The notes under the pieces: model-generated | Seen by the model: only the letters and a program-made list of their open reading frames with translations | Told to the model about the DNA's origin: nothing | The model's database searches: none | Source of the DNA: Terriglobia bacterium | GTDB taxonomy: Bacteria > Acidobacteriota > Terriglobia > Terriglobales > Acidobacteriaceae | Direction: 5' to 3' | DNA: 64,000 nt | NCBI GenBank assembly: GCA_963727085.1 | Contig: CAVSER010000006.1 | Coordinates: 14,537 to 78,536, forward strand | Translations under genes and position numbers: made by a program | Part shown: in pieces, positions 1-64,000 of the stretch | Numbering within the stretch: the stretch's first letter is position 1 | How the letters are laid out: every line of letters begins with the position of its first letter

Positions 1-2076
1 TCCGACCAGGTTGGCTCATTCGAGAACTCGGAATTTGAGCTGCTGAGCGAGATGGCGGGCAACCTGTCGTTCGGAATCAGCGCGATCCGATCGCAAGATG
101 AGGGACGAAAAGCGACGGCGGCGCTGCGCGAGGCGGAGTCGAAATATCGACAACTGGTCGAAGAGGTCCCGGCGATTTCGTATGTGGCCGAAGCCGGAGT
201 GATGGGGCGGTTTCTCTATTTGAGTCCTCAGGTGACGAAGATCCTGGGATATGCGGCAGAGGATTGCCTGACTGATCCGTGGTTCTGGTGGAATCACCTG
301 AACCCGAACGATCATGACGTTGCAAAGCTCGAGGACGCATGGGAAGAGGGCCGGCCGGTGCGGCTGGAATACCGGATGCGCCGGCAGGACGGGCGCGAAG
401 TTTGGATACGGGATGAGGCGGTCATCTATCGGGACGAGTCGAACAAGCGGCTGATTCGCGGGCTGATGATCGATATCACCGAGCAGAAGCGCGCGCACGA
501 GGCGCTGCGCGACAGCGAGGAACGGTACAGAGCGTTCGTTGAGCAAAGCTCTGAGGGGATCTTCCGCATGGAGTACGCCCCGCCAGTGCCCTGTGATCTG
601 CCGGTCCGAGAACAAATTCGGGTGGCACACGAGCGCGGCCGCATGGCGGAATGCAATGACGCCATGGCGAAGATGTACGGGCGGAGTTCGGCGAAGGAAC
701 TGATCGGCAAGCGGCTGACGGAATTTCTTGTGGCTCGAGATCCGGTGACTCTGCAGTTCATGGAGCGATTCGTAGAGATGGGCTATCGCATCACCGACCA
801 GGAATCCCGCGAGATGGACGCGCAGGGCCGGAACAAGATTTTCCGCAACACCATGGTTGGAATGGTTGTGGATGGCTGCTGGGTGCGCTCGTGGGGCATT
901 ACGCGAGATGTGACGGAACGCATGCATCTGGAAGACCAGCTCCGGAATGCGCAGCAACTGGAAGCGATCGGGCGACTGGCGGGAGGGGTAGCCCATGATT
1001 TCAACAATATTTTAAGCATCATCATGGGCCACGGGGAATTGCTTCTGGCCATGGGCGCGGACGAGAAAGCGAAAACCGGCTTGCAGCAGATCCGGCTGGC
1101 GTCGATGCGGGCGGCTTCGCTGACGCAGCAATTACTGGCATTCAGCCGGAAGCAGGTGCTGCAGCCCAAAGTGCTGGACCTGAATGAGGCGGTGACGGAA
1201 ACGCAAAAGATGTTGTCGCGCGTGATCGGGGAAGACATTGAGCTGATCGCGAAGCTGGATCCGCGCCTGAAGTCGGTCAAGGTGGATCCCGGGCAAGTCG
1301 AGCAGGTGCTGATGAACCTGGCGGTGAACGCGCGTGATGCGATGCCGCATGGCGGCAAGCTGACGATGACGACATCGAATGTTGAGATCAGAGCAGAGCA
1401 GGAGCGGAGTTTAGATTTGCCGCCCGGCCCGTACGTGATGTTGAAGGTGTCCGATACGGGAGAGGGGATCGAGGCGGCAACGCTGCCGCACATCTTCGAA
1501 CCGTTCTTCACGACGAAAGCTGTGGGTAAGGGCACGGGACTCGGGCTGGCGACTGTTTATGGAATTCTGAAGCAGAGTGGTGGAAGCGTCCAGGTGGAGA
1601 GTGTGGCAGGAAACGGGACGACGTTTTGCATTTACTTGCCAGCGGCGAAGGAGGGCTGCGTGTCGAAGGAGCTTGAACGTCCGGGAGAAAATCATGTGGC
1701 GGGAGGAACCGAAACGATCCTGATCGCCGAAGACGAACCGGATCTCCGGGAGCTGACTCGAATTTTCCTGGAGGGATACGGATATAAGGTGTTATCCGCG
1801 GCGAATGCGGAGAAAGCGATTCAACTGGCGGATAAATATCCTGACACGATTCACCTGCTATTGACGGACGTGATTATGCCGGGGATCAGCGGACGCCAGC
1901 TGGCGGAGAATATTCTGCGCAAGCGTCCGCAGACAAGAATCGTCTATATGACCGGCTATACCGATGACATGGTGGTGCAACACAAGGTGCTGGAGCCGGG
2001 AGTGCAGTTGCTGCAGAAGCCATTCAAGAAAGCGGAGCTTGCGATGAAGGTGCGGGCGACGCTGGATGAGAAGTAA
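1..2076 (+). CDS. Hybrid sensor histidine kinase / response regulator with PAS domains (5' end cut by window edge)
   Basis: Frame 1 is open from nt 1 (SDQVGSFENSEFELLSEMAG...), so the ATG at 52 is probably internal. Two PAS-like segments are followed by H-box AHDFNNIL, N box NLAVNARDAM, G boxes DTGEGI and GTGLGLATVYG. A receiver domain follows (ILIAEDEPDLR...LLLTDVIMPGISG...QKPF). Confidence 0.9.
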   Translation, partial: SDQVGSFENSEFELLSEMAGNLSFGISAIRSQDEGRKATAALREAESKYRQLVEEVPAISYVAEAGVMGRFLYLSPQVTKILGYAAEDCLTDPWFWWNHLNPNDHDVAKLEDAWEEGRPVRLEYRMRRQDGREVWIRDEAVIYRDESNKRLIRGLMIDITEQKRAHEALRDSEERYRAFVEQSSEGIFRMEYAPPVPCDLPVREQIRVAHERGRMAECNDAMAKMYGRSSAKELIGKRLTEFLVARDPVTLQFMERFVEMGYRITDQESREMDAQGRNKIFRNTMVGMVVDGCWVRSWGITRDVTERMHLEDQLRNAQQLEAIGRLAGGVAHDFNNILSIIMGHGELLLAMGADEKAKTGLQQIRLASMRAASLTQQLLAFSRKQVLQPKVLDLNEAVTETQKMLSRVIGEDIELIAKLDPRLKSVKVDPGQVEQVLMNLAVNARDAMPHGGKLTMTTSNVEIRAEQERSLDLPPGPYVMLKVSDTGEGIEAATLPHIFEPFFTTKAVGKGTGLGLATVYGILKQSGGSVQVESVAGNGTTFCIYLPAAKEGCVSKELERPGENHVAGGTETILIAEDEPDLRELTRIFLEGYGYKVLSAANAEKAIQLADKYPDTIHLLLTDVIMPGISGRQLAENILRKRPQTRIVYMTGYTDDMVVQHKVLEPGVQLLQKPFKKAELAMKVRATLDEK

Positions 2077-2209
2077 GTAGCGAATGGTCGGGGGGCAGTT
2101 GCGCCTGTGACAGGGATCCGGATCCGCGAGTCATGATCAGCCGCCCGCTTTCCTTGTAAAATCATCTGGATCGTTCATCGCGGTAAATCCTAACTACAAA
2201 AGGTGGGCA

Positions 2210-2887
2210 ATGACTGAGCGGGAAAGCGGCGGGGCAGTGGCTTCGGAAAAAAAGATCTGGGTGACGCTGAACGGGCTGCCGCTGACGATGAAACTGAATT
2301 GGCCGTTTCATCAGTCCACATCTGGAGCGGACTTCTGGGTACTGCACGGGGACATCCGGTTGGAAGCATCCGAGGGCCTGCACGCGCCGGTGGCGGTGAA
2401 TCTTTCGCAGACGGTAAAGGAAATCTTGCCATCGATCGAGCCCCAGCACGCGGAAGCTCCGGTCGTGAATGCGCTGCGCAAAGAAGTGGACCGGAAGCAG
2501 ATTGAGTTCGTAAAGTCGGGGAAGCTTCTGCCAATTCCCTTTTCCAGCCGGCACTACGATTTCAAGCAACAGCGGTGGGTATTCGGGAAGGCCAGCGACG
2601 AGGCGATGGCGGACTTCATCGAGAAGAAGGTCTATTGGCAAACGACGCTCGGAGGAGATGCGCGAGTTTGGATCGGCGATCCGGCGGAGGCGCAGTATGT
2701 TCAGACGACTCCATCACACCTGATTGAAGTGGCAGCGAGACTGGTTGCGGCACAGGGACTGCTGCGCATTGAGGGCGAGTATGCGCAGGCGACACAGGCT
2801 TTGATCAATCAGGCGGAACGGTTTGAGACGGCACGGAGGGTGGCGCTGGAGCAGTTGGATAAGAAACACGCGTTTGAGAGAGGATAG
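2210..2887 (+). CDS. Hypothetical protein
   Basis: 225-aa ORF with a purine-rich RBS (aaaaggtggg) before the ATG. Coding-like composition; I recognise no family motif. Confidence 0.55.
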   Translation: MTERESGGAVASEKKIWVTLNGLPLTMKLNWPFHQSTSGADFWVLHGDIRLEASEGLHAPVAVNLSQTVKEILPSIEPQHAEAPVVNALRKEVDRKQIEFVKSGKLLPIPFSSRHYDFKQQRWVFGKASDEAMADFIEKKVYWQTTLGGDARVWIGDPAEAQYVQTTPSHLIEVAARLVAAQGLLRIEGEYAQATQALINQAERFETARRVALEQLDKKHAFERG

Positions 2888-3030
2888 GTTCAGTGGTCAG
2901 TGGTTGGTGATCAGTTGTCCGGATTTGTACATCAATTATCGCGTGCCACTCCATCCCCATGACAGCCCATCTCCGGAAAAGGAAAAAACAAATTCAACAC
3001 AGAGGGGCACTGGGGAAATACCGCATTGAC

Positions 3031-3444
3031 TCAACTTGTTCGCGGCTTGCGCAGTGATCCGGTGATGACGGCGCCCAGGTCGAGTAGGCACATCAGCGAA
3101 ATGATCCCCAGCGAAATTACACAGTAGACGCACCAGACGCCGAGGACATGGGCCTCGATGTGCGCCAGATAGAGCGAGAAGGCGAGTCCGGCGAATGTGG
3201 GGATGATCAGCAGACGGTAGGCGCGAAATAGCGCGAGCGCGGCCATGAGGACGTATCCCAGGATGCCAACGGTGGCGACGGGAATGGGTCCGAGCATGGC
3301 GTAACGGCTGTGGTTGACCACGCCGCAATCCCAGTGTTCGTTGATGCTGCAGGGGGAGTCTCCGTATTCGCGATAGTGTTCGCGGAGTGCGAGGGAGGAG
3401 ACGATGATTCCCATGATGGCTAGGAGCAGAAGTAGGTATTTCAT
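3031..3444 (-). CDS. Vitamin K epoxide reductase (VKOR) family membrane protein
   Basis: 137 aa, about 4 hydrophobic helices. Loop cysteine pair C-x7-C (DSPCSINEHWDCGVV) and membrane CxxC (VWCVYCVIS), as in bacterial VKOR/DsbB-analog proteins. About 90 nt downstream of the SCO gene on the same strand. Confidence 0.8.
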   Translation of the reverse strand: MKYLLLLLAIMGIIVSSLALREHYREYGDSPCSINEHWDCGVVNHSRYAMLGPIPVATVGILGYVLMAALALFRAYRLLIIPTFAGLAFSLYLAHIEAHVLGVWCVYCVISLGIISLMCLLDLGAVITGSLRKPRTS

Positions 3445-3536
3445 AGGGTCAAGGTTTCAGAGTCTCAAGGTTTCCAGGCGCTCGATCACAGATGTACTCT
3501 TCCCGCCTGGACCCCGTAAATCCTGACACATGCTTG

Positions 3537-4448
3537 CTAGGATCTCTGGGTGCTGGCGGCAGCTACGTCCTTTATTAGATCAGAAACCTGCCAGTCGCCG
3601 CCGTGATACCACTTCACAATTTTGCTGTCGGGGCCGATGACGGCTGTACTCAGGTTATGGGTGATCATGCCATTTTCCGGCTGGACCGTGAGCGCGAAGA
3701 ATTCGGCGATCTTCGGCAATTCGTCTTTGGGTGGCGCGGCGAATTCCCAGCGGCGGAAGAGTGCCGTGTCATGGGTGTGGGCGACTGAAAATCCATAGTC
3801 GCGCAGAACCTTTGGCGTATCGTGCTCGGGATCGAAGCTGACGCTCACCAGGTGAGCGTTGGCTAGCGCGGGATTGGTCGCAGCCTGCTTGTAGACTTCG
3901 TTAAAGTTGCTGCTCATACGGGGGCAGAACTCCGGGAACGGGCAGCGCGTGTAGATGAAGGTCACGAGGAGCGTTTTGCCGCGGTACTGCTTGATGCTGA
4001 CGCGCTTGCCGTCCTGGTTGGTAAAGGCGAAGTCAGGGACCTCTTCGCCGGGGGACGGCATGTGCAGGGCGTCGGGTCCCTTGGCAGGAGGATTTTTCGC
4101 GTGGGCGGTGACCTTCACATTTTCGAGCCAGTAGTCAGGGACGGCGTCTTCGTTCTTTGTGGCCGGCTCGATGACGACGACGTCGGCTGCGATGGAGTCC
4201 CCGGGAGCGAGTTCGCGCAGCATGGAGGCGGGCTTGATCTTGTACGACATGGCCATGGGATCCATGAAGCCGGGGATGTTGTCGCCGTCGATGAGGGCGG
4301 ATTCGGACTGGCTCTCGATGGTGATGATGCGTCCGGTGAAGTGGTAGCGTTTCGCGGCCGGGGTCTTGGAGCGGTGGCAGGCGGAGATGAGAGCGATGGC
4401 GGCGAGCAGCGCGAGTAAGAGCGCACGAATGCGGATTGAGTTTTTCAC
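3537..4448 (-). CDS. SCO1/SenC family thioredoxin-fold copper chaperone with N-terminal Met-rich (CusF-like) segment
   Basis: Lipoprotein-like N-terminus (LLAAIALISAC). Met-rich segment GFMDPMAMSYKI. SCO motif LLVTFIYTRCPFPEFCPRM (CxxxC) and VSFDPEHDTP. Confidence 0.8.
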   Translation of the reverse strand: MKNSIRIRALLLALLAAIALISACHRSKTPAAKRYHFTGRIITIESQSESALIDGDNIPGFMDPMAMSYKIKPASMLRELAPGDSIAADVVVIEPATKNEDAVPDYWLENVKVTAHAKNPPAKGPDALHMPSPGEEVPDFAFTNQDGKRVSIKQYRGKTLLVTFIYTRCPFPEFCPRMSSNFNEVYKQAATNPALANAHLVSVSFDPEHDTPKVLRDYGFSVAHTHDTALFRRWEFAAPPKDELPKIAEFFALTVQPENGMITHNLSTAVIGPDSKIVKWYHGGDWQVSDLIKDVAAASTQRS

Positions 4449-4595
4449 GTTGTAGACAATTTAAACCTGGGCGGGCCGTTTTGCCACGGCGGGGTCGCGT
4501 CAGGCGTCGCCGTGGGATGCATGTTCGCTCATCGACAGCGGAGCTCGCGGGTTTACTATCGTGAGTTCCTGGGACACCGAGTGTAGGAGGTTTGT

Positions 4596-6098
4596 ATGCG
4601 GAAGCAGGGCGGCGGAGGATTTGGCATGCATCTTGAGATCGCGCTCGTCGTGATGTCATTGATGATGTGCGGCGTTGCGCAGGAGAAGTCTTCCGGGACG
4701 ATCCGATTAGACCCACAGAATCCGCATTACTTTGTGTTTCATGGGCAGACCGTCGCGTTGGTTGGCAGCGGAGAGCATTACGGGGCTGTGTTCAACGGCG
4801 ATTTCGATTTTCACAAGTACCTGCAGACTCTCGAAACCGACCGGATGAATTACACGCGGCTGTTCGGCGGATCGTATGTGGAAGTGCCGGGGAAGTCGTT
4901 CGGGATTGCGCGGAATGATCTCGCTCCGGCCGACGGTCGATTTGTCGCGCCGTGGAGCCGCAGTGATGTTCCCGGCTATGCGGGCGGCGGGAACAAGTTG
5001 GACCTAGCGAAGTGGAATGGGGAGTATTTTTCGCGCTTGCACGATTTTCTTGCCGAAGCGGATCGGCACGGCGTGGTGGTGGAGATCTCGCTGTTCTCTT
5101 CGCAGTATGCGGAGGCGCAATGGAATCTGTCTCCGTTCAAGCGCGAGAACAATGTGAACACGACGGATGCGATTGAGTGGAAGAAAGTGAATACGCTCGA
5201 GAACGGGAACATCCTGGGGATCCAGGAGCGGTATGTGCGGAAGCTGGTGCGAGAGGCGAATGCCTATCCGAACGTAATTTTTGAGATACAGAATGAGCCG
5301 TGGTCGGACCGTCCGGTGCAGGTCGATGTGATGAATCCTTATTTGTTTACTGGGAGAGACCAGTATCCGAATTCGGTGGAGTTGCCGGATGAAGCTTCGA
5401 TGGCTTGGCAGGCGCGAGTGGCCGAGTGGATCACGAGCGAGGAGGCGGCACTGCCGAATCAGCATCTGATCGCGCAGAACTGCTGCAACTTTGTTTATCC
5501 GATGAAGAAGGTGCTCGCCGGAGTCAGCGTCGTGAATTTTCATTATGCGTATCCGGAAGCGGCGGTGCTGAATTACGGATTGGGGAAGGCTCTCTCGTAT
5601 GACGAGACTGGATTCCTGGGCCGCGAAGACGATAAGTACGCGCGGCAGGCGTGGAACTTCATGCTGTCGGGCGGAGGCGTCTTCGATCATCTTGATTACT
5701 CGTTCAGCGTAGGGCATGAAGATGGGAAGGATCTGGAGGCCAATGGACCGGGAGGGGGGAGTCCTGAGTTGCGGAAGCGGCTGAGCATTCTAAGCGAGTT
5801 CTTGAACGGCCTGCCGCTTGTGGAGATGGCGCCGGACTTTTCGACCGTGAAGCATGCCGGAGGCGTGGTCGCGCATACGCTCTCTTCGTCTAAGGGGGTG
5901 TATGCGATGTATGTGGACGGGGAGGGCCCGGCGGAGATCACTTTTGCCCTGCCGGAAGGCAGGTACGAGGTGTCATGGGTCGATGTTGTGCATGGCGGGC
6001 CGACGGGTTCGTCATCGTTTCAGCACGCTGGAGGGGAGAAAGTGCTCGTAACTCCGGTGTTTCGGCAGGGGATTGCGATGCGTTTAACGCGGCGCTGA
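4596..6098 (+). CDS. Secreted clan GH-A (TIM-barrel, GH5-like) glycoside hydrolase, putative
   Basis: Signal-like N-terminus (the start could instead be the ATG at 4626, MHLEIALVVMSLMMCGVAQ). FEIQNEPW acid/base motif and a later SYDETGF candidate nucleophile. Family assignment is by motif only. Confidence 0.5.
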   Translation: MRKQGGGGFGMHLEIALVVMSLMMCGVAQEKSSGTIRLDPQNPHYFVFHGQTVALVGSGEHYGAVFNGDFDFHKYLQTLETDRMNYTRLFGGSYVEVPGKSFGIARNDLAPADGRFVAPWSRSDVPGYAGGGNKLDLAKWNGEYFSRLHDFLAEADRHGVVVEISLFSSQYAEAQWNLSPFKRENNVNTTDAIEWKKVNTLENGNILGIQERYVRKLVREANAYPNVIFEIQNEPWSDRPVQVDVMNPYLFTGRDQYPNSVELPDEASMAWQARVAEWITSEEAALPNQHLIAQNCCNFVYPMKKVLAGVSVVNFHYAYPEAAVLNYGLGKALSYDETGFLGREDDKYARQAWNFMLSGGGVFDHLDYSFSVGHEDGKDLEANGPGGGSPELRKRLSILSEFLNGLPLVEMAPDFSTVKHAGGVVAHTLSSSKGVYAMYVDGEGPAEITFALPEGRYEVSWVDVVHGGPTGSSSFQHAGGEKVLVTPVFRQGIAMRLTRR

Positions 6099-6385
6099 GA
6101 ACCAAGAGAGTAAACCGGTGGAATTTCGGCGGAAGGATTCGTCGAATTCTTGTTTGGTTGACCCAAAAGCACTTCGGCCTTCCACTTTCGTTCTTGAAAG
6201 AGCGATGTCAGGCGTCAGAATTGTGTTCCTGGCCTAAGGTCCGGGCGGGGCACTCCACTTCCGCATGTCTTCTTGCGGAATCTCCTCGCCCCTTTCGCAG
6301 GCTGCGGGAAAAAGCATGCCGCCTTTTGAGGGTAGAAGTGGGAGAAGTGAGCGAGAAACAGCCGGGGTTACCTTTTTGATTCGTG

Positions 6386-7192
6386 CTAGCGGAAGCGGAA
6401 CAAGAAGTACATCAAGGCGCCGAGGATCATGGCGGCAAGCGCAAGGCCGAAGACCTTCCATGCATTGCTGCTTTCCGGAGTGATGGGACGGCCATCGATT
6501 GTGCCGAGATTGGATGCATCCGGCTGCGAGAATTGGGCGGCACCGGTACGCACGGGGGCCTTCGATGCACCGAACGTGATTCCCTTTGAGCCGGCATTCA
6601 CTCTGAATGCTGTCTTCTTGTTGACTACCACCTTCACGTTTGCGGATCCGGCTTGCGCGGCGAGAGCCTGCGGGAGTTCCGGCAACACATGCTTGCCGGC
6701 GAAATTCAGAAACTTCTCCAGCAGGTGACTTTCGAGGTCGTTCTCGTTCGGCGCGTGGACCACGGGAGAATTCGGATCGGCGGAGTGGATCTCGAACCCG
6801 CCTTGCGGCGTGCGTTCGACATGGAAGGCCATTTCGAGTTTCTTGGCCTCGGCGGCCTTCAGAGCGGGAAACTCCGTGGAGATTGCGTTGAGAATGTTCT
6901 GCTGGATTTTCTGTTGCACTTCCTCGCGAGTGGGCGCCTCGATCGGAGCGACGGTTGGATCGGTCGCGCGGGCGATGAATCCGCCATCAGGCTTGGGCTC
7001 GATCTTGTAGGCGAATTGGGAGATGAGACGGTTAGATTCCACGGGAGGATGGTAGCGCGGATCGGGACGGTTTGGATGATTACGTTGGTGATCCGGTGGC
7101 GGTGAACGGATTGGTGCCGTCCGCTGAAGCGGACTGGAAGTGTAATCCCTAGCTGGTGGCATGGGGAGCGCACCGGGGTTAGTCGGCTCCAC
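6386..7192 (-). CDS. Hypothetical protein with C-terminal transmembrane anchor
   Basis: 268-aa ORF with a Pro-rich N-terminus and a C-terminal hydrophobic helix VFGLALAAMILGALMYFLF. Start codon uncertain. Confidence 0.5.
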   Translation of the reverse strand: MEPTNPGALPMPPARDYTSSPLQRTAPIRSPPPDHQRNHPNRPDPRYHPPVESNRLISQFAYKIEPKPDGGFIARATDPTVAPIEAPTREEVQQKIQQNILNAISTEFPALKAAEAKKLEMAFHVERTPQGGFEIHSADPNSPVVHAPNENDLESHLLEKFLNFAGKHVLPELPQALAAQAGSANVKVVVNKKTAFRVNAGSKGITFGASKAPVRTGAAQFSQPDASNLGTIDGRPITPESSNAWKVFGLALAAMILGALMYFLFRFR

Positions 7193-7395
7193 CCATCAGG
7201 CGCGACCACGATTCACTGTTCTGTGGGCCCGATCTAGCTCGTCCTACAACATCGGCAAGCACTCGCGACAAGTGTCTTACTATTGCAAGATTCCCTCTCC
7301 ACCGCATAACCTTTCCTCACACCTGCGAGCGAAAATAGCGTCCGACGACACAGGTGTTGGGCCTAGAATTTAGAGAGAAAAGGAGATCATCCAAC

Positions 7396-7875
7396 ATGAA
7401 CCGGATTCCCCTTATCCTTTGCGTCCTTGGATTATCTTGCGCGTCATGGTCCCAAACCAATCGGGCATCTTGGGCGAATCTAAGCGCTCTGCAGGCGGGG
7501 CAGAAGATTCAAATCGTCGACATGAACTCAAAGAAACGTTCCGGAACCTTCGTGAGTGTCTCCGACAAGGCGATCTCGTACCAGGGAGCCGCAGGCGAGC
7601 AGATGATTCAGAAGCAAGACGTTCGCAGCGTGAAACTCATGGAAAACAGACACCGTTTGCGCAACACGCTCATCGGCGGTGCGGTGGGCGCCGGAGCGGG
7701 AGCTGGGATAGCTGCAGCGGCAGACCAGCCATGCTCATCGCAAGGATTCTGTATTGACCCTATTGGGCGAGGCGGAGCGGCCGGGATCGGCGCGCTTGTC
7801 GGTTTCGTTGGCGGCGCAGTCGTCGGAGTTCTGTGGCCGAGTCACAAAATGATTTACAGCGTCAATTCGCACTAG
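7396..7875 (+). CDS. Hypothetical secreted protein with C-terminal glycine-zipper-like region
   Basis: RBS aaaaggag lies about 10 nt before ATG 7396. Signal peptide MNRIPLILCVLGLSCASWSQ. C-terminal GGAVGAGAGAGIAAA...GGAAGIGALVGFVGGAVVG. Confidence 0.6.
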   Translation: MNRIPLILCVLGLSCASWSQTNRASWANLSALQAGQKIQIVDMNSKKRSGTFVSVSDKAISYQGAAGEQMIQKQDVRSVKLMENRHRLRNTLIGGAVGAGAGAGIAAAADQPCSSQGFCIDPIGRGGAAGIGALVGFVGGAVVGVLWPSHKMIYSVNSH

Positions 7876-7923
7876 CCCGCTTCGGATCGCCAATTCAAAA
7901 CCGCTAAACTATTGTTAGCAGGC

Positions 7924-8071
7924 GTGGCTGTTGAAAAACTCCTTCCCGCGAAATTCGCGAAAATAAAATCGCGCTAGGATGCCCTACAAACGACGATCTT
8001 AGTTTTCGAGACATTTTCTATCCCCCAAATTTCGACTGTTTGGGAGGAAACTGGAGTTTTTCAACAGCCAC
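7924..8071 (+). ncRNA. Structured element in the IS110 #1 upstream non-coding end (candidate bridge-RNA scaffold, or a MITE-like hairpin)
   Basis: Perfect 19-bp inverted repeat: gtggctgttgaaaaactcc (7924..7942) and ggagtttttcaacagccac (8053..8071). It encloses 110 nt with internal palindromes (cgcgaa-a-ttcgcg at 7946..7958; cccaaa...tttggg). It ends 90 nt before the transposase ATG. Confidence 0.3.
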
Positions 8072-8160
8072 AGGCGATAGCACGCAATATAAAAAGGCGC
8101 CCACTTTTGCGGTAGGTTGAGATTGTTCGGATCACCAACCTAGCGAAAGGGAGCGCCTTT

Positions 8161-9228
8161 ATGAATCAGGAAAAGTATATCGGCATGGACGTGCACCAAG
8201 CCACCATCTCGGTGGCGGTGATGGATGGTGCGGGCAAGCTGATCATGGAATGTCTGCTGGAGACCAAGGCGGCCACGATCATAGATTTCATCCGAGGATT
8301 GCAAGGAACCCTTTCTGTGACCTTCGAAGAGGGAACCTCGGCTGCCTGGTTGCATGACCTGCTGAAGCCTCGTGTCCACCATCTTGTAGTCTGCGATCCG
8401 CGCAAGAACGCTCGGTTGAAGGATGGCAACAAGAGCGACCGGATCGACGCGCGCAAACTGGCCGAGTTGTTACGCGGCAACCAACTCCATCCCGTGTACC
8501 ACGGAGAGCATGGGGTTCGTACCTTGAAGGAACTAGGGCGAAGTTATCTGACCATCACCCAGGATGTGACCCGCGTGATGAATCGCATCAAAGCGCTGTA
8601 TCGCAGCTGGGCGATTCCGTGCGCAGGCGCAACCGTCTACTCTCCCCGTCATCGCGCCGAGTGGTTGTCGAAGATCACGGAACCAGGAGTTCGGGTTCGC
8701 GCCGAGCGGCTCTATCAGCAACTGGATCTGTTGCAACCGGTGCGTCTGGAAGCGCGACGCGAGTTACTGGCGGAAAGCCACAAACATTCGGGCGTGAGGC
8801 TACTGCGCCAGATTCCTTCGATCGGTCCAATCCGCTCGGCCTTGCTGGTGGCCTTGCTGCAGACCCCGCACCGTTTCCGCACCAAGCGCCAACTATGGGC
8901 CTACAGTGGTTTTGCAGTCGAGACCCACGACAGCGGCGAGTACCGCTCGGTGCGCGGCAAACTGCAACGCAACCGCGAGCGCATGACGGTACGCGGTCTG
9001 AATGACAACCACAATCGAGAGCTGAAGAATCTGTTCAAGAGTGCTGCGGTGTCGGCCAGCACACGTCCTGGCCCTCTGCGCGATTTTTATGTGGCTCGAG
9101 TAGAGAAAGGAATGCGGCCGACCATGGCCCGTCTCACCTTGGCACGGAAGCTGGCCGCGATCAGTTTAACCATCTGGAAGAAAGGGGTGGACTTCGACGC
9201 CAACCAATTGCAGCGACAAGCAGCTTGA
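8161..9228 (+). CDS. IS110 family transposase (DEDD/RuvC-like N-domain plus Tnp_20-like C-domain)
   Basis: N-terminus YIGMDVHQATISVAVMDGAGKL. C-terminal LRQIPSIGPIRSALLVALLQTPHRFRTKRQLWAYSGFAVETHDSGE with the characteristic SG. RBS aaagggag upstream. Confidence 0.9.
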   Translation: MNQEKYIGMDVHQATISVAVMDGAGKLIMECLLETKAATIIDFIRGLQGTLSVTFEEGTSAAWLHDLLKPRVHHLVVCDPRKNARLKDGNKSDRIDARKLAELLRGNQLHPVYHGEHGVRTLKELGRSYLTITQDVTRVMNRIKALYRSWAIPCAGATVYSPRHRAEWLSKITEPGVRVRAERLYQQLDLLQPVRLEARRELLAESHKHSGVRLLRQIPSIGPIRSALLVALLQTPHRFRTKRQLWAYSGFAVETHDSGEYRSVRGKLQRNRERMTVRGLNDNHNRELKNLFKSAAVSASTRPGPLRDFYVARVEKGMRPTMARLTLARKLAAISLTIWKKGVDFDANQLQRQAA

Positions 9229-9573
9229 GCATCTCTGAGCCACAGGCTTTTCCATCTCTGCGGTGTACTCCGGTGGTGGACGGTCGGGTTCTGCAGATGC
9301 TCGGTTCGAGGGTGAGTATCAGTCAATGAGATCGGCCCCGTGTGCTTCGGCACCGAGTCACCCATTACACGCTATGCCCCCTCGGATAACCAGAAATAGC
9401 GATAGGCCACGAGCCTCGGATAGAACCATGGTTAACACTCGTCCTGCTTGCCGCGTCTTGCACACCCGGTGTTGCCACCAGCAGCAGAGAAACCTTACGA
9501 GATGGACAAAGAGCCGAACATCTTCAGAGATAACGAAACACAGTGGGCTGGATCTCGAGAAATAATCTCTCTC

Positions 9574-9599
9574 CTCCGGTCGAGGCGGAGCTTTTTTCT
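9574..9599 (+). terminator. Rho-independent terminator-like hairpin downstream of IS110 #1 transposase
   Basis: ctccg-gtcgagg-cggag followed by c-tttttt-ctt. The T-tract follows the hairpin only on the + strand, so it would end a + strand transcript from the IS rather than the convergent VWA gene. Confidence 0.5.
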
Positions 9600-9669
9600 T
9601 GACATCCCTTTTTATAGAACTCATTGACCCGATGATGAGTGAAATGGGGATATTACGACAGTTGACCGT

Positions 9670-10551
9670 TCACGGATTCCAGCAATACTTTCTTGCGTAC
9701 GACAATTTCAACTTTTCTGTTGGAGCAGGCTTAACCTCAACCTCATGGATCGTCTTATTTGGAGTGCTCGGGGGCACGTACCTCAGGTAGTACATCCGAT
9801 TTATGAGTTCCCGAATGCTCGTGAATACTTTTGGTACTTCCTGCCTGCCAATGTTATCGAAGGACTCGCCGCCCGTTAGCTCAGCAAAATCCTCCATGAT
9901 TTTGTCGCCTTTGGAAACAACCCCCGTTTGAAGTGTATCGATCGTGAAGATCACTGCTCCTGACTTGAGCGCCTCTGAAACTGCCTCGCCGCGCGTCGTA
10001 TGGCTTTGGTTGTCATCGCCGTCACTCACCAACACCAGTATTCGCCTTGTTGGTTTTGTCCAATCGCGACGTCCAAGCCTTTGCTGGCAGGCAATTGCTA
10101 GCGAATCATAAAGGGCCGTTCCGCCACCGACCCCGACCTGGACGGTAGTCTTTCGCAGTTGATCTTTATTAAGCCATTCAGTCATCTGCGGAGTAGCCTG
10201 AAATGTGAGGAGAAACACTCTATCTTCGGGGCTAAGCATGGTCTCACTCACGAACTGATCCATCGCCTTTAGGATTTCGCCGAAATTGGAACTGCGCCGC
10301 GAGTTGCTGGTATCGATCAAGACACCCAATTCCAATGGGAGGTCGGCTCCGGGCAGCAGATCTATGGCAGAGACCGCTATCTTCTGGTCAGTGACCAGCA
10401 GAGATTGAGACGATACGATAGTCGGTCGGTGATGCGCACCAAACGCGATAAGGGGAACAGCCACGTGTGGACTTGAATCCCGACCAACGGCTGGAAATGC
10501 GAGGAATACTAGCAGACACGCTTTGCAGAGCCGCGCCATCACTTCCTCCAT
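9670..10551 (-). CDS. VWA (von Willebrand factor A) domain-containing secreted protein
   Basis: Signal peptide (MARLCKACLLVFLAFPAVG; the start may be the second Met at 10539). MIDAS-like LIDTSNSRRSS. ...GGGTALYDSL...ILVLVSDGDDNQS, typical of VWA. Confidence 0.8.
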   Translation of the reverse strand: MEEVMARLCKACLLVFLAFPAVGRDSSPHVAVPLIAFGAHHRPTIVSSQSLLVTDQKIAVSAIDLLPGADLPLELGVLIDTSNSRRSSNFGEILKAMDQFVSETMLSPEDRVFLLTFQATPQMTEWLNKDQLRKTTVQVGVGGGTALYDSLAIACQQRLGRRDWTKPTRRILVLVSDGDDNQSHTTRGEAVSEALKSGAVIFTIDTLQTGVVSKGDKIMEDFAELTGGESFDNIGRQEVPKVFTSIRELINRMYYLRYVPPSTPNKTIHEVEVKPAPTEKLKLSYARKYCWNP

Positions 10552-12428
10552 TCAAAACCGCTAACGCTTGTCAGAGCTTATCTTACGACGGACAGAATAA
10601 GTACTGCATGTTAACTGTCGACACCAGATGGGATGAGAAGGCCGGTCTCCGGACGGGATGCGGTGTACGCTCCCAAGTTATCGACGTGCTCGAAGCACAG
10701 ATAAAAAGGAGACCGGCAATGAAGAAGGTTAGCACCAGAGCAGCAGCGCAGAGCAGGAATATTTCGCAACAGAAATTGACCATCGGATTGGATCTGGGCG
10801 ATCGCAACAGTTGGTACTGCGTGCTGGACGAATCCGGCCAGATACAACTGGAGCAGCGCGTGCGCACGAATGCGAAAGCGTTATCCGAAGTCTTTGGCGC
10901 AATGCCGCGCAGTCGGATCGCACTGGAAATCGGGACGCATTCGCCCTGGATCAGCCGCTTGTTGAGCGAGTTGGGGCACGAGGTGATCGTGGCCAATGCG
11001 CGCAAGGTACGGCTGATCGGGGAGAGCCGCAAGAAAGACGATCGGCTGGATGCGCAGACGCTGGCGCGGTTGGCCCGGATCGATCCGGAGTTGCTGTATC
11101 CGGTGAAGCATCGCAGCGCGCAAGCGCAAGCCGATCTCATGATGATTCGGGCGCGGGCCGGTCTGGTGCGCGCCCGCACGGCGCTGGTCAACACGGCCCG
11201 CGGACTAGCCAAGAGCTACGGCGAGCGGTTGCGGGGATGCAACGTGCGGAATATGAATCCGGAGAAAGCCGAAGGATTGAGTCCGGAACTGCAAAGTGCG
11301 CTGGAACCATTGTTGAACGCAATCGAGTCGCTGAGCGAGCGCATCGTGGAATACAACGAGCGCATCGAGAAGCTGGCACTGCAGAGCTATCCGCAGGTGG
11401 CGTTGCTGAAGCAGATCAAGGGTGTGGGCACGTTGATCGCGCTGACCTTCTTGCTGACGCTGGAAGATCCCCATCGCTTTGGCAAGAGCCGCGACGTGGG
11501 CTGCTACCTAGGGTTACAACCGGGACGCAGAAACTCCGGAAAGAGCGAGCCGCAGCTGCACATCAGCAAGGAAGGCGATCCGTACCTGCGCACCCTGCTG
11601 GTGCAGGGAGCGCAGCACATTCTGGGACCGTTTGGGGTCGATTGTGACCTGCGGCGCTGGGGCTTGAAACTAGCCGAACGTGGAGGGAGAAACGGAAAGA
11701 AGCGAGCCATCGTGGCGACCGCCAGAAAGCTGGCAGTGTTGCTGCATCACCTGTGGGTGAGCGGAGAAGCCTACGAACCATTGCATAACAGCAGCCCAAC
11801 GACAGTAGCGGCAGCCGCGTAATAACAGAACTGCTCCAAGAAGAGATAAAGACAAAAGCCCAAAGCCGAGTTCCGGTGACTGCGTTAATCGCCTGGCCCA
11901 GGTTCAACGCTCCAAGAGCTGAACCACAGGGCGCCAAACAGATGGCAGCACCGGCTGAACCGAGAACACCCAATATGCACCGAGCGAAACGAATCGCTCC
12001 TCGAGAGTGCGGATGGAAGCATGGCGACAGTGGCTAACTCGGCGGGAGAAAAATCGTTGTTCCATGAAGCCCGAGAAGAATCGACTTGACTCCGACCGGC
12101 CTTCTCATGGAAGGCGATTTCACGCTTTGACCCGTTCCTGGCTAGATGGATCCCAGGACTTACGTCCTGGGCTAATGAATGGCGTCGCTTTCGCGACTCT
12201 CCCGACCGAGCGCCGCGAAGGCTGGCTGGGAACGAGCTATTTCTCAATCACTTACGGGGGTTGCGTTCAGGCCTATGAGGAGCATTCGCGTCGTCCCAAG
12301 CGCTCTACGAGTTGCTCAAAAGTGTCGTTCGTGCGTGTGTCTTCAGTGACGTTTATAGGGGCCGGGGGCGTTGCTACCGTCATCCTCAGGTACCGGTGCG
12401 TGTGGTACCAAAGCGAGGATGGCTATCA
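10552..12428 (+). mobile_element. IS110-family insertion sequence #2 (outer limits only; true ends not determined)
   Basis: Transposase gene 10719..11822 with about 165 nt upstream and about 600 nt downstream of non-coding sequence. Its sequence is unrelated to IS #1 except for a shared 15-mer at the left side. Confidence 0.4.
10719..11822 (+). CDS. IS110 family transposase
   Basis: The listed ORF starts at 10467, but the RBS aaaaggag precedes ATG 10719 (MKKVSTR...). LTIGLDLGDRNSWYCVLDESGQ (DEDD N-domain). LKQIKGVGTLIALTFLLTLEDPHRFGKSRDVGCYLGLQPGRRNSGKS (Tnp_20-like with SG). Confidence 0.9.
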   Translation: MKKVSTRAAAQSRNISQQKLTIGLDLGDRNSWYCVLDESGQIQLEQRVRTNAKALSEVFGAMPRSRIALEIGTHSPWISRLLSELGHEVIVANARKVRLIGESRKKDDRLDAQTLARLARIDPELLYPVKHRSAQAQADLMMIRARAGLVRARTALVNTARGLAKSYGERLRGCNVRNMNPEKAEGLSPELQSALEPLLNAIESLSERIVEYNERIEKLALQSYPQVALLKQIKGVGTLIALTFLLTLEDPHRFGKSRDVGCYLGLQPGRRNSGKSEPQLHISKEGDPYLRTLLVQGAQHILGPFGVDCDLRRWGLKLAERGGRNGKKRAIVATARKLAVLLHHLWVSGEAYEPLHNSSPTTVAAAA

Positions 12429-12818
12429 ATGGCGAAGGCAAAACTTACGATTCTTTATGGGGAAGGCGACGAGGACGTTTTGAAAGCACAGGCATCGGCG
12501 CTAGAGAAGGCCGGGCACTCGGTGCAGCAGGGACTCGGGCGCAAGGGCGTCAACGAAGGTCTCAATAAGGCCAAGTTCGATCTGGTCGTGTTGGGAGCGA
12601 CATTGACCCGGAATGACCGGCATCATCTTCCATACATGGCGAAGAAGGCGAACGCCGAGACCAAGATCCTGGTGCTGCATGCCGATGGAAGCCGTCATCC
12701 GTATGTCGACGGATGCGTGGATACGGGGACCAGCATGGAGAACATCGTGAACAAGATCGAGAACATGAAGATTGCCGGTGCAGCTCCGATAGCGGCTGGG
12801 GCGGCGGCTGGACGGTAA
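12429..12818 (+). CDS. CheY-like receiver-fold protein (single domain, atypical)
   Basis: RBS aggatgg before ATG 12429. MAKAKLTILYGEGDEDVL...FDLVVLGATL...KILVLHAD resembles a receiver domain. The acidic pocket is only partly recognisable. Confidence 0.5.
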   Translation: MAKAKLTILYGEGDEDVLKAQASALEKAGHSVQQGLGRKGVNEGLNKAKFDLVVLGATLTRNDRHHLPYMAKKANAETKILVLHADGSRHPYVDGCVDTGTSMENIVNKIENMKIAGAAPIAAGAAAGR

Positions 12819-12842
12819 GAACCAGTACTCAGTACTCAGTGA

Positions 12843-12874
12843 AAGGCGGCCTTCTTGGCTGCCTTTTCTGTTTT
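12843..12874 (+). terminator. Rho-independent terminator
   Basis: 9-bp stem aaggcggcc / ggctgcctt (one G-U pair), loop ttctt, then ttctgtttt. It lies 25 nt after the stop at 12818. Confidence 0.65.
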
Positions 12875-12976
12875 CGCACGGGGGTATCAGGTTCGTTAAC
12901 CGGTGGGATTTCGACTCGACTTTGCCGAGAATGAAGCTGCGCAGCCGGCGCTTAAGCTGGCTCTAGTGGGAAATGT

Positions 12977-13390
12977 TCAACGGCAGGTTAGCAGAGCGGT
13001 ACCGGTGACACGACCGCATCCGGCGCCACAGGCGTTTATCGCAGTGCAGGTTGCATTTGCCCCATCCGGGGCGAAGGCCCAGACCAGGTATGTTCCGCTT
13101 GCTGCGGGCAAACACTGTGCGAGACCCGCTGGGTTTATCGTGATATCCGTTGTTGGCTGATTCTGGGAGCAGGCACCCCATGTTGCCGTCAGGGGCGTCA
13201 CGAACCTGGGATTGTGGTTGTAGTACCCGGTCGCGGCGAACTGAATCTCTCCACCGGGAATCTGACTGGCGTCCGCGGTTGCGGGACTGATGCTCACGGT
13301 TTGCAGGGTACGCGGAGAAGATGATCCGCAGGCGACTAGAACGACAGCGAGAAAGATTAATGAGATAAGAGCAGGGCTCCAGGTCTTCAT
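12977..13390 (-). CDS. Lipoprotein, hypothetical (Ig-like beta-rich)
   Basis: Lipobox LVAC in MKTWSPALISLIFLAVVLVACGSS. 137 aa, Cys-rich C-terminal part. Confidence 0.6.
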   Translation of the reverse strand: MKTWSPALISLIFLAVVLVACGSSSPRTLQTVSISPATADASQIPGGEIQFAATGYYNHNPRFVTPLTATWGACSQNQPTTDITINPAGLAQCLPAASGTYLVWAFAPDGANATCTAINACGAGCGRVTGTALLTCR

Positions 13391-13625
13391 CGGAACCTCC
13401 TGTGCCTGGGAAACCCGCGCGAGGGCGCAGAGTTACTCGACGTCTCTATTATAGGTCCGCAGTTGGCGAAGGATCACGGATTTGTGTCGGACGTTTCGGA
13501 TCCAGCCACGCGAGAGGGTCAATACACTTTCGTAATCGGCAATCAAGGGTATTGGGGCAACGTAATTGTTTGTGGAGAATCTATTCATGTAATGCCACTT
13601 CGAATTTTGTTCTCAGGAGCCAGCA

Positions 13626-13835
13626 ATGCCGATGTATCAGCCTTCCCCCAAAAGAAACCGGATTTTGTTTAACGCCGAAAGTCGCGGCGGATTATCGATT
13701 CCCGTCTCTGCCATCGTTCTGCGTATTTTGTCGCAGGTGGACTCTACCATCGAACTCACCAACCGCATTTGCGACCGTTATCTTGCCGATCGAACGCGGC
13801 AGCCTGTAAGTTCTTTTCGGCCATCGGCTGCGTAG
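13626..13835 (+). CDS. Small hypothetical protein (69 aa), speculative
   Basis: Good RBS (aggag 7 nt before the ATG) in an otherwise unassigned 565-bp spacer of lower GC. No recognisable family. Confidence 0.2.
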   Translation: MPMYQPSPKRNRILFNAESRGGLSIPVSAIVLRILSQVDSTIELTNRICDRYLADRTRQPVSSFRPSAA

Positions 13836-13874
13836 GGGCGTTCGTCGTCATTGTTCGCGTGTCTCGCGGCGCTG

Positions 13875-13944
13875 CCAGCGAGATGCATAGATCCTGAGGC
13901 GCGCACAAAACGCACGCCTCAGGATGACATTCTTAAGATGGATG
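13875..13944 (+). repeat. REP-like palindromic element, family A (full-length copy)
   Basis: ccagcgagATGCATAGATCCTGAGGCG-loop-CGCCTCAGGATGACAttcttaAGATGGAT. Nearly identical framework at 21891..21954. Confidence 0.8.
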
Positions 13945-13955
13945 ATCCTAACGGA

Positions 13956-14495
13956 TCAGGGAATTGTTCTGGCGGGGGGCTTGCCGGCGTTGCCTTTGTA
14001 ATCCTTGGGATAGACGACCAGGCAGCGGCGCATGCCTTCGCCTTCGCTTTCGGTGTGCAGGTCGGCTTCGTCGCGCAAGGCGAGATGGACGATGCGGCGT
14101 TCGCGCGAAGACATGGGGCTGAACTGATACGGAGTTCCGGTCTTGCGGACTTTTTCGGCGGCGACGGTCGCGGCCATACGCAATTCCTGAATGCGCTGGG
14201 CGCGCTGTCCCTGGCAATCGAACGAGATCTTCTCATGCTCGCCCGAAGGCAGGCGCAGCATTTCGAGTCCGATTAGTTCGAGGGCGCGGAGGAGTTCCCC
14301 GCCGCGGTCGAGCAGCATGGGGGCGTCAGGGCCGGAGAAGTCGACGAGGATCTCGGGCTTCTCCCAATCGCGGTTCTCGGGCAGCGGGGGATCGACGACG
14401 ATGCGGTACTTGAGGCGCAGGCCGCCATGGGTGACGACGGCCTGGAGGAATTCGTTGATCTTCTTGGCGGCGGCGACTTTGTCGGGTATGGACAT
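13956..14495 (-). CDS. jag: Jag/KhpB-like RNA-binding protein (KH plus R3H domains)
   Basis: 179 aa. ...RERRIVHLALRDEADLHTESEGEGMRRCLVVYPK (R3H-like). Position downstream of yidC in the rnpA-yidD-yidC-jag arrangement. Confidence 0.8.
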   Translation of the reverse strand: MSIPDKVAAAKKINEFLQAVVTHGGLRLKYRIVVDPPLPENRDWEKPEILVDFSGPDAPMLLDRGGELLRALELIGLEMLRLPSGEHEKISFDCQGQRAQRIQELRMAATVAAEKVRKTGTPYQFSPMSSRERRIVHLALRDEADLHTESEGEGMRRCLVVYPKDYKGNAGKPPARTIP

Positions 14496-14563
14496 GGGTT
14501 CGGCTCTCAGCTATCAGGCTGTGTTGATGTCTAAATTTTTGTCGGGATCGATCCCCGTCTTTC

Positions 14564-14722
14564 GCCCCTTCGGGGCTTGAATCTCTTTCGATCGGCTACC
14601 CAGGGCTTACGCCGTGGGCTGCATTCTTCCGCCGCTTCGCGGCTGGTCTGCCCATCCCCGCCGGGGCTAAAGCCCCTCATCCAATCGGCCCTTGACGCGA
14701 CCCTAAAGGGCCGCTCTTCCAC
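14564..14722 (+). repeat. Mosaic of REP-like units (families B and C) inside the yidC-jag spacer
   Basis: gccccttcggggc (14564..14576). Family C unit cagggcttacgccgtgggctgcattcttccgccgcttcgcggctgg (14601..14646). Family B units ggggctaaagcccc (14663..14676) and gcgaccctaaagggccgctcttccac (14697..14722). Confidence 0.75.
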
Positions 14723-14791
14723 AAAGCCACCCTTCCACGTTGCACTGATCGAGATCGCGGGCGGCCAGATGCCCACGTTGCGCATCAACAA

Positions 14792-16537
14792 TCATTTGTC
14801 TTTCTTGCGGGCGCGCTTGGCCATGATCTCCTGCATTTCGCGGCCTAGACTTGTACGGTTTATCACGGCCTGCTGGGAAACCGAAACTACGTTACTCAGC
14901 GAGTAGTACAGGTTCAATCCTGCCTGCAGACGGAAGAAGATGAACCCCATCATGAGCGGCATCATGATGTTCATCATTCTTTGCTGCGCGGGGTCCATGC
15001 CGACCTGCGGCGTCATGCGTTGCGTGATCAGCATGGTGACGACCATGAAAATCGGCAACAGATAGAGTGGATCGGCTGCGGAAAGATCCTTGATCCAGAG
15101 CCAGGGCGCGTGGCGGAGATCGATGGCCACGTACAGCATCTTGTAATAGGCGTAGAGGAAGGGCAACTGGATCAGCATCGGCAGACATCCGCCGACGGGA
15201 TTCACGCCTTCTTTCTTATAAAGCGCGCTGATCTCCTCGTTCATGGCAGCCTTGCGCGGGTCGCGCAGGCTGTACTTCTTGTATTTCTCCTGAATGGATT
15301 TGATCTGCGGCTGCACGCGCTGCATCTTCAGCATGGACTTCATCTGCTTGATGCGCAGCGGCATGAGCGCCAGCGTAATGATCAGCGTCTGGATGACGAT
15401 GGCCCATCCCCAGTTCGCGATCACGTGGTGATAGGTCCACTTCAGCCAAGCGAAAAGAGGTTTGGCGAGAAGGCCCCAGATTCCGAAGTCGACGAGACCG
15501 TTGAGGTCATTGTCGGCACCGGAGAGACCAGGGACCGTAATCTTCTGCAGGACATCGAGTTCCTTGGGGCCGACGAAAATCCTTTCGGAGGTGGCACCGC
15601 GCACATTGCCGACCGCCGCGCCCAAAATGTCGACGTTTGTCGTCTCTTTATTGTTCTTGTCTTTGGGATCTTTTGGAATGGGAAGCGAGTTCCGCAGAGT
15701 CACCATCGAGGTATTCGCCGGATCGTCGGGGATGAAGACTGCGGCGAAGTATTGATCGTTGGGTCCTGCCCAGTGGAATGGTCCGGGTAAGGTGCCGCCT
15801 CCACTGATCTTCTTCATGGCCAGCCGCTCGATGTTTTTGTTGAACTGGTAATCGATGGTGGATGCAGCGTAGAAAGCGGGCGTGGTCTGGTCGCCGAACC
15901 CAGCCGGCCACGCCGGCAACGTGGGGGCAGGTGCGCCCTTGTAGGTTACGCTTGCGGCGACCTTGACGATGTAAGTGTTATCGAAGGTGAAGGTCTTCCG
16001 GACGGTAATGGTGTCGTCGGCGTATTCGAACGTCAACGTAGCGGGCGCGGTTAGATTCCCTTCGCTGGAGGGGACGTAGAGAGCGGAGCTGAGGCGTCCG
16101 CGGAGATCTTCGTCGTAGGCCCAGAGGGAGAGCGGGTAGCCAAACTGCTGCGCTGCAGCAGGATTGACAAGATCAAGCGGGCCGTTCTGGGCATCGTTAT
16201 CGTACTTCTTCAGAATCCAGGACTTCACTTCCGCACCGCGATTGCTGAACGTGATGCGGTAGAGATCGTTTTCGATGACGACGGGAGCTTCTTTGGAAGC
16301 TTGCTTGGTCACGCCGCCAGCAGGCGCGGCAACAGGCGGAGGTGGTGCAGGAGTGGTGGCTGCCTGAGTCTGCGCGGGCTGCTGCTGAGCTGGTTGCTGC
16401 TTCGGAGGCGGAGGCGCAGGGAAGAACCTTTTCTGCACCTGCGTGAAGACGAGCATCAGGACAAACGTGACTGCGAAAATCAGCAGCAGGCGGCGTTCAT
16501 TGCCGGGCTCGTGTTGTGGATTTTGATATTCGGCCAA
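14792..16537 (-). CDS. yidC: Membrane protein insertase YidC
   Basis: 581 aa with an N-terminal TM, Pro/Gln-rich linker and large periplasmic domain. C-terminal core WGWAIVIQTLIITLALMPLRIKQMKSM...GGCLPMLIQLPFLYAYY. Sits in the conserved operon. Confidence 0.95.
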   Translation of the reverse strand: MAEYQNPQHEPGNERRLLLIFAVTFVLMLVFTQVQKRFFPAPPPPKQQPAQQQPAQTQAATTPAPPPPVAAPAGGVTKQASKEAPVVIENDLYRITFSNRGAEVKSWILKKYDNDAQNGPLDLVNPAAAQQFGYPLSLWAYDEDLRGRLSSALYVPSSEGNLTAPATLTFEYADDTITVRKTFTFDNTYIVKVAASVTYKGAPAPTLPAWPAGFGDQTTPAFYAASTIDYQFNKNIERLAMKKISGGGTLPGPFHWAGPNDQYFAAVFIPDDPANTSMVTLRNSLPIPKDPKDKNNKETTNVDILGAAVGNVRGATSERIFVGPKELDVLQKITVPGLSGADNDLNGLVDFGIWGLLAKPLFAWLKWTYHHVIANWGWAIVIQTLIITLALMPLRIKQMKSMLKMQRVQPQIKSIQEKYKKYSLRDPRKAAMNEEISALYKKEGVNPVGGCLPMLIQLPFLYAYYKMLYVAIDLRHAPWLWIKDLSAADPLYLLPIFMVVTMLITQRMTPQVGMDPAQQRMMNIMMPLMMGFIFFRLQAGLNLYYSLSNVVSVSQQAVINRTSLGREMQEIMAKRARKKDK

Positions 16538-16552
16538 AGTTGTCTTGCTTCC

Positions 16553-16834
16553 TTAAGTAGCGTGATGACACGCTTCAGTCGCCGTGTGCCGTTGATCGGC
16601 CACAGACGAATTGCGGATGACAGGATCGTATCCGCCTTTCACAAACGGATGGCAGCGGAGGAGTCTCCAAGCGGACATAAGGCCTCCGCGAATCGCACCA
16701 TAACGTTCCACGGCCTCCATGGCGTATTCCGAACATGTCGGAACATAGCGGCAGGCGGGCGGAAACAGGGGAGAGATCGCCCACTTGTAGGCTCGCAGCA
16801 GGAGCAGGACGGCGCGTTGTGGCAGAGTTCTCAT
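16553..16834 (-). CDS. yidD: Membrane protein insertion efficiency factor YidD
   Basis: [55 protein letters not shown]. 4-nt overlap with the rnpA stop. Confidence 0.9.
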
Positions 16835-17322
16835 CGGCTTCCGGCTTCCGGCGTTCGGCTTCCGGTCTCCCTATTTTCGATCCGATCCGTCTTGGTCAGC
16901 TTCTTGTTTATGACTACGAAAGCCTGACGGACTTCGTTCACGACAGCTTCGAAGCCGGCGGTCAGCAACACCTTTTTGGGGTTGATGACTACATCGGCGC
17001 CGGGAGCGTTCGTCGGCAGCGTGAGCCTGACGGCTTCGCGCAGGCGGCGCTTCATACGGTTACGCTGGACGGCGCCTCCGAGAGCGCGGCCAACGGTGAA
17101 TCCGACGCGAAGTCCTGGAACGGCTGCTTTCGCCGGCGCGGCAGACGGTTCGGGCCGCAGCAAATAGAACACGGTCATCGAAGCCGAGAAGTGCCGTCGG
17201 CCTTGCTTGTACACGCGCTCGAAGTCGGCATGACGCAACAGGCGTGAGCTGCGGGTGAACTTCGCCGCCGGCCTGGATTGCTCGACATTCGAATTCGTTT
17301 CTCGGGGCACACTGGCGGTCAC
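16831..17322 (-). CDS. rnpA: Ribonuclease P protein component
   Basis: [17 protein letters not shown]...[29 protein letters not shown] start as listed (start uncertain). Immediately downstream of rpmH. Confidence 0.85.
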
Positions 17323-17383
17323 AGTGCCTCTAAAGTCTGGGCTGATATGGGATCGCGGACGAAGAACGTCCGGCCCACATTGG

Positions 17384-17539
17384 TTATTCGCGAAAGCCAG
17401 GTTTCACAGAGACCCGCTTGCGCCCCTTGGCGCGGCGGCGGGATAAAACTTTCTGGCCGCCCTGGGTCTTCATGCGCGTGCGAAATCCATGTTTCTTGGA
17501 TCGCTTGCGCCGGTTAGGTTGGAACGTACGCTTAGGCAT
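17384..17539 (-). CDS. rpmH: 50S ribosomal protein L34
   Basis: Not in the ORF track because it is under 60 aa. The reverse-strand translation reads [51 protein letters not shown], then TAA. Canonical position divergent from dnaA. Confidence 0.95.
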
Positions 17540-18260
17540 GAAAAGTAGCTGCTCCTGAGTGGTTCAACGGTCTTGGGACAAACTAAAAGTATAAATCAGG
17601 GGGTGCATTCCGGCCAAACGCTACTAGAACGGCGATACCGTGTCGAGAAAGCGTAGACCGCCGGCAACATCAAGCCTTCCACTGTCATAGGGTCGCACGC
17701 TGCGGCTTCGCCGACGTTCACGGTGACATCTCTTAGACGCCCTCGATTTCTGCCGCACTGCGTCGTCCAGATTCTCATGGCGGTTCGACGACAGCACGAG
17801 AGTGTCGCTGGTTCACGTGTCTGCTTTTTCTTTCTGCGTTCGTTGCTCAGTGAATCAAGTTGCAGGTTGGATCGGAATCCGAAATGTGATTTCAGCCACA
17901 ATCGCATGAGGCCACCAGATGGTGTGCTGTGATGCGGGGGAGGCACTAGAAATCTTGCTACTCATCTTGATCACGATGCGTTTCTGCACATTGCGCGCGG
18001 CAGTTATATGCGCGGTACTTGACAGAGCGTTCGATTCGGGAGATGAATGAGCATCACAAAAAATTCCGGCCAGAAGATTTCCACATGACGAAAATTTTTG
18101 TGCTAGTATGCCGGACTGGTCCTGCTTTTTGACTTCGTTTTTACTTTGTAAGCAGCGCAACGAAAAACAGGCGCATTCCGCAGTAAAATTAACGGTTCCA
18201 GAACTTCTTAACCGGCAGTCTTAACAGGCGCTCTACACCAGCCGCCAGGGCGCCGCGCGG

Positions 18261-19652
18261 GTGGAAAAAATTTCTTATATGTCAGCTCCAAGCACAACAC
18301 TCTCCCCAAATCCGTGGGCGCGGATTCTCGATGCGCTGGAAAAGAAAATCAATCGGCACTCGTACGACACGTGGCTGAAGCCGACGCGATACAGCCATTC
18401 GAGCGGCGGCGTTCTGTTTGTGCGCGTACCGACTGTTGAGTTTCGCCACGCCGGCGACAAGTATGCGGACCTGATCCAGGAAGCAGTCGACGTACTGGGC
18501 CTCGGGTTCAACGAAGTGAAGTTCGTGACGCCAGAAGATGATCCGGCAGCGACTCCGATGCGGCATGATGGAGGACTCTCGGCGGCATCGTCGAGCGGCA
18601 GCCCTTCGCAGGCGCGGTTTGACTGGGATGGCGCGGCGCAGTTGAATCCGCGCTACACGTTTGACGCGTTCGTCATCGGCAGCGGGAACCAGTTCGCGCA
18701 TGCGGCGTGCCAGGCGGTGGCGGAGCGTCCATCGAAGGCATACAACCCGCTGTTCCTCTATGGCGGCGTCGGGATGGGCAAGACGCACCTGATGCAGGCG
18801 ATCGGGCACGAGATCAAGCGGCGGATGCCGCAGGCATCCATCTGCTACGTATCGAGCGAGAAGTTCACCAACGACATGATCAACTCGCTGCGCTACGACA
18901 AGATGACGTCGTTCCGGGACAGGTTCCGAGGCGTCGATGTGCTGCTGATCGACGACATCCAGTTCCTGGCGCAGAAGGAGCGGACGCAGGAAGAGTTCTT
19001 TCATACGTTCAACGCGCTGCACGAGTCGATGAAGCAGATCGTGATCGCCAGCGATCGTTCGCCAAAGGAGTTGGCGGAGATCGAGGACCGGCTGCGCAGC
19101 CGGTTTGAATGGGGATTGATTGCAGACATCCAGCCACCGGATCTTGAAACCAAGGTCGCGATCCTGCAGAAGAAGGCGGAGCAGGAGAAGGTTACGCTGC
19201 CGACGGACGTGGCGCTTTATGTGGCGTCGAATATCCGCTCGAACGTGCGCGAGCTCGAAGGCGCATTGATCCGGCTGGTGGCGCACTCTTCCCTCATCGG
19301 CGCCGAGATCACTCTTCCGTATGCGCAGCAGGTTTTGAAGAACTTTATCGACTCGCAAGCACGCAAGGTCACGATCGAATCCATTCAGAAGATGGTGGCC
19401 GAGCAGTTCGGACTCCGGTTGGTCGAGATCAAGGCGAAGAACAATTCGCGGGCGATTGTGTATCCCAGACAGATCGCGATGTATCTCGCCAAGCAGTTGA
19501 CCGAAGCATCGCTGCCGGAAATCGGACGGCAGTTCGGCGGCAAGCATCACACGACGGTTCTGCATTCAGTCGAGAAGATTGAAGAGGTCCGCAAGAACGA
19601 CAAAGATTTGAACAGGCTCATCAATAAACTGACTGAGCAATTAGGCGGGTAA
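18261..19652 (+). CDS. dnaA: Chromosomal replication initiator protein DnaA
   Basis: Walker A LFLYGGVGMGKTHL, LLIDDIQFL, sensor motifs, and C-terminal DNA-binding helix-turn-helix ...RQIAMYLAKQLT..SLPEIGRQFGGKHHTTVLHS. The start is either GTG 18261 or ATG 18279. Confidence 0.97.
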   Translation: MEKISYMSAPSTTLSPNPWARILDALEKKINRHSYDTWLKPTRYSHSSGGVLFVRVPTVEFRHAGDKYADLIQEAVDVLGLGFNEVKFVTPEDDPAATPMRHDGGLSAASSSGSPSQARFDWDGAAQLNPRYTFDAFVIGSGNQFAHAACQAVAERPSKAYNPLFLYGGVGMGKTHLMQAIGHEIKRRMPQASICYVSSEKFTNDMINSLRYDKMTSFRDRFRGVDVLLIDDIQFLAQKERTQEEFFHTFNALHESMKQIVIASDRSPKELAEIEDRLRSRFEWGLIADIQPPDLETKVAILQKKAEQEKVTLPTDVALYVASNIRSNVRELEGALIRLVAHSSLIGAEITLPYAQQVLKNFIDSQARKVTIESIQKMVAEQFGLRLVEIKAKNNSRAIVYPRQIAMYLAKQLTEASLPEIGRQFGGKHHTTVLHSVEKIEEVRKNDKDLNRLINKLTEQLGG

Positions 19653-19991
19653 GACGCGGGTTGCGTGACGATTTCCACTTTGCCATACAGTCTTCCTCGT
19701 AGATGGCTGTGAAAGAGATGTGGAAGTTGTGGAAGGCGCGGTAGAAATCGGAATACGGGGCGAATTACGCTAGGGGCTCCGAAGAGTTTGGGACCGATTT
19801 CTAACATGAGCGGTGAGCTGGGAAGTTGGCGAGAACAAAGCAAGTTGAAAGAGTTTTCCACTTCTCCGCAGGGCCTACTGTTACTGCTGGTTTTATAGGT
19901 TTTGCATTTGATATAAGGTAGTACTAGAAGTAGCCCACGTCCCGCAAAAACCGCGAGACATGGGGCACCCAGTTTCGGGGAGACGGACTTT
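19653..19991. promoter_or_regulatory. Candidate oriC: DnaA-box-like cluster plus AT-rich tract in the dnaA-dnaN spacer
   Basis: Matches to TTWTNCACA: atttccact 19671..19679, tgtggaagt 19719..19727 and tgtggaagg 19728..19736 (adjacent, reverse orientation), ttttccact 19854..19862. AT-rich tract ggttttataggttttgcatttgatataaggtagtactagaagta at about 19889..19932. Confidence 0.45.
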
Positions 19992-21140
19992 ATGCCGGTG
20001 GAAGCCGCCGTAGCCGCGGGAACGATGGAGATCACGGTAAGCAAATTCGAATTGCTTCGTGAACTGACCGCCACGCAAGGTGTGGTTGAGCGCAAGACCA
20101 CCATTCCAATCCTTTCAAATTATTTATTCGAGGCGGCAGGAGACCGTTTGTCGATTACGGCGACGGATCTCGACCTGAGCCTGCGCACGTCGTGTAATGC
20201 CAAGGTCAAGAAGGAAGGGTCGTGCACGATCCCGGCGCGCAAACTGCACGATTATGTGAAACTGCTGCCCGACGCCGACATCACAATCAAGCTGCTGGAG
20301 AATCACTGGGTCAGCATCCGTTGCGGACGCTCGAATACGAAGATGGTCGGGATGGCGAAGTCGAACTTCCCGAGCCTGCCGGCGTTTCCGACAGCGGGAG
20401 CAATCACCATCCCGGCGCAGGTTTTGCGGGGGCTCATTGCGCGGACAGGATTTGCAATTTCGAGCGAGGAATCGCGGTATACGCTGAATGGCGCGCTGAT
20501 GCTGCTGAAGCCCGAGTCAATCACGATGGTGGCGACGGATGGGCATCGCTTGGCCCACTGTGAACGAAGCGGTGGAAAATTTGACGGCGTTTCGGGTGAG
20601 ATGAAAACGCTGGTCCCGAAAAAAGCGATGGACGAATTGAAGTCGCTGCTGGACTCGACGGACTCCGACACGATTGAATTTGCGAAAGACGAGTCGACCC
20701 TGTTCTTCCGGATCGGATCGCGGCTGCTGACCTCACGGCAGCTTACCGGACAGTTTCCGAATTACGAAGCCGTGCTGCCCAAGGACAATAGCAAGATCGT
20801 CCCACTGAATGCGGATGAGCTGAACTCGGCGATTCTGCGTGTGGCGCAATTTGCGGATGAGCGCTCGCGAGCGGTGCGTATGCGGCTGGAAAAGGGCGAG
20901 GTAAAGATTTCGGCTTCGTCGACAGAGGCGGGTGAGTCGGAAGATTCGCTCGAGGCCGTATACAACGGCGAGCCGATGACGATCGGGTTTAATGCTGCGT
21001 ACCTGGTCGAGTTCCTCAAGGCGGCCGGGACCTCTGAAGTCCGGTTGGAATTGAAGGACCCGCAGTCTGCCGGGCAGCTACGTCCGGCTGAGGGGGATGA
21101 TTACAAGTATCGGTATATCGTGATGCCGATGCGGATCTGA
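19992..21140 (+). CDS. dnaN: DNA polymerase III beta sliding clamp
   Basis: Typical three-domain clamp sequence (..ILSNYLFEAAGDRLSITATDLDLSL...; C-terminal YRYIVMPMRI). RBS ggggaga before ATG 19992. An alternative ATG at 20025 gives MEITVSKFELL. Confidence 0.95.
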   Translation: MPVEAAVAAGTMEITVSKFELLRELTATQGVVERKTTIPILSNYLFEAAGDRLSITATDLDLSLRTSCNAKVKKEGSCTIPARKLHDYVKLLPDADITIKLLENHWVSIRCGRSNTKMVGMAKSNFPSLPAFPTAGAITIPAQVLRGLIARTGFAISSEESRYTLNGALMLLKPESITMVATDGHRLAHCERSGGKFDGVSGEMKTLVPKKAMDELKSLLDSTDSDTIEFAKDESTLFFRIGSRLLTSRQLTGQFPNYEAVLPKDNSKIVPLNADELNSAILRVAQFADERSRAVRMRLEKGEVKISASSTEAGESEDSLEAVYNGEPMTIGFNAAYLVEFLKAAGTSEVRLELKDPQSAGQLRPAEGDDYKYRYIVMPMRI

Positions 21141-21230
21141 GAAGGCGCGCGGACTGGTATGCATCGCGATGTCCGCGGTGTGCTAGATATCTGCTACTGT
21201 ATTGCCGCTTTACAGACTTCGTACGGTCCC

Positions 21231-21262
21231 CTCGGAGGGCTATCGCCCTCCTCAGAATGACA
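21231..21262 (+). repeat. REP-like element, family A (short variant)
   Basis: ctcGGAGGGCtatcGCCCTCCTCAGAATGACA. Confidence 0.6.
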
Positions 21263-21441
21263 TCAGACATCGTATTTTGTTTCCTTTCTAAATCTTCTTT
21301 CGCCCATGCGAGCTTATCCCCAGGGATAGATTAGTTTCCAGCGGCCTGCGCCGTGGGCGCGCGCCGATTGCGGGATGCGGCTTGACCTGCCGCCGCCGCT
21401 GACTTACATTTGGCCGACTTCAATTTCGGAGGGGCTACGTG

Positions 21442-21870
21442 ATGCTCGACGGATTCAAGAAATTCATCCTGCGTGGAAATGTTGTGGATATGGCTGTCGG
21501 TATTGTGATCGGCGCTTCGTTCGGAGGCGTCGTCACTTCGCTGGTAAAGTCATTCATTGAGCCGCTGATTGCGCTCACCGTTGGAAAGCCTGACTTTAGC
21601 GCGGTCGGCACCACGATCACCGGAGCGCATGGCCCAGTCCTCGTTCCATGGGGCGCGTTCCTGACGGGAGTGATCAACTTCCTGCTGATTGCGGCGGCAA
21701 TCTACTTCTTCGTCGTTGTCCCAGTGAACGCGCTGGTCGCTCGCATGCGGAAGGATCCGGCGCCGGCTGATCCGACAACAAAGAAGTGTACGGAATGCCT
21801 GAGCGAAATCCCCATCGACGCTCGGCGTTGCGCATTCTGCTCGCAGCCGCAGATGGGGCGGGCGGCTTAG
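21442..21870 (+). CDS. mscL: Large-conductance mechanosensitive channel MscL with C-terminal CxxC...CxxC extension
   Basis: MLDGFKKFILRGNVVDMAVGIVIGASFGGVVTSLVKSFIEPLI is a canonical MscL N-terminus. The C-terminus carries KKCTECLSEIPIDARRCAFCSQPQ. Confidence 0.9.
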   Translation: MLDGFKKFILRGNVVDMAVGIVIGASFGGVVTSLVKSFIEPLIALTVGKPDFSAVGTTITGAHGPVLVPWGAFLTGVINFLLIAAAIYFFVVVPVNALVARMRKDPAPADPTTKKCTECLSEIPIDARRCAFCSQPQMGRAA

Positions 21871-21890
21871 CCTGCGGACGCGGTTTTCTT

Positions 21891-21954
21891 CCAGCGAAAT
21901 GCATAGATCCTGAGAGCCGCAAAGGGCGCGGCTCTCAGGATGACAAGATGGATA
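21891..21954 (+). repeat. REP-like palindromic element, family A (full-length copy)
   Basis: ccagcgaaATGCATAGATCCTGAGAGCCGC-aaagggc-GCGGCTCTCAGGATGACAAGATGGAT. 12-bp or longer perfect stem, between the convergent mscL and exbD-like genes. Confidence 0.8.
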
Positions 21955-21957
21955 CTT

Positions 21958-22215
21958 CTAATCTCTGGCTAATTGTTGATTAGTGGTGAGTAGTCCGAGC
22001 CGTTGCACTCCTGCGTGATGCGCCACGTCGATGACCGTGGCGACCGACTGGAAATCAACGTCGGCGTCCGCACGCACGAAGGCCACTTTTTCGACGCGCT
22101 TCAAGTAGATCTGGGCAAGGCGCTCGTCCAGGTTCCACCAATCTAGCACGTCGATGAGCGGCGTGACGTTGATTTGTGGTCCGGACGGACCTCCGCCTGC
22201 CATTGAGAAAGCCAT
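21958..22215 (-). pseudogene. ExbD/TolR-family remnant lacking the transmembrane helix
   Basis: 85 aa. The N-terminus GPQINVTPLIDVL matches the ExbD signature, then jumps directly to the C-terminal periplasmic part (EKVAFVRADADVDFQSVATVIDVAHHAGVQRLGLLT). The usual hydrophobic LVLLIIF segment is absent and there is no exbB or tonB neighbour. Confidence 0.5.
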
Positions 22216-22410
22216 GAATGTTGCTCCTCTCGGGCACGCGTGTCTGGTGGATCAGACACCTGGGGCGGGGCGCGGGTTCCCGGAGCCCCGCGGCTGCCTG
22301 CTTTAGGGTCTTCTGCTCGTGGATAGCAGACGTTGCAAGCAACATCTCTACGCGTTGTCTTATGATGGATGAACGCCGCGCTGTGGCGCGGCTTCGGCGT
22401 CTTCGACTTC

Positions 22411-23232
22411 ATGAACCAATCATCGCGAACCGTCACGCTGGTGGTGTCTATTGTTATTGCGTGCGCTGCTTTCGGCTGCGCTCAGGAAAACTACGAGATT
22501 CAGGTTTACGGATCGGAAACGGTGGCGCCGCGCTCGACCATGGTTGAAATTCATTCGAATTTCACCGTCGAAGGAAGCACGACGGTGATCGACGGCATGC
22601 TGCCGACGAATCATGCGATGCACGAGACACTCGAGATTACGCAGGGTATTAACGATTGGGCGGAGGTCGGGTTCTACGTTTTTACGAGCATTCAGCCGGA
22701 TGGCGGATGGCAGTGGGTCGGAGATCATATCCGTCCGCGAGTGCGCGTGCCGGAGCGGTGGCACTGGCCGGTGGGAGTGAGTTTGTCGACAGAGTTTGGA
22801 TATCAGAGAGCCGCGTTTTCTCCGGACACCTGGACTTGGGAAATCCGTCCGATTGTGGATCGACAGATTGGAAGATGGTATCTGGCGTTCAATCCCGCGC
22901 TGGACCGGTCGTTTCACGGGCCGGGTGTGAATCAGGGTGTTACATTCTCTCCGGCGGCGAAGTTCAGCTATGACATCACCAAGAAAATCGCCGGGGGCCT
23001 GGAGTATTACGGGTCGACGGGGCCGGTCACGGGATTCGATCCGTTGCGAGATCAGCAGCAGCAGTTTATTCCATCGATCGATCTTAATCTCGCGCCGGAA
23101 TGGGAGATCAATTTCGGCGTGGGCATTGGCGCGACGAGGTCGACCGATCGCCTGATTGTGAAGGGGATCGTCGGCCGGAGGTTTTCCTGGCCGCATGGGA
23201 AAGGCGCGCGGCTGAAGAGCAGCGCGCCGTAA
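22411..23232 (+). CDS. Putative outer-membrane beta-barrel / secreted protein, hypothetical
   Basis: ATG 22411 gives the signal peptide MNQSSRTVTLVVSIVIACAAFGCAQE. Alternating aromatic/polar beta-strand pattern. No confident family call. Confidence 0.5.
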   Translation: MNQSSRTVTLVVSIVIACAAFGCAQENYEIQVYGSETVAPRSTMVEIHSNFTVEGSTTVIDGMLPTNHAMHETLEITQGINDWAEVGFYVFTSIQPDGGWQWVGDHIRPRVRVPERWHWPVGVSLSTEFGYQRAAFSPDTWTWEIRPIVDRQIGRWYLAFNPALDRSFHGPGVNQGVTFSPAAKFSYDITKKIAGGLEYYGSTGPVTGFDPLRDQQQQFIPSIDLNLAPEWEINFGVGIGATRSTDRLIVKGIVGRRFSWPHGKGARLKSSAP

Positions 23233-23278
23233 CATCAGAGGCGTTCAACACAGAGGGCACACAGAAGTCCCCTGGCGT

Positions 23279-24373
23279 TTATCCGGCCGGCTGCGGAGGG
23301 GGCGTCCATGCAGGCGGCTCCGGAGGAGGCAACGATCCCGGGGGCGGCGGATAGAGCGCCAGGCTCAACGGGCGGTAGCGCGGGGCGAAGAAATAGATGG
23401 AGTACGCCGGGAAGAAAACGATCACCGGGACTGAAATCAGCGCGATGATGTAGAAGAAGATAAAGAACGCCACACATCCGGCGACGATCGCGGCGGTGAT
23501 GGTGAAGACATTCCAGGTGATCCCGGCGGTTTTGCCCGCGAAGACTCCCGCAAGGATCACTGCGATAACTGGTACGGCGAAGATCAGAGCCAGAATGAGG
23601 GTGACGATCGCGACCACAATGCCCGCGCCGATCGCCATCACGATTTTCATTCCGATGTATACGGCGTAACCGCCCTTTTCGCCCTGCAACATGGGCCAGA
23701 GCCGGCGCCAGCCTTCGATCGGACCGATTCCTTCCAATGCCATCTGCGGGACCACGAAATCTTTCGTGAGGACCTGTACGATCGCTGCCGCGATAACGAA
23801 AATCATCAGCACGAAGAAGACGAAGACTCCGGTGATGATCAGCGGGGCCAGGTGCTCGCGGGGATGATTGAACCATCCGCGGGCGAACGCGAACAAGGCG
23901 GGAATTCCAACCAGGATCGCCAGGCAGGCGATGGAGACAAACATAAATCCCAAATGCCAGAGGAAGTATTTCCAGCCGGGGCTTTGGCGGTGCGACCATC
24001 CGTTGCGAATGTGGCATTCCTTGGCGAGAATGCTGTCGAACAGGATGAAGCGCATGACGCTGCTGATGTACATGAAGGCGACAATGAACACAAGCGCGGT
24101 AACGGCAAGAACTGCGACGAGTCCGCCGACTATTGCAGGGTCGATGTGCGGGAAGCTCTGCGCCAACAAGTGGCGGGAGCCACCACCGTCGCCCTGTTGC
24201 GGGATATTGAATCCAGAAGGCAGCCGGACGTTTCCGCCGCCAGAGCCCATCTCGCCGGCGAGCAGGCCGACGATGGCGAGGCGCGTCCATTGCCAGAAGC
24301 GGAAGGGCTGGAAGAGTTGCCGCTTGGTGTGCTGGAAGGCGAGAGTGATTGTATCTACCGCGGAGATCGGCAC
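23279..24373 (-). CDS. Polytopic integral membrane protein, hypothetical
   Basis: 364 aa with 6 or more hydrophobic helices and a Pro-rich C-terminus (PPPPGSLPPPEPPAWTPPPQ). The overlapping 381-aa ORF in another frame is Arg-rich junk. Confidence 0.6.
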   Translation of the reverse strand: MPISAVDTITLAFQHTKRQLFQPFRFWQWTRLAIVGLLAGEMGSGGGNVRLPSGFNIPQQGDGGGSRHLLAQSFPHIDPAIVGGLVAVLAVTALVFIVAFMYISSVMRFILFDSILAKECHIRNGWSHRQSPGWKYFLWHLGFMFVSIACLAILVGIPALFAFARGWFNHPREHLAPLIITGVFVFFVLMIFVIAAAIVQVLTKDFVVPQMALEGIGPIEGWRRLWPMLQGEKGGYAVYIGMKIVMAIGAGIVVAIVTLILALIFAVPVIAVILAGVFAGKTAGITWNVFTITAAIVAGCVAFFIFFYIIALISVPVIVFFPAYSIYFFAPRYRPLSLALYPPPPGSLPPPEPPAWTPPPQPAG

Positions 24374-24472
24374 GGTGCACCTCGGGAATGCGTCAGGAGA
24401 AAGGTACTGCGAAGCGGGATGCGGAGCAATTCACTTTGTGTGTTCAAAATGCGAGCGGAATTGAACGGTCGG

Positions 24473-24533
24473 TGGGGCTAAAGCCCATCCTTTTTTGGCG
24501 TTGTAACGCGGCCCTGAAGGGCCGCTCTTCAAC
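24473..24533 (+). repeat. REP-like element, family B
   Basis: tggggctaaagccca (24473..24487) plus gcggccctgaagggccgctcttcaac (24508..24533). Confidence 0.75.
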
Positions 24534-24543
24534 GATTCCGACC

Positions 24544-25800
24544 CTATTCGTAGCGGAGGGCTTCTACTGGATTCAGTTTTGAGGCGCGCAGGGCTGGAAC
24601 GAGGCCGCTGGCGACTCCTACGAGCAGCAGGACTGCGCTCGAGAGCAGTACGGTCATCATGGAGATGCGGAGGTGGATGTCACCTTGGCCGGAATCATCT
24701 TCGAATAGCGGACCCATCATGGGGAGAGTGCCGACCGCCCAGGCGATGAAGTAGGAGAGAACGACTCCAATGGCTCCGCCGAGCATCATGATGAGCAGAG
24801 TCTCCGCCAGGAACTGAAGCTTGATGTGGCGCTTGCGGGCTCCGAGCGCACGGCGGAGACCAATTTCGCGGATGCGCTCGTCGACCGAGACCAGCATGAT
24901 GTTCATCACGCCGACGCCACCGATGCCGAGGGTGAGAGTGCCGATAAAGGTCAAGAGAACCTGCAAGCCGATTGTCAGCGCGTCGATCACGGGACGGAAT
25001 TCGTCGCGGCCGAACATCTGGAATGCTTTGGGATCGGTGGGGGAAAAATTCTGGCGCGTTGCTACGGCGGCGAGCACTTGCTTCATGGCCTTCTTTTCGA
25101 ACTGCGGGGCGATGGGCTCGAAGAGCATGACGGCTGCGTAGCGCGTGTTCCAGAGATCTCCGGCGGCGGAGTAAGGAATCCAGGAGGAGTCGTCGTCGCT
25201 GGAGAAGTAGTTGCTGAGCTGGATCTTGCGGGCCATGACACCGATGACTTCGAATCGGACTCCGGAGACCTGCACCGTTTCTCCAACGGCGGGGCGGCCA
25301 CTGAATAGCTTCTCTTTCAATTTTCCGCCGAGGAAGATGACGCGGCGCCGTTCGAGTTCATCTTCGGCATTGATCCAGCGGCCTTCGGAGGGGACTTCGT
25401 TACGCATCTCGCCGTACTCGGGACAGACTCCGCGAACGGGGGCGGTGCCGACCATGCGATCTCCGTAGGCGATGCCGGGGCGTCGAACCGTTTCAAGGCA
25501 GACATGTTTCACGAGCGGCGCGGTGGCTTTGACCATGTCGAGGTCGGCTTGCTCCAGGAGAACTTTCTTTCCGGCGCGCTGTCCGCCGGGTTGCTCGCTG
25601 GTTTGCTGGGGCCAGCAGATGACTACGCTTTTGCCGAAGGCGTCGAAGCCGTGGACGAGAACAGAGCGAAAGCTGTTGCCGTAAGCGATCAGCAGCGTGA
25701 CCGTGGCAATGCCCCAGACGATGCCGAGCATGGTGAGGAACGAGCGCGTAAGATTGCGCTTGAGAGCGACCCAGGCTTCGAGAATGATTTCGAATACCAT
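24544..25800 (-). CDS. ABC transporter permease, FtsX/MacB type
   Basis: N-terminal TM (RSFLTMLGIVWGIATV), large periplasmic domain and C-terminal FtsX 3-TM bundle with ...VDERIREIGLRRALGARKRHI... Ends NPVEALRYE. Confidence 0.85.
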   Translation of the reverse strand: MVFEIILEAWVALKRNLTRSFLTMLGIVWGIATVTLLIAYGNSFRSVLVHGFDAFGKSVVICWPQQTSEQPGGQRAGKKVLLEQADLDMVKATAPLVKHVCLETVRRPGIAYGDRMVGTAPVRGVCPEYGEMRNEVPSEGRWINAEDELERRRVIFLGGKLKEKLFSGRPAVGETVQVSGVRFEVIGVMARKIQLSNYFSSDDDSSWIPYSAAGDLWNTRYAAVMLFEPIAPQFEKKAMKQVLAAVATRQNFSPTDPKAFQMFGRDEFRPVIDALTIGLQVLLTFIGTLTLGIGGVGVMNIMLVSVDERIREIGLRRALGARKRHIKLQFLAETLLIMMLGGAIGVVLSYFIAWAVGTLPMMGPLFEDDSGQGDIHLRISMMTVLLSSAVLLLVGVASGLVPALRASKLNPVEALRYE

Positions 25801-25883
25801 CTAAAATCTTTCACCACGAAGGACACGAAGTAACACAAAGGAAGATCAATCGCTTTACTCTGTGTGCTTTGGAATTCATCTTC

Positions 25884-27143
25884 TCATCCGCCTGCTTCAT
25901 AGCGCAGGGCTTCGATTGGATCGATAGAGGCTGCGCGGCGGGCGGGGTACAAGGCTGCGCCGATTGCGATCGCGCCGAGCAATCCCGCGGCGGTCAAGCC
26001 TGATGTCCAGCTCGGGATCAGGCCGGCGAAGAAGTCGGGCATCGGCAGCATGTTCACCAACGCGCAGAATCCGAATGCAAGGCTGAGGCCGACGGCCCCG
26101 CTGAGCAGCGCGATAATTAAGGCCTCAATAAAGAACTGGCGCAGGATCGTGCCCGCGGGTGCGCCAATCGCTTTGCGAACGCCGATCTCGCGGGTGCGTT
26201 CGCGGACTGCGACCAGCATTACATTCATGACTCCGATGCCGCCGAGGATCAGCGTCACGATGCCGACTGCGCCCAAAAAGAATTTCATCCCGTCGGTCAT
26301 TGTCTTGAAGGCTTGCGCTTCCTGAACGGTATCCCAGATCGGACACGCTTCTTTGTCGTTGGGATCGTAGCGATGCATGCGAGCCAACGCCGTGCGCACT
26401 TCGTGCTTGCAGGCTTCGTGCTGATCGACGGACTTCGGCGTGACTAAGAGTTGATCGAAGGTATGGTCGGTGCCCGGAGGCTTGTCGGGGAAATCGCGAC
26501 GCATGGCGGCGAACGGGAGGAAGACTTTGTTCACATCCCAGCCGTCGTAGCTCGAGTCCTGTTTTTTCTTTGCCATAACGCCGATGACGGTATAGGGGAA
26601 ATCGTTCAGGTAAACGTTTTCGCCGACCGGATTGCGCCCGGGAAACAGTTGCTTGGCTGCATCGGAGCCGAGGAAAGCGACGCGGCGAGCTTCGCGCATA
26701 TCGTCCCAGTCGTAGAAGCGTCCGACGCCCACGTCGAGACTGCGGATGTAGCCGAACTGCGGATAGGAGCCGGTGACGGTCAGGGCTGCGTTGTTGAAGT
26801 TGGAGTGGGTGCGGACATCGTTCTGCTCGAGTTCGGGGATGGCATATTCGCAATCCGGCGATTCGGCCTGGACGACGGGGACATCCTGGTCTTCCCAGTG
26901 GAGGGTGCGCCCGGCGTGCATGCCTCCGGCTTGCAGGCTGGTGCGGCCGTGGAACACGATCATCACGTCCTTGCCGAGATTGCGCGCCTGTTCTTCCTGA
27001 CCTTTGCGCAAGCCCTCTCCGGCGGCGACCATGAGGACAATTGAGACGATGCCCCACGCGATGCCGAACATGGTGAGGAAAGCCCGCAGCTTATGAGCCC
27101 AGAGGGTGCGAAGCACGTCGAAAACGAGGTCCTGCAGCGTCAT
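25884..27143 (-). CDS. ABC transporter permease, FtsX/MacB type
   Basis: Likely start ATG 27143 (MTLQDLVFDVLRTLWAHKLRAFLTMFGIAWGI). ...VRERTREIGVRKAIGAPAGTI... Ends DPIEALRYE. Paralogous to the preceding permease. Confidence 0.85.
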   Translation of the reverse strand: MTLQDLVFDVLRTLWAHKLRAFLTMFGIAWGIVSIVLMVAAGEGLRKGQEEQARNLGKDVMIVFHGRTSLQAGGMHAGRTLHWEDQDVPVVQAESPDCEYAIPELEQNDVRTHSNFNNAALTVTGSYPQFGYIRSLDVGVGRFYDWDDMREARRVAFLGSDAAKQLFPGRNPVGENVYLNDFPYTVIGVMAKKKQDSSYDGWDVNKVFLPFAAMRRDFPDKPPGTDHTFDQLLVTPKSVDQHEACKHEVRTALARMHRYDPNDKEACPIWDTVQEAQAFKTMTDGMKFFLGAVGIVTLILGGIGVMNVMLVAVRERTREIGVRKAIGAPAGTILRQFFIEALIIALLSGAVGLSLAFGFCALVNMLPMPDFFAGLIPSWTSGLTAAGLLGAIAIGAALYPARRAASIDPIEALRYEAGG

Positions 27144-27243
27144 ACAGATGGTTTGACGGGGGGCGGCGGAGAAAGTCATCCCCCCAGATTGCTCAGTGGA
27201 AGATACGGATTGAGAGCGAGATTTGTTGCAGGGAAATTTAGTA

Positions 27244-27305
27244 GAGGGCTAACCCCTATTGTTTCTGCTGCCCGCGACCGCGGCGCTGAAGGGCCGCTCT
27301 CCCAC
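27244..27305 (+). repeat. REP-like element, family B
   Basis: agagggctaacccct (27244..27258) plus gcggcgctgaagggccgctctcccac (27280..27305). Confidence 0.7.
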
Positions 27306-27339
27306 GGTGGTGCATGCAGCGGGAAGAAATGCGACTTCG

Positions 27340-28674
27340 CTACGACGAAACCATGGCGCTGGCTAGCCAGGAGTCGAAGTGTTGCAGGGCTAACTCGCAT
27401 TGGGCGCGGTGGCGTTCTTTGCGGTCGCGGATTTTGCGATCGAGTGGCGGCAGAAGATCGAAGGTGATGTTGGCGGGCTGGAAATTCTTTGCGTCGGCGT
27501 GTGTGACGTAGTGTGTGAGCGAGCCGAAGGCGCTGGGGCGCGGAACTGGGGTCATGGACGAGTCTGTTGCGCGTGCAGCGGCGTGGATTCCGGCGAGAAG
27601 TCCGGTGGCAATCGATTCGACGTAGCCTTCCACTCCGCAGATCTGACCCGCGAAAAAGACATTCTGGTGCGCCTTCATCTGCAACGTTTCATTCAGCAGC
27701 GTGGGTGCATTGATGTACGTGTTGCGGTGAATCTGCCCATACCGCAGGAAGCGGGCATTTTCAAGACCGGGGATGAGGCGCATGACGCGAGCCTGTTCGC
27801 CGAACTTGAGATGGTTTTGAAACCCGACAAGGTTGTAGGAGTCGGCGCGCAGATTTTCCTGGCGCAGTTGCACGACCGCGTAGGGCATTTTCCCGGTGCG
27901 CGGATTGATCAGGCCGACAGGCTTCATGGGGCCGAAGCGGAGCGTGTCGCGTCCGCGGCGCGCAATCTCTTCAATGGGGAGACATGCTTCGAAGTAATTG
28001 AGCTTCTCCCAGTCGCGCTCTTCGACGGATTGTGCGGCGAGGAGCGCGTCGTAGAATGCCGCGTATTCTTCCGGCGTCATCGGGCAGTTGATGTAGTCGG
28101 CGGATCCTTTGTCATAACGTGCCGCCAAGTAGACACGGGACATGTCGATCGAGTCGGCCTCAACGATAGGGCTGATGGAGTCGTAGAAGTAGAGGCGAGG
28201 AGTGCTATCGACTGAAGTTGAGCTCAGGCGTGCGATTTCAGATGCGAGGGCTTCGGAAGTGAGTGGGCCAGTCGCGATGATCGTGATGCTATCTGCTTCG
28301 TCGATGGTTGTGACTTCTTCGCGGCGGATGGTGATGCGAGGTTCGCGGGAGATGGCTTCGGTGACACGAGCCGCAAAGGTGATGCGATCGACGGCGAGGG
28401 CGTGTCCGGCGGGGACGGAGCATTCGCGCGCGATCTGCAGGAGAAGCGATCCGGCGCGGCGCATTTCTTCCTTCAGGAGCCACGGGGCGGTGTTCTCGCT
28501 GTCGGACTTCAGCGAATTGGAGCAGACGAGTTCGGCAAAGTCGGCCGTCTGGTGCGCGGGCGTTGTGCGCGCGGGACGCATTTCGTAGAGCTCGACATTG
28601 AGACCGCGGCGGGTGCATTGCCAGGCGGCTTCCGATCCGGCGAGTCCGGCACCGATAATACGGATGGAGGGCAT
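27340..28674 (-). CDS. trmFO: Methylenetetrahydrofolate--tRNA-(uracil-5-)-methyltransferase TrmFO
   Basis: IRIIGAGLAGSEAAWQ (FAD dinucleotide fold), ...TADFAELVCSNSLKSD..., full-length colinear 444 aa. Confidence 0.9.
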   Translation of the reverse strand: MPSIRIIGAGLAGSEAAWQCTRRGLNVELYEMRPARTTPAHQTADFAELVCSNSLKSDSENTAPWLLKEEMRRAGSLLLQIARECSVPAGHALAVDRITFAARVTEAISREPRITIRREEVTTIDEADSITIIATGPLTSEALASEIARLSSTSVDSTPRLYFYDSISPIVEADSIDMSRVYLAARYDKGSADYINCPMTPEEYAAFYDALLAAQSVEERDWEKLNYFEACLPIEEIARRGRDTLRFGPMKPVGLINPRTGKMPYAVVQLRQENLRADSYNLVGFQNHLKFGEQARVMRLIPGLENARFLRYGQIHRNTYINAPTLLNETLQMKAHQNVFFAGQICGVEGYVESIATGLLAGIHAAARATDSSMTPVPRPSAFGSLTHYVTHADAKNFQPANITFDLLPPLDRKIRDRKERHRAQCELALQHFDSWLASAMVSS

Positions 28675-28702
28675 CTGGCTATTATGGCAGGCGGCGGAGG
28701 CG

Positions 28703-28765
28703 TGGGGCTAAGGCCCCAGGATTGCTTATGGTGCCTCAGAGGGCTGCCCCCTCCTCAGGATGACC
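28703..28765 (+). repeat. REP-like composite (family B hairpin plus family A 3' box)
   Basis: tggggctaaggcccca (28703..28718), then cctcagagggctgccccctcCTCAGGATGACc (28734..28765). Confidence 0.65.
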
Positions 28766-28833
28766 TGAAGTAGATCTCGGCTGTGTCGCTCCTTCCCTCA
28801 CGGCGCAACGTCCCAGGTGAGTGAAACCGACGA

Positions 28834-29288
28834 TTAGTGTGCGATTGGGGTGGCGTTGGTGCCGATGCAGACCCAGCTGCTGCCTCGTTGCAGCCAGGTA
28901 TCGACGAAGCGCTCGCGGCGGGTGTAAGACTTTCCGTTCTCGACGCCCTTGACGCGCATGACTCCGGTTGCGATGGCTACGGTTCCATAGACGTGAACAT
29001 TGAGGGATTCCGGGGCGACCTGTTGCTGTTGCGCTGTGGGTTGCGGCGCGGCGGTCTTAACACTGGTGAGGAATTCGGACTTGGTCTGCGTGGAGCCATC
29101 GTCATTCACGAGGACGATTTTGTCGTCGAGGAGGGCATCCAGAGCCTTCACATCGGCGGATTTGTATCCTGATTCCAGAGCTGCTCGAGAGCGATGATTT
29201 TTGATTGGGTGGCGGAGTCGGTTCCGGACTGCGCCAGGGCTCCGGCGGACGTGAGGACAAGTAGGAGCAAAACTCGGGTGCATTTCAT
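28834..29288 (-). pseudogene. DUF4440/SnoaL-like (NTF2 fold) secreted protein, interrupted by a 1-nt frameshift near 29169
   Basis: From ATG 29288 one frame gives a signal peptide plus the domain start, MKCTRVLLLLVLTSAGALAQSGTDSATQSKIIALEQLWNQ, then a stop 6 codons later. The +1 frame continues GYKSADVKALDALLDDKIVLVNDDGS...WVCIGTNATPIAH to 28834. The listed 199-aa ORF has a non-credible N-terminus. Confidence 0.7.
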
Positions 29289-29513
29289 CGCGGCTTCTCC
29301 TTGCAAGCGCATTGCATGGCTGAATTGACCGAGGGCACCACAAACAAGCTTCCATGCTGGTTGTTTGTCCGCGACGAAAGGGCCGCCCGAAACCGCTTGT
29401 GCGAAATCTACGGCAGGGGAAGGTGCGGGGCAAGTATCAGTTTCTATGCCGGGTCGCGCGCGGACAGGAATTCACGGATCTTTCGATACTCGGCCGCGGT
29501 GGTAGTTACGAAA

Positions 29514-29559
29514 AATGCAGAGATCGTGAAGCGCGCAAAGAACGCGCTTCAGGATGACA
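29514..29559 (+). repeat. REP-like palindromic element, family A (full-length copy)
   Basis: AATGCAGAGATCGTGAAGCGCG-caaagaa-CGCGCTTCAGGATGACA. Confidence 0.75.
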
Positions 29560-29636
29560 GGTTAGGGGCGATGACAAGTTAAGGATGATGACAGGTTAGA
29601 GCGTATGACGGCTTAGAGATTATGATGATGGGTCGC
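29554..29636 (+). repeat. 17-nt tandem repeat array (4 good units plus 1 degenerate)
   Basis: Units atgacaggttag (29554), atgacaagttaag (29571), atgacaggttaga (29588), atgacggcttaga (29605) and a degenerate atgatgatggg (29622). The spacing is exactly 17 nt. The first unit is the GATGACA end of the family A element. The array ends about 20 nt before the CMD gene ATG. Confidence 0.8.
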
Positions 29637-29657
29637 GCTTGAATACTGAGGAGGGAT

Positions 29658-30185
29658 ATGGCTCGGATTGGATTGATCGCGCCGGAGGATGCTTCGGCGG
29701 AGGTGAAGGAAATTTACGAGAAGGTGCTTCGCGGTAAGCCCGGCAATGTGCAGAAGGCGATCGCGCATCGTCCGGACATGCTGAAGAATTTCCTCGGTTT
29801 CTATGCGAGCGTGGGGCGTTCGCTCGATCGCAAGCTGTATGAGCTGATTTATATCCGCGTGTCCCTGATCAATGGGTGCCGGTACTGCACCCAGCATCAT
29901 GTGGCATCGTCGAAGCGGGTGGGGCTTACCGCAGAAGATTGGGCAGCACTGAAGGCTGGGGACTATTCACGCTACAGTGCGAAGGAGCAGGCTGCGCTGC
30001 ACTATGTCGAGAAGCTGACGCGTTCGCCGCAGGAGATCACCGATGCGGATTTTGCACCACTGAAAAGCGCGTTCTCGGATGCCGAGATTGTGGACGTGCA
30101 TGCCTTGGCAGGGCTGGCGAATTTCACCAACCGGGTTACGGATCCGCTGGGTTTGGAGCTGGAAATTGTGGAGGAGAAGATCTAG
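29658..30185 (+). CDS. Carboxymuconolactone decarboxylase (AhpD-like) family protein
   Basis: VSLINGCRYCTQHH (CxxC of the AhpD/CMD family). 175 aa. Confidence 0.8.
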   Translation: MARIGLIAPEDASAEVKEIYEKVLRGKPGNVQKAIAHRPDMLKNFLGFYASVGRSLDRKLYELIYIRVSLINGCRYCTQHHVASSKRVGLTAEDWAALKAGDYSRYSAKEQAALHYVEKLTRSPQEITDADFAPLKSAFSDAEIVDVHALAGLANFTNRVTDPLGLELEIVEEKI

Positions 30186-30220
30186 CAGTGTTTTCAGACT
30201 GAAGGCTTGATGCAGGCCGG

Positions 30221-30270
30221 AATGCACAGATCCTGAAGCGCGCAAAGGACGCAAACGCTTCAGGATGACA
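30221..30270 (+). repeat. REP-like palindromic element, family A (full-length copy)
   Basis: AATGCACAGATCCTGAAGCG-cgcaaaggacgcaaa-CGCTTCAGGATGACA, between convergent genes. Confidence 0.75.
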
Positions 30271-30298
30271 ATTTATCGGAGACGCTGACACATCCATC

Positions 30299-31228
30299 TC
30301 ACCAGGCGTCGGGATAGATGTAGGCGGGCGAGTCCGCGTAGAGCCATGGGTTGTACCAGTAGGGTGGCCAGCCCCAGAAGGGATCCCAACCGAAACCCCA
30401 TGCCGGGCCCCAACCCCATCCCCAGCCAAAGCCGAGTCCCCAACCGCAACATCCCCAACCTCCCCATCCCCAACCGCGGCCACCGAAGCCGCCGCGCCAG
30501 CCGTTTCCACGCCAGCCGTTTCCGCGCCAGGCCGCGTTCATGGATGCAACTGAGCCACGGGTCACCAAGGAGTTCGAGCGCATGCTCGCGGCAACATTTG
30601 CGCCTGAGCGGGCCCCCAGAGAGTTGCGGGCGGTGCCTCCGAAGCCGTGCCATTGTCCATCACGCATCGCGGCGTGAGAGGAGGGCATTCCGGCGCCAGC
30701 GCGCGCCGTCATCCCAGAGTTAGCGAAGCGTCCCCCCATGCCGGCTTGCCTGGACCTCGAGCCCATGCTGCCGACGTTGGAGGATCTCGCAAAGGAATGC
30801 CATCCGGGAGAGGTGTTGCGGACACCGCGGCCCTCAGAGGCCCAAGCACGGTAACCAGATCCCATCGAGGATCCGCCGCGCATGCCGCCGTAGGATCCGC
30901 GACCGCCCTGGAAGCCGTGACCATTGGCGCCACCGAACGATCCGCCGCGGTAACCGCCGCGAGAAAATCCGCCGCCCCGGTATCCTCCTCCGCCGAAACC
31001 TCCTCCGCGATAGCCGCCACCGGAGAAGCCACCCCCATGAGATCCACCACCACCGCCGTGGAAACCTCCACCACCACCGCCGTGGAATCCACCGCCGCCA
31101 CCGTGAAAACCACCACCGCCTCCTCCGCCGTGACCGCCGCCATGTTGAGCGAGAGCAGGGACGGGCAGCGAGATGAGAGCAATCGAAGCGATACCTGCGA
31201 GAAGAGTCTGTGACAAGGTGCAACGCAT
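30299..31228 (-). CDS. Secreted Gly-rich low-complexity protein with Gly/Trp-rich C-terminus
   Basis: Signal peptide MRCTLSQTLLAGIASIALISLPVPALAQ. (G)nFH and GGYRGGGF repeats. C-terminus WRGNGWRGNGWRGGFGGRGWGWGGWGCCGWGLGFGWGWGWGPAWGFGWDPFWGWPPYWYNPW. Confidence 0.65.
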   Translation of the reverse strand: MRCTLSQTLLAGIASIALISLPVPALAQHGGGHGGGGGGGFHGGGGGFHGGGGGGFHGGGGGSHGGGFSGGGYRGGGFGGGGYRGGGFSRGGYRGGSFGGANGHGFQGGRGSYGGMRGGSSMGSGYRAWASEGRGVRNTSPGWHSFARSSNVGSMGSRSRQAGMGGRFANSGMTARAGAGMPSSHAAMRDGQWHGFGGTARNSLGARSGANVAASMRSNSLVTRGSVASMNAAWRGNGWRGNGWRGGFGGRGWGWGGWGCCGWGLGFGWGWGWGPAWGFGWDPFWGWPPYWYNPWLYADSPAYIYPDAW

Positions 31229-31526
31229 GGGAGTTTCCTCCAGCAGCAGGAGACTACGGCCTCATTGAGGATGAGGCGTCTCTATCCGAATCCTACTCCG
31301 GATTGGATTTGCAATCCAGCGAAAGCGTTGTCCGGAGCGGGCTCGCGAAGAAAAAAGTGCGCGCAACATTTCACTCGCGCTTGTGTTTACGCAGAGGAAT
31401 AAGTGTGCCGGATGCGCGACTTAACCGTGGAAGTGGATGGGAGAGTCCTGCATGAAAATTCCAACCGATAGCCCTGAACAACACTTCTTATCTGGATCAC
31501 CAAGTTAAGATTGAAGGGAACCCTCA

Positions 31527-33389
31527 TTGCGCAATAAAGGCCGAGTCATCGTTGTACTTTCCATGATCCTGATTGCTGTTAGCCTGTCGACCGCCTGCGG
31601 CGGCGGAACGGCATCAACAAGTGGCGCCGGACCCGGACAGTTCACGCACGTTTACGTCGTGTTCCCACCGTCCACGAGCGACCCGAATCATTCCCACTTC
31701 ATGAACACGGTGATGAACCAGACGGCGATCGAGGGCGTGACGGTTGCAACTCCGTGGAACCAGGTCGAAACGACTACACCCGGACCGGGCACATGCAGTC
31801 CGGTCGGCACGGATACGTGCCAGCTCGATGCGTATGGCTGGACGCACACCTACAACTGGTCGAACGTCGATACTGCGAACGCTGTGTGGTTTGGAGCGCA
31901 ATCGGGATTGAAAAAGATGAATGTGATTCTGGTCGGGATCGGCGGCGCTTCGCCGAATTGCCTGCTGATTAACACTTGCGTGAACGGGCTGACTCCGAAG
32001 TATGTGACGACATCGAGCTGGGCGGCGCAAACGGGCTCAGGCAACGAAGACCTGATCAACGGCAATAAGGACGGGTGTTCGAACTACGTCGGACTGATCG
32101 CGAGTTCGATGACGCGGAATGCAAGCGGACTGGTCACTGTGACGGAGTCGAATCATGGGTATTCGAATGGCGACACAATTTGGGTGGGAGGGACGACGCC
32201 GTCAAATTTCAACATTGCCCAGGAAAAGATCACGAATGTGCAGGTGACGTCGTCTAGTTCGACCCTGACGATCACGGCGACGAACAGCCTTCCTGTGGGA
32301 ACGCGGGTGACGTTTCAGAACCTAGGGGCGGCGACGTTCTTGAACGGACAGACCGTGACCATCAACAGCGCAAATCCAAGTTCATTCACCGCTACGTTTA
32401 CGCACTCGGATTATGGCCCGGCGGCCGAGAGCAGGGGAACGGCGAATCCGCTTGGCGTCACGGTGCAGAACGTGACCAGTAGTACGTTCCAATATCAGAC
32501 GGCAGTTGCCAGTGCGGGTTCTGCAACCACTGCGGGTACGGTGGTCAGCGCGCAGCAATCCTATCCGGTGCCGTATGAAGCGCCGTACAAGGCTGGATGG
32601 GAGGCGTTCGTCGCGGCGGCGATCATGCACTACAACGCGTCTCCCAATCTTTCTCAGATTTCCTACATGCGGGTGGGCCGGTCCGTGGGCGGCGAGGCGT
32701 ATCCGGAGTGCATGGGAAACATGGAGCAGCTGCCTGCGCCGAACACGTATACGCGATCGGGATGGCTGCAGTACTACACCGATATCGACGAGATTGTGCA
32801 GGCGCAGAATCCGAAGATGCAGATTCTCGATCCGCTGAATGAGTCGGGCGGGGGAGCGAGTGTTGATCCGTCTTATGGTTCGGATGAAGCGCTGATCGCG
32901 GTGAGCTACAAAAATGCTGCAGGGAAGACGAACGGCATCGGCAGCCAGGGTCTGCAGGCGAGCGACATCACGAACTACGCCAATGGGCAAAGTTGCAGCT
33001 CGGATTGGTGCGGAGCTTTTAACAGCTACGAGTCGAAAGGAATCCCGCTTGAACTGCAACAAGTGGGCCTGTCGGCGCCTGTGGCAATTAGTGGGACGAA
33101 CAGCGCGACCGGCGACCTGCGGCCGCTGCTTCCTTTTGCCGTAAGCCGGCATGTGACGATCCTGGAACTCTATGATCTCGATGCGTTGCTGGCTTACGAT
33201 CCGAACTATTGCGTGCTTCCGGCGGTGAATGGATTGTGCGGACCGGGGAGCGTGCAAATTCCGATCATTGCCCTGCCTCCGCAGGATCAGCTGCCGTACT
33301 TCCAGGCTGTGGGGCAGCCAGGGCAATCAGGCGGGACCGGAGATGGATCATACGCGACCGTGATCAACGGTACTGAGGGGCAGCACTAG
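31527..33389 (+). CDS. Lipoprotein, hypothetical (620 aa)
   Basis: TTG/alternative start as listed. Lipobox in VIVVLSMILIAVSLSTACGGG. Ser/Thr-rich beta segments. No family recognised. Confidence 0.6.
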   Translation: MRNKGRVIVVLSMILIAVSLSTACGGGTASTSGAGPGQFTHVYVVFPPSTSDPNHSHFMNTVMNQTAIEGVTVATPWNQVETTTPGPGTCSPVGTDTCQLDAYGWTHTYNWSNVDTANAVWFGAQSGLKKMNVILVGIGGASPNCLLINTCVNGLTPKYVTTSSWAAQTGSGNEDLINGNKDGCSNYVGLIASSMTRNASGLVTVTESNHGYSNGDTIWVGGTTPSNFNIAQEKITNVQVTSSSSTLTITATNSLPVGTRVTFQNLGAATFLNGQTVTINSANPSSFTATFTHSDYGPAAESRGTANPLGVTVQNVTSSTFQYQTAVASAGSATTAGTVVSAQQSYPVPYEAPYKAGWEAFVAAAIMHYNASPNLSQISYMRVGRSVGGEAYPECMGNMEQLPAPNTYTRSGWLQYYTDIDEIVQAQNPKMQILDPLNESGGGASVDPSYGSDEALIAVSYKNAAGKTNGIGSQGLQASDITNYANGQSCSSDWCGAFNSYESKGIPLELQQVGLSAPVAISGTNSATGDLRPLLPFAVSRHVTILELYDLDALLAYDPNYCVLPAVNGLCGPGSVQIPIIALPPQDQLPYFQAVGQPGQSGGTGDGSYATVINGTEGQH

Positions 33390-33397
33390 CGCGATGT

Positions 33398-33482
33398 GGA
33401 GGAACCTGCTGCCCCCACAGCTGAAGGGCGGCGGGGCCAGCAAGTTCCTCCTTGTCGCTTGCACGACGCGCCGGGATGACAC
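33398..33482 (+). repeat. REP-like hairpin with family A/B boxes between convergent genes
   Basis: 14-bp stem ggaggaacctgctg (33398..33411) / cagcaagttcctcc (33438..33451), one mismatch. The loop contains ctgaagggcggc. GGATGACA follows at 33474..33481. Confidence 0.55.
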
Positions 33483-33495
33483 ATCTAAAACGGCA

Positions 33496-35103
33496 TTACA
33501 AAGGCATAATCGTGGGTTTGATGCCGACCTGGATGTTGTGAGAAGCCGGCATCGCAACCGCTGTGCTCGCTGTTGTCATGTCTTGATAGTGCCCCCAGCA
33601 AGAGGCGACGGTCTGAGTGCTGGTCGTGCAGTTCCCCGCAGAACCAGTACAAGTTTGAGAACTGTCCCAGATGATGCCGTACTGCTCCCCCGCCTTGGTG
33701 ATGGTGCAGGACCACACTGTCCCACTCGCCGTACACGGGGTCGTTAGGGTGGAGCCTTGCAGCCAGGTAATGGTTTGCTGCATCGCGGTTTCTCCCTGCG
33801 TGCCCGCCTGGCTCTGCAGCGTGTTCCAGTCGTAGTACGCGACTCCCGAAATGCCGAGAGACCAGCTCATCAGGTAGAAGCGCGGAAAGAACGAAGCTGC
33901 GAGGTCCTTGTTTGCATAGCTGGTGCAATTGCTGTCGGTGAAGCCGTTCGGGCAATAGGAAGCTTCGCCATCCCAGAACGGCTTGGCCAACTCGGCCGGC
34001 TGCAAGACGGCCTGAATGTTGGCTACATACAACTGCATCCCTGTCTCCACGCCGCAGAGCGAGGTTCCCTTCGGTCCGCAATGGCTCGAAGTCGTGCCTT
34101 CATTCCCGGGCTTCATGTGAACATTGATTACATCAATCGCCGCCGCCGTTGCATTCTTCGGATTAGGACACGGCAACTGATACGCACGATTGCCCGTGAG
34201 GTCTGAAGTGCTGTTGCAATAGAGTTCATTCTGCGTGTACTCCACCGCCATGCCGTCCTTGGCATGCGTCGACGACATTACGATCATCGCTGTGGGATCG
34301 ATTGCCGCCGCCGTGCACGGAGTCGCGGTGCCATCTCCGTGATCGTGAATGACATTCTTGCCGCCCTGGCTGCCCAGGATAATGCAGCGTGCATCTTCAG
34401 TCAGCCGCGCCAGCTGGGCAAAACTGCCTTTGAAAAAACACTGGGAAGTGGAGTTACAAGTTCCATCCGGCTCGTTCCAGATTTCGTAATAACGAATGTG
34501 CGCATGCTTCTTGGATCCAGTGAGATAGCTGGGGTCATTGGCGTGTTTAGCCAGTTGAGTGATCCAGTCTTTCCAGATGGCATTGGTTCCGGTGCCGTCC
34601 GCGTTCAGGTCGTTCGGCGGATAGCATTCTCCATTTCCCTGCCCGAGAGCGGTGCCCATGTCATGGCAGGAGGTTGTATCCGACGGATTGGCGCTCGCCC
34701 AGGGTGGAGTGCGCGCCAGCGTATACATGACTTCAATTGCGCCGATGGAGTAGTCACTCGCGTGCATCGCGTCGAGATTCGACCATGTGTATGTCGGCAG
34801 GTTCGTGGTGGTGTTGCAGGGTGTCCCTTTGCTGTCGAAGCTTGCGCAACTCGAAATGGACGGCCACTGCATTCCTGAGGAGTCCCAGAGACGGTGCATT
34901 CCATAAGAGACGGTCGGGACGGCAGTGCCCTGCTTGGTCGAAGTTTCTGTGTAGCCGAACATCGGCGACGCTCCGAGCGTCAGCATTGAGACTGTTCCGT
35001 CGGCGAGGGTGAAGTTCCCCTGCATCGTTCCATTTCCGCTCAATGTGATCTGAGCATGGGCGACGGTGGTGAATAGCAGAAATCCAAACGTTAGGAATTT
35101 CAT
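33496..35103 (-). CDS. Secreted clan GH-A-like glycoside hydrolase, putative
   Basis: Signal peptide MKFLTFGFLLFTTVAHAQ. IRYYEIWNEPDG acid/base-type motif. Later FWDGEASY. The ATG lies 2 nt after the stop of the collagen-like gene. Confidence 0.45.
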   Translation of the reverse strand: MKFLTFGFLLFTTVAHAQITLSGNGTMQGNFTLADGTVSMLTLGASPMFGYTETSTKQGTAVPTVSYGMHRLWDSSGMQWPSISSCASFDSKGTPCNTTTNLPTYTWSNLDAMHASDYSIGAIEVMYTLARTPPWASANPSDTTSCHDMGTALGQGNGECYPPNDLNADGTGTNAIWKDWITQLAKHANDPSYLTGSKKHAHIRYYEIWNEPDGTCNSTSQCFFKGSFAQLARLTEDARCIILGSQGGKNVIHDHGDGTATPCTAAAIDPTAMIVMSSTHAKDGMAVEYTQNELYCNSTSDLTGNRAYQLPCPNPKNATAAAIDVINVHMKPGNEGTTSSHCGPKGTSLCGVETGMQLYVANIQAVLQPAELAKPFWDGEASYCPNGFTDSNCTSYANKDLAASFFPRFYLMSWSLGISGVAYYDWNTLQSQAGTQGETAMQQTITWLQGSTLTTPCTASGTVWSCTITKAGEQYGIIWDSSQTCTGSAGNCTTSTQTVASCWGHYQDMTTASTAVAMPASHNIQVGIKPTIMPL

Positions 35104-35105
35104 AT

Positions 35106-35919
35106 CTACTTCACCTGCAGATGGAAGGCTTCAATGTCGACATCGGAGCTGTTTCCGTACTTGGAGACGGCTCGTACGAGGACATCCTGTTTCGCGCCGC
35201 TGGGTACTGTTGCCCACGTGGAAACATGTGCTCCGGTGGAACTCGCGGACGCGGAACTTGTCAGGCCTTTCCAAGTTGTGCCGCCGTCAACGGAGTACTG
35301 GCAATAAACGATCGCTGCCGAAGGGCCGTAGTTGCTTCCGATCTGCGCATAGGCTCGGACCTGCGATGCGCTCGAAAGATCCACTTGGACGCGGACAGTT
35401 TCGCCGAAAAGTTCGTTGAGATTGGCCGGCATGGACCATGTCTGGGAACCCGAGACGGTAAGAGCGGCGTGCGTGACCAGGGCGTAGTCAATCGGAGCGG
35501 CGACCACTCCGGCGGGTTCCTTGGGGACCTATGGCACCAGTCGTGCCAACTGGCCCTTGAGGACCGGTTGCGCCAGTTGCTCCGGTCGCGCCCTTGACGC
35601 CGGTTGGTCCGGCAGGGCCCTGCGGCCCCGCAGCTCCAGCGGGACCTTGTGGTCCAATGGGCCCGGGCAGTCCAGGCTGCAGTGCGAAGGCAGGAGCGCC
35701 GTTGACCGAGACAGTGACAGAGTTGTTGTTGCCGCAGATTGTGGCTCTACCGGCGGCACTCGTGGTGCCTCCGTTGCAAGCTCCGGAGATGTCGAAATCC
35801 ATTCGGAATTGCCCGGCCGTTCCATTTACAGTGACTGGGGAAGCGAGGGTGCTCTGCGCTCGCGCAGAGGAAAACGACATAGTGACGATGGCGAATAAAA
35901 TTAGAAGAAGTCGACGCAT
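35106..35919 (-). pseudogene. Secreted collagen-like (G-X-Y repeat) protein with C-terminal globular domain, split by a 1-nt frameshift near 35515-35521
   Basis: ORF 35488..35919 has the signal peptide [22 protein letters not shown] and about 18 G-X-Y triplets ([52 protein letters not shown]). It then goes off-pattern (TRRSGRRSD, stop). ORF 35106..35507 in another frame begins ...[15 protein letters not shown]. Removing one nt from ggaaccc restores [15 protein letters not shown].... Confidence 0.65.
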
Positions 35920-36260
35920 GATGCCTCACTGGAATGAACAAATAGACAGACTGATCACGCTCAGTGATCAACCTGCATGCGTCGTAAGGAGCAAACCAAG
36001 CTCCGATGGAGGGGTAACGTGTTCTTCCGTGCACGCTTCGGGTTTAACAGAGGGTACGGGTCGTGAAGTTATTGATGGAGTTATGTTTTCAAAAATCCGA
36101 CTGGAAAGGTCCGGAATGGAAAGCTGCGCGGAGGTTGCATAATCCCTCTGAAGAGCATTCCATGGCAGAAGATTCTACGACTGCATAGATCGATCAGCGT
36201 TTGCAATCGATACAGATTCCAATGAATAGACAGGATGAGAAAACCGACGAACGCCGGTGT

Positions 36261-37019
36261 CTAATTTTGCGAGACTGAGGCTACCGGTTGCGCCTGGGGT
36301 TCGATGCGCTGGCGGACGAGACTTTCGACCTGCGACCAGATGCGCGGGTCGCATTCGCTTTGCATGTGATTACCCATGAAGGCGCGATCAAACCAGGAAG
36401 TGCCTTCACACTTTACGGGGGCCTGCTGATAGTCAAAGCGATAGTTGCCGATGATTTGCGTTTTCGAGTCATCCTCGGCGCGAATCTCAGAACGTCCGTG
36501 TACGAAGCCGTGCGGCTGGTAGAAATTGACTGCGGCTTCGACGTTCTCGGGAATTACGTCGTCGCGCTGCCAGGGCTTGGCCACACTGTCGACCTGCACG
36601 GTTAACAACACGGGAATGCCGGCATGATCTAATTCGCGCGCGAGAAGCACGACGGCAGAAGCTCCCCAGCTGTGGCCGAACAAAATGATATGGGCGTTCG
36701 ACTTCTCCGTTTGACTCAGCGCGCCATTGCGATCGCTGTCCAAAAGATGAAGGATGGTTTTGTAAGCGGACTTGCGATGACGATTCTCGAAGACTTGAAT
36801 AAAGGAGTTCTTGGGAAGCGTGTGCCCTGTCTGCTGCGCGAAGATGACGGGTCCTTGATGGGGATTGTTGTGGCGGACGAAGCCGCCTACGAAGCCCACC
36901 ACGATATAGGGCGGAGCCGGCGGTGTGACGATGCTGCCATCGGCTGCAATCAATAGCGGGGCAGCAACGATCAACGCGAGCGCCGCGACAGCACATCGAA
37001 TTCGCGTGAAAGCAGGCAC
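36261..37019 (-). CDS. Alpha/beta hydrolase (lipase/esterase-like), secreted
   Basis: Nucleophile elbow ILFGHSWGASAV (GxSxG). GTG at 37019 gives the signal-like N-terminus (M)PAFTRIRCAVAALALIVAAPLLIAADG. The listed ORF extends to 37181 with a non-credible N-terminus. Confidence 0.6.
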   Translation of the reverse strand: MPAFTRIRCAVAALALIVAAPLLIAADGSIVTPPAPPYIVVGFVGGFVRHNNPHQGPVIFAQQTGHTLPKNSFIQVFENRHRKSAYKTILHLLDSDRNGALSQTEKSNAHIILFGHSWGASAVVLLARELDHAGIPVLLTVQVDSVAKPWQRDDVIPENVEAAVNFYQPHGFVHGRSEIRAEDDSKTQIIGNYRFDYQQAPVKCEGTSWFDRAFMGNHMQSECDPRIWSQVESLVRQRIEPQAQPVASVSQN

Positions 37020-37177
37020 GCGGGGCTCCTGATCGTGAGATGTTTGGCCCACTGCCGGGGTTGCGGAAAATTTCAGGGAGCGCAGCTCCCCAAGCTGCGT
37101 GAAAGGCAAGATGCAAAAGCCGCGTGCAGCAAGGCTTTTACCGTCTTCAGGCCCGGACGACAGTCTACACCTGCGTG

Positions 37178-37831
37178 TCAAGCCCGGTTGTCATATTTCC
37201 GTCCAGAGACGAAAGGATTGCCGTCGATCAGATAGCGCAGCGGGTGCTCTGCCGCTTTCGTGATGCCGATGCGTGGAGTTACTCCAACCTTTCGGGGTTT
37301 GTATCCGTCATCACCGATCCAAAGGGGGCTAGAGGAAGAAGTTAGATCGGCACCATTGTCGCGGGCCCGAGTGATGCAAAAAGCTGCACACAAGCGACCA
37401 GGGCCGCTCGTCAGCCTGACTAAATCTTTTGCGCAGCGGACCTCAACACCGCGTGCGGCGGCCATTTCTTCAATGCCAGTCAGGGGCTCGAGGGCGCGGA
37501 AGAGGACGGACCCGGCACGGCCTTCGGGCTGGCAGGAGACGTTCAGGCAGTAGTGGTTGCCATAGATGAAATAGACATAGGCATAGCCTGGCGGGCCGAA
37601 AAGTACGGAGTTGCGGGGGGTGTTACCTGCGGCGGCGTGGGCGGCTGGATCGTTTTGTCCCAGATAGGCTTCGAGTTCTACTATGCGTCCAATGAGGCGG
37701 TAGCGCCCGGTCTGGCGGACCAGTACTTTGCCGAGCAGAGCGCGGGCGACACGCTTCGGGTCCCGGGAGTAGAAGGCGTGGTCGAGGGGACGGATTGGGG
37801 TGCTGGGGGATGGCTTATGCGAGCCGGGCAT
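37178..37831 (-). CDS. mpg: DNA-3-methyladenine glycosylase (AAG/Mpg family)
   Basis: VARALLGKVLV...IVELEAYLGQNDPAAHAAAGNTPRNSVLFGPPGYAYVYFIYGNHYCLNV. Confidence 0.9.
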   Translation of the reverse strand: MPGSHKPSPSTPIRPLDHAFYSRDPKRVARALLGKVLVRQTGRYRLIGRIVELEAYLGQNDPAAHAAAGNTPRNSVLFGPPGYAYVYFIYGNHYCLNVSCQPEGRAGSVLFRALEPLTGIEEMAAARGVEVRCAKDLVRLTSGPGRLCAAFCITRARDNGADLTSSSSPLWIGDDGYKPRKVGVTPRIGITKAAEHPLRYLIDGNPFVSGRKYDNRA

Positions 37832-38007
37832 CTTCTCGAATCTTAAATGGGCGGACGCACTCTGCGCTGGATGCTAAGGGCGTTCCTTCAGGCTGAAATG
37901 GTCTGAGGCCAATGCGATCAGTAATCCTAGATCGATCGTGCACACCGCTTCGACCGTGAGGCTTTCCCGCCCCGCAGCATCAGGGCTTTTATTGTCGTAC
38001 GGTCCTT

Positions 38008-38038
38008 CACGGCGGCTTTGCCGCCGTTCAGGATGACA
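38008..38038 (+). repeat. REP-like element, family A (short variant)
   Basis: cACGGCGGCtttGCCGCCGTTCAGGATGACA. Confidence 0.6.
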
Positions 38039-38089
38039 TCCGGAAGGGCAGCTGGTGTCGATTTCGGAAGGGAGGTATGGGCCTCGAAC

Positions 38090-38647
38090 CTAGATCGGCT
38101 TGTTCTCGGTGTTCTTCGCGAAGTCGATGTTTGAGGGCTCGTCGTCGAAGGACTTGCCGGGCTCGAAAGCAACTTTCTCGTGCTTCCCGCCGCCGACTTT
38201 GCGGATGGCGTCGTGCCATCCGTCGTCCCAGCTAATGTGGGCTTCGCCATCGACGAGCGTCCAAGTTCCGCCGGACGAGCCGATGCTCTTTCTGGCTTTG
38301 CCGTTCTCTTCGAGAGTGATGTAGAAATGCCCGCTGCCACCGCCCTGGCCGACCTCCCATTTTCCGATGAAGTGAGCGCGGCTTGGCATCGATGCCATGG
38401 TGGAGTCGCCAAATTCGATGCGCGCAATTTCGCCCATGATCTTCTCGCGGCGGCCGTTCTTGTAAACAAGCGACGCCGGAGCCTTCATGTCGATGCGGGC
38501 AATCTCCGCAGAAGACAGGCTTTGACGGTGACCGTCTTTGAAGATAATCACGATGGCGTTGTGATCGTCCGCAAGAGCGGAATTCGCGGATGCGACTAAG
38601 AATACGAGTAAGAGACCGACGGCAGATGCACGAACCAGACCGCGCAT
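38090..38647 (-). CDS. Hypothetical secreted protein
   Basis: RBS gggagg before ATG 38647. Signal peptide MRGLVRASAVGLLLVFLVASANSALA. Confidence 0.6.
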   Translation of the reverse strand: MRGLVRASAVGLLLVFLVASANSALADDHNAIVIIFKDGHRQSLSSAEIARIDMKAPASLVYKNGRREKIMGEIARIEFGDSTMASMPSRAHFIGKWEVGQGGGSGHFYITLEENGKARKSIGSSGGTWTLVDGEAHISWDDGWHDAIRKVGGGKHEKVAFEPGKSFDDEPSNIDFAKNTENKPI

Positions 38648-38774
38648 AAAACCTCCCGAGAGCGGAACAGGAGCCCTGAGTGTTGTACGTAAAATCAGGC
38701 AAGGCAGTTCCGCGCTTGTCTGTATTCTAAAATCGTCAACCACTCAGGGCACGAAGGTTCACAAAGGAGAACCC

Positions 38775-39248
38775 TCAACTTGTAGACTTCGCTGATTCTT
38801 TCAAATAGGCCAACACTTCTTCGGCATGGCCATCGGGCTTGACGTTCTCGAACATATGCTGAATTTTGCCGTCCGGGCCGATCACGAACGTGGTTCGGGC
38901 AACGCCCCAGACTTTCTTTCCATACATGTTCTTTTCTTTCATAACCCCGAACGCCTCAGCCACCTTTTTCTCGGCATCAGCCAGCAGGGTGAAGGGCAAG
39001 GCCTCCTGCTCCTGGAATTTCTTTTGCGCTTTGGGCGTGTCGGGGGATATGCCAAGCAGCACGGCGCCGGTCTTCTGCATCTTCTTGTATGAGTCGCGGA
39101 ACCCGCGAGCTTCGATGGTTCAACCGGGGGTGTTGGCCCGCGGATAGAAGAACAGAACTACCGTCTTGCCGCGCAAGTCCCCTATCGCGACCTCTTGTCC
39201 GTTCTCGTCCTGCAAAGTAAAGTCGGGAGCTTTATCATTGACCTTCAT
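38775..39248 (-). CDS. bcp: Bcp/PrxQ-type peroxiredoxin with in-frame UGA at the peroxidatic Cys position (candidate selenocysteine; alternatively a nonsense-inactivated gene)
   Basis: RBS ggaga, ATG 39248. MKVNDKAPDFTLQDENGQEVAIGDLRGKTVVLFFYPRANTPG-[TGA 39122..39120]-TIEARGFRDSYKKMQKTGAVLLGISPD...FVIGPDGKIQHMF... runs to the stop at 38775. It is one continuous frame, 157 codons, colinear with Bcp. The Prx motif PxxxTxxC reads P-RAN-T-PG-UGA. Confidence 0.7.
39090..39119 (-). promoter_or_regulatory. SECIS-like hairpin immediately downstream of the in-frame UGA
   Basis: mRNA: UGA-ACCAUCGA-AG(C)UCGCG-GGUUC-CGCGA-CU. A 5-bp GC stem (6 bp if G-C closes the loop) is extendable by 2 bp across a bulged C. 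The apical loop contains G and U and lies about 17-21 nt after the UGA. Confidence 0.45.
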
Positions 39249-39351
39249 GGGAAATTCTCCGGGCAGATTGAAGTCAAGCGCTAGATCCAGCGTCTGCGGC
39301 TTCTCGAAAATTCTACAACGCTGGATTCTATACCGCGGAGCCACAGTGGCG

Positions 39352-40833
39352 ATGGCGCTCGCAGGCATTTTCGCGGGATCGCTGGCAGCAAGTGCGCAGG
39401 AAGAACGACCGCAGATCATGCCGGGCGAGAGAAACCCGGCGAAGAAGAAAGATTCGGGTCCGCGGGCGCTGGGGATCCTGCAGCTTGGCGCGAACGGGAA
39501 GGCATCGATCATACCGGTGGCGATTCTGATCAACGGCAAATTCTGGGATGCGAGCGCATACAAGGCCGATCCGGTGCCGATGTCGCTGGACTCCGGAGTT
39601 GTGTATGAAGGCGAGCGCGCTGGAAGTCCGCTGGGCCTGTTCACGGTAGGCAGCGCATTGCACAGCAACAATGTCAATTCGCAGGCACCCTGGATTGGGA
39701 CCGGTGCGTGGCGTCCGGCAGGGACCGAACCAATCGCGACGCCGCAGAAAGCGGATAACACTCCGGTCGGGATTGAAGATGCGGATGCGCCACCACGGCT
39801 GACGCGAGATCCGACAGCAGCGAAGCCAGCTGCGGGTGGAAATCCCAGCTCCAGTTCCGGCAAGGCTCCGTCCAGTTCTGCGCCGAAGCCGAGCGACTCG
39901 TCGAGCGATGGACCGCCGCGGCTGAGCAAGGGATCTTCGCCGGCATCGGATTCGCAACAGTCGGGAAGTGCCCCGCCGCCCGCGTCCACGGATAAGCCCG
40001 CCGCCCCGCCGTCCTCTGGAGCAAAGCCATCCGATGCGAAGCCGGCCTCGGAGGCGAAAGTTCCGACATCGGATAGCGGCGCAGACAAAGGGGACCGGCC
40101 GCTATTACGGCACGGGAAGCCAGCGGAATCGTTCGCCGACGAAGATGTGCCGGGATATAGCCGGCCAGGAGCCACGAAATCGGCTACAGCCGGCAAAGCG
40201 GTCGAGACGGCGGCGGCCACGAAGGGTGATGTTCAACTGATTCCGGCGATATCCGATGCGTCTGGTCCTCCTCCGCATTCGTTGTCATTTGATTGGGTTA
40301 AGGGTGACGAGCAAGACCGCCGGACTCAGATCATGGCGATGGCGAAGGAGCAGATCCTGGCGTATGTGTCGGCGCAAGCCAAGAACCGGATCACGCCGAA
40401 GCCCGTACGCCCAACCACCACACGCCACGCCGCGAAGCCGGAAGAGCCGATCTTCGAAAACGTTCAGATGATCGCGTACGATCTATGGAATTCTAACCAG
40501 CCGGTGGTCGTTTTTAGCGCGCAGGTGCACATGCCTCCGCCAGCACCCGGAATGGCGCATTCCGAGATCGATTCGGAGATGCAGTACTTTATTCTGCTGG
40601 TGGTATATCCGGACATTTACAACAACCTGCACAAAATCTACGCGGGAGTTACAGACAAATTTCATATGGACGTGACGCCGCGCCTGGATTTGATCGATGC
40701 CGTCGATGCTGATGGGGACGGGCGGGGGGAGTTGCTGTTCCGCAAGACTTCGGACGCCGGCACGGGCTGGGTCGTGTACCGCGCGACTGCGGATAAGCTG
40801 TGGAAGATATTCGACAGCCTAAGCCCGGAGTAA
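39352..40833 (+). CDS. Hypothetical secreted protein with central Pro/Ser-rich linker
   Basis: The listed ORF (from 39166) overlaps the divergent bcp gene. ATG 39352 gives the signal-like MALAGIFAGSLAASAQ. The C-terminal domain has DADGDGRGELLF (FG-GAP/VCBS-like). Confidence 0.6.
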   Translation: MALAGIFAGSLAASAQEERPQIMPGERNPAKKKDSGPRALGILQLGANGKASIIPVAILINGKFWDASAYKADPVPMSLDSGVVYEGERAGSPLGLFTVGSALHSNNVNSQAPWIGTGAWRPAGTEPIATPQKADNTPVGIEDADAPPRLTRDPTAAKPAAGGNPSSSSGKAPSSSAPKPSDSSSDGPPRLSKGSSPASDSQQSGSAPPPASTDKPAAPPSSGAKPSDAKPASEAKVPTSDSGADKGDRPLLRHGKPAESFADEDVPGYSRPGATKSATAGKAVETAAATKGDVQLIPAISDASGPPPHSLSFDWVKGDEQDRRTQIMAMAKEQILAYVSAQAKNRITPKPVRPTTTRHAAKPEEPIFENVQMIAYDLWNSNQPVVVFSAQVHMPPPAPGMAHSEIDSEMQYFILLVVYPDIYNNLHKIYAGVTDKFHMDVTPRLDLIDAVDADGDGRGELLFRKTSDAGTGWVVYRATADKLWKIFDSLSPE

Positions 40834-41061
40834 ACTCGCCACCCGCAACCATTTGGCCTCAACATGTGAGGCCGCGCACTTAGGGCTGTGATCAGTCTCA
40901 TCGACAGCTTTGGAGCGATCGTGTCTACCAATGTAAGCGAGGCGCAACCCCGTGCGCTGCTGCACGCTGGAGTCGATCATCTCGCAACCTTGCTGTCTCG
41001 GCCCTGAATCACCCAAATAACTCCAAGCTGCCGCAACGCTTCTCGTCCCTGAGCCACGCAG

Positions 41062-43930
41062 GTGATTGCCATGGGCGCTGTCCGAAAAACTCCTATACCG
41101 TTTCCACTACCCGAGGATCTTACGGGCAGGACCCTGGGACGCTTCGCCGTTCGCTGCAAACTGGGCGGCGGCGGCATGGGCGAAGTCTGGTACGCAGAGG
41201 ACACCAAACTGCATCGTCCAGTCGCGTTGAAAAGGCTGACGGTGAAGATCAATCGGGATCCGGACGCGAGGCGGCGAATCTTGCGGGAAGCGCAACGGGC
41301 CGGCGCGCTGAGTTCGGATCACATTGCGGGCGTGCACGACGTGGTGGAGGAGAGCGGCGAGTGTTTTCTGGTAATGGAATACGTGGAGGGCGAGACGCTG
41401 CGCCAGCGACTGCATCAACCCATCCCCTTGCCGCAGTTTTTCGAGATCGCGACTCAATGCGCGGAGGCCCTGGGCGCCGCCCATCACCATGCAATCGTGC
41501 ATTGCGACGTGAAGCCCGACAACATCATGATTACTCCCGAAGGCCGGGTGAAGATCCTGGACTTCGGACTGGCCAAGCATCTGCCGCTGTCGGAGCAAAG
41601 CTCCACGCTGGACCGTACAGGACTGTTCGGGGGCACATCCGGCTACATGGCGCCCGAAATTCTGCGCGAACAACTGCCCGACGCTCGCACGGATGTCTTC
41701 TCGCTGGGCGTTGTGTTGTACGAGATGCTCGCGAGGCGGCGTCCGTTTTCGGGGCCGGGATTCGTGGTGACCAGTGAGCGGGTCCTGCATTCCGAACCGC
41801 CCGCGATCCGCGATTACAACCCCGATGTACCGCCTGCTCTGGAGTGCGTGGTGATGAAGGCACTGGCGAAAGACCCGGAGCAGCGTCACGCCAATGGGAA
41901 AGAATTACTGAAGGAACTGCTGCGGCTGCAGGCCGGAGCTGCGTCTACGCCGAAGCCGGCGGCCTTTCTTTCGCGCCTGATGCGTCGACACTGGCTCGCG
42001 ATTGTGCTCGTGTCCGCCGCGGTTCTTGCCGTGCCACTCACCTATTCGTGGATGCATCATGGCGGCACCATTCCCGAGCGCGGATGGGTTTTCATCTCTG
42101 ATTTCGATTCCGGAGAGACCGCTATTCCTGACCGAGCGGTGCGCGAAGGGCTGACAATCGCTCTGCAGCAGTCGAAGTACGTAAATGTACTTGCCCGGGG
42201 CGCGTGCGTACGAGGTTCTCGCGAGGATGAAGAGAGCAGATGTCTCGCGCATCAATGAGACTTTGGGGAGGGAGATTTGCCAGCGCGAGAACGTGCAGAT
42301 CTTGCTCGCGGGCAGCATCGAGAGGCAGGGAAATATTTATCAGGTCACGGTGCGAGGCGTGGATCCAGCGCAGGGCACGCTGCTGTTCGCCGAACGGGAG
42401 CGGTTTGACCGGGAAGAGCAATTCTTCGAGAGTGCCGACACTTTAGCAAAAGAAATCCGCAAAGACCTGGGCGAATCGCTGGACCGTATCGAGACGAACA
42501 GCCGGCCGCTGGCTAAGGTGACGACCAGTTCGATGGCGGCCCTGCAACTTTATTCCCGGGCAAAGGACGCCCAGTACAGCGGAAAGGATGACGAAACCGA
42601 GAGCCTGCTGAAAGGGGCGCTGCAACTCGATTCCGATTTCGCGATGGCCCACCTTCGGCTCGGGCAGTATTACTCCGCGGTCATTGGCAAGAACGAGAAA
42701 GCCCTCGCTGAGGTGCAACGTGCGTATGAGCTGCGCCAGAGCGTAACGGAACGCGAACAGCATCGCATTGAAGCGCATTATTACGACCTGCAGGAGCGCT
42801 ACGACGAGAAGGTGCAAACGCTGAGCGTGCTCGTGAATCTGTATCCCGACGACGAAGAAGCTCGCACTGAACTTGCGTTCGCGTATTACGACCTGGGACT
42901 GCTAGACAAGGCGATTGCCGAGGCGAGGCAGGCGCTGAAGCTGAATTCGTCGTCCGCGCCGGCGTATGGCGGATTGGTGCTGTATCTGGCCCGGGCGAAC
43001 CGCTCGGATGAAGCGCTGTCTGCGGCGCGTGAAGCTTGGCAACGCGGCGTCAGCTCCACGAGAATCCATTGGGCCGCCGGACTTGCCTACCTCGCGCAGG
43101 GGAAGGTTCCTGAAGCCAGACAAGAGTTCCTGCGAATGAATAGTGCCACAGAGACAGACCGCGACCTGCGCGATTTGTGCCCGACTGTTGCCGATCTCTA
43201 TGAAGGGAAGTTAGCGTCAGCGCAGTCGGAGTTGATCAAGCAGATTCGGAGTGCAGTTCCTCTCAGCGGCGGATTACAGTCGTTCCGACAATATCTGCTC
43301 GGCCGGATTTATCTTGCACAAGGGGATCGGCGCAACTCCGAACAGCAGGCGGACTTGATTCTGCACATTCCAGCCACGCACGCCCAAAGCGCGGATTTGT
43401 TCAACGCGGGTCTTCTTTATGCGCGCGCGGGAAATCTCGAAAAAGCACGTGCAGCGCTGCACCGGCTGGGGGAAGCCACAGCCACGAGGTCCCAGATGAG
43501 GCACGACTTCCGAACTCTCGAAGGCGAAATCCTTATAGCCCAAGGTGCACTCCCAGGCGCTGAAATTTCATTTTTAGCGTCCTCTCCCACATTCTCATCC
43601 TCTGTCGCGAACGCCGGACTGGCTCGCGTGTATTCGCGGGAGCGACGACTGGATCTCGCGGCAGAACAATGGCAGGAGGTCCTTAGCGGGGAGGGTGAGA
43701 TTTTGCAGAATGGATATCCTCCCGATGTTGTCATGGCGCATATCGAGTTGGCGCGAGCGCATCGCGAGCTTGGTTGATTCGAGGATGCGCGCCAACAATA
43801 CCAGCAAGCTCTTCGCATGTGGAAGCACGGGGACGAACTCAGCTTGATTTCCGAGGCGAAGCGCGAACTCGCCGTGCTAACTCAACAGTCCACCTCACCG
43901 AAACAAGTCACGCTGCCTAGGCAGAGGTGA
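41062..43930 (+). pseudogene. Ser/Thr protein kinase with TM segment and TPR-repeat sensor region, disrupted by a frameshift (about 42185-42195) and an in-frame TGA (43775)
   Basis: Kinase motifs GGGGMGEVW, VALKRL, HCDVKPDNIM, DFGLAK, GTSGYMAPE. TM WLAIVLVSAAVLAV. Frame 1 ends ...LQQSKYVNVLARGACV.. and frame 2 continues (L)PGARAYEVLARMKRADVS... through the TPRs. After ...ARAHRELG-TGA the same frame continues FEDARQQYQQALRMW... for 50 more codons to 43930. Confidence 0.7.
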
Positions 43931-43954
43931 CGGGTTCAATCACTGGAGGTCATT

Positions 43955-44260
43955 ATGGAGTTACTCATTACGTTGATCGGCGACCTAGCCGTCGACCCCA
44001 ATTTTCGTAAAGAATTTCTGGCAAACCCATCGGGCACAATCGATCGATATGGTTTCCGCCTGACAAAAGGCGACTACGAGATGATGATGCAGGTGTTCGG
44101 AAAGCTGACGCAGGCGCAGATTGACGAATTCGATCGTGCGTTTGCGATTCTGCAGGACAAACTCTACGCCAAACTCGCTCAGCAGGGTCCTTGCAAGCCT
44201 CCCTGCTTCTGGTCCATTCACCTGCCGGAGAACGCGGTAGAGCTAAGAAAGGCTGGATGA
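43955..44260 (+). CDS. Small hypothetical protein, NHLP-leader-like N-terminal region (tentative)
   Basis: RBS ggagg before the ATG. LIGDLAVDPNFRKEFLANPSGTIDRYGFRLTKGDYE resembles the nitrile-hydratase-leader-peptide clan pattern. The C-terminus has CKPPC. Confidence 0.5.
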   Translation: MELLITLIGDLAVDPNFRKEFLANPSGTIDRYGFRLTKGDYEMMMQVFGKLTQAQIDEFDRAFAILQDKLYAKLAQQGPCKPPCFWSIHLPENAVELRKAG

Positions 44261-44290
44261 TCCGAAGAGGAGCGATGCTGAGCAATTGAG

Positions 44291-44307
44291 GACGGGCTTG
44301 ACCCGTC
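44291..44307. terminator. Hairpin between convergent genes (terminator-like)
   Basis: gacggg-cttga-cccgtc followed by cttggatttgtt. Confidence 0.45.
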
Positions 44308-44362
44308 CTTGGATTTGTTGGGAGCCGTGTTTCGCCGCTTCGCGGCTGGCCTACATGACTGC

Positions 44363-45751
44363 TTACTCACCGCCAACAATCAGGCCGTCAACGCGAATTG
44401 TAGGGGCGGCGACTGCGCCGCGGAATTCCAGGTCGCTGGCGATCTCGGAGATATTGAAGAAAAGCTCCTTCAAATTTCCAGCGACCGTGATTTCTTCTAC
44501 CGGGTAGGTCAGTTCGCCATTCGAAATCCAGAGACCAGAGGCGCCGCGGGAATAATCGCCGGTCACCAGGTTCACACCCTGACCCAGGAATTCCGTTACA
44601 TACAAACCTTCCTTGATCCCGCCGATCAGATCTTTCGGGCTCTTCGCGCCTGCCTGCAGGAAATAGTTCCCGGGACCAATGCCGGGTGTGCCGGCCAATC
44701 CTCTGGACGCGTTGCCGGTTGTCTGCAGGCCAAGCTTCTTTGCGGTGTAGGTGTTGAGCAGGTAGGACTTCAGCACGCCGTTTTCGATGACGACGGTGCG
44801 GCGCGTCGGAATGCCTTCGCCGTCGAATGGGCTGGAGCCGAAGCCTCCGGGGATCGTGCCGTCGTCGATGACCGTGACGTTATCGCCGGCGATCTTCTGG
44901 CCGAGCTTTCCGGCCAGGAAGCTCGCTCCGCGATAGACGCTGTCTCCGTTGATGCCTTCGAAGATGTGCTCGAGGATCGAGGTCGAGACCATGGGATCGA
45001 AGATGATCGGGACTTTCGCGGTCTTGGCTTTCCTTGCGCCGAGGCGACGGATGGTGCGTTCGGCAGCGATCTTGCCCACCTTTTCGGGTGCGTCCAGCTT
45101 ACTCAGCGTCCGCGCGACGGAGTACCAATAATCGCGCTGCATGGCTCCCTCATCGGTTTGAGCAATGGGGACTGCAGCCACGGAACAGTACGAGCGCGAG
45201 TATTCGCCGACGAATCCGTGGGAGTTGGCGAGCACTTTGTGTCCGGTAGCGGCGTCGAAGGATCCGCCGTCTGAGTTCTTGATGCGCGGGTCGAAGTCGA
45301 GCGCGGCTTTCTCGGCGCGGCGGGCATAGTCGATGCGGTCGGGACCGGGAAGAGAGTAAACGTCTTCGTGGTAGAGGTCGAGATCGCCCCGGATCTGGCC
45401 CAGTTGATCGGCTGGAGGAATTCCTCCGAATGGATCTTCTGAGGTGATCCTGGCTAGTTCGAGCGCGGACTTCAGCATGCGGTCGAGACCTGCGCGCGAG
45501 AAGTCGCTGGAGTAGGTGCTGGCGGCGCGCTGTCCGAAGAAGACACGCACACCAATGGATTTCGAGCCGGATTCCTTCAGAGTCTCGACCTGGCCGAGGC
45601 GCACTAACGTGGAGAATTCGTCGCCTTCGCGGACTACGCATTCCGCGGCGGACGCTCCGCCTTTCATGGCGCGGGCGACTATATCCTGGGCGATATCCCG
45701 GAGGTCGGTCTCTGATTTCGTGTTTCGTGTTTCGAGTTCTGTTGGGGTCAT
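44363..45751 (-). CDS. pmbA: TldE/PmbA family metalloprotease subunit
   Basis: Likely start ATG 45751 (MTPTELETRN...). Colinear PmbA_TldD family sequence that lacks the HExxxH motif found in the adjacent tldD, as expected for the E subunit. Confidence 0.8.
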   Translation of the reverse strand: MTPTELETRNTKSETDLRDIAQDIVARAMKGGASAAECVVREGDEFSTLVRLGQVETLKESGSKSIGVRVFFGQRAASTYSSDFSRAGLDRMLKSALELARITSEDPFGGIPPADQLGQIRGDLDLYHEDVYSLPGPDRIDYARRAEKAALDFDPRIKNSDGGSFDAATGHKVLANSHGFVGEYSRSYCSVAAVPIAQTDEGAMQRDYWYSVARTLSKLDAPEKVGKIAAERTIRRLGARKAKTAKVPIIFDPMVSTSILEHIFEGINGDSVYRGASFLAGKLGQKIAGDNVTVIDDGTIPGGFGSSPFDGEGIPTRRTVVIENGVLKSYLLNTYTAKKLGLQTTGNASRGLAGTPGIGPGNYFLQAGAKSPKDLIGGIKEGLYVTEFLGQGVNLVTGDYSRGASGLWISNGELTYPVEEITVAGNLKELFFNISEIASDLEFRGAVAAPTIRVDGLIVGGE

Positions 45752-45859
45752 AGAAAATCCTTCAACACAGAGGGCACACGGGAACACAGAGAAAGCATCT
45801 AAATCCTTCTTGTCGCCCGAAAGCGGACCCTCACGAGGACATGCGTTCGCCTGTGATTT

Positions 45860-47323
45860 CTACTGCATGAAGCCGCCGGGGTCTTTTCTGGCGGTGCCGC
45901 CTACTGTGAGGCGATCTACTTTTAATGTTGGAATACCGACGCCCACTGGTACGGCCTGACCGTCTTTGCCGCAGGTGCCTACGCCTTCATCCAGCTTCAG
46001 GTCGTTGCCGACCATGCTAACGCGCGTCAGTACGTCGGGGCCGTTGCCGATCAGGGTTGCGCCTTTGATCGGAGCGGTGATCTGGCCGTCTTCGATCATG
46101 TAGGCTTCGCTGGCCGAGAAGACGAACTTTCCGTTGGTAATGTCGACCTGGCCTCCGCCGAAGTTCACGGCGTACACGCCGTGCTTCACCGAGCGGATGA
46201 TGTCTTCGGGATTGTCCTGTCCCGCGAGCATGTAGGTGTTCGTCATGCGCGGCATGGGGATGTGCTCGTAGCTCTCGCGGCGTCCGTTGCCGGTATTGGC
46301 CATTCCCATGAGACGGGCCGAAAGCTTGTCGCTCAGATATCCCTTAAGGATTCCGTTCTCGATTAGCACCGTTTCCTGCGTCGAGTTGCCTTCGTCATCG
46401 ACGTTGAGAGATCCTCGGCGCCAGGGCATGGTGCCGTTGTCGACCACCGTACACTTTTCGCTGGCAACGCGCTTTCCAACCAGTCCGGCGAAGGCGGAAG
46501 TCTTCTTGCGGTTGAAGTCGGCTTCGAGCCCATGTCCAACGGCTTCGTGCAGCAGGACGCCGGGCCATCCGGGGCCTAAGACCACTTCCATATCTCCGGC
46601 AGGCGCTTCGCGGGCGTCGAGTTGCAGGATTGCCTGGCGGGCGGATTCCTTGGCGAAGTATTCGGGATTCTTGTCGCCGAAGAAGAAGTCGAGGGCGACA
46701 CGGCCCCCGCCGCCAGAGGATCCACGAGCCGAGGTGGTTTCGGTCTTGGCGATGCAAGAGACGTTCATGCGCGCCAAAGGCTGCGTGTCTTCGGCGAAAG
46801 TTCCGTCGGATGCGACTACGAGAATATTGCGGAGTTCGTCGCCATAGCTGGCGCGAACTTCTTTGATGCGCGGGTCGAAGGCGCGAGCGGCCTTGTCGGC
46901 GCGCATGACGAGTTCAACTTTGGCGCTGATCTCGGCATCCACGCTGGGCAGGGTCACGGGGTAGAGGCTGCGCGCGGCCGACTTCTGAAATCCGGCAACC
47001 GTGGTTTTCGCGGGGGCGCTGGCGATCAACGCGGCCGTACGAGCGGCGTGAAGAATGCGGCCAGACGAGAGATCGTCCGTGTAGGCGTATCCGGTGCGTT
47101 CGCCGGAGACCACCCGGACTCCGCATCCGGCCGAAATTCCCTGGCTCGCCGACTTGACCATGGACTCGTCGACCATCAGCGAGGTCGAGGAAAGATACTC
47201 AAAATAGAGGTCAGCGTAGTCCCCTCCGGCGGAAAGCGCGGCGGCGAGATAGCGCTCGAGGTCGTGTTCGGTCAGACCGTAGTGTTCGAAGAAAAAGCGG
47301 GATTTATCGGTGATTTTATCCAC
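45860..47323 (-). CDS. tldD: TldD family metalloprotease
   Basis: 487 aa. ...GVRVVSGERTGYAYTDDLS..., metal site LLHEAVGHGLEADF (HExxxH). Confidence 0.9.
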   Translation of the reverse strand: MDKITDKSRFFFEHYGLTEHDLERYLAAALSAGGDYADLYFEYLSSTSLMVDESMVKSASQGISAGCGVRVVSGERTGYAYTDDLSSGRILHAARTAALIASAPAKTTVAGFQKSAARSLYPVTLPSVDAEISAKVELVMRADKAARAFDPRIKEVRASYGDELRNILVVASDGTFAEDTQPLARMNVSCIAKTETTSARGSSGGGGRVALDFFFGDKNPEYFAKESARQAILQLDAREAPAGDMEVVLGPGWPGVLLHEAVGHGLEADFNRKKTSAFAGLVGKRVASEKCTVVDNGTMPWRRGSLNVDDEGNSTQETVLIENGILKGYLSDKLSARLMGMANTGNGRRESYEHIPMPRMTNTYMLAGQDNPEDIIRSVKHGVYAVNFGGGQVDITNGKFVFSASEAYMIEDGQITAPIKGATLIGNGPDVLTRVSMVGNDLKLDEGVGTCGKDGQAVPVGVGIPTLKVDRLTVGGTARKDPGGFMQ

Positions 47324-47522
47324 GTGAATTAGATGCCGGCGGGCCAGGAACGGACTCGCGGGCTCCCCAGAGCTTCATTATCCCACAGTGTTTGCGCGGC
47401 CGAGAGGAGAGACTCAACACGGGAGCACAGGGGCTTTCTAGCCAGGAGTCTTCCACAAGCTAGCCTGGCTCGGATGTTCAGTGGTCACAGACGCGGGCCA
47501 CGCGAGTGTGAACAATGGCGGG

Positions 47523-49106
47523 ATGACTCCTGACACCCTCGCCCGGACTGTCGCTGATTTTCTCGCCGAAGCCGCGGGTGCCGTGGTGCTTGAGGACGGC
47601 GCGGTTGCATTCGATCTGGCGCAGGCAAAGTATTCAATCTCAGGTGAGTACAACAAGTGCCTGTTGCATCTGTGGTCGGCTGAGCGGAATACCGTGCGGC
47701 GGGTGCTCGATGCCGAGGTGAAGAACGGGGTGCTGCGGCTGGCGGTGCAGCGGTTGGGGCAGTCGCGTCCGACAAAGCTTGAGATTTGCCGGGAGAAAGA
47801 TCGTCGGTCCCCATCTGCCAAGCGCGCGGCCCGGGCAGCGTATGAGCCCAAGCTGCGCCGGGCGCTCGAGCGACACTTTCCAGGATTCACGATTACACGC
47901 CTGAGTTCGAGCGTGGACCTGGAGAAATCGTTTGGCCCGATTTATACGCGAGGCCTGCTGCAGCGGGGACAGAGTGCGTTTGCCGTGCTTGGAGTGAATG
48001 CCTCAGAGACGCAGGGTGCGATCGATGCGGCGCTAACGTTTGGAATCCTGTGGATGGACGTATGCCGAGAATCTGCGGGCAGCAAGGCACTTGTCGAAGG
48101 GCTCATCCTGCTCGTACCGAAAGGATGTTCGGCACTGGTCCGGGAGCGGATAGCGAATCTGAACCGGGCTGCAGCCAAGTGGCGGCTATTCGAGTTCGAC
48201 GAGCGGCACGACGCGGTACTCGAGATCGACTGCACGGATCGGGGGAATATCGCGACAAGGCTGGTGCATGCGACGAATGAAAGCGCGGCGCTCGAGCGTT
48301 TTGCGGATTCGATCACGAAGATCAAAACCATTCTCCCGAATTGCGAAGTAACCGTGCTGTCCCCGGCGGAGATATCGTTCCGCTGGCGCGGGCTGGAGTT
48401 CACCCGGGCGAGGCTGGGAGCCGAGGCGGTGACGTTCCGCAGCAAGCAGGAACTAGTGTTCGGCGTCGGATCGGAAGAGCGCGTATTAGAAGATCGCAAT
48501 TGGGCGGACTTCGTTCGATTATTGACAGCGCTGCGTGATGCGCGACATCCGTACGGGCCGCGGCATGACCGTTTGTTTCGGATGTATCCGGAGCGATGGC
48601 TCGAGTCGCTGGTCGTGGGGGACGTCAGCGTGATCGACGAACGGCTGGAGCCGGAGTCGGTGTATTCGCAGGTGCCTGCGTTTTCGGCGGCGAACCGGGC
48701 GATGATTGACGTATTGACTCTCACGCGCGGAGGACGGCTGGCAGTGGTGGAGCTGAAAGCGGATGAGGATATTCATTTGCCGCTGCAGGGGGTCGACTAC
48801 TGGGCGCGCGTGCAGTGGCACCATTCGCGGCACGAGTTCTTGAAGTTTGGATATTTTGGCGGGCGGGAGATGTCGGAAGAGGCTCCGCTGCTGTTTTTCG
48901 TGGCGCCGGCGCTGCGTGTGCATCCGACTACAGACACGATCCTGCGTTACGTCTCACCGGAGATTGAATGGATCTTTCTTGGGATTGATGAGCGGTGGAG
49001 AGAGCACGTGCGGGTAGTCTTCCGGAAGCGGTCGGGAGTTCGTATTCACCACGGAGAGACGGAGTCACGGATAACTTCAGAAATGGAGATTGCGCGACCG
49101 GCGTAG
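47523..49106 (+). CDS. Hypothetical protein with C-terminal PD-(D/E)xK nuclease-like domain
   Basis: ATG 47523 (MTPDTLARTV...). About 400 aa of unrecognised N-terminal sequence, then NRAMIDVLTLTRGGRLAVVELKADEDIHLPLQGVDYWARV (D...ExK...QxxxY pattern of NucS/RecB-like nucleases). Confidence 0.6.
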   Translation: MTPDTLARTVADFLAEAAGAVVLEDGAVAFDLAQAKYSISGEYNKCLLHLWSAERNTVRRVLDAEVKNGVLRLAVQRLGQSRPTKLEICREKDRRSPSAKRAARAAYEPKLRRALERHFPGFTITRLSSSVDLEKSFGPIYTRGLLQRGQSAFAVLGVNASETQGAIDAALTFGILWMDVCRESAGSKALVEGLILLVPKGCSALVRERIANLNRAAAKWRLFEFDERHDAVLEIDCTDRGNIATRLVHATNESAALERFADSITKIKTILPNCEVTVLSPAEISFRWRGLEFTRARLGAEAVTFRSKQELVFGVGSEERVLEDRNWADFVRLLTALRDARHPYGPRHDRLFRMYPERWLESLVVGDVSVIDERLEPESVYSQVPAFSAANRAMIDVLTLTRGGRLAVVELKADEDIHLPLQGVDYWARVQWHHSRHEFLKFGYFGGREMSEEAPLLFFVAPALRVHPTTDTILRYVSPEIEWIFLGIDERWREHVRVVFRKRSGVRIHHGETESRITSEMEIARPA

Positions 49107-49243
49107 GCTTTGCGCACGGATCCGAGGTCATTCCGGCTCTGAATTCGAAATCTCCACCACTTGACAGATTGAGCCCAGGCCCCTGTCGTGAAAAATACCC
49201 GATAAGAGTGAGCATTCGTCGGGGCAGGAATCCTTCGACTGCG

Positions 49244-49284
49244 CTGTGACTTCGCTGCGTCACAGCTTCGCTCAGGATGACAAG
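49244..49284 (+). repeat. REP-like element, family A (short variant)
   Basis: CTGTGACttcgctgcGTCACAGcttcgCTCAGGATGACAag. Confidence 0.6.
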
Positions 49285-49298
49285 AGTTGAGTTGAATT

Positions 49299-49784
49299 TT
49301 AGCTCTTCCAGTCTTTCAGTAAGCGCCGCACGTCCACGATCTGGGCAACGTGGTAGGCATTGTGATCGGCTACCAACAAGGCTTCGCGCAGGATGGTTTG
49401 GCCGTCGCCTCCCGGAATCTTCGCGAACAAATCTGTACTGGGATCTTTCGCCAGATCAGACATCATCTTTGAGTCGCGCCTTACCTGTTCAACGCTCTCG
49501 TTCCATGCTTCGGCGCTGGGTGGCTCGGTCGTCTTCGGCCAATATCCTTCGGGCCACTTCGGTGATTTGTGCTTTGCGTTGCGGCTGAACTCGAGGATGT
49601 CCCATTGGGCGATGCGGATATGCTCAACCAGCATCCACGGAGAGTGCGGAAAGTTCTCGGGCTTGGCGCCGCGCAGCTTTGGCGGCAGGTCCTTGATGGC
49701 GTCGTCGAACGTGGTGTGCGCGTGGCCGCCTTTCAGCAGCTCGAGGATATGTTCGCGTAGGGCGTGGTGAGGGTCTTGCGGCAT
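49299..49784 (-). CDS. DinB/YfiT-like family protein
   Basis: 161 aa. ...PHSPWMLVEHIRIAQWDILEF...LLVADHNAYHVAQIVDVRRLL (His triad pattern of the DinB fold). Confidence 0.7.
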   Translation of the reverse strand: MPQDPHHALREHILELLKGGHAHTTFDDAIKDLPPKLRGAKPENFPHSPWMLVEHIRIAQWDILEFSRNAKHKSPKWPEGYWPKTTEPPSAEAWNESVEQVRRDSKMMSDLAKDPSTDLFAKIPGGDGQTILREALLVADHNAYHVAQIVDVRRLLKDWKS

Positions 49785-49862
49785 GGGTCCTCCGGGACTC
49801 TGGTGCCCTCCTTAGATGGCGGAGAGCCGACGTAGGATGCGGTTGGATTCTTGAAAGGAAAA

Positions 49863-49926
49863 CAGGGTCTAAAGCCCTCGAGTATTAGCGTACGGTTTAC
49901 GCGGCGCTGAAGCGCCGCTCTTCCAC
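49863..49926 (+). repeat. REP-like element, family B
   Basis: cagggtctaaagccctcg (49863..49880) plus gcggcgctgaagcgccgctcttccac (49901..49926). Confidence 0.7.
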
Positions 49927-50018
49927 GGGTGTCTCCGTGCGTTCGTGGCGGGATTGGCCGGGACGCGCCCGGCGGACAGCCGAGCCGGCTGTCCCTACAT
50001 GCGATTCGCAATCGCCCG

Positions 50019-51656
50019 CTATTGATGCCGGGCTGCAGACGCACTGGCTGCTGGAGCCGCTTCTTCCGTCGAGTTGCCGATGGCGTCGCCGGAGAGGACG
50101 AGTTCTACCCGGCGGTTCTGCTGGCGGCCTTCCGGAGTGTCATTGGTTGCGATCGGTTCGGTCTTGCCGAACCCGTGGGCTTCGATTGAGTTTGACGAGA
50201 TTCCCTGCTGAACGAAGTAATCGCGGACCGCGCTCGCACGCTGTTCGGAGAGATTCTGGTTATAGTCGTCGCTGCCGATGCTGTCGGTGTGTCCTTCCAC
50301 CGCGAGGTGCAGGCTGGGGTACGCCAGGATGATTCCGGATACCTTTGCCAGCCGCTCGCGCGCGCCCGGTAGAAGCTCGAAGCTGCCGCTGCGGAACAGA
50401 ACGTCAGACATATTCGCAATGAGTCCGCGGGCGGAATCGCGCGTAGCCAGGATCGAATTGAGTTGCTGCAAAAGGCGGGCGCGGAGCTCGGATTTTTCCT
50501 TCTCGGCCTGCTGGCGCATAAATTCGGATTGCGCTGCGGCGGCTCTGGCCTTGTCGGTCTCAGCCGCGAGGGCTTGCTGTTGAGCGACCGCTTCGGCCTT
50601 GGCTTTCTCTGCTTCTTCTCTCTGTCGCGCGGCTTCCTGTGCGGCGGCCTGCGCTTCTGCTTTCGCTTTCTCCGCTTCGGCTTTGGCTTGTTCGGCTTGT
50701 GCACGATCTTGTTCAGCCTGCATCCGGGCCTGTTCTGCCTGTTGGCGGGCGGCGTCGGCGTCGGCACGGCGCTTGGATTCCAGTTCAGCATCGGCGCGGG
50801 CTTTGGCTTCGCGGGCCGCGGCTGCTGATTGGGCTTCCGCTTCGGCTTTTTGCTTTACAGCCATGACGCGCGCTTCCTCGGCGGTCTCGGTCGCTTCTTT
50901 CGCGGCGGCCTCTACGACCTCCTTCTTTGCTTTCTGGCGATAGAGTTCTTCGGCGTGCATCTGCTGCTGTCCGGCCTGGGAAAGGATCGCGCCGGCGTAT
51001 TTGTCGGCTTCCGCAATATGCGCGATGCGCAAAGCATTACGCGCCTCAAACAGTTCCAGCGGGGTCTTACGATCGATGCCGAAGATTGCGTCCTCGATGT
51101 GGGCGTTCGTCGAAGAGTACGTGCCACGCGCGACAAGTTCGTACCTGGCATCAATATTCTCGGTGGCCGCGCCGCTGATGGACGCGCTCTCGATCACGAC
51201 CATGTTTCCCGGCTGGCTGACCGCGAAGTACGGCTCGGCGGTGACGATCATGCCGAAGCTCTGCAGGTCGGTGTAGGCCTTCACGTGCCCGCTGCCATTC
51301 TTGTCGAGGGTGACTTCGCCCAGATTTACCGGACGTCCTTGCGGCGAGACGGCCCACATGACGTAGGTCAGGTACTCCAGGCCGAACTTGGTCGCGTCTT
51401 CAAGGCCCTCGAACTTGGCTTCGATTTCGAAATTAGTCTTCTTGCCTTCAATCTTGGCTTCGCCGGCGCCGCGCTGCATCAGGTCCGTACCGCGGAAATC
51501 GACCTTCACCGATCCGCCCTGCAGGCGGTAGTGCATGGCCTTGGTGGTCCGGGAGACTGTGGTGGACGTCGACGAAAGAGTCGAGGTGGACGGCTGCGAC
51601 TGGGCCGACGCAAGGGCAGCAGCGAACAGAAGTATGGCAAGGAACAGATGTTTCAC
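50019..51656 (-). CDS. OmpA-family peptidoglycan-associated protein with long Ala/Glu/Lys coiled-coil
   Basis: Signal peptide MKHLFLAILLFAAALASAQ. A central region of about 150 aa is rich in AEAEAQ/KAEAEKAKAEA repeats. C-terminal OmpA_C: LAVEGHTDSIGSDDYNQNLSEQRASAVRDYF...GFGKTEPIA...NRRVELV. Confidence 0.85.
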   Translation of the reverse strand: MKHLFLAILLFAAALASAQSQPSTSTLSSTSTTVSRTTKAMHYRLQGGSVKVDFRGTDLMQRGAGEAKIEGKKTNFEIEAKFEGLEDATKFGLEYLTYVMWAVSPQGRPVNLGEVTLDKNGSGHVKAYTDLQSFGMIVTAEPYFAVSQPGNMVVIESASISGAATENIDARYELVARGTYSSTNAHIEDAIFGIDRKTPLELFEARNALRIAHIAEADKYAGAILSQAGQQQMHAEELYRQKAKKEVVEAAAKEATETAEEARVMAVKQKAEAEAQSAAAAREAKARADAELESKRRADADAARQQAEQARMQAEQDRAQAEQAKAEAEKAKAEAQAAAQEAARQREEAEKAKAEAVAQQQALAAETDKARAAAAQSEFMRQQAEKEKSELRARLLQQLNSILATRDSARGLIANMSDVLFRSGSFELLPGARERLAKVSGIILAYPSLHLAVEGHTDSIGSDDYNQNLSEQRASAVRDYFVQQGISSNSIEAHGFGKTEPIATNDTPEGRQQNRRVELVLSGDAIGNSTEEAAPAASASAARHQ

Positions 51657-51827
51657 GAGAGTTCTCGATCTGGGGGAGATGAGAATTAGCTAATCTTCTT
51701 AATATCTTCGTGGATGCGGGAAGGAATGGAAAATGCGGGAAGGGTTGGGACTTTCGTAACTGCGCGGTCCGTTTCGCGGGGACGATGGGAAGTCTTGGCG
51801 CAAAGGCCTTAGGCTGGCAACAACCGT

Positions 51828-52895
51828 TTACCGAAGGGTTGCGATGACTCCTTTTGCTCCCACGATGAGTGCTCCGCCGTCAGGTAACGGGCTGATTGCA
51901 TGGAACGCGCCAGCAGCCTTCTTCCCGGGTTGAAGCCGTCGGCCCCTCGCGGATGATTGAGCATTAAGAACAAAGTCCTGACCGACCACGAATATTCGTT
52001 CTCCCAGGGATGTTTTCTGCTTTGGTGCCTTGCTTGCTCCGTACGCTACGGCCGAGAAGTACGCCTGCTGACGGATCGTCGCTAACTGCCAGGTCTTGCC
52101 GCCATCGTGGGTCAAGGCGAGATTGGGGCCGTCAGCGTTGGATTTTTTGTAATCGCCTCCGGCGATCACACCGTCGTTATCATTCCTGAACGCCATCGAG
52201 AAGATTCCTGCCGACGCCGGTCCATGCACAATTGGAGTTTGGGCGACGTTCCAGTGCTCCCCGCCGTCGGGCGAGTGAAAGACGCGCGCGACGTTTCCTC
52301 CAGTAGCAAACCAGATATGGTGTGGATACGCTGGCGGCAAAAGTGCGATGCAGGTGTTGCTCGCGGCGAAGGCGCCCTCTCCCTCGAGAGCTTCCGGCAA
52401 TCCGGCGCCTGGAATTGGACGCCAATTCTTGCCATCCTCAGTTTCGAGCAGTTCGAATTTCAGCTTGCCGGCTTCGTCCGGGATGGGATCGCCGAGGACG
52501 ATCCCATGCTTTGGATCCCAAAAGGCCATGGAATCAAAGAACGCCTTCGGATTCGTGTTCGTGAACTGCAGCACCCAGTGCTGCCCACCATCGGATGTGT
52601 GGTAAATGCGGGACTGGTCTGCGGGGCCGGCCGACATGAGGAAGGCTTCGTCTGCGGAGAAGGCTACGACCGCCCGAAAGTCGAGACTTGCCGCATCGGG
52701 AACTTGCGCCGGAGTCCAGGTCCGTCCGCCGTCCAGTGTGCGGAGGTAGGTCCCATGCGTCCCGCTCGCCCATGCCACCAGATGCGACACCGCGCTCACG
52801 CCACGAAGACTCTCGCTGGTACGAGAATTCTGAAGGACTAAGTGAGACTGAGCCGAGGCAGCAGCCGCGAAGACGAGAACCAATAAGAAGCGCAT
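51828..52895 (-). CDS. BNR/Asp-box repeat beta-propeller protein (Ycf48-like)
   Basis: Signal peptide. Repeated S/T-x-D-G-G-x-x-W boxes: LDGGRTW, SDGGQHW, EDGKNW, PDGGEHW, HDGGKTW. Confidence 0.75.
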   Translation of the reverse strand: MRFLLVLVFAAAASAQSHLVLQNSRTSESLRGVSAVSHLVAWASGTHGTYLRTLDGGRTWTPAQVPDAASLDFRAVVAFSADEAFLMSAGPADQSRIYHTSDGGQHWVLQFTNTNPKAFFDSMAFWDPKHGIVLGDPIPDEAGKLKFELLETEDGKNWRPIPGAGLPEALEGEGAFAASNTCIALLPPAYPHHIWFATGGNVARVFHSPDGGEHWNVAQTPIVHGPASAGIFSMAFRNDNDGVIAGGDYKKSNADGPNLALTHDGGKTWQLATIRQQAYFSAVAYGASKAPKQKTSLGERIFVVGQDFVLNAQSSARGRRLQPGKKAAGAFHAISPLPDGGALIVGAKGVIATLR

Positions 52896-52968
52896 GCCGG
52901 CAATTCTCGCATCTTGGGAGGTTTCTGATCGCTAGTCAAACTCACGGGCCGTTCGCCAGAATCGCCGA

Positions 52969-53469
52969 CTATTTCGCGGTGAAATCCGCAAACGACGCCG
53001 TCTTTCCGATATAGACCCGCAGTGTGCACCGCGATCCTACGTGCGCGAACGCTACTTCGAGCGTGTCGGTGGCCTGTTCGACCTGCGCGGATTCGGTCTG
53101 AGCGCGAGCGACATCCTGATTCTGGTCATAGGCGGCGCCGGGAGTCACGTTTTTGTTCACCGCGATCGTCCAGTTACCGCGAGCCGGAATGGGATAGAGC
53201 GTGTACGCGCCGATCGGAATGATCGAACTTCCCAAACTGAGTGGGGCTTCGGTAAACAGTGTCATGGGTGTGCCGCCGGGAGCCCAAGGCTTTCCGTTCT
53301 GCAGCTTCTCTTTACTGGAGGCCACGGGGACGTAGCGGACATAGACTTGCCGGCCGTCATCGAGATTGCAGGTGGTGGTGGAAGTCGTGGGCCCGTTTGA
53401 TTGCGCGGATAACCAGGGAGTCAACAATAACGTTATGAGTACAGCTCTCCAGACGATTGTGGCGGACAT
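52969..53469 (-). CDS. Secreted protein, DUF2911-like (tentative)
   Basis: ATG 53469 gives the signal peptide MSATIVWRAVLITLLLTPWLSAQS. ...GKPWAPGGTPMTLFTEAPLSLGSSIIPIGAYTLYPIP... resembles DUF2911. Confidence 0.45.
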   Translation of the reverse strand: MSATIVWRAVLITLLLTPWLSAQSNGPTTSTTTCNLDDGRQVYVRYVPVASSKEKLQNGKPWAPGGTPMTLFTEAPLSLGSSIIPIGAYTLYPIPARGNWTIAVNKNVTPGAAYDQNQDVARAQTESAQVEQATDTLEVAFAHVGSRCTLRVYIGKTASFADFTAK

Positions 53470-53829
53470 TGGAAAGCCTCCGCGCAGAAGTGTAGCGCCG
53501 GAGGCCCTTTCAGGGGAAGGCTTTTCAGTTTCGCTTGCAAAAGCGCGGGTTGATGGTGCAAGTCGAGTTGGCCACGCCGATTCAGTATTCGACCCCAAAG
53601 GTCAGTGCGACAATGGCTCTTGCCAACGGGTGTTGGAACCGCGCTCGAACTCCGACTAGGGGGGAACTGCGTGTCTTCTCTTGGATGTTTCAGTGGTACA
53701 CTACCCAAACTGGCTTCTGAAGTGAAACCGTCTTACTCCCACAAGCAGCGGCTCTCTCCTCTCCCGCGCTTCTCGAAGCCCAGGAAATGTTCCGGACAGG
53801 AACTCCTGCTTATCATCGGAGATCCCCTC

Positions 53830-55089
53830 ATGAAAACAAAAGATAAACCGAAAATTCTGAGCGTCCTGGCGCTCCTGGCATTTCTTTGCGTCGCACTCTG
53901 CGCACAGGCTGGCAGCAAATACACCATTGTCCGCACGTTCAATGCGAGCGCAGGCGGCGTTCTTCCCGCGGGCGCTTTGCTCATGGACAGCGCGGGAAAT
54001 CTTTATGGAGCTGACACCCAGGGCGGATCGACCAACGGGGGAACCATTTTTGAGCTGATCCCGAATGGGCAGGGTGGATTCACCTATAAGGATCTGTACG
54101 AGTGCAACAATGCCTTCGACTGCACTCTGCCTGTAGGTTCGCTCGTGATGGACGCGGCGGGCAATCTCTACGGATCGAGCTTGTTCGGACACGTGTTCGA
54201 AATATCCAAGACGAGTTCGGGCACATGGACGGCTAGCGTCATTCACGATTTCGGTGACCAGGTCGCGCCACCAAGTTCTCTTGTTCTGGATGCAGCAGGG
54301 AATCTCTACGGGATCAATCCAACCGGGGGAACCAACAACCTGGGGTATGTATTTGAGCTGTCGCCGTCGCAGAGTGGCTGGTCCCTGACCCATCTGCACG
54401 ACTTTCGCGGAGATGATGGGGCCGCCACCACGGGAAATACTGAGAATCAAGTTGGCGGCCTGATCGTGGATAGCACGGGCAATCTCTATGGTGCGACTGT
54501 GGCCGGTGGCGCAAGCAAGAATTGCAGCGGTGGTTGCGGTGTCGTGTTTGAACTAACAAACAACTCGGGCGCTTGGACCGAGACCGTGCTGCACAGCTTT
54601 TCCGGAAAAGACGGCGCGAATCCGATCGCACCGCTCATGATGGACGCGAGTGGAGACCTTTACGGCACCGCGTCGAATGGCGGAGCGAAGGGTTTCGGCT
54701 CCGTGTTCAAAGCTTCTCGTGCTTCGGGAGCATGGCAGACTCGGGTTCTTCACAGTTTCACTGGGGCTCATCTCGATGGCGAGTTTCCTGACAGCGCATT
54801 GGTGATGGATCCGAGCGGTAACATTTACGGGACAACGGAGGCTGGTGGAGGCGATCTGAAGAGCTGCCAGGTGTGGAACGATAACGGCTGTGGCATGGTT
54901 TTCGAGCTCTCGCCGAACGGCGCGCAGTGGAGAGAATCGATTCTGAAAGCATTCAGCGGTGGCACGGATGGAGCATTTCCGCAAGGTGTCGTGCTGGATG
55001 GCAACGGGAATCTCTTCGGAGTTGCCCAGGCTGGAGGGCGTCTCTTTGAAGGCCTGGTGTTCGAGATATCGCCTGCTGTGGCGCCATAG
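53830..55089 (+). CDS. Choice-of-anchor tandem-repeat (GloVer-type) secreted protein
   Basis: ATG 53830 gives the signal MKTKDKPKILSVLALLAFLCVALCAQA. About 8 repeats of ..D(S/A)AGNLYG.T..GG...G(T/V)(I/V)FEL. Confidence 0.65.
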   Translation: MKTKDKPKILSVLALLAFLCVALCAQAGSKYTIVRTFNASAGGVLPAGALLMDSAGNLYGADTQGGSTNGGTIFELIPNGQGGFTYKDLYECNNAFDCTLPVGSLVMDAAGNLYGSSLFGHVFEISKTSSGTWTASVIHDFGDQVAPPSSLVLDAAGNLYGINPTGGTNNLGYVFELSPSQSGWSLTHLHDFRGDDGAATTGNTENQVGGLIVDSTGNLYGATVAGGASKNCSGGCGVVFELTNNSGAWTETVLHSFSGKDGANPIAPLMMDASGDLYGTASNGGAKGFGSVFKASRASGAWQTRVLHSFTGAHLDGEFPDSALVMDPSGNIYGTTEAGGGDLKSCQVWNDNGCGMVFELSPNGAQWRESILKAFSGGTDGAFPQGVVLDGNGNLFGVAQAGGRLFEGLVFEISPAVAP

Positions 55090-55120
55090 CGGTTGATCGA
55101 AAATCGACCTGAATTCAATC

Positions 55121-55151
55121 AACGCCTGCATTCCTGATGCAGGCGTTTTTC
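55121..55151 (+). terminator. Rho-independent terminator
   Basis: 11-bp perfect stem aacgcctgcat / atgcaggcgtt, loop tcctg, then ttttt. It begins about 32 nt after the stop at 55089. Confidence 0.85.
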
Positions 55152-55379
55152 TATTCTGCCGTTTGCGTGTACTCGCCGACCGGATCCTTCCATTTTAGTT
55201 TTACAACGTGTTGACAATGTATCGATCGGACTGGAAGTACGATCCTCCCAGACCCTCTTGAGCGCAATTGCGATAAGCAAGACGGCCCCGCACATCAGCA
55301 TTGCGTTCTCAGCTTGGGTACGACGATTTTCTTAGCAACGACCCTCTCGAATCCGGCAAGAACCTGAAGGAGGCTGTAT

Positions 55380-56432
55380 ATGTCCGCTCGATCGTTTGGC
55401 AAGGCCGCGTTGTTCCTGATACTCGCCCTTGCAGCCAGCAACACACTTGCGCAATATCGCGAAGTCAATCTGGTTTCGACTTCCTCACGAACAACGCCTC
55501 ACAACGATGCGAACCTGGTGAACGGCTGGGGAGTTGCATTCTTCCCGGGCTCTCCCTTCTGGATCTCCGATAACGTCACAGGAAAGTCCACACTCTACGA
55601 CCAGTTCGGCAACATCATTCCGCTGGTCGTGACGATTCCCCCGGCGCCGAGCCAGCCTTTCGGTCCCGTCGGCACTCCCACCGGAATTATCGCGAACCCG
55701 ACGCAGGGGTTCGTGGTTACGGAAAATGGGGTTTCAGGGCCGTCGGCGTTTGTCTTCGCAACCTTGGATGGCACGATCAGTGGATGGGCTCCGAATGTTG
55801 ACTTGACCAATGCGATCGTCGCAGTCGACAACTCGGCATCGTTCGCGCTGTACACCGGCCTGGCATACGCGCAGACGGGTCCGCAGGTGCTGATCTATGC
55901 GGCGGACGCGGTCAATAACAAGGTCGATATGTACAACACGAATTTCAAATGGATCAAGTCGTTTAGCGATCCGAATCCTCCCGCCGGATTGTCGGTGTAC
56001 GGCGTGCAGAACATCAACAATCAGATCTATGTAACCTACGCCAGCCCCGTGCCGTTCTCGGGCGGTGCGATCGATGTGTTCAGCGTAACCGGGGTCTTCA
56101 TGAAGCGCCTGAGCACGAACGGTCCGGCTGGACCGCTCCAGGGTGCTTGGGGAATGGCGATGTCGCCCGGCAACTTCGGTCCGTTCAGCAATGCGCTGCT
56201 GGTCGGAAACGTAGACAACGGACACATCAACGCGTTCGATCCCAATACTGGAAATTTCCTTGGCTCACTCAAGAACACGATGGGCGAAGACTTCCACATC
56301 GGCGGTCTTTGGGCCCTCGCCTTCGGAGATGGAGATCCAGTCACCGGATCGAAGAACAACCTGTTCTTCGCGGCAGGACCTGCCGGATACACGCAGGGAC
56401 TGTTCGGGAAGATTCTTCCTCCTGTGAACTGA
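55380..56432 (+). CDS. TIGR03118-family secreted protein
   Basis: Signal peptide. NLVSTSSRTTPHNDANLVNGWGVAFFPGSPFWISDNVTGKSTLY matches my recollection of the TIGR03118 N-terminal signature. Confidence 0.6.
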   Translation: MSARSFGKAALFLILALAASNTLAQYREVNLVSTSSRTTPHNDANLVNGWGVAFFPGSPFWISDNVTGKSTLYDQFGNIIPLVVTIPPAPSQPFGPVGTPTGIIANPTQGFVVTENGVSGPSAFVFATLDGTISGWAPNVDLTNAIVAVDNSASFALYTGLAYAQTGPQVLIYAADAVNNKVDMYNTNFKWIKSFSDPNPPAGLSVYGVQNINNQIYVTYASPVPFSGGAIDVFSVTGVFMKRLSTNGPAGPLQGAWGMAMSPGNFGPFSNALLVGNVDNGHINAFDPNTGNFLGSLKNTMGEDFHIGGLWALAFGDGDPVTGSKNNLFFAAGPAGYTQGLFGKILPPVN

Positions 56433-56450
56433 GGAATTCTCAATCCTCCA

Positions 56451-56480
56451 CCCCGCGGCCGTTGGAGGCCGCGGGGTTTT
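56451..56480 (+). terminator. Rho-independent terminator
   Basis: 10-bp stem ccccgcggcc / ggccgcgggg, loop gttgga, then tttt. 19 nt after the stop at 56432. Confidence 0.85.
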
Positions 56481-56600
56481 CGTTTGAGTTGCGGCTTTCG
56501 AGGCGGAAATCTATCGAGAATGAACGCCTCGCAGAAACTGTCCCAGCCCACGATCGTTCAGTTTAGAATGGCTGCGCATCTTCCGAGGCCAAGGACAACC

Positions 56601-57533
56601 ATGCGCAAGATCCCAGTTGTCATCGCCGCGTTTTTTCTGCTGCTCAACTTCGCCACCGCCCAGGATCAGGACTACAGCAAAGTACAGATGAAGGTCACAA
56701 AGGTGGCTGGAATCGTCTACCTGCTCGAAGGCGCTGATGCAGGAAATATTGGTGCGTCCGTGGGAGACGACGGAATCGTCATTGTTGACGATCAGTACGC
56801 TCCGCTGGCCGACAAGATTCAGGCCGCTCTCAGGAGCATCACCGACAAGCCGATTCGCTTCATCATCAATACGCACTATCACGGCGACCACACCGGCGGG
56901 AACGCCTACTTCCAAAAGCAGGCGCCCATTATTGCGCAGGACAACGTGCGAAAGCGCCTGGAAACGGGAGGCCCTGCCGGCAACGGAGGTTCGGTGCATT
57001 TCGAAGCGAAGCCTGCGCCCAAGGAAGCCCTGCCCATCATCACCTTCGACCATGACGTCACGGTGCATCTCAACGGCGAGGACATTCGCGCGCTTTACTT
57101 CCCCGCGGGCCACACCGATGGCGACTCGGTGATCTTTTTTCCGAAGTCCAACGTCGTTCACATGGGAGACGACTTCGTGACATACGGCTTCCCCTTCATC
57201 GACGTAGACAGCGGGGGCAGCATCGATGGCATGATTGACGGTGTTGAGAAGGTGCTCGCGCAGGTTCCTTCAGACGTGAAGATTATTCCTGGCCACGGAC
57301 CGGTGTCGGGGGTTGAAGATGTGAAGGCTTACCTCGGCATGCTCAAGGCCACGCGTGACGAAGTCGCGAAAGCGATCAAGACCGGCAAGACCCTCGACCA
57401 AATGAAAGAGGCGAAGCTGCTTGATCCCTGGAAGAGGTACTCAGGCGACTTCATCAGCGCAGACGCATTTCTCGAGACGCTTTACAATTCACTTACCGGC
57501 CAAAAGAACGGAAAATTCATCAAGCATAATTAG
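56601..57533 (+). CDS. MBL-fold metallo-hydrolase, secreted
   Basis: ATG 56601 gives the signal MRKIPVVIAAFFLLLNFATAQ. HxHxDH motif NTHYHGDHTGGN, later PAGHTDGD and PGHGP. Confidence 0.8.
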   Translation: MRKIPVVIAAFFLLLNFATAQDQDYSKVQMKVTKVAGIVYLLEGADAGNIGASVGDDGIVIVDDQYAPLADKIQAALRSITDKPIRFIINTHYHGDHTGGNAYFQKQAPIIAQDNVRKRLETGGPAGNGGSVHFEAKPAPKEALPIITFDHDVTVHLNGEDIRALYFPAGHTDGDSVIFFPKSNVVHMGDDFVTYGFPFIDVDSGGSIDGMIDGVEKVLAQVPSDVKIIPGHGPVSGVEDVKAYLGMLKATRDEVAKAIKTGKTLDQMKEAKLLDPWKRYSGDFISADAFLETLYNSLTGQKNGKFIKHN

Positions 57534-57571
57534 GCTGGCGGGCGTTCAATCCTCGGGAGTCCTGGTCTTCT

Positions 57572-59083
57572 TTGCGTCTGAATCGACGAAGGTTTCTGCA
57601 ATCCGCGCTGGCCAGTGGAGCAGTGGCGGCGCTTCCTGCAGGTTTCCTGTCGGGCTGCACGGTTTCATCCAAGACCGCGGTCCCGGCGTCCGCGAGTTCG
57701 AATCCTTCCGCACCCAACTTCCCAGCACAGGCTGTCTTTCCTAAAGGCTTTTTGTGGGGCACAGCCACGGCCTCCTATCAGATCGAAGGCGCGTGGACTG
57801 AAGACGGCAAAGGCGAGTCGATCTGGGACCGCTTCACCCATACGCCGGGCACCATCAAGAACGGCGACACGGGAGATATCGCGTGCGATTCGTACCATCG
57901 CTGGCGCGAAGACATCGCGCTGATGAAGGCTATGAATCTGAACAGCTATCGCTTCTCGATTGCGTGGCCGCGAATTCAGGCGACGGGTACGGGCCCCGCG
58001 AATCCTAAAGGCATCGATTCCTACAGCCGAATCGTAGACGCGCTACTCGAGGCGCGCATCCGCCCCATGGTTACGCTGTATCACTGGGACCTTCCGCAAG
58101 CGCTACAGGATTCGGGCGGATGGACGAACCGAGAGATGGTCGGGCGCTTTTCGGATTACGTCCAGCTGGTTGGAAAAGCGCTCGGCGACCGCGTTTCCGA
58201 CTGGATGCTTTTCAACGAGCCTGCGGCGTTCACGGACTTGGGATACCTTGATGGCACGCACGCCCCAGGGCACAAGAGTATTCTCGAATTCCTGCGTGCG
58301 ACACATGTTGTGAATCTGGCGCAGGGCGAGAGCTTTCGCGCGCTTAGATCTGTGCGGCCGACTGCGCGAGTGGGAACGGCGTTGAGTATGTCTCCCTGCG
58401 AGCCGGCGACGAATTCCGAAGCCGACCAGCTCGCAGCCACTCGTGCCCACGCCATTACGAATATCTGGTTCCTTGAACCTGCTCTGCGGGGACGCTATCC
58501 GGAAGCCCTGACGTTCTTGCCCGAGACCGCCATGCGCATCAAGTCGGGAGATATGGAGAAGGTTCGCGCGCCCCTCGATTTTGTTGGCATCAATCTCTAC
58601 TACCGGACGATGGCGTCGTCTCCAGGAACCGTGGAACGCGTCGGCCACGCGCAGAACTGGCTTTTCCCTGTGAAGATGGAAGGTGGCCAGCAAGGCCCGA
58701 AGACCGACATTGGCTGGGAGGTCTGGCCGAAAGCTCTATATGACATGGTTATGCGCATTACGCGCGATTACAACCGCCCCGTCCTCGAAATCACAGAAAG
58801 TGGTTGTGCCTACAACGACGAACCTGATTCCGGCGGAGCAATTCCCGACCTGCGCCGCATCGCCTACCACCGGGAGTACCTGGGTGCGCTGGCAAAGTCG
58901 ATCGCCGATGGCGCCGACGTACGCAGCTATCACGCGTGGAGTTTGATGGATAATTTCGAATGGGCGGAAGGGTACAGCCAGCGCTTTGGCCTTGCTTACA
59001 TTGATTTCAAAACGCAGAAGCGGACGATCAAAGAGTCAGGCAGGTGGTACGCGCAAGTTGCAGCTGGCAACAAAATCGATTGA
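57572..59083 (+). CDS. GH1 beta-glucosidase with Tat-type signal
   Basis: RRRFLQSALASGAVAA twin-arginine signal. FPKGFLWGTATASYQIEGAW, ...LFNEPA... (acid/base), ...ITESGCA... (nucleophile). Confidence 0.9.
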   Translation: MRLNRRRFLQSALASGAVAALPAGFLSGCTVSSKTAVPASASSNPSAPNFPAQAVFPKGFLWGTATASYQIEGAWTEDGKGESIWDRFTHTPGTIKNGDTGDIACDSYHRWREDIALMKAMNLNSYRFSIAWPRIQATGTGPANPKGIDSYSRIVDALLEARIRPMVTLYHWDLPQALQDSGGWTNREMVGRFSDYVQLVGKALGDRVSDWMLFNEPAAFTDLGYLDGTHAPGHKSILEFLRATHVVNLAQGESFRALRSVRPTARVGTALSMSPCEPATNSEADQLAATRAHAITNIWFLEPALRGRYPEALTFLPETAMRIKSGDMEKVRAPLDFVGINLYYRTMASSPGTVERVGHAQNWLFPVKMEGGQQGPKTDIGWEVWPKALYDMVMRITRDYNRPVLEITESGCAYNDEPDSGGAIPDLRRIAYHREYLGALAKSIADGADVRSYHAWSLMDNFEWAEGYSQRFGLAYIDFKTQKRTIKESGRWYAQVAAGNKID

Positions 59084-59116
59084 AGATGGCAGATCGCAAC
59101 TTTAAGCCAGCGAAGC

Positions 59117-59764
59117 CTACTTACCCTGCATCACGAGTTCACCGTTTTCCACTTTCATGGATCCCACATTGTCAGGAAGTTTCAGTCGATCGCGCTGTTC
59201 GGCCAGCTTCTTTTGCAGCGCTGGATTCACCAGCGAGACAGGAATACTGAGATCTCCAACCTTGAACTCAGTTGCCTCGAAAGTTGCGTAACCATCTTTC
59301 TCGCCCAGATGTCCCGAGACCGTGACCCAAACGTCCTTGCCGGCGATTTCAGTGAGGAATTGTCCGTGAACCAGATCACCGTCAAAACTGATTTGCTGAT
59401 CTTTGATTGCGGGCGCTCCGCTGCCGATATTGGAGTCTGGTTTGAGTTCGCCGTTCCCGAGGGCTTGCGCCAATACAGCCGCGACTTCGTCGGAATTGAT
59501 ATGGACCTCGGGCTTGCTATCCAAGGCCTGCTTTGCAGCCGGCCCGGCATCCAGCTTTGCGACCGAAGATGTGGTGGCGAGCTGGGACTGGGTCGCCTGC
59601 TGGAAATCGGCCATCTTCTGATCGAAGGCTTGCGCGTGCTCCGCGACCGCGGCAGGGGCCTGCTTTTGCGCGACCGGTGCTGGTTTCTTCAAAACGAGCA
59701 CGATGGCCACAAGCGATGCCAGGAGAGTGGCAATACTGATGATGCGGTCCCATTTTATCTTCAT
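59117..59764 (-). CDS. Hypothetical membrane-anchored protein
   Basis: N-terminal TM IISIATLLASLVAIVLVL. 215 aa. No family recognised. Confidence 0.55.
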   Translation of the reverse strand: MKIKWDRIISIATLLASLVAIVLVLKKPAPVAQKQAPAAVAEHAQAFDQKMADFQQATQSQLATTSSVAKLDAGPAAKQALDSKPEVHINSDEVAAVLAQALGNGELKPDSNIGSGAPAIKDQQISFDGDLVHGQFLTEIAGKDVWVTVSGHLGEKDGYATFEATEFKVGDLSIPVSLVNPALQKKLAEQRDRLKLPDNVGSMKVENGELVMQGK

Positions 59765-59848
59765 GATGCTCTATGCTACCGGGCGCCAAGTGGGGAGATC
59801 AGATGACCGAAGTCATACGTAGTCCATGGAACTCTGGGACGAACCTGG

Positions 59849-61324
<1,476 letters not shown>

Positions 61325-61417
61325 AGAGGAACGATTATAAAGCGCGGAAATTCGGAAACCACGAAGGGAATCCTTTATCACTTGCTTCGTAAGGGTGGGT
61401 GCGGCTCGCGGTAATTA

Positions 61418-62074
61418 TTAAGGATTAACCGGCGCGCTCAGATACTGCTCCATCGGAATCTCGAAGAACATCAATTCGTTGCCCTTTCCATCGGAGAGGC
61501 CCGTCACGTCGATATTCGCTCCCCGCAGCGGAGAGTTGATGCCGCCGACGTCGAAGAACAGGAATCCGGACTGAGTCGTGTGCGGTTCGACCGCTCTGGC
61601 TGCGAACTGCGCGGCGTCGATTTCGTCCATCTGCTTCTTGCTGATACCGCCCTTCACCTTGTGCGGAAGAGGAATCGGACTGGGCCGCGTCGAGGACTGC
61701 GGATTGGTGAGACGGCGATACAAGTCATCCGTGTTGACCGGAGTAAGCTTTGACCGGTTCCCCGTGATCAGCACAATCTCCATGTGCGCAATCGAGACAG
61801 GCTGGTCGCCATCATTCGTCACAACGAAGAAGACCGGCAGGAATCCGTGCTCGGCGAAATCGATGGTGAAGATCTTTGCCTTCTCATCGGTATCGTAGGG
61901 ATCGGCGCCGATCGCGACTTTCTCGTCACGGTGAACGTCATGAGCGGGATAGTTGAATGCCGGCTTCGCCTCCGGTTTCACGAAGGTTTTCGAGGCGAGC
62001 ACCGCTGGAACGAACACGCCCGCGCAGAGCGCAAGCACAAGAAAGCCGCTACTCGATCGCAAAGACAGACGCAT
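61418..62074 (-). CDS. Hypothetical secreted protein
   Basis: Signal peptide MRLSLRSSSGFLVLALCAGVFVPAVLA. 218 aa. Confidence 0.55.
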   Translation of the reverse strand: MRLSLRSSSGFLVLALCAGVFVPAVLASKTFVKPEAKPAFNYPAHDVHRDEKVAIGADPYDTDEKAKIFTIDFAEHGFLPVFFVVTNDGDQPVSIAHMEIVLITGNRSKLTPVNTDDLYRRLTNPQSSTRPSPIPLPHKVKGGISKKQMDEIDAAQFAARAVEPHTTQSGFLFFDVGGINSPLRGANIDVTGLSDGKGNELMFFEIPMEQYLSAPVNP

Positions 62075-62225
62075 GCGCCCATTATAGGTTCAAGGCGTGA
62101 CGGCTCTGCACGAAATTCGGGAGGGGGCCTGAGCTAAAGCCGAAAACAGCTTTAAAACAGAATCGACCCACTCCACGACTGGTTGATCGTGAGTGGGTCA
62201 ACAGCTCAAGCAAAGGCTGACCTGT

Positions 62226-62816
62226 TTACATCACCACAAAAAGCGCAATCCGGATTCCAGGATGCAGAACATCGAAGAGGAAATATTCTCCATCGATGTA
62301 GTCCACATAGCAATCGTCGGTGTAAGCCCAGTCTCCCGGCCATGCATCGATGAAAACGAACGAGTAGCCCCCATAGTAGAAACCGGGCTGGCCCTGAACT
62401 ATGACTGGGCGCTGAACAACAAAGGTGTGGGGGCGGCCGAAGCTCGAGCGGAACTTGTCCTCGGGAATATGAGCGCTCTTGCCCGCCGGGCGACCAGCGT
62501 GCTGGCCATTATTCATTGGCTGGTCGGACTTCATCTGCTCCCGTGACCGTTTTTCCTCCTGCTTCTGTTCCTTCTTTTCCTGTTTCGACGGCTTCGATTC
62601 CTCCTGCCGGGGCGCCCTCATGTCGCCTTGCCCTGCTTCGGGACGAGATTGTTCCTGCTGAGGCGCCTTCATGTCACCTTGCTTCGCTTCGGGACGAGGC
62701 TCTTCCTGCCGCTGGGGCAGTTCTGGTTGTCGTTTTTCATCCTGTGCGTTCAGGGCCACCGAACCTGCAACCAGGATGCAAAGGGTACTTACGTGAAGAA
62801 ATCGCAAAGCTCGCAT
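62226..62816 (-). CDS. Hypothetical secreted protein with charged tandem repeat
   Basis: ATG 62816 gives the signal MRALRFLHVSTLCILVAGSVALNAQ. Duplicated 17-aa unit RPEAKQGDMKAPQQEQS / RPEAGQGDMRAPRQEES. Aromatic C-terminal domain. Confidence 0.55.
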   Translation of the reverse strand: MRALRFLHVSTLCILVAGSVALNAQDEKRQPELPQRQEEPRPEAKQGDMKAPQQEQSRPEAGQGDMRAPRQEESKPSKQEKKEQKQEEKRSREQMKSDQPMNNGQHAGRPAGKSAHIPEDKFRSSFGRPHTFVVQRPVIVQGQPGFYYGGYSFVFIDAWPGDWAYTDDCYVDYIDGEYFLFDVLHPGIRIALFVVM

Positions 62817-63267
62817 CAGATCCTCCAATAATTCCTGAATGAGCTGCTACGACGGGCCAAGCGACCTGCATGACGCAGTTCGCAAACTGCTCTGAATAAG
62901 ATGCCTATGCAACCCACGGAAGAGCGTCCGCACAACCCTGTAAATTGGCTGGGGGAAGTATGTAAGTCATTCGTGGGGACGGACATCCGCGGATTTATGA
63001 ATGGGCCTGCGTAACTAAATCGGGGAAGCAGGGTTTGAAACTGGGCGGAATGAGGCTTCTTCGCAGGGTCCTAGCCGCAGGTATATACTCTTGACGTTAG
63101 TTACTCCTCTCCAACCGAGCCCCAGACGGTTGGAAACGGGGCGTGCATTCATCCCCTAATTTATGCGCCCCGCATGCGCAGGGCCGGCTCCCGCTGGGGC
63201 GGCGGGAATTGGCACGGGTGCACAACCCAAGTAATAAGGGATCGTTGCATCCGCGGGGAGGTTTACC

Positions 63268-64000
63268 GTGGATATTATCTTTGTCCGTCTTCTTTTTGTA
63301 ATCGTTGTAGCAGCCACTTGCTTCGCAATCAATCCTTTTGGACTTTCTCCGATCCGGGACGCGGGTTTAGGCGCGTGCATCGGTGCAGCCATCGTTCTGT
63401 TCGAATGGAAGCTGCGCACGGTCAGCCTCAAGCGCCTGATCGGAGCGGCCATCGGGAGCATCCTCGGAATCTGCGGGGCGTATCTGTTCGCGCTCGTCAT
63501 CCGCAGCAGCATTCCCGAAGGGCACACCCAGAGCTTTCTCCAGATCCTGGTCATGTTGCTGATGGCTTACGTTGGGCTGATCGTTGGCGCCAACAAGGGC
63601 GATCTGCTGAACTTGTCGGCGCTGGGAGGGATCTTTGGTGGCGAGAAGCAGGGGAAAAAGAGCTACAAGATTCTCGATACCAGTGTGATCATCGATGGCC
63701 GCATCGCTGACATCGCTGAGACTGGCTTCCTGGATGGAGTCATCGTCACCCCGCAGTTCGTATTGCGTGAACTGCAACTGGTGGCCGACTCCGCCGACTC
63801 GCTCAAGCGAAATCGGGGACGCCGGGGCCTCGACATTCTGCAGCGGTTGCAGAAGGTCGCAAACCTCCAGATCCAGATTGTGGAAGATGATTTTCCAGCA
63901 GTCCGCGAAGTGGACCTGAAGCTTATCGAACTCGCCAAGGTGTATGAAGGCAAGATCATCACCAACGACTTCAACCTGAATAAAGTCGCGCAGCTTCAGG
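63268..64000 (+). CDS. PIN/TRAM domain membrane protein (YacL-like), 3' end beyond window
   Basis: Not in the ORF track because there is no stop in the window. RBS ggggag before GTG 63268. [20 protein letters not shown]... gives 4 TM helices, then [43 protein letters not shown]...[17 protein letters not shown] (PIN domain). Confidence 0.8.

Follow-up and report, generated by a model that had tools for sequence, protein, structure and literature searches.

The window, a stretch of 64,000 nucleotides from a Terriglobia bacterium, carries on its minus strand a complete gene for a Bcp/PrxQ-type peroxiredoxin (prx) with one in-frame UGA (Table 1). The frame starts at the ATG at 39248, encodes MKVNDKAPDFTLQDENGQEVAIGDLRGKTVVLFFYPRANTPG up to the TGA at 39122..39120, and continues without a shift to the stop at 38777..38775. 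A purine-rich motif resembling a Shine-Dalgarno sequence precedes the start codon, and a search of the locus for promoters and terminators gave matches no commoner than in shuffled sequences. Standard gene calling breaks prx up, giving a 101-aa fragment and a spurious ORF of 366 aa, as the earlier note had claimed and as the ORF list makes plain. The N-terminal 42 codons are hidden as the tail of the 366-aa ORF (39120..40220), while the gene call on the public contig holds only the 101-aa piece, the TGA having been treated as a stop. The 366-aa ORF only mirrors, in antisense, a conserved plus-strand gene that runs divergently. The ATG of Met57, with which the shorter piece begins, occurs in only 8 of the 28 orthologs that share the TGA and is therefore not a conserved start; no other restart codon downstream of the TGA is conserved among these 28 forms.

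Table 1. Features of the prx locus, in window coordinates
Feature	Position	Strand	Remarks
Bcp/PrxQ-type peroxiredoxin gene, complete	38775..39248	-	157 codons including one in-frame UGA, plus stop
UGA codon 43, proposed selenocysteine codon	39120..39122	-	peroxidatic position of P36-x3-T40-x2-U43
Core SECIS-like hairpin	39094..39108	-	codons 47-52 (A-R-G-F-R-D); bSECIS model, RNAalifold, synonymous constraint
GGAG, Shine-Dalgarno-like motif	39257..39260	-	8 nt upstream of ATG 39248; read from the sequence
101-aa fragment called instead of the whole prx gene	38775..39080	-	begins at internal Met57; ORF list and public contig gene call
185-aa downstream neighbour, no assigned function	38090..38647	-	gene call; adjoins prx in several relatives
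Pur_DNA_glyco gene (3-methyladenine DNA glycosylase family)	37178..37831	-	Pfam label; marker of prx positional orthology

The 185-aa neighbour matched no Pfam or NCBIfam model, and tblastn found it at 43-63% identity in 10 loci. Most of the 80 orthologous loci compared below, TGA- and TGC-bearing ones alike, have the Pur_DNA_glyco gene downstream of prx. A GC3-filtered scan of the window for other TGA-interrupted genes returned 236 candidates, none of them convincing besides prx. An unlisted ORF at 36261..37181, considered as a second split selenoprotein, proved to be an intact, conserved hydrolase-like gene, and the CMD/AhpD-like gene of the window has an ordinary CxxC (GCRYCTQHH) and does not reach the thresholds of the '(seleno)protein' models.

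Protein family, active site and conservation of the UGA codon

With U read as C, the prx product is covered from end to end by Pfam AhpC-TSA (E 8.5e-42) and reaches 166.8 bits with the NCBIfam Bcp equivalog NF006960 (COG1225; cutoff 140), over residues 2-152 of 157. Its closest relatives in the PDB are the Burkholderia protein 5enu and the BCP of X. campestris (3gkk/5iiz). The active-site motif PxxxTxxC reads P36-RAN-T40-PG-U43; U43 is aligned with the Cys of TPGCT in both structures, at the start of helix alpha2, where the peroxidatic residue of the Bcp/PrxQ subfamily is expected, and R118 (GVARTTF) is aligned with the catalytic Arg of GIERSTF. The earlier note had placed an in-frame TGA at the peroxidatic cysteine of a 157-codon peroxiredoxin devoid of any other cysteine. 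Translation, both family models and the structure alignment agree with this placement, and the translated protein indeed contains no cysteine at all. We regard the product, with good confidence, as a predicted Bcp/PrxQ thiol peroxidase of thioredoxin fold in which U43 is the peroxidatic residue.

A cysteine at position +5 from the peroxidatic residue is the mark of the atypical 2-Cys subgroup, not of the whole Bcp/PrxQ subfamily. The window protein has Arg48 (CGC) instead of this resolving Cys, so it belongs to the 1-Cys, here 1-Sec (selenocysteine), type. It is colinear over its full length with the cysteine-containing Bcp/PrxQ proteins (E. coli Bcp and the X. campestris and Burkholderia structures) and shares with them the PxxxTxxC layout, the conserved Arg and a size of about 155 aa; 5enu likewise has no Cys at +5. 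The difference lies in the UGA codon at the peroxidatic position and in the complete lack of cysteines.

More than 564 genomes contain this ortholog. The positional orthologs compared comprise 80 genes from Terriglobia/'Sulfotelmatobacter' genomes and, with the window copy, make a set of 81. Codon 43 is TGA in 28 of them (the window and 27 others), TGC in 48 and TGT in 5. The 27 further TGA copies come from as many species-level genomes, which go back to independent projects and to different assemblers (MFD long-read, SMAG, binchicken, JOPF, SPRUCE and others), and 23 of the 28 TGA forms have no other Cys. In all of them the frame is intact on both sides of the TGA (42 and 108-116 codons). Among TGA forms, the three codon positions differ per site by 0.21/0.12/0.50 before the TGA and by 0.20/0.12/0.52 after it, a pattern also found in the Cys forms. 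Comparison of the window gene with its closest relatives, at dS 0.6-1.5, gave dN/dS values of 0.03-0.16 on both sides. Since more long frames of the window end in TGA (33 of 80) than in either of the other stop codons, the codon has not been reassigned.

A SECIS-like hairpin within the coding sequence

The mRNA downstream of the UGA can form the hairpin UCGCGG-GUU-CCGCGA, with its 5' arm at 39108-39103, its loop at 39102-39100 and its 3' arm at 39099-39094 of the minus strand. The stem starts 11 nt past the UGA, 17 nt separate the UGA from the loop, and the loop, which starts with GU, begins at +18. The bacterial SECIS (bSECIS) model (PMC13188914) demands a loop of 3-9 nt with a G in its first two positions, an upper stem of 4-16 bp, a UGA-to-loop distance of 16-37 nt and an MFE of at most -7.5 kcal/mol; the window hairpin lies within all these limits (6-bp stem, loop GUU, 17 nt, -8.0 kcal/mol). 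Among the orthologs the model is satisfied by 25 of the 28 TGA forms vs 3 of the 53 Cys forms (Fisher p = 1.7e-14, phylogeny ignored), and the hairpin is more stable in TGA forms, with an MFE of -10.3 kcal/mol vs -6.0 kcal/mol in Cys forms (p = 8e-10, phylogeny again ignored).

Selection on the RNA is evident from the codons themselves. Synonymous identity averages 0.52 over the gene (sd 0.088) but reaches 0.89 at codons 48-53, which makes this stretch over the hairpin the gene's top window of synonymous constraint, and it does so in TGA forms only. RNAalifold recovers the core helix, two of its pairs show compensatory G-C to A-U changes, and 85% of the cells in the alignment are paired, compared with 21-67% when the partners are slid. 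The window hairpin is identical in sequence to the consensus of its clade, while those of other clades extend to 8 bp, with an A or U bulging out on the 3' side. Folded as a single sequence (66 nt), the window RNA is not significantly more stable than its shuffled versions (z = +0.78), so the significance of the hairpin derives only from the comparison of orthologs. The GC-rich hairpin 11 nt after the UGA had been described in the earlier note, which proposed examining it with a bacterial SECIS model and in an ortholog alignment, and both comparisons turned out in its favour. An Rfam search at gathering thresholds reported no RNA family at the prx locus; elsewhere in the window it found two Acido-Lenti-1 RNAs.

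The SECIS of E. coli fdhF and the bSECIS consensus (PMC13188914) share with the window an in-frame stem-loop 11 nt past the UGA, a small apical loop starting with G-U, located 17 nt from the UGA, and an MFE of at most -7.5 kcal/mol. The candidate SECIS of the window clade differs from them in being very short, with a 6-bp stem and a 3-nt loop.

Probable recoding of the UGA, and the alternatives

The explanation that best accounts for these observations is that the UGA of prx is recoded as selenocysteine through a SECIS and that the product works as a Bcp/PrxQ enzyme; we consider this very probable. UGA codon 43 would then not be read as a stop in translation. The mRNA beginning 11 nt further on would fold into the short GC-rich hairpin with its GUU apical loop, acting as a bacterial SECIS, and the C-terminal winged-helix domains of SelB would bind it and bring Sec-tRNA(Sec) to the ribosome. 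In the finished enzyme the selenolate of U43, placed by P36, T40 and R118, would attack the peroxide and become a selenenic acid. As the protein has no cysteine and Arg48 stands in for the resolving Cys, recycling must use an external thiol, presumably thioredoxin, or glutaredoxin or a low-molecular-weight thiol, in a '1-Sec' mechanism. Sec insertion itself and the identity of the reductant are inferred.

Of the four machinery genes, only selB is documented, and in relatives only; selA, selD and tRNA-Sec occur in no locus examined. Homolog and tRNA searches of the window plus 7.8 kb to its left on the contig, together some 72 kb of a genome of several megabases, revealed no selA, selB, selD or tRNA-Sec, in accord with the earlier note for the window. 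ARAGORN predicted no tRNA-Sec in the window or in any of the 90 loci, and tblastn with E. coli SelA and SelD gave no matches in the same material. In four relatives (L031, L019, L006 and L011) selB shares a contig with the TGA form of prx. Their SelB proteins (377.6 bits with TIGR00475, cutoff 242) are full-length and possess the SECIS-binding winged-helix domains; close SelB homologs are named 'Candidatus Sulfotelmatobacter sp.' in the sources.

In seven relatives (L031, L085 and L092-L096) selB lies directly beside the conserved CMD gene. In the window this junction is disrupted, and the slot contains no selB. A 309-aa ORF beside CMD was considered as a degraded selB and rejected, as it shows no similarity at the protein or DNA level. 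The arrangement is most simply explained by one inversion with a single breakpoint between CMD and selB. Such an event would leave selB next to purL/purF, about 0.5 Mb away from prx and past the 287 kb that the 354,858-bp contig extends on that side.

This rearrangement is also the starting point of the strongest alternative, namely that prx is a recently inactivated selenoprotein gene, selB having been lost with the break, so that the UGA terminates translation after 42 residues. The break is clean and left no remnant of selB in a slot that is occupied in those seven genomes, and with progressively closer seeds no SelB from the window's sample (ERZ25039551), nor from its contig, appeared among the best 120 matches listed. 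However, the gene displays no decay: its frame is intact, its SECIS equals the clade consensus and its dN/dS is that of a gene under constraint. Moreover, the gene order fits an inversion that keeps selB in the genome, L031 being the counterpart in which the break falls on the opposite side of selB, and the search for sel genes spanned only a small part of the genome. We therefore hold inactivation to be improbable and infer that selABCD are probably encoded elsewhere in the window's own genome.

Still less probable is read-through of the UGA in a selenium-free manner, by a near-cognate Trp or Cys tRNA or another SelB-independent route, with the hairpin as a mere stimulator. The absence of selA, selD and tRNA-Sec from the loci would suit this possibility, but the UGA stands exactly at the position of the redox Cys, where Trp would kill the enzyme, and most TGA forms have no other Cys. 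The spacing and loop of the hairpin are furthermore those of a SelB-type SECIS, relatives encode a full-length winged-helix SelB on the very same contigs, and alternation of Sec and Cys at the active site is a hallmark of known selenoprotein families (PMC1794560). The last alternative, a sequencing or assembly error or an ordinary nonsense mutation as part of the decay of a Bcp gene, could appeal to a single assembly, one base away from TGC, and to database gene calls that take the TGA as a stop, but it can practically be dismissed, as it is effectively refuted by purifying selection on both sides and by the 27 further species-level genomes, independently obtained, that share the TGA. Judged by these comparisons, prx is in all probability neither a sequence error nor a pseudogene. 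Selenocysteine insertion, the reading that the earlier note had put forward as a candidate, is thus strengthened by the orthologs, the selection acting on the gene, the SECIS model and the SelB of four relatives.

Relation to known selenoproteins and Sec/Cys exchange at the locus

Peroxiredoxins of this type (COG1225/Bcp, PF00578, TxxU) are a listed bacterial selenoprotein family (PMC9312934, PMC13188914, PMC1794560), for which 91 genes in 78 organisms have been counted (PMC5029168), and Acidobacteria are among the recognised users of Sec (PMC9312934, PMC1794560). The TxxU family, compared by description through its representative WP_011365628.1, has the same fold and COG as the window prx, and the two are alike in the Sec that replaces the peroxidatic Cys of PxxxTxxU and in a SECIS located just downstream within the coding region. 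The window prx thus appears to be a well-supported new example of a bacterial selenoprotein kind already known: it adds a member to a listed family, not a new kind, and leaves the knowledge of how selenoproteins work unchanged. PrxU, described for Eubacterium acidaminophilum as a Sec-containing peroxidase (Sohling et al. 2001, as cited in PMC9312934), and Prx-SUH are, like the predicted product of prx, Sec thiol peroxidases of the AhpC/TSA superfamily. They represent other subfamilies; the window protein is a member of neither, scoring 57.8 bits with the PrxU model (NF040737; cutoff 270) and 46.9 with that of Prx-SUH (NF045827; cutoff 298), whose motif is CxxU and not TxxU.

In the literature searched we found no description of Sec-Bcp genes from Terriglobia/'Sulfotelmatobacter', and through prx this abundant soil lineage would join the users of Sec-peroxiredoxins. 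The splitting seen in gene calls of the window must also affect the TGA orthologs in many MAGs of soil and peat Acidobacteriota, so that reports underrate the antioxidant repertoire of these bacteria and their dependence on selenium.

In the TxxU family, as here, homologs with Cys are the majority, and repeated conversion between Cys and Sec is on record (PMC1794560). At the prx locus, at least 8 switches between Sec and Cys took place. The resolving Cys48 is kept in all 53 Cys forms but in only 5 of the 28 Sec forms. Neither as many switches at one syntenic locus nor the almost consistent disappearance of the +5 resolving Cys from Sec forms is described in the literature searched. With its 28 Sec and 53 Cys forms, this single syntenic position offers an unusually dense natural series in which the coupling of Sec/Cys exchange, the birth and decay of SECIS elements and the loss of the resolving Cys can be followed; L064 and L080 are examples of fossil or proto-SECIS intermediates.

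The codon of Cys48 is itself part of the SECIS stem. This suggests a tentative and, in our estimation, rather unlikely scenario for the window's clade, in which the stem consists of the resolving-Cys codon together with the conserved G-F-R-D codons (UGC/CGC GGG UUC CGC GAC). The mRNA of the ancestral Cys form would already have been a proto-SECIS at the right distance from the codon of the active site, which would explain the ease of Cys/Sec flips. Once UGA was in use, selection on the RNA would favour CGC, giving a C-G pair, over UGC, giving a U-G pair, and would thereby push the enzyme from 2-Cys to cysteine-free '1-Sec' chemistry. If true, a change in catalytic mechanism would have been dictated by a constraint on RNA structure.

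An in-frame TGA in a Bcp/PrxQ-type gene

The minus-strand gene prx reads MKVNDKAPDFTLQDENGQEVAIGDLRGKTVVLFFYPRANTPG up to an in-frame TGA at codon 43, after which the same frame stays open for a further 114 codons (Table). The mechanical ORF list splits it, as the earlier note had described, and the public gene calls on the contig do so identically: the C-terminal part appears as a 101-aa piece, and the N-terminal 42 codons form the tail of a 366-aa ORF, which is an antisense shadow of a conserved divergent gene; nearly every related locus has a homolog of that gene upstream of prx. When U is taken as C, the product of 157 residues aligns over its whole length with Pfam AhpC-TSA (E 8.5e-42) and exceeds the cutoff of the E. 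coli-type Bcp equivalog NF006960 of NCBIfam (166.8 bits vs 140). The closest solved structures are 5enu (Burkholderia AhpC/TSA protein, E 1e-36) and Xanthomonas campestris BCP. In the alignment with these solved relatives, U43 falls on the Cys of TPGCT and R118 on the catalytic Arg. The product contains no cysteine at all, and the UGA stands, as claimed, in the peroxidatic position.

Features of the window (window positions)
Feature	Position	Strand	Remarks
prx	39248..38775	-	ATG 39248, GGAG 8 nt upstream; stop 38777..38775
In-frame TGA (U43)	39122..39120	-	codon 43 of prx
101-aa ORF	38775..39080		C-terminal part of prx
366-aa ORF	39120..40220		antisense shadow
Conserved divergent gene	39166..40833	+	
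SECIS-like hairpin	39108..39094	-	UCGCGG-GUU-CCGCGA
Lipase/esterase-like ORF	36261-37181	-	intact, ~300 aa, GHSWGAS motif
Genes without family match	30290-35919	-/+	between prx neighbourhood and CMD block
Broken junction at CMD end	29649-30290		
CMD, DUF4440, GIDA, MacB, MacB, DUF7544 block	30182 down to 23351		65-93% identity to L093
Acido-Lenti-1 RNA (Rfam RF01687), two copies	12152-12198, 14599-14644	+	2.4 kb apart
IS110-type transposase (DEDD_Tnp_IS110 + Transposase_20)	~10547-11649	+	L084 18338-19440; split into two calls
Transposase, DDE_Tnp_1/DUF772 type	~8007-9401	-	L084 15798-17192
VKOR gene and SCO1/AhpC-TSA-domain protein (thiol-redox genes near window start)	~3031-4448	-	L084 10822-12239

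The window spans about positions 287,424-351,423 of ENA ERZ25039551 contig_32428 (354,858 bp), and its two Acido-Lenti-1 RNAs, together with all related loci, assign it to class Terriglobia of the Acidobacteriota. One scan of species-representative genomes yielded 80 full-length relatives with 64-91% identity to the window prx, nearly all labelled Acidobacteriota, Terriglobia/Terriglobales, Acidobacteriaceae or 'Candidatus Sulfotelmatobacter'. They are positional orthologs, since the order divergent 555-aa gene, prx, (185-aa gene), Pur_DNA_glyco and hydrolase-like gene recurs at loci with TGA and at loci with a Cys codon. The lipase/esterase-like ORF of the window is conserved (62-68% identity) after Pur_DNA_glyco in relatives and is absent from the public contig gene table.

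Among the 81 copies, including that of the window, codon 43 is TGA in 28, TGC in 48 and TGT in five. All 28 TGA forms keep an open frame of 42 codons before the TGA and 108-116 after it, and their per-site differences at codon positions 1/2/3 (0.21/0.12/0.50 upstream, 0.20/0.12/0.52 downstream) are indistinguishable from those of the Cys forms on both sides. For the window copy compared with its closest relatives, dN/dS lies at 0.06-0.16 before the TGA and at 0.03-0.05 after it, with dS of 0.6-1.5. No conserved restart codon follows the TGA in the 28 TGA forms; ATG57, the start of the 101-aa ORF, is present in only eight. Because the TGA forms originate from independent projects and assemblers, evolve as coding sequence on both sides of the codon and share no restart, the TGA can be neither a sequencing error nor the mark of an ordinary pseudogene, and a two-piece protein is ruled out as well. 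The genetic code is standard, since TGA terminates 33 of 80 long frames in the window, more than any other ordinary stop. The prx closest to that of the window (91% identity, TGA form) lies on L003 (DATJWZ010000061.1, 2,560 bp), a contig binned as 'Candidatus Eisenbacteria'; its gene order and its resemblance to the Terriglobia loci make it probable that this is acidobacterial DNA placed in the wrong bin.

The hairpin downstream of the UGA

The hairpin stem begins 11 nt and its loop 17 nt after the UGA. Folded as a single sequence, the region is no more stable than its shuffles (z = +0.78), and the hairpin was thus judged only by ortholog comparison. Synonymous identity, the fraction of same-residue pairs with the same codon in 6-codon windows, averages 0.52 (sd 0.088) in TGA forms and reaches its maximum for the gene, 0.89, at codons 48-53; in Cys forms it is ~0.6 there, and the top windows lie at the gene start instead. 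Over codons 44-53, third positions diverge by 0.26 among TGA forms vs 0.47 among Cys forms. The 18 nt GCTCGCGGGTTCCGCGAC are identical in 12 TGA forms despite near-saturated synonymous divergence elsewhere, whereas the same 18 nt occur in 41 different versions in the 53 Cys forms.

The pairing itself is also conserved. RNAalifold independently recovered a 5-bp core helix (alignment A1, columns 22-26 with 30-34), and compensatory G-C to A-U changes at two hairpin pairs, in the related loci L067/L079 and in L049, provide the covariation that the earlier note had asked about. Paired cells make up 85% of the hairpin alignment vs 21-67% with slid partners; two pairs changed on both sides arose in 3/500 shuffles, and the observed number of doubly changed cells in 0/500. 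In the three forms with Ser48 (TCC) one pair is broken, and these fit a one-shifted register with a bulge. Local MFE is -10.3 +/- 1.7 kcal/mol in TGA forms vs -6.0 +/- 2.5 in Cys forms (p = 8e-10, not phylogeny-corrected).

The bSECIS model allows a loop of 3-9 nt with G in its first two positions, an upper stem of 4-16 bp, a distance of 16-37 nt from the UGA and an MFE <= -7.5 kcal/mol (PMC13188914). The window hairpin satisfies all four constraints (GUU, 6 bp, 17 nt, -8.0), as do 25 of 28 TGA forms vs 3 of 53 Cys forms (Fisher p = 1.7e-14, not phylogeny-corrected), and it resembles the E. coli paradigm in its 11-nt spacing and G-U loop start (PMC1794560, PMC13188914). The SECIS-like element thus gains support from synonymous constraint and from the model; comparative evidence indicates that it is under RNA-level selection only where codon 43 is UGA.

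Selenocysteine machinery and gene order around selB

No Sec machinery genes were found in the window, as already reported, or in the 7.8 kb adjoining it. A tblastn search of related loci with E. coli SelB gave an unexpected match in L031, where a 647-aa ORF lies downstream of the TGA-form prx at a distance of 0.8 kb, and matched a partial ORF 1.7 kb from the TGA-form prx in L019. The L031 protein is a bona fide SelB: it scores 377.6 bits against the TIGR00475 equivalog (cutoff 242) and has the beta-barrel of SelB as well as winged-helix domains 2 and 3, the part of SelB that binds the SECIS. Homology searches seeded with the L031/L019 proteins returned thousands of closely similar SelB proteins, among them some labelled 'Candidatus Sulfotelmatobacter sp.', and two of them map to contigs also bearing a TGA-form prx: L006 (ERZ25039491 contig_28314, 1,206,784 bp; ~557 kb from prx) and L011 (chromosome OY970205.1, 7,243,441 bp; ~470 kb). 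SelB and a TGA-form prx therefore share a DNA molecule in four genomes. As none of the related loci examined showed selA, selD or tRNA-Sec, we infer the rest of the Sec pathway; Acidobacteria were among the Sec-decoding phyla in earlier surveys (PMC1794560).

In seven relatives selB directly adjoins a 175-aa CMD/AhpD-like gene (CMD). The order common to six of these (L085, L092-L096) is purF, purL, selB(+), CMD(-), DUF4440, ..., GIDA, MacB, MacB; in L031, where CMD flanks selB on one side, prx and the 185-aa gene flank it on the other. A TPR-AhpC/TSA-thioredoxin protein is encoded two genes from selB in L092 (8248-9309). In the window, synteny stops exactly at the CMD end, with neither selB nor a remnant there, and ~6 kb of unrelated genes join CMD to the prx neighbourhood. 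These encode a collagen-like Gly-X-Y repeat protein, a 579-aa protein and ORFs of 108, 188 and 309 aa; apart from a weak homolog of the 309-aa ORF in L017, the block has no counterpart beside prx in relatives and may be material at a rearrangement junction.

Starting from the strand orientations of L011, one inversion of ~0.5 Mb, from the prx neighbourhood to the CMD/selB junction, gives the window order, and an inversion whose far breakpoint lies past selB gives the L031 order (prx, 185-aa gene, selB, CMD). From this gene order we infer that an inversion that broke the DNA between CMD and selB would explain the window layout; if so, selB would be retained beside purL, farther away than the 287 kb that the contig extends in that direction. 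The missing selB at the CMD end would also fit its loss, the window prx having just died, but this is unlikely because the gene is undecayed and its SECIS is consensus-perfect.

SelB with GTP and Sec-tRNA(Sec) would most likely bind the GUU-loop hairpin once the ribosome reaches UGA43. The U43 selenolate would then most likely reduce peroxide and become a selenenic acid. As the protein is devoid of Cys, the oxidised U43 would have to be recycled directly by an external thiol system, as 1-Cys Bcp enzymes are.

Sec/Cys switching and the peroxiredoxin family

Sec and Cys states are intermixed on a rough NJ tree of the prx protein from which codons 43-53 were left out, and the tree calls for at least eight changes. 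The resolving Cys at +5 (residue 48) is present in 53/53 Cys forms vs 5/28 Sec forms, the others having Arg (19), Ser (3) or His (1); its codon lies in the outer part of the SECIS 5' arm, where CGC gives a C-G pair and UGC a U-G pair. Residue 49 is Gly (GGG, the loop-closing pairs) in 26/28 Sec forms vs 16/53 Cys forms. At residue 39 all 53 Cys forms have Asp, and 13 of the 28 Sec forms have Asn or Ser. Some Cys forms keep the hairpin: it is complete, with a GUU loop, in L064 (-11.5 kcal/mol), which is nested among Sec forms on the tree, and in L080 (-12.3), and complete or nearly so over codons 43-53 in L014 (TGC). Such hairpins are remnants left by recent reversion from Sec to Cys, or else intermediates pre-adapted to a switch. 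Taken together, the residue patterns, the interleaving and the hairpin-bearing Cys forms suggest that the conserved C-G-F-R-D codons may act as a proto-SECIS and that RNA and protein constraints may be entangled at the active-site region.

In 2006 the Prx selenoprotein family stood at 12 members, with five events of Cys-to-Sec conversion (PMC1794560), and a 2016 survey put it at 91 genes in 78 organisms (PMC5029168); two reviews assign it to COG1225 (Bcp)/PF00578 with the motif TxxU/PxxxTxxU (PMC9312934, PMC13188914). The window prx fits this family; it is a member of neither the PrxU nor the Prx-SUH selenoprotein model, which are curated separately. No description of Terriglobia Sec-peroxiredoxin genes was found in the searchable literature, which is weak evidence of absence. 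The conserved UGA, the RNA-level constraint on the hairpin and SelB in four TGA-form genomes uphold the earlier note's reading of a Sec-containing Bcp/PrxQ hidden by ORF splitting: the feature is real and belongs to a sizeable new clade within the established family. The co-evolution series of Sec, Cys and SECIS is more notable than the gene itself.

Elsewhere in the window, the two Acido-Lenti-1 RNA copies score 52.6 and 48 bits against a gathering score of 37.
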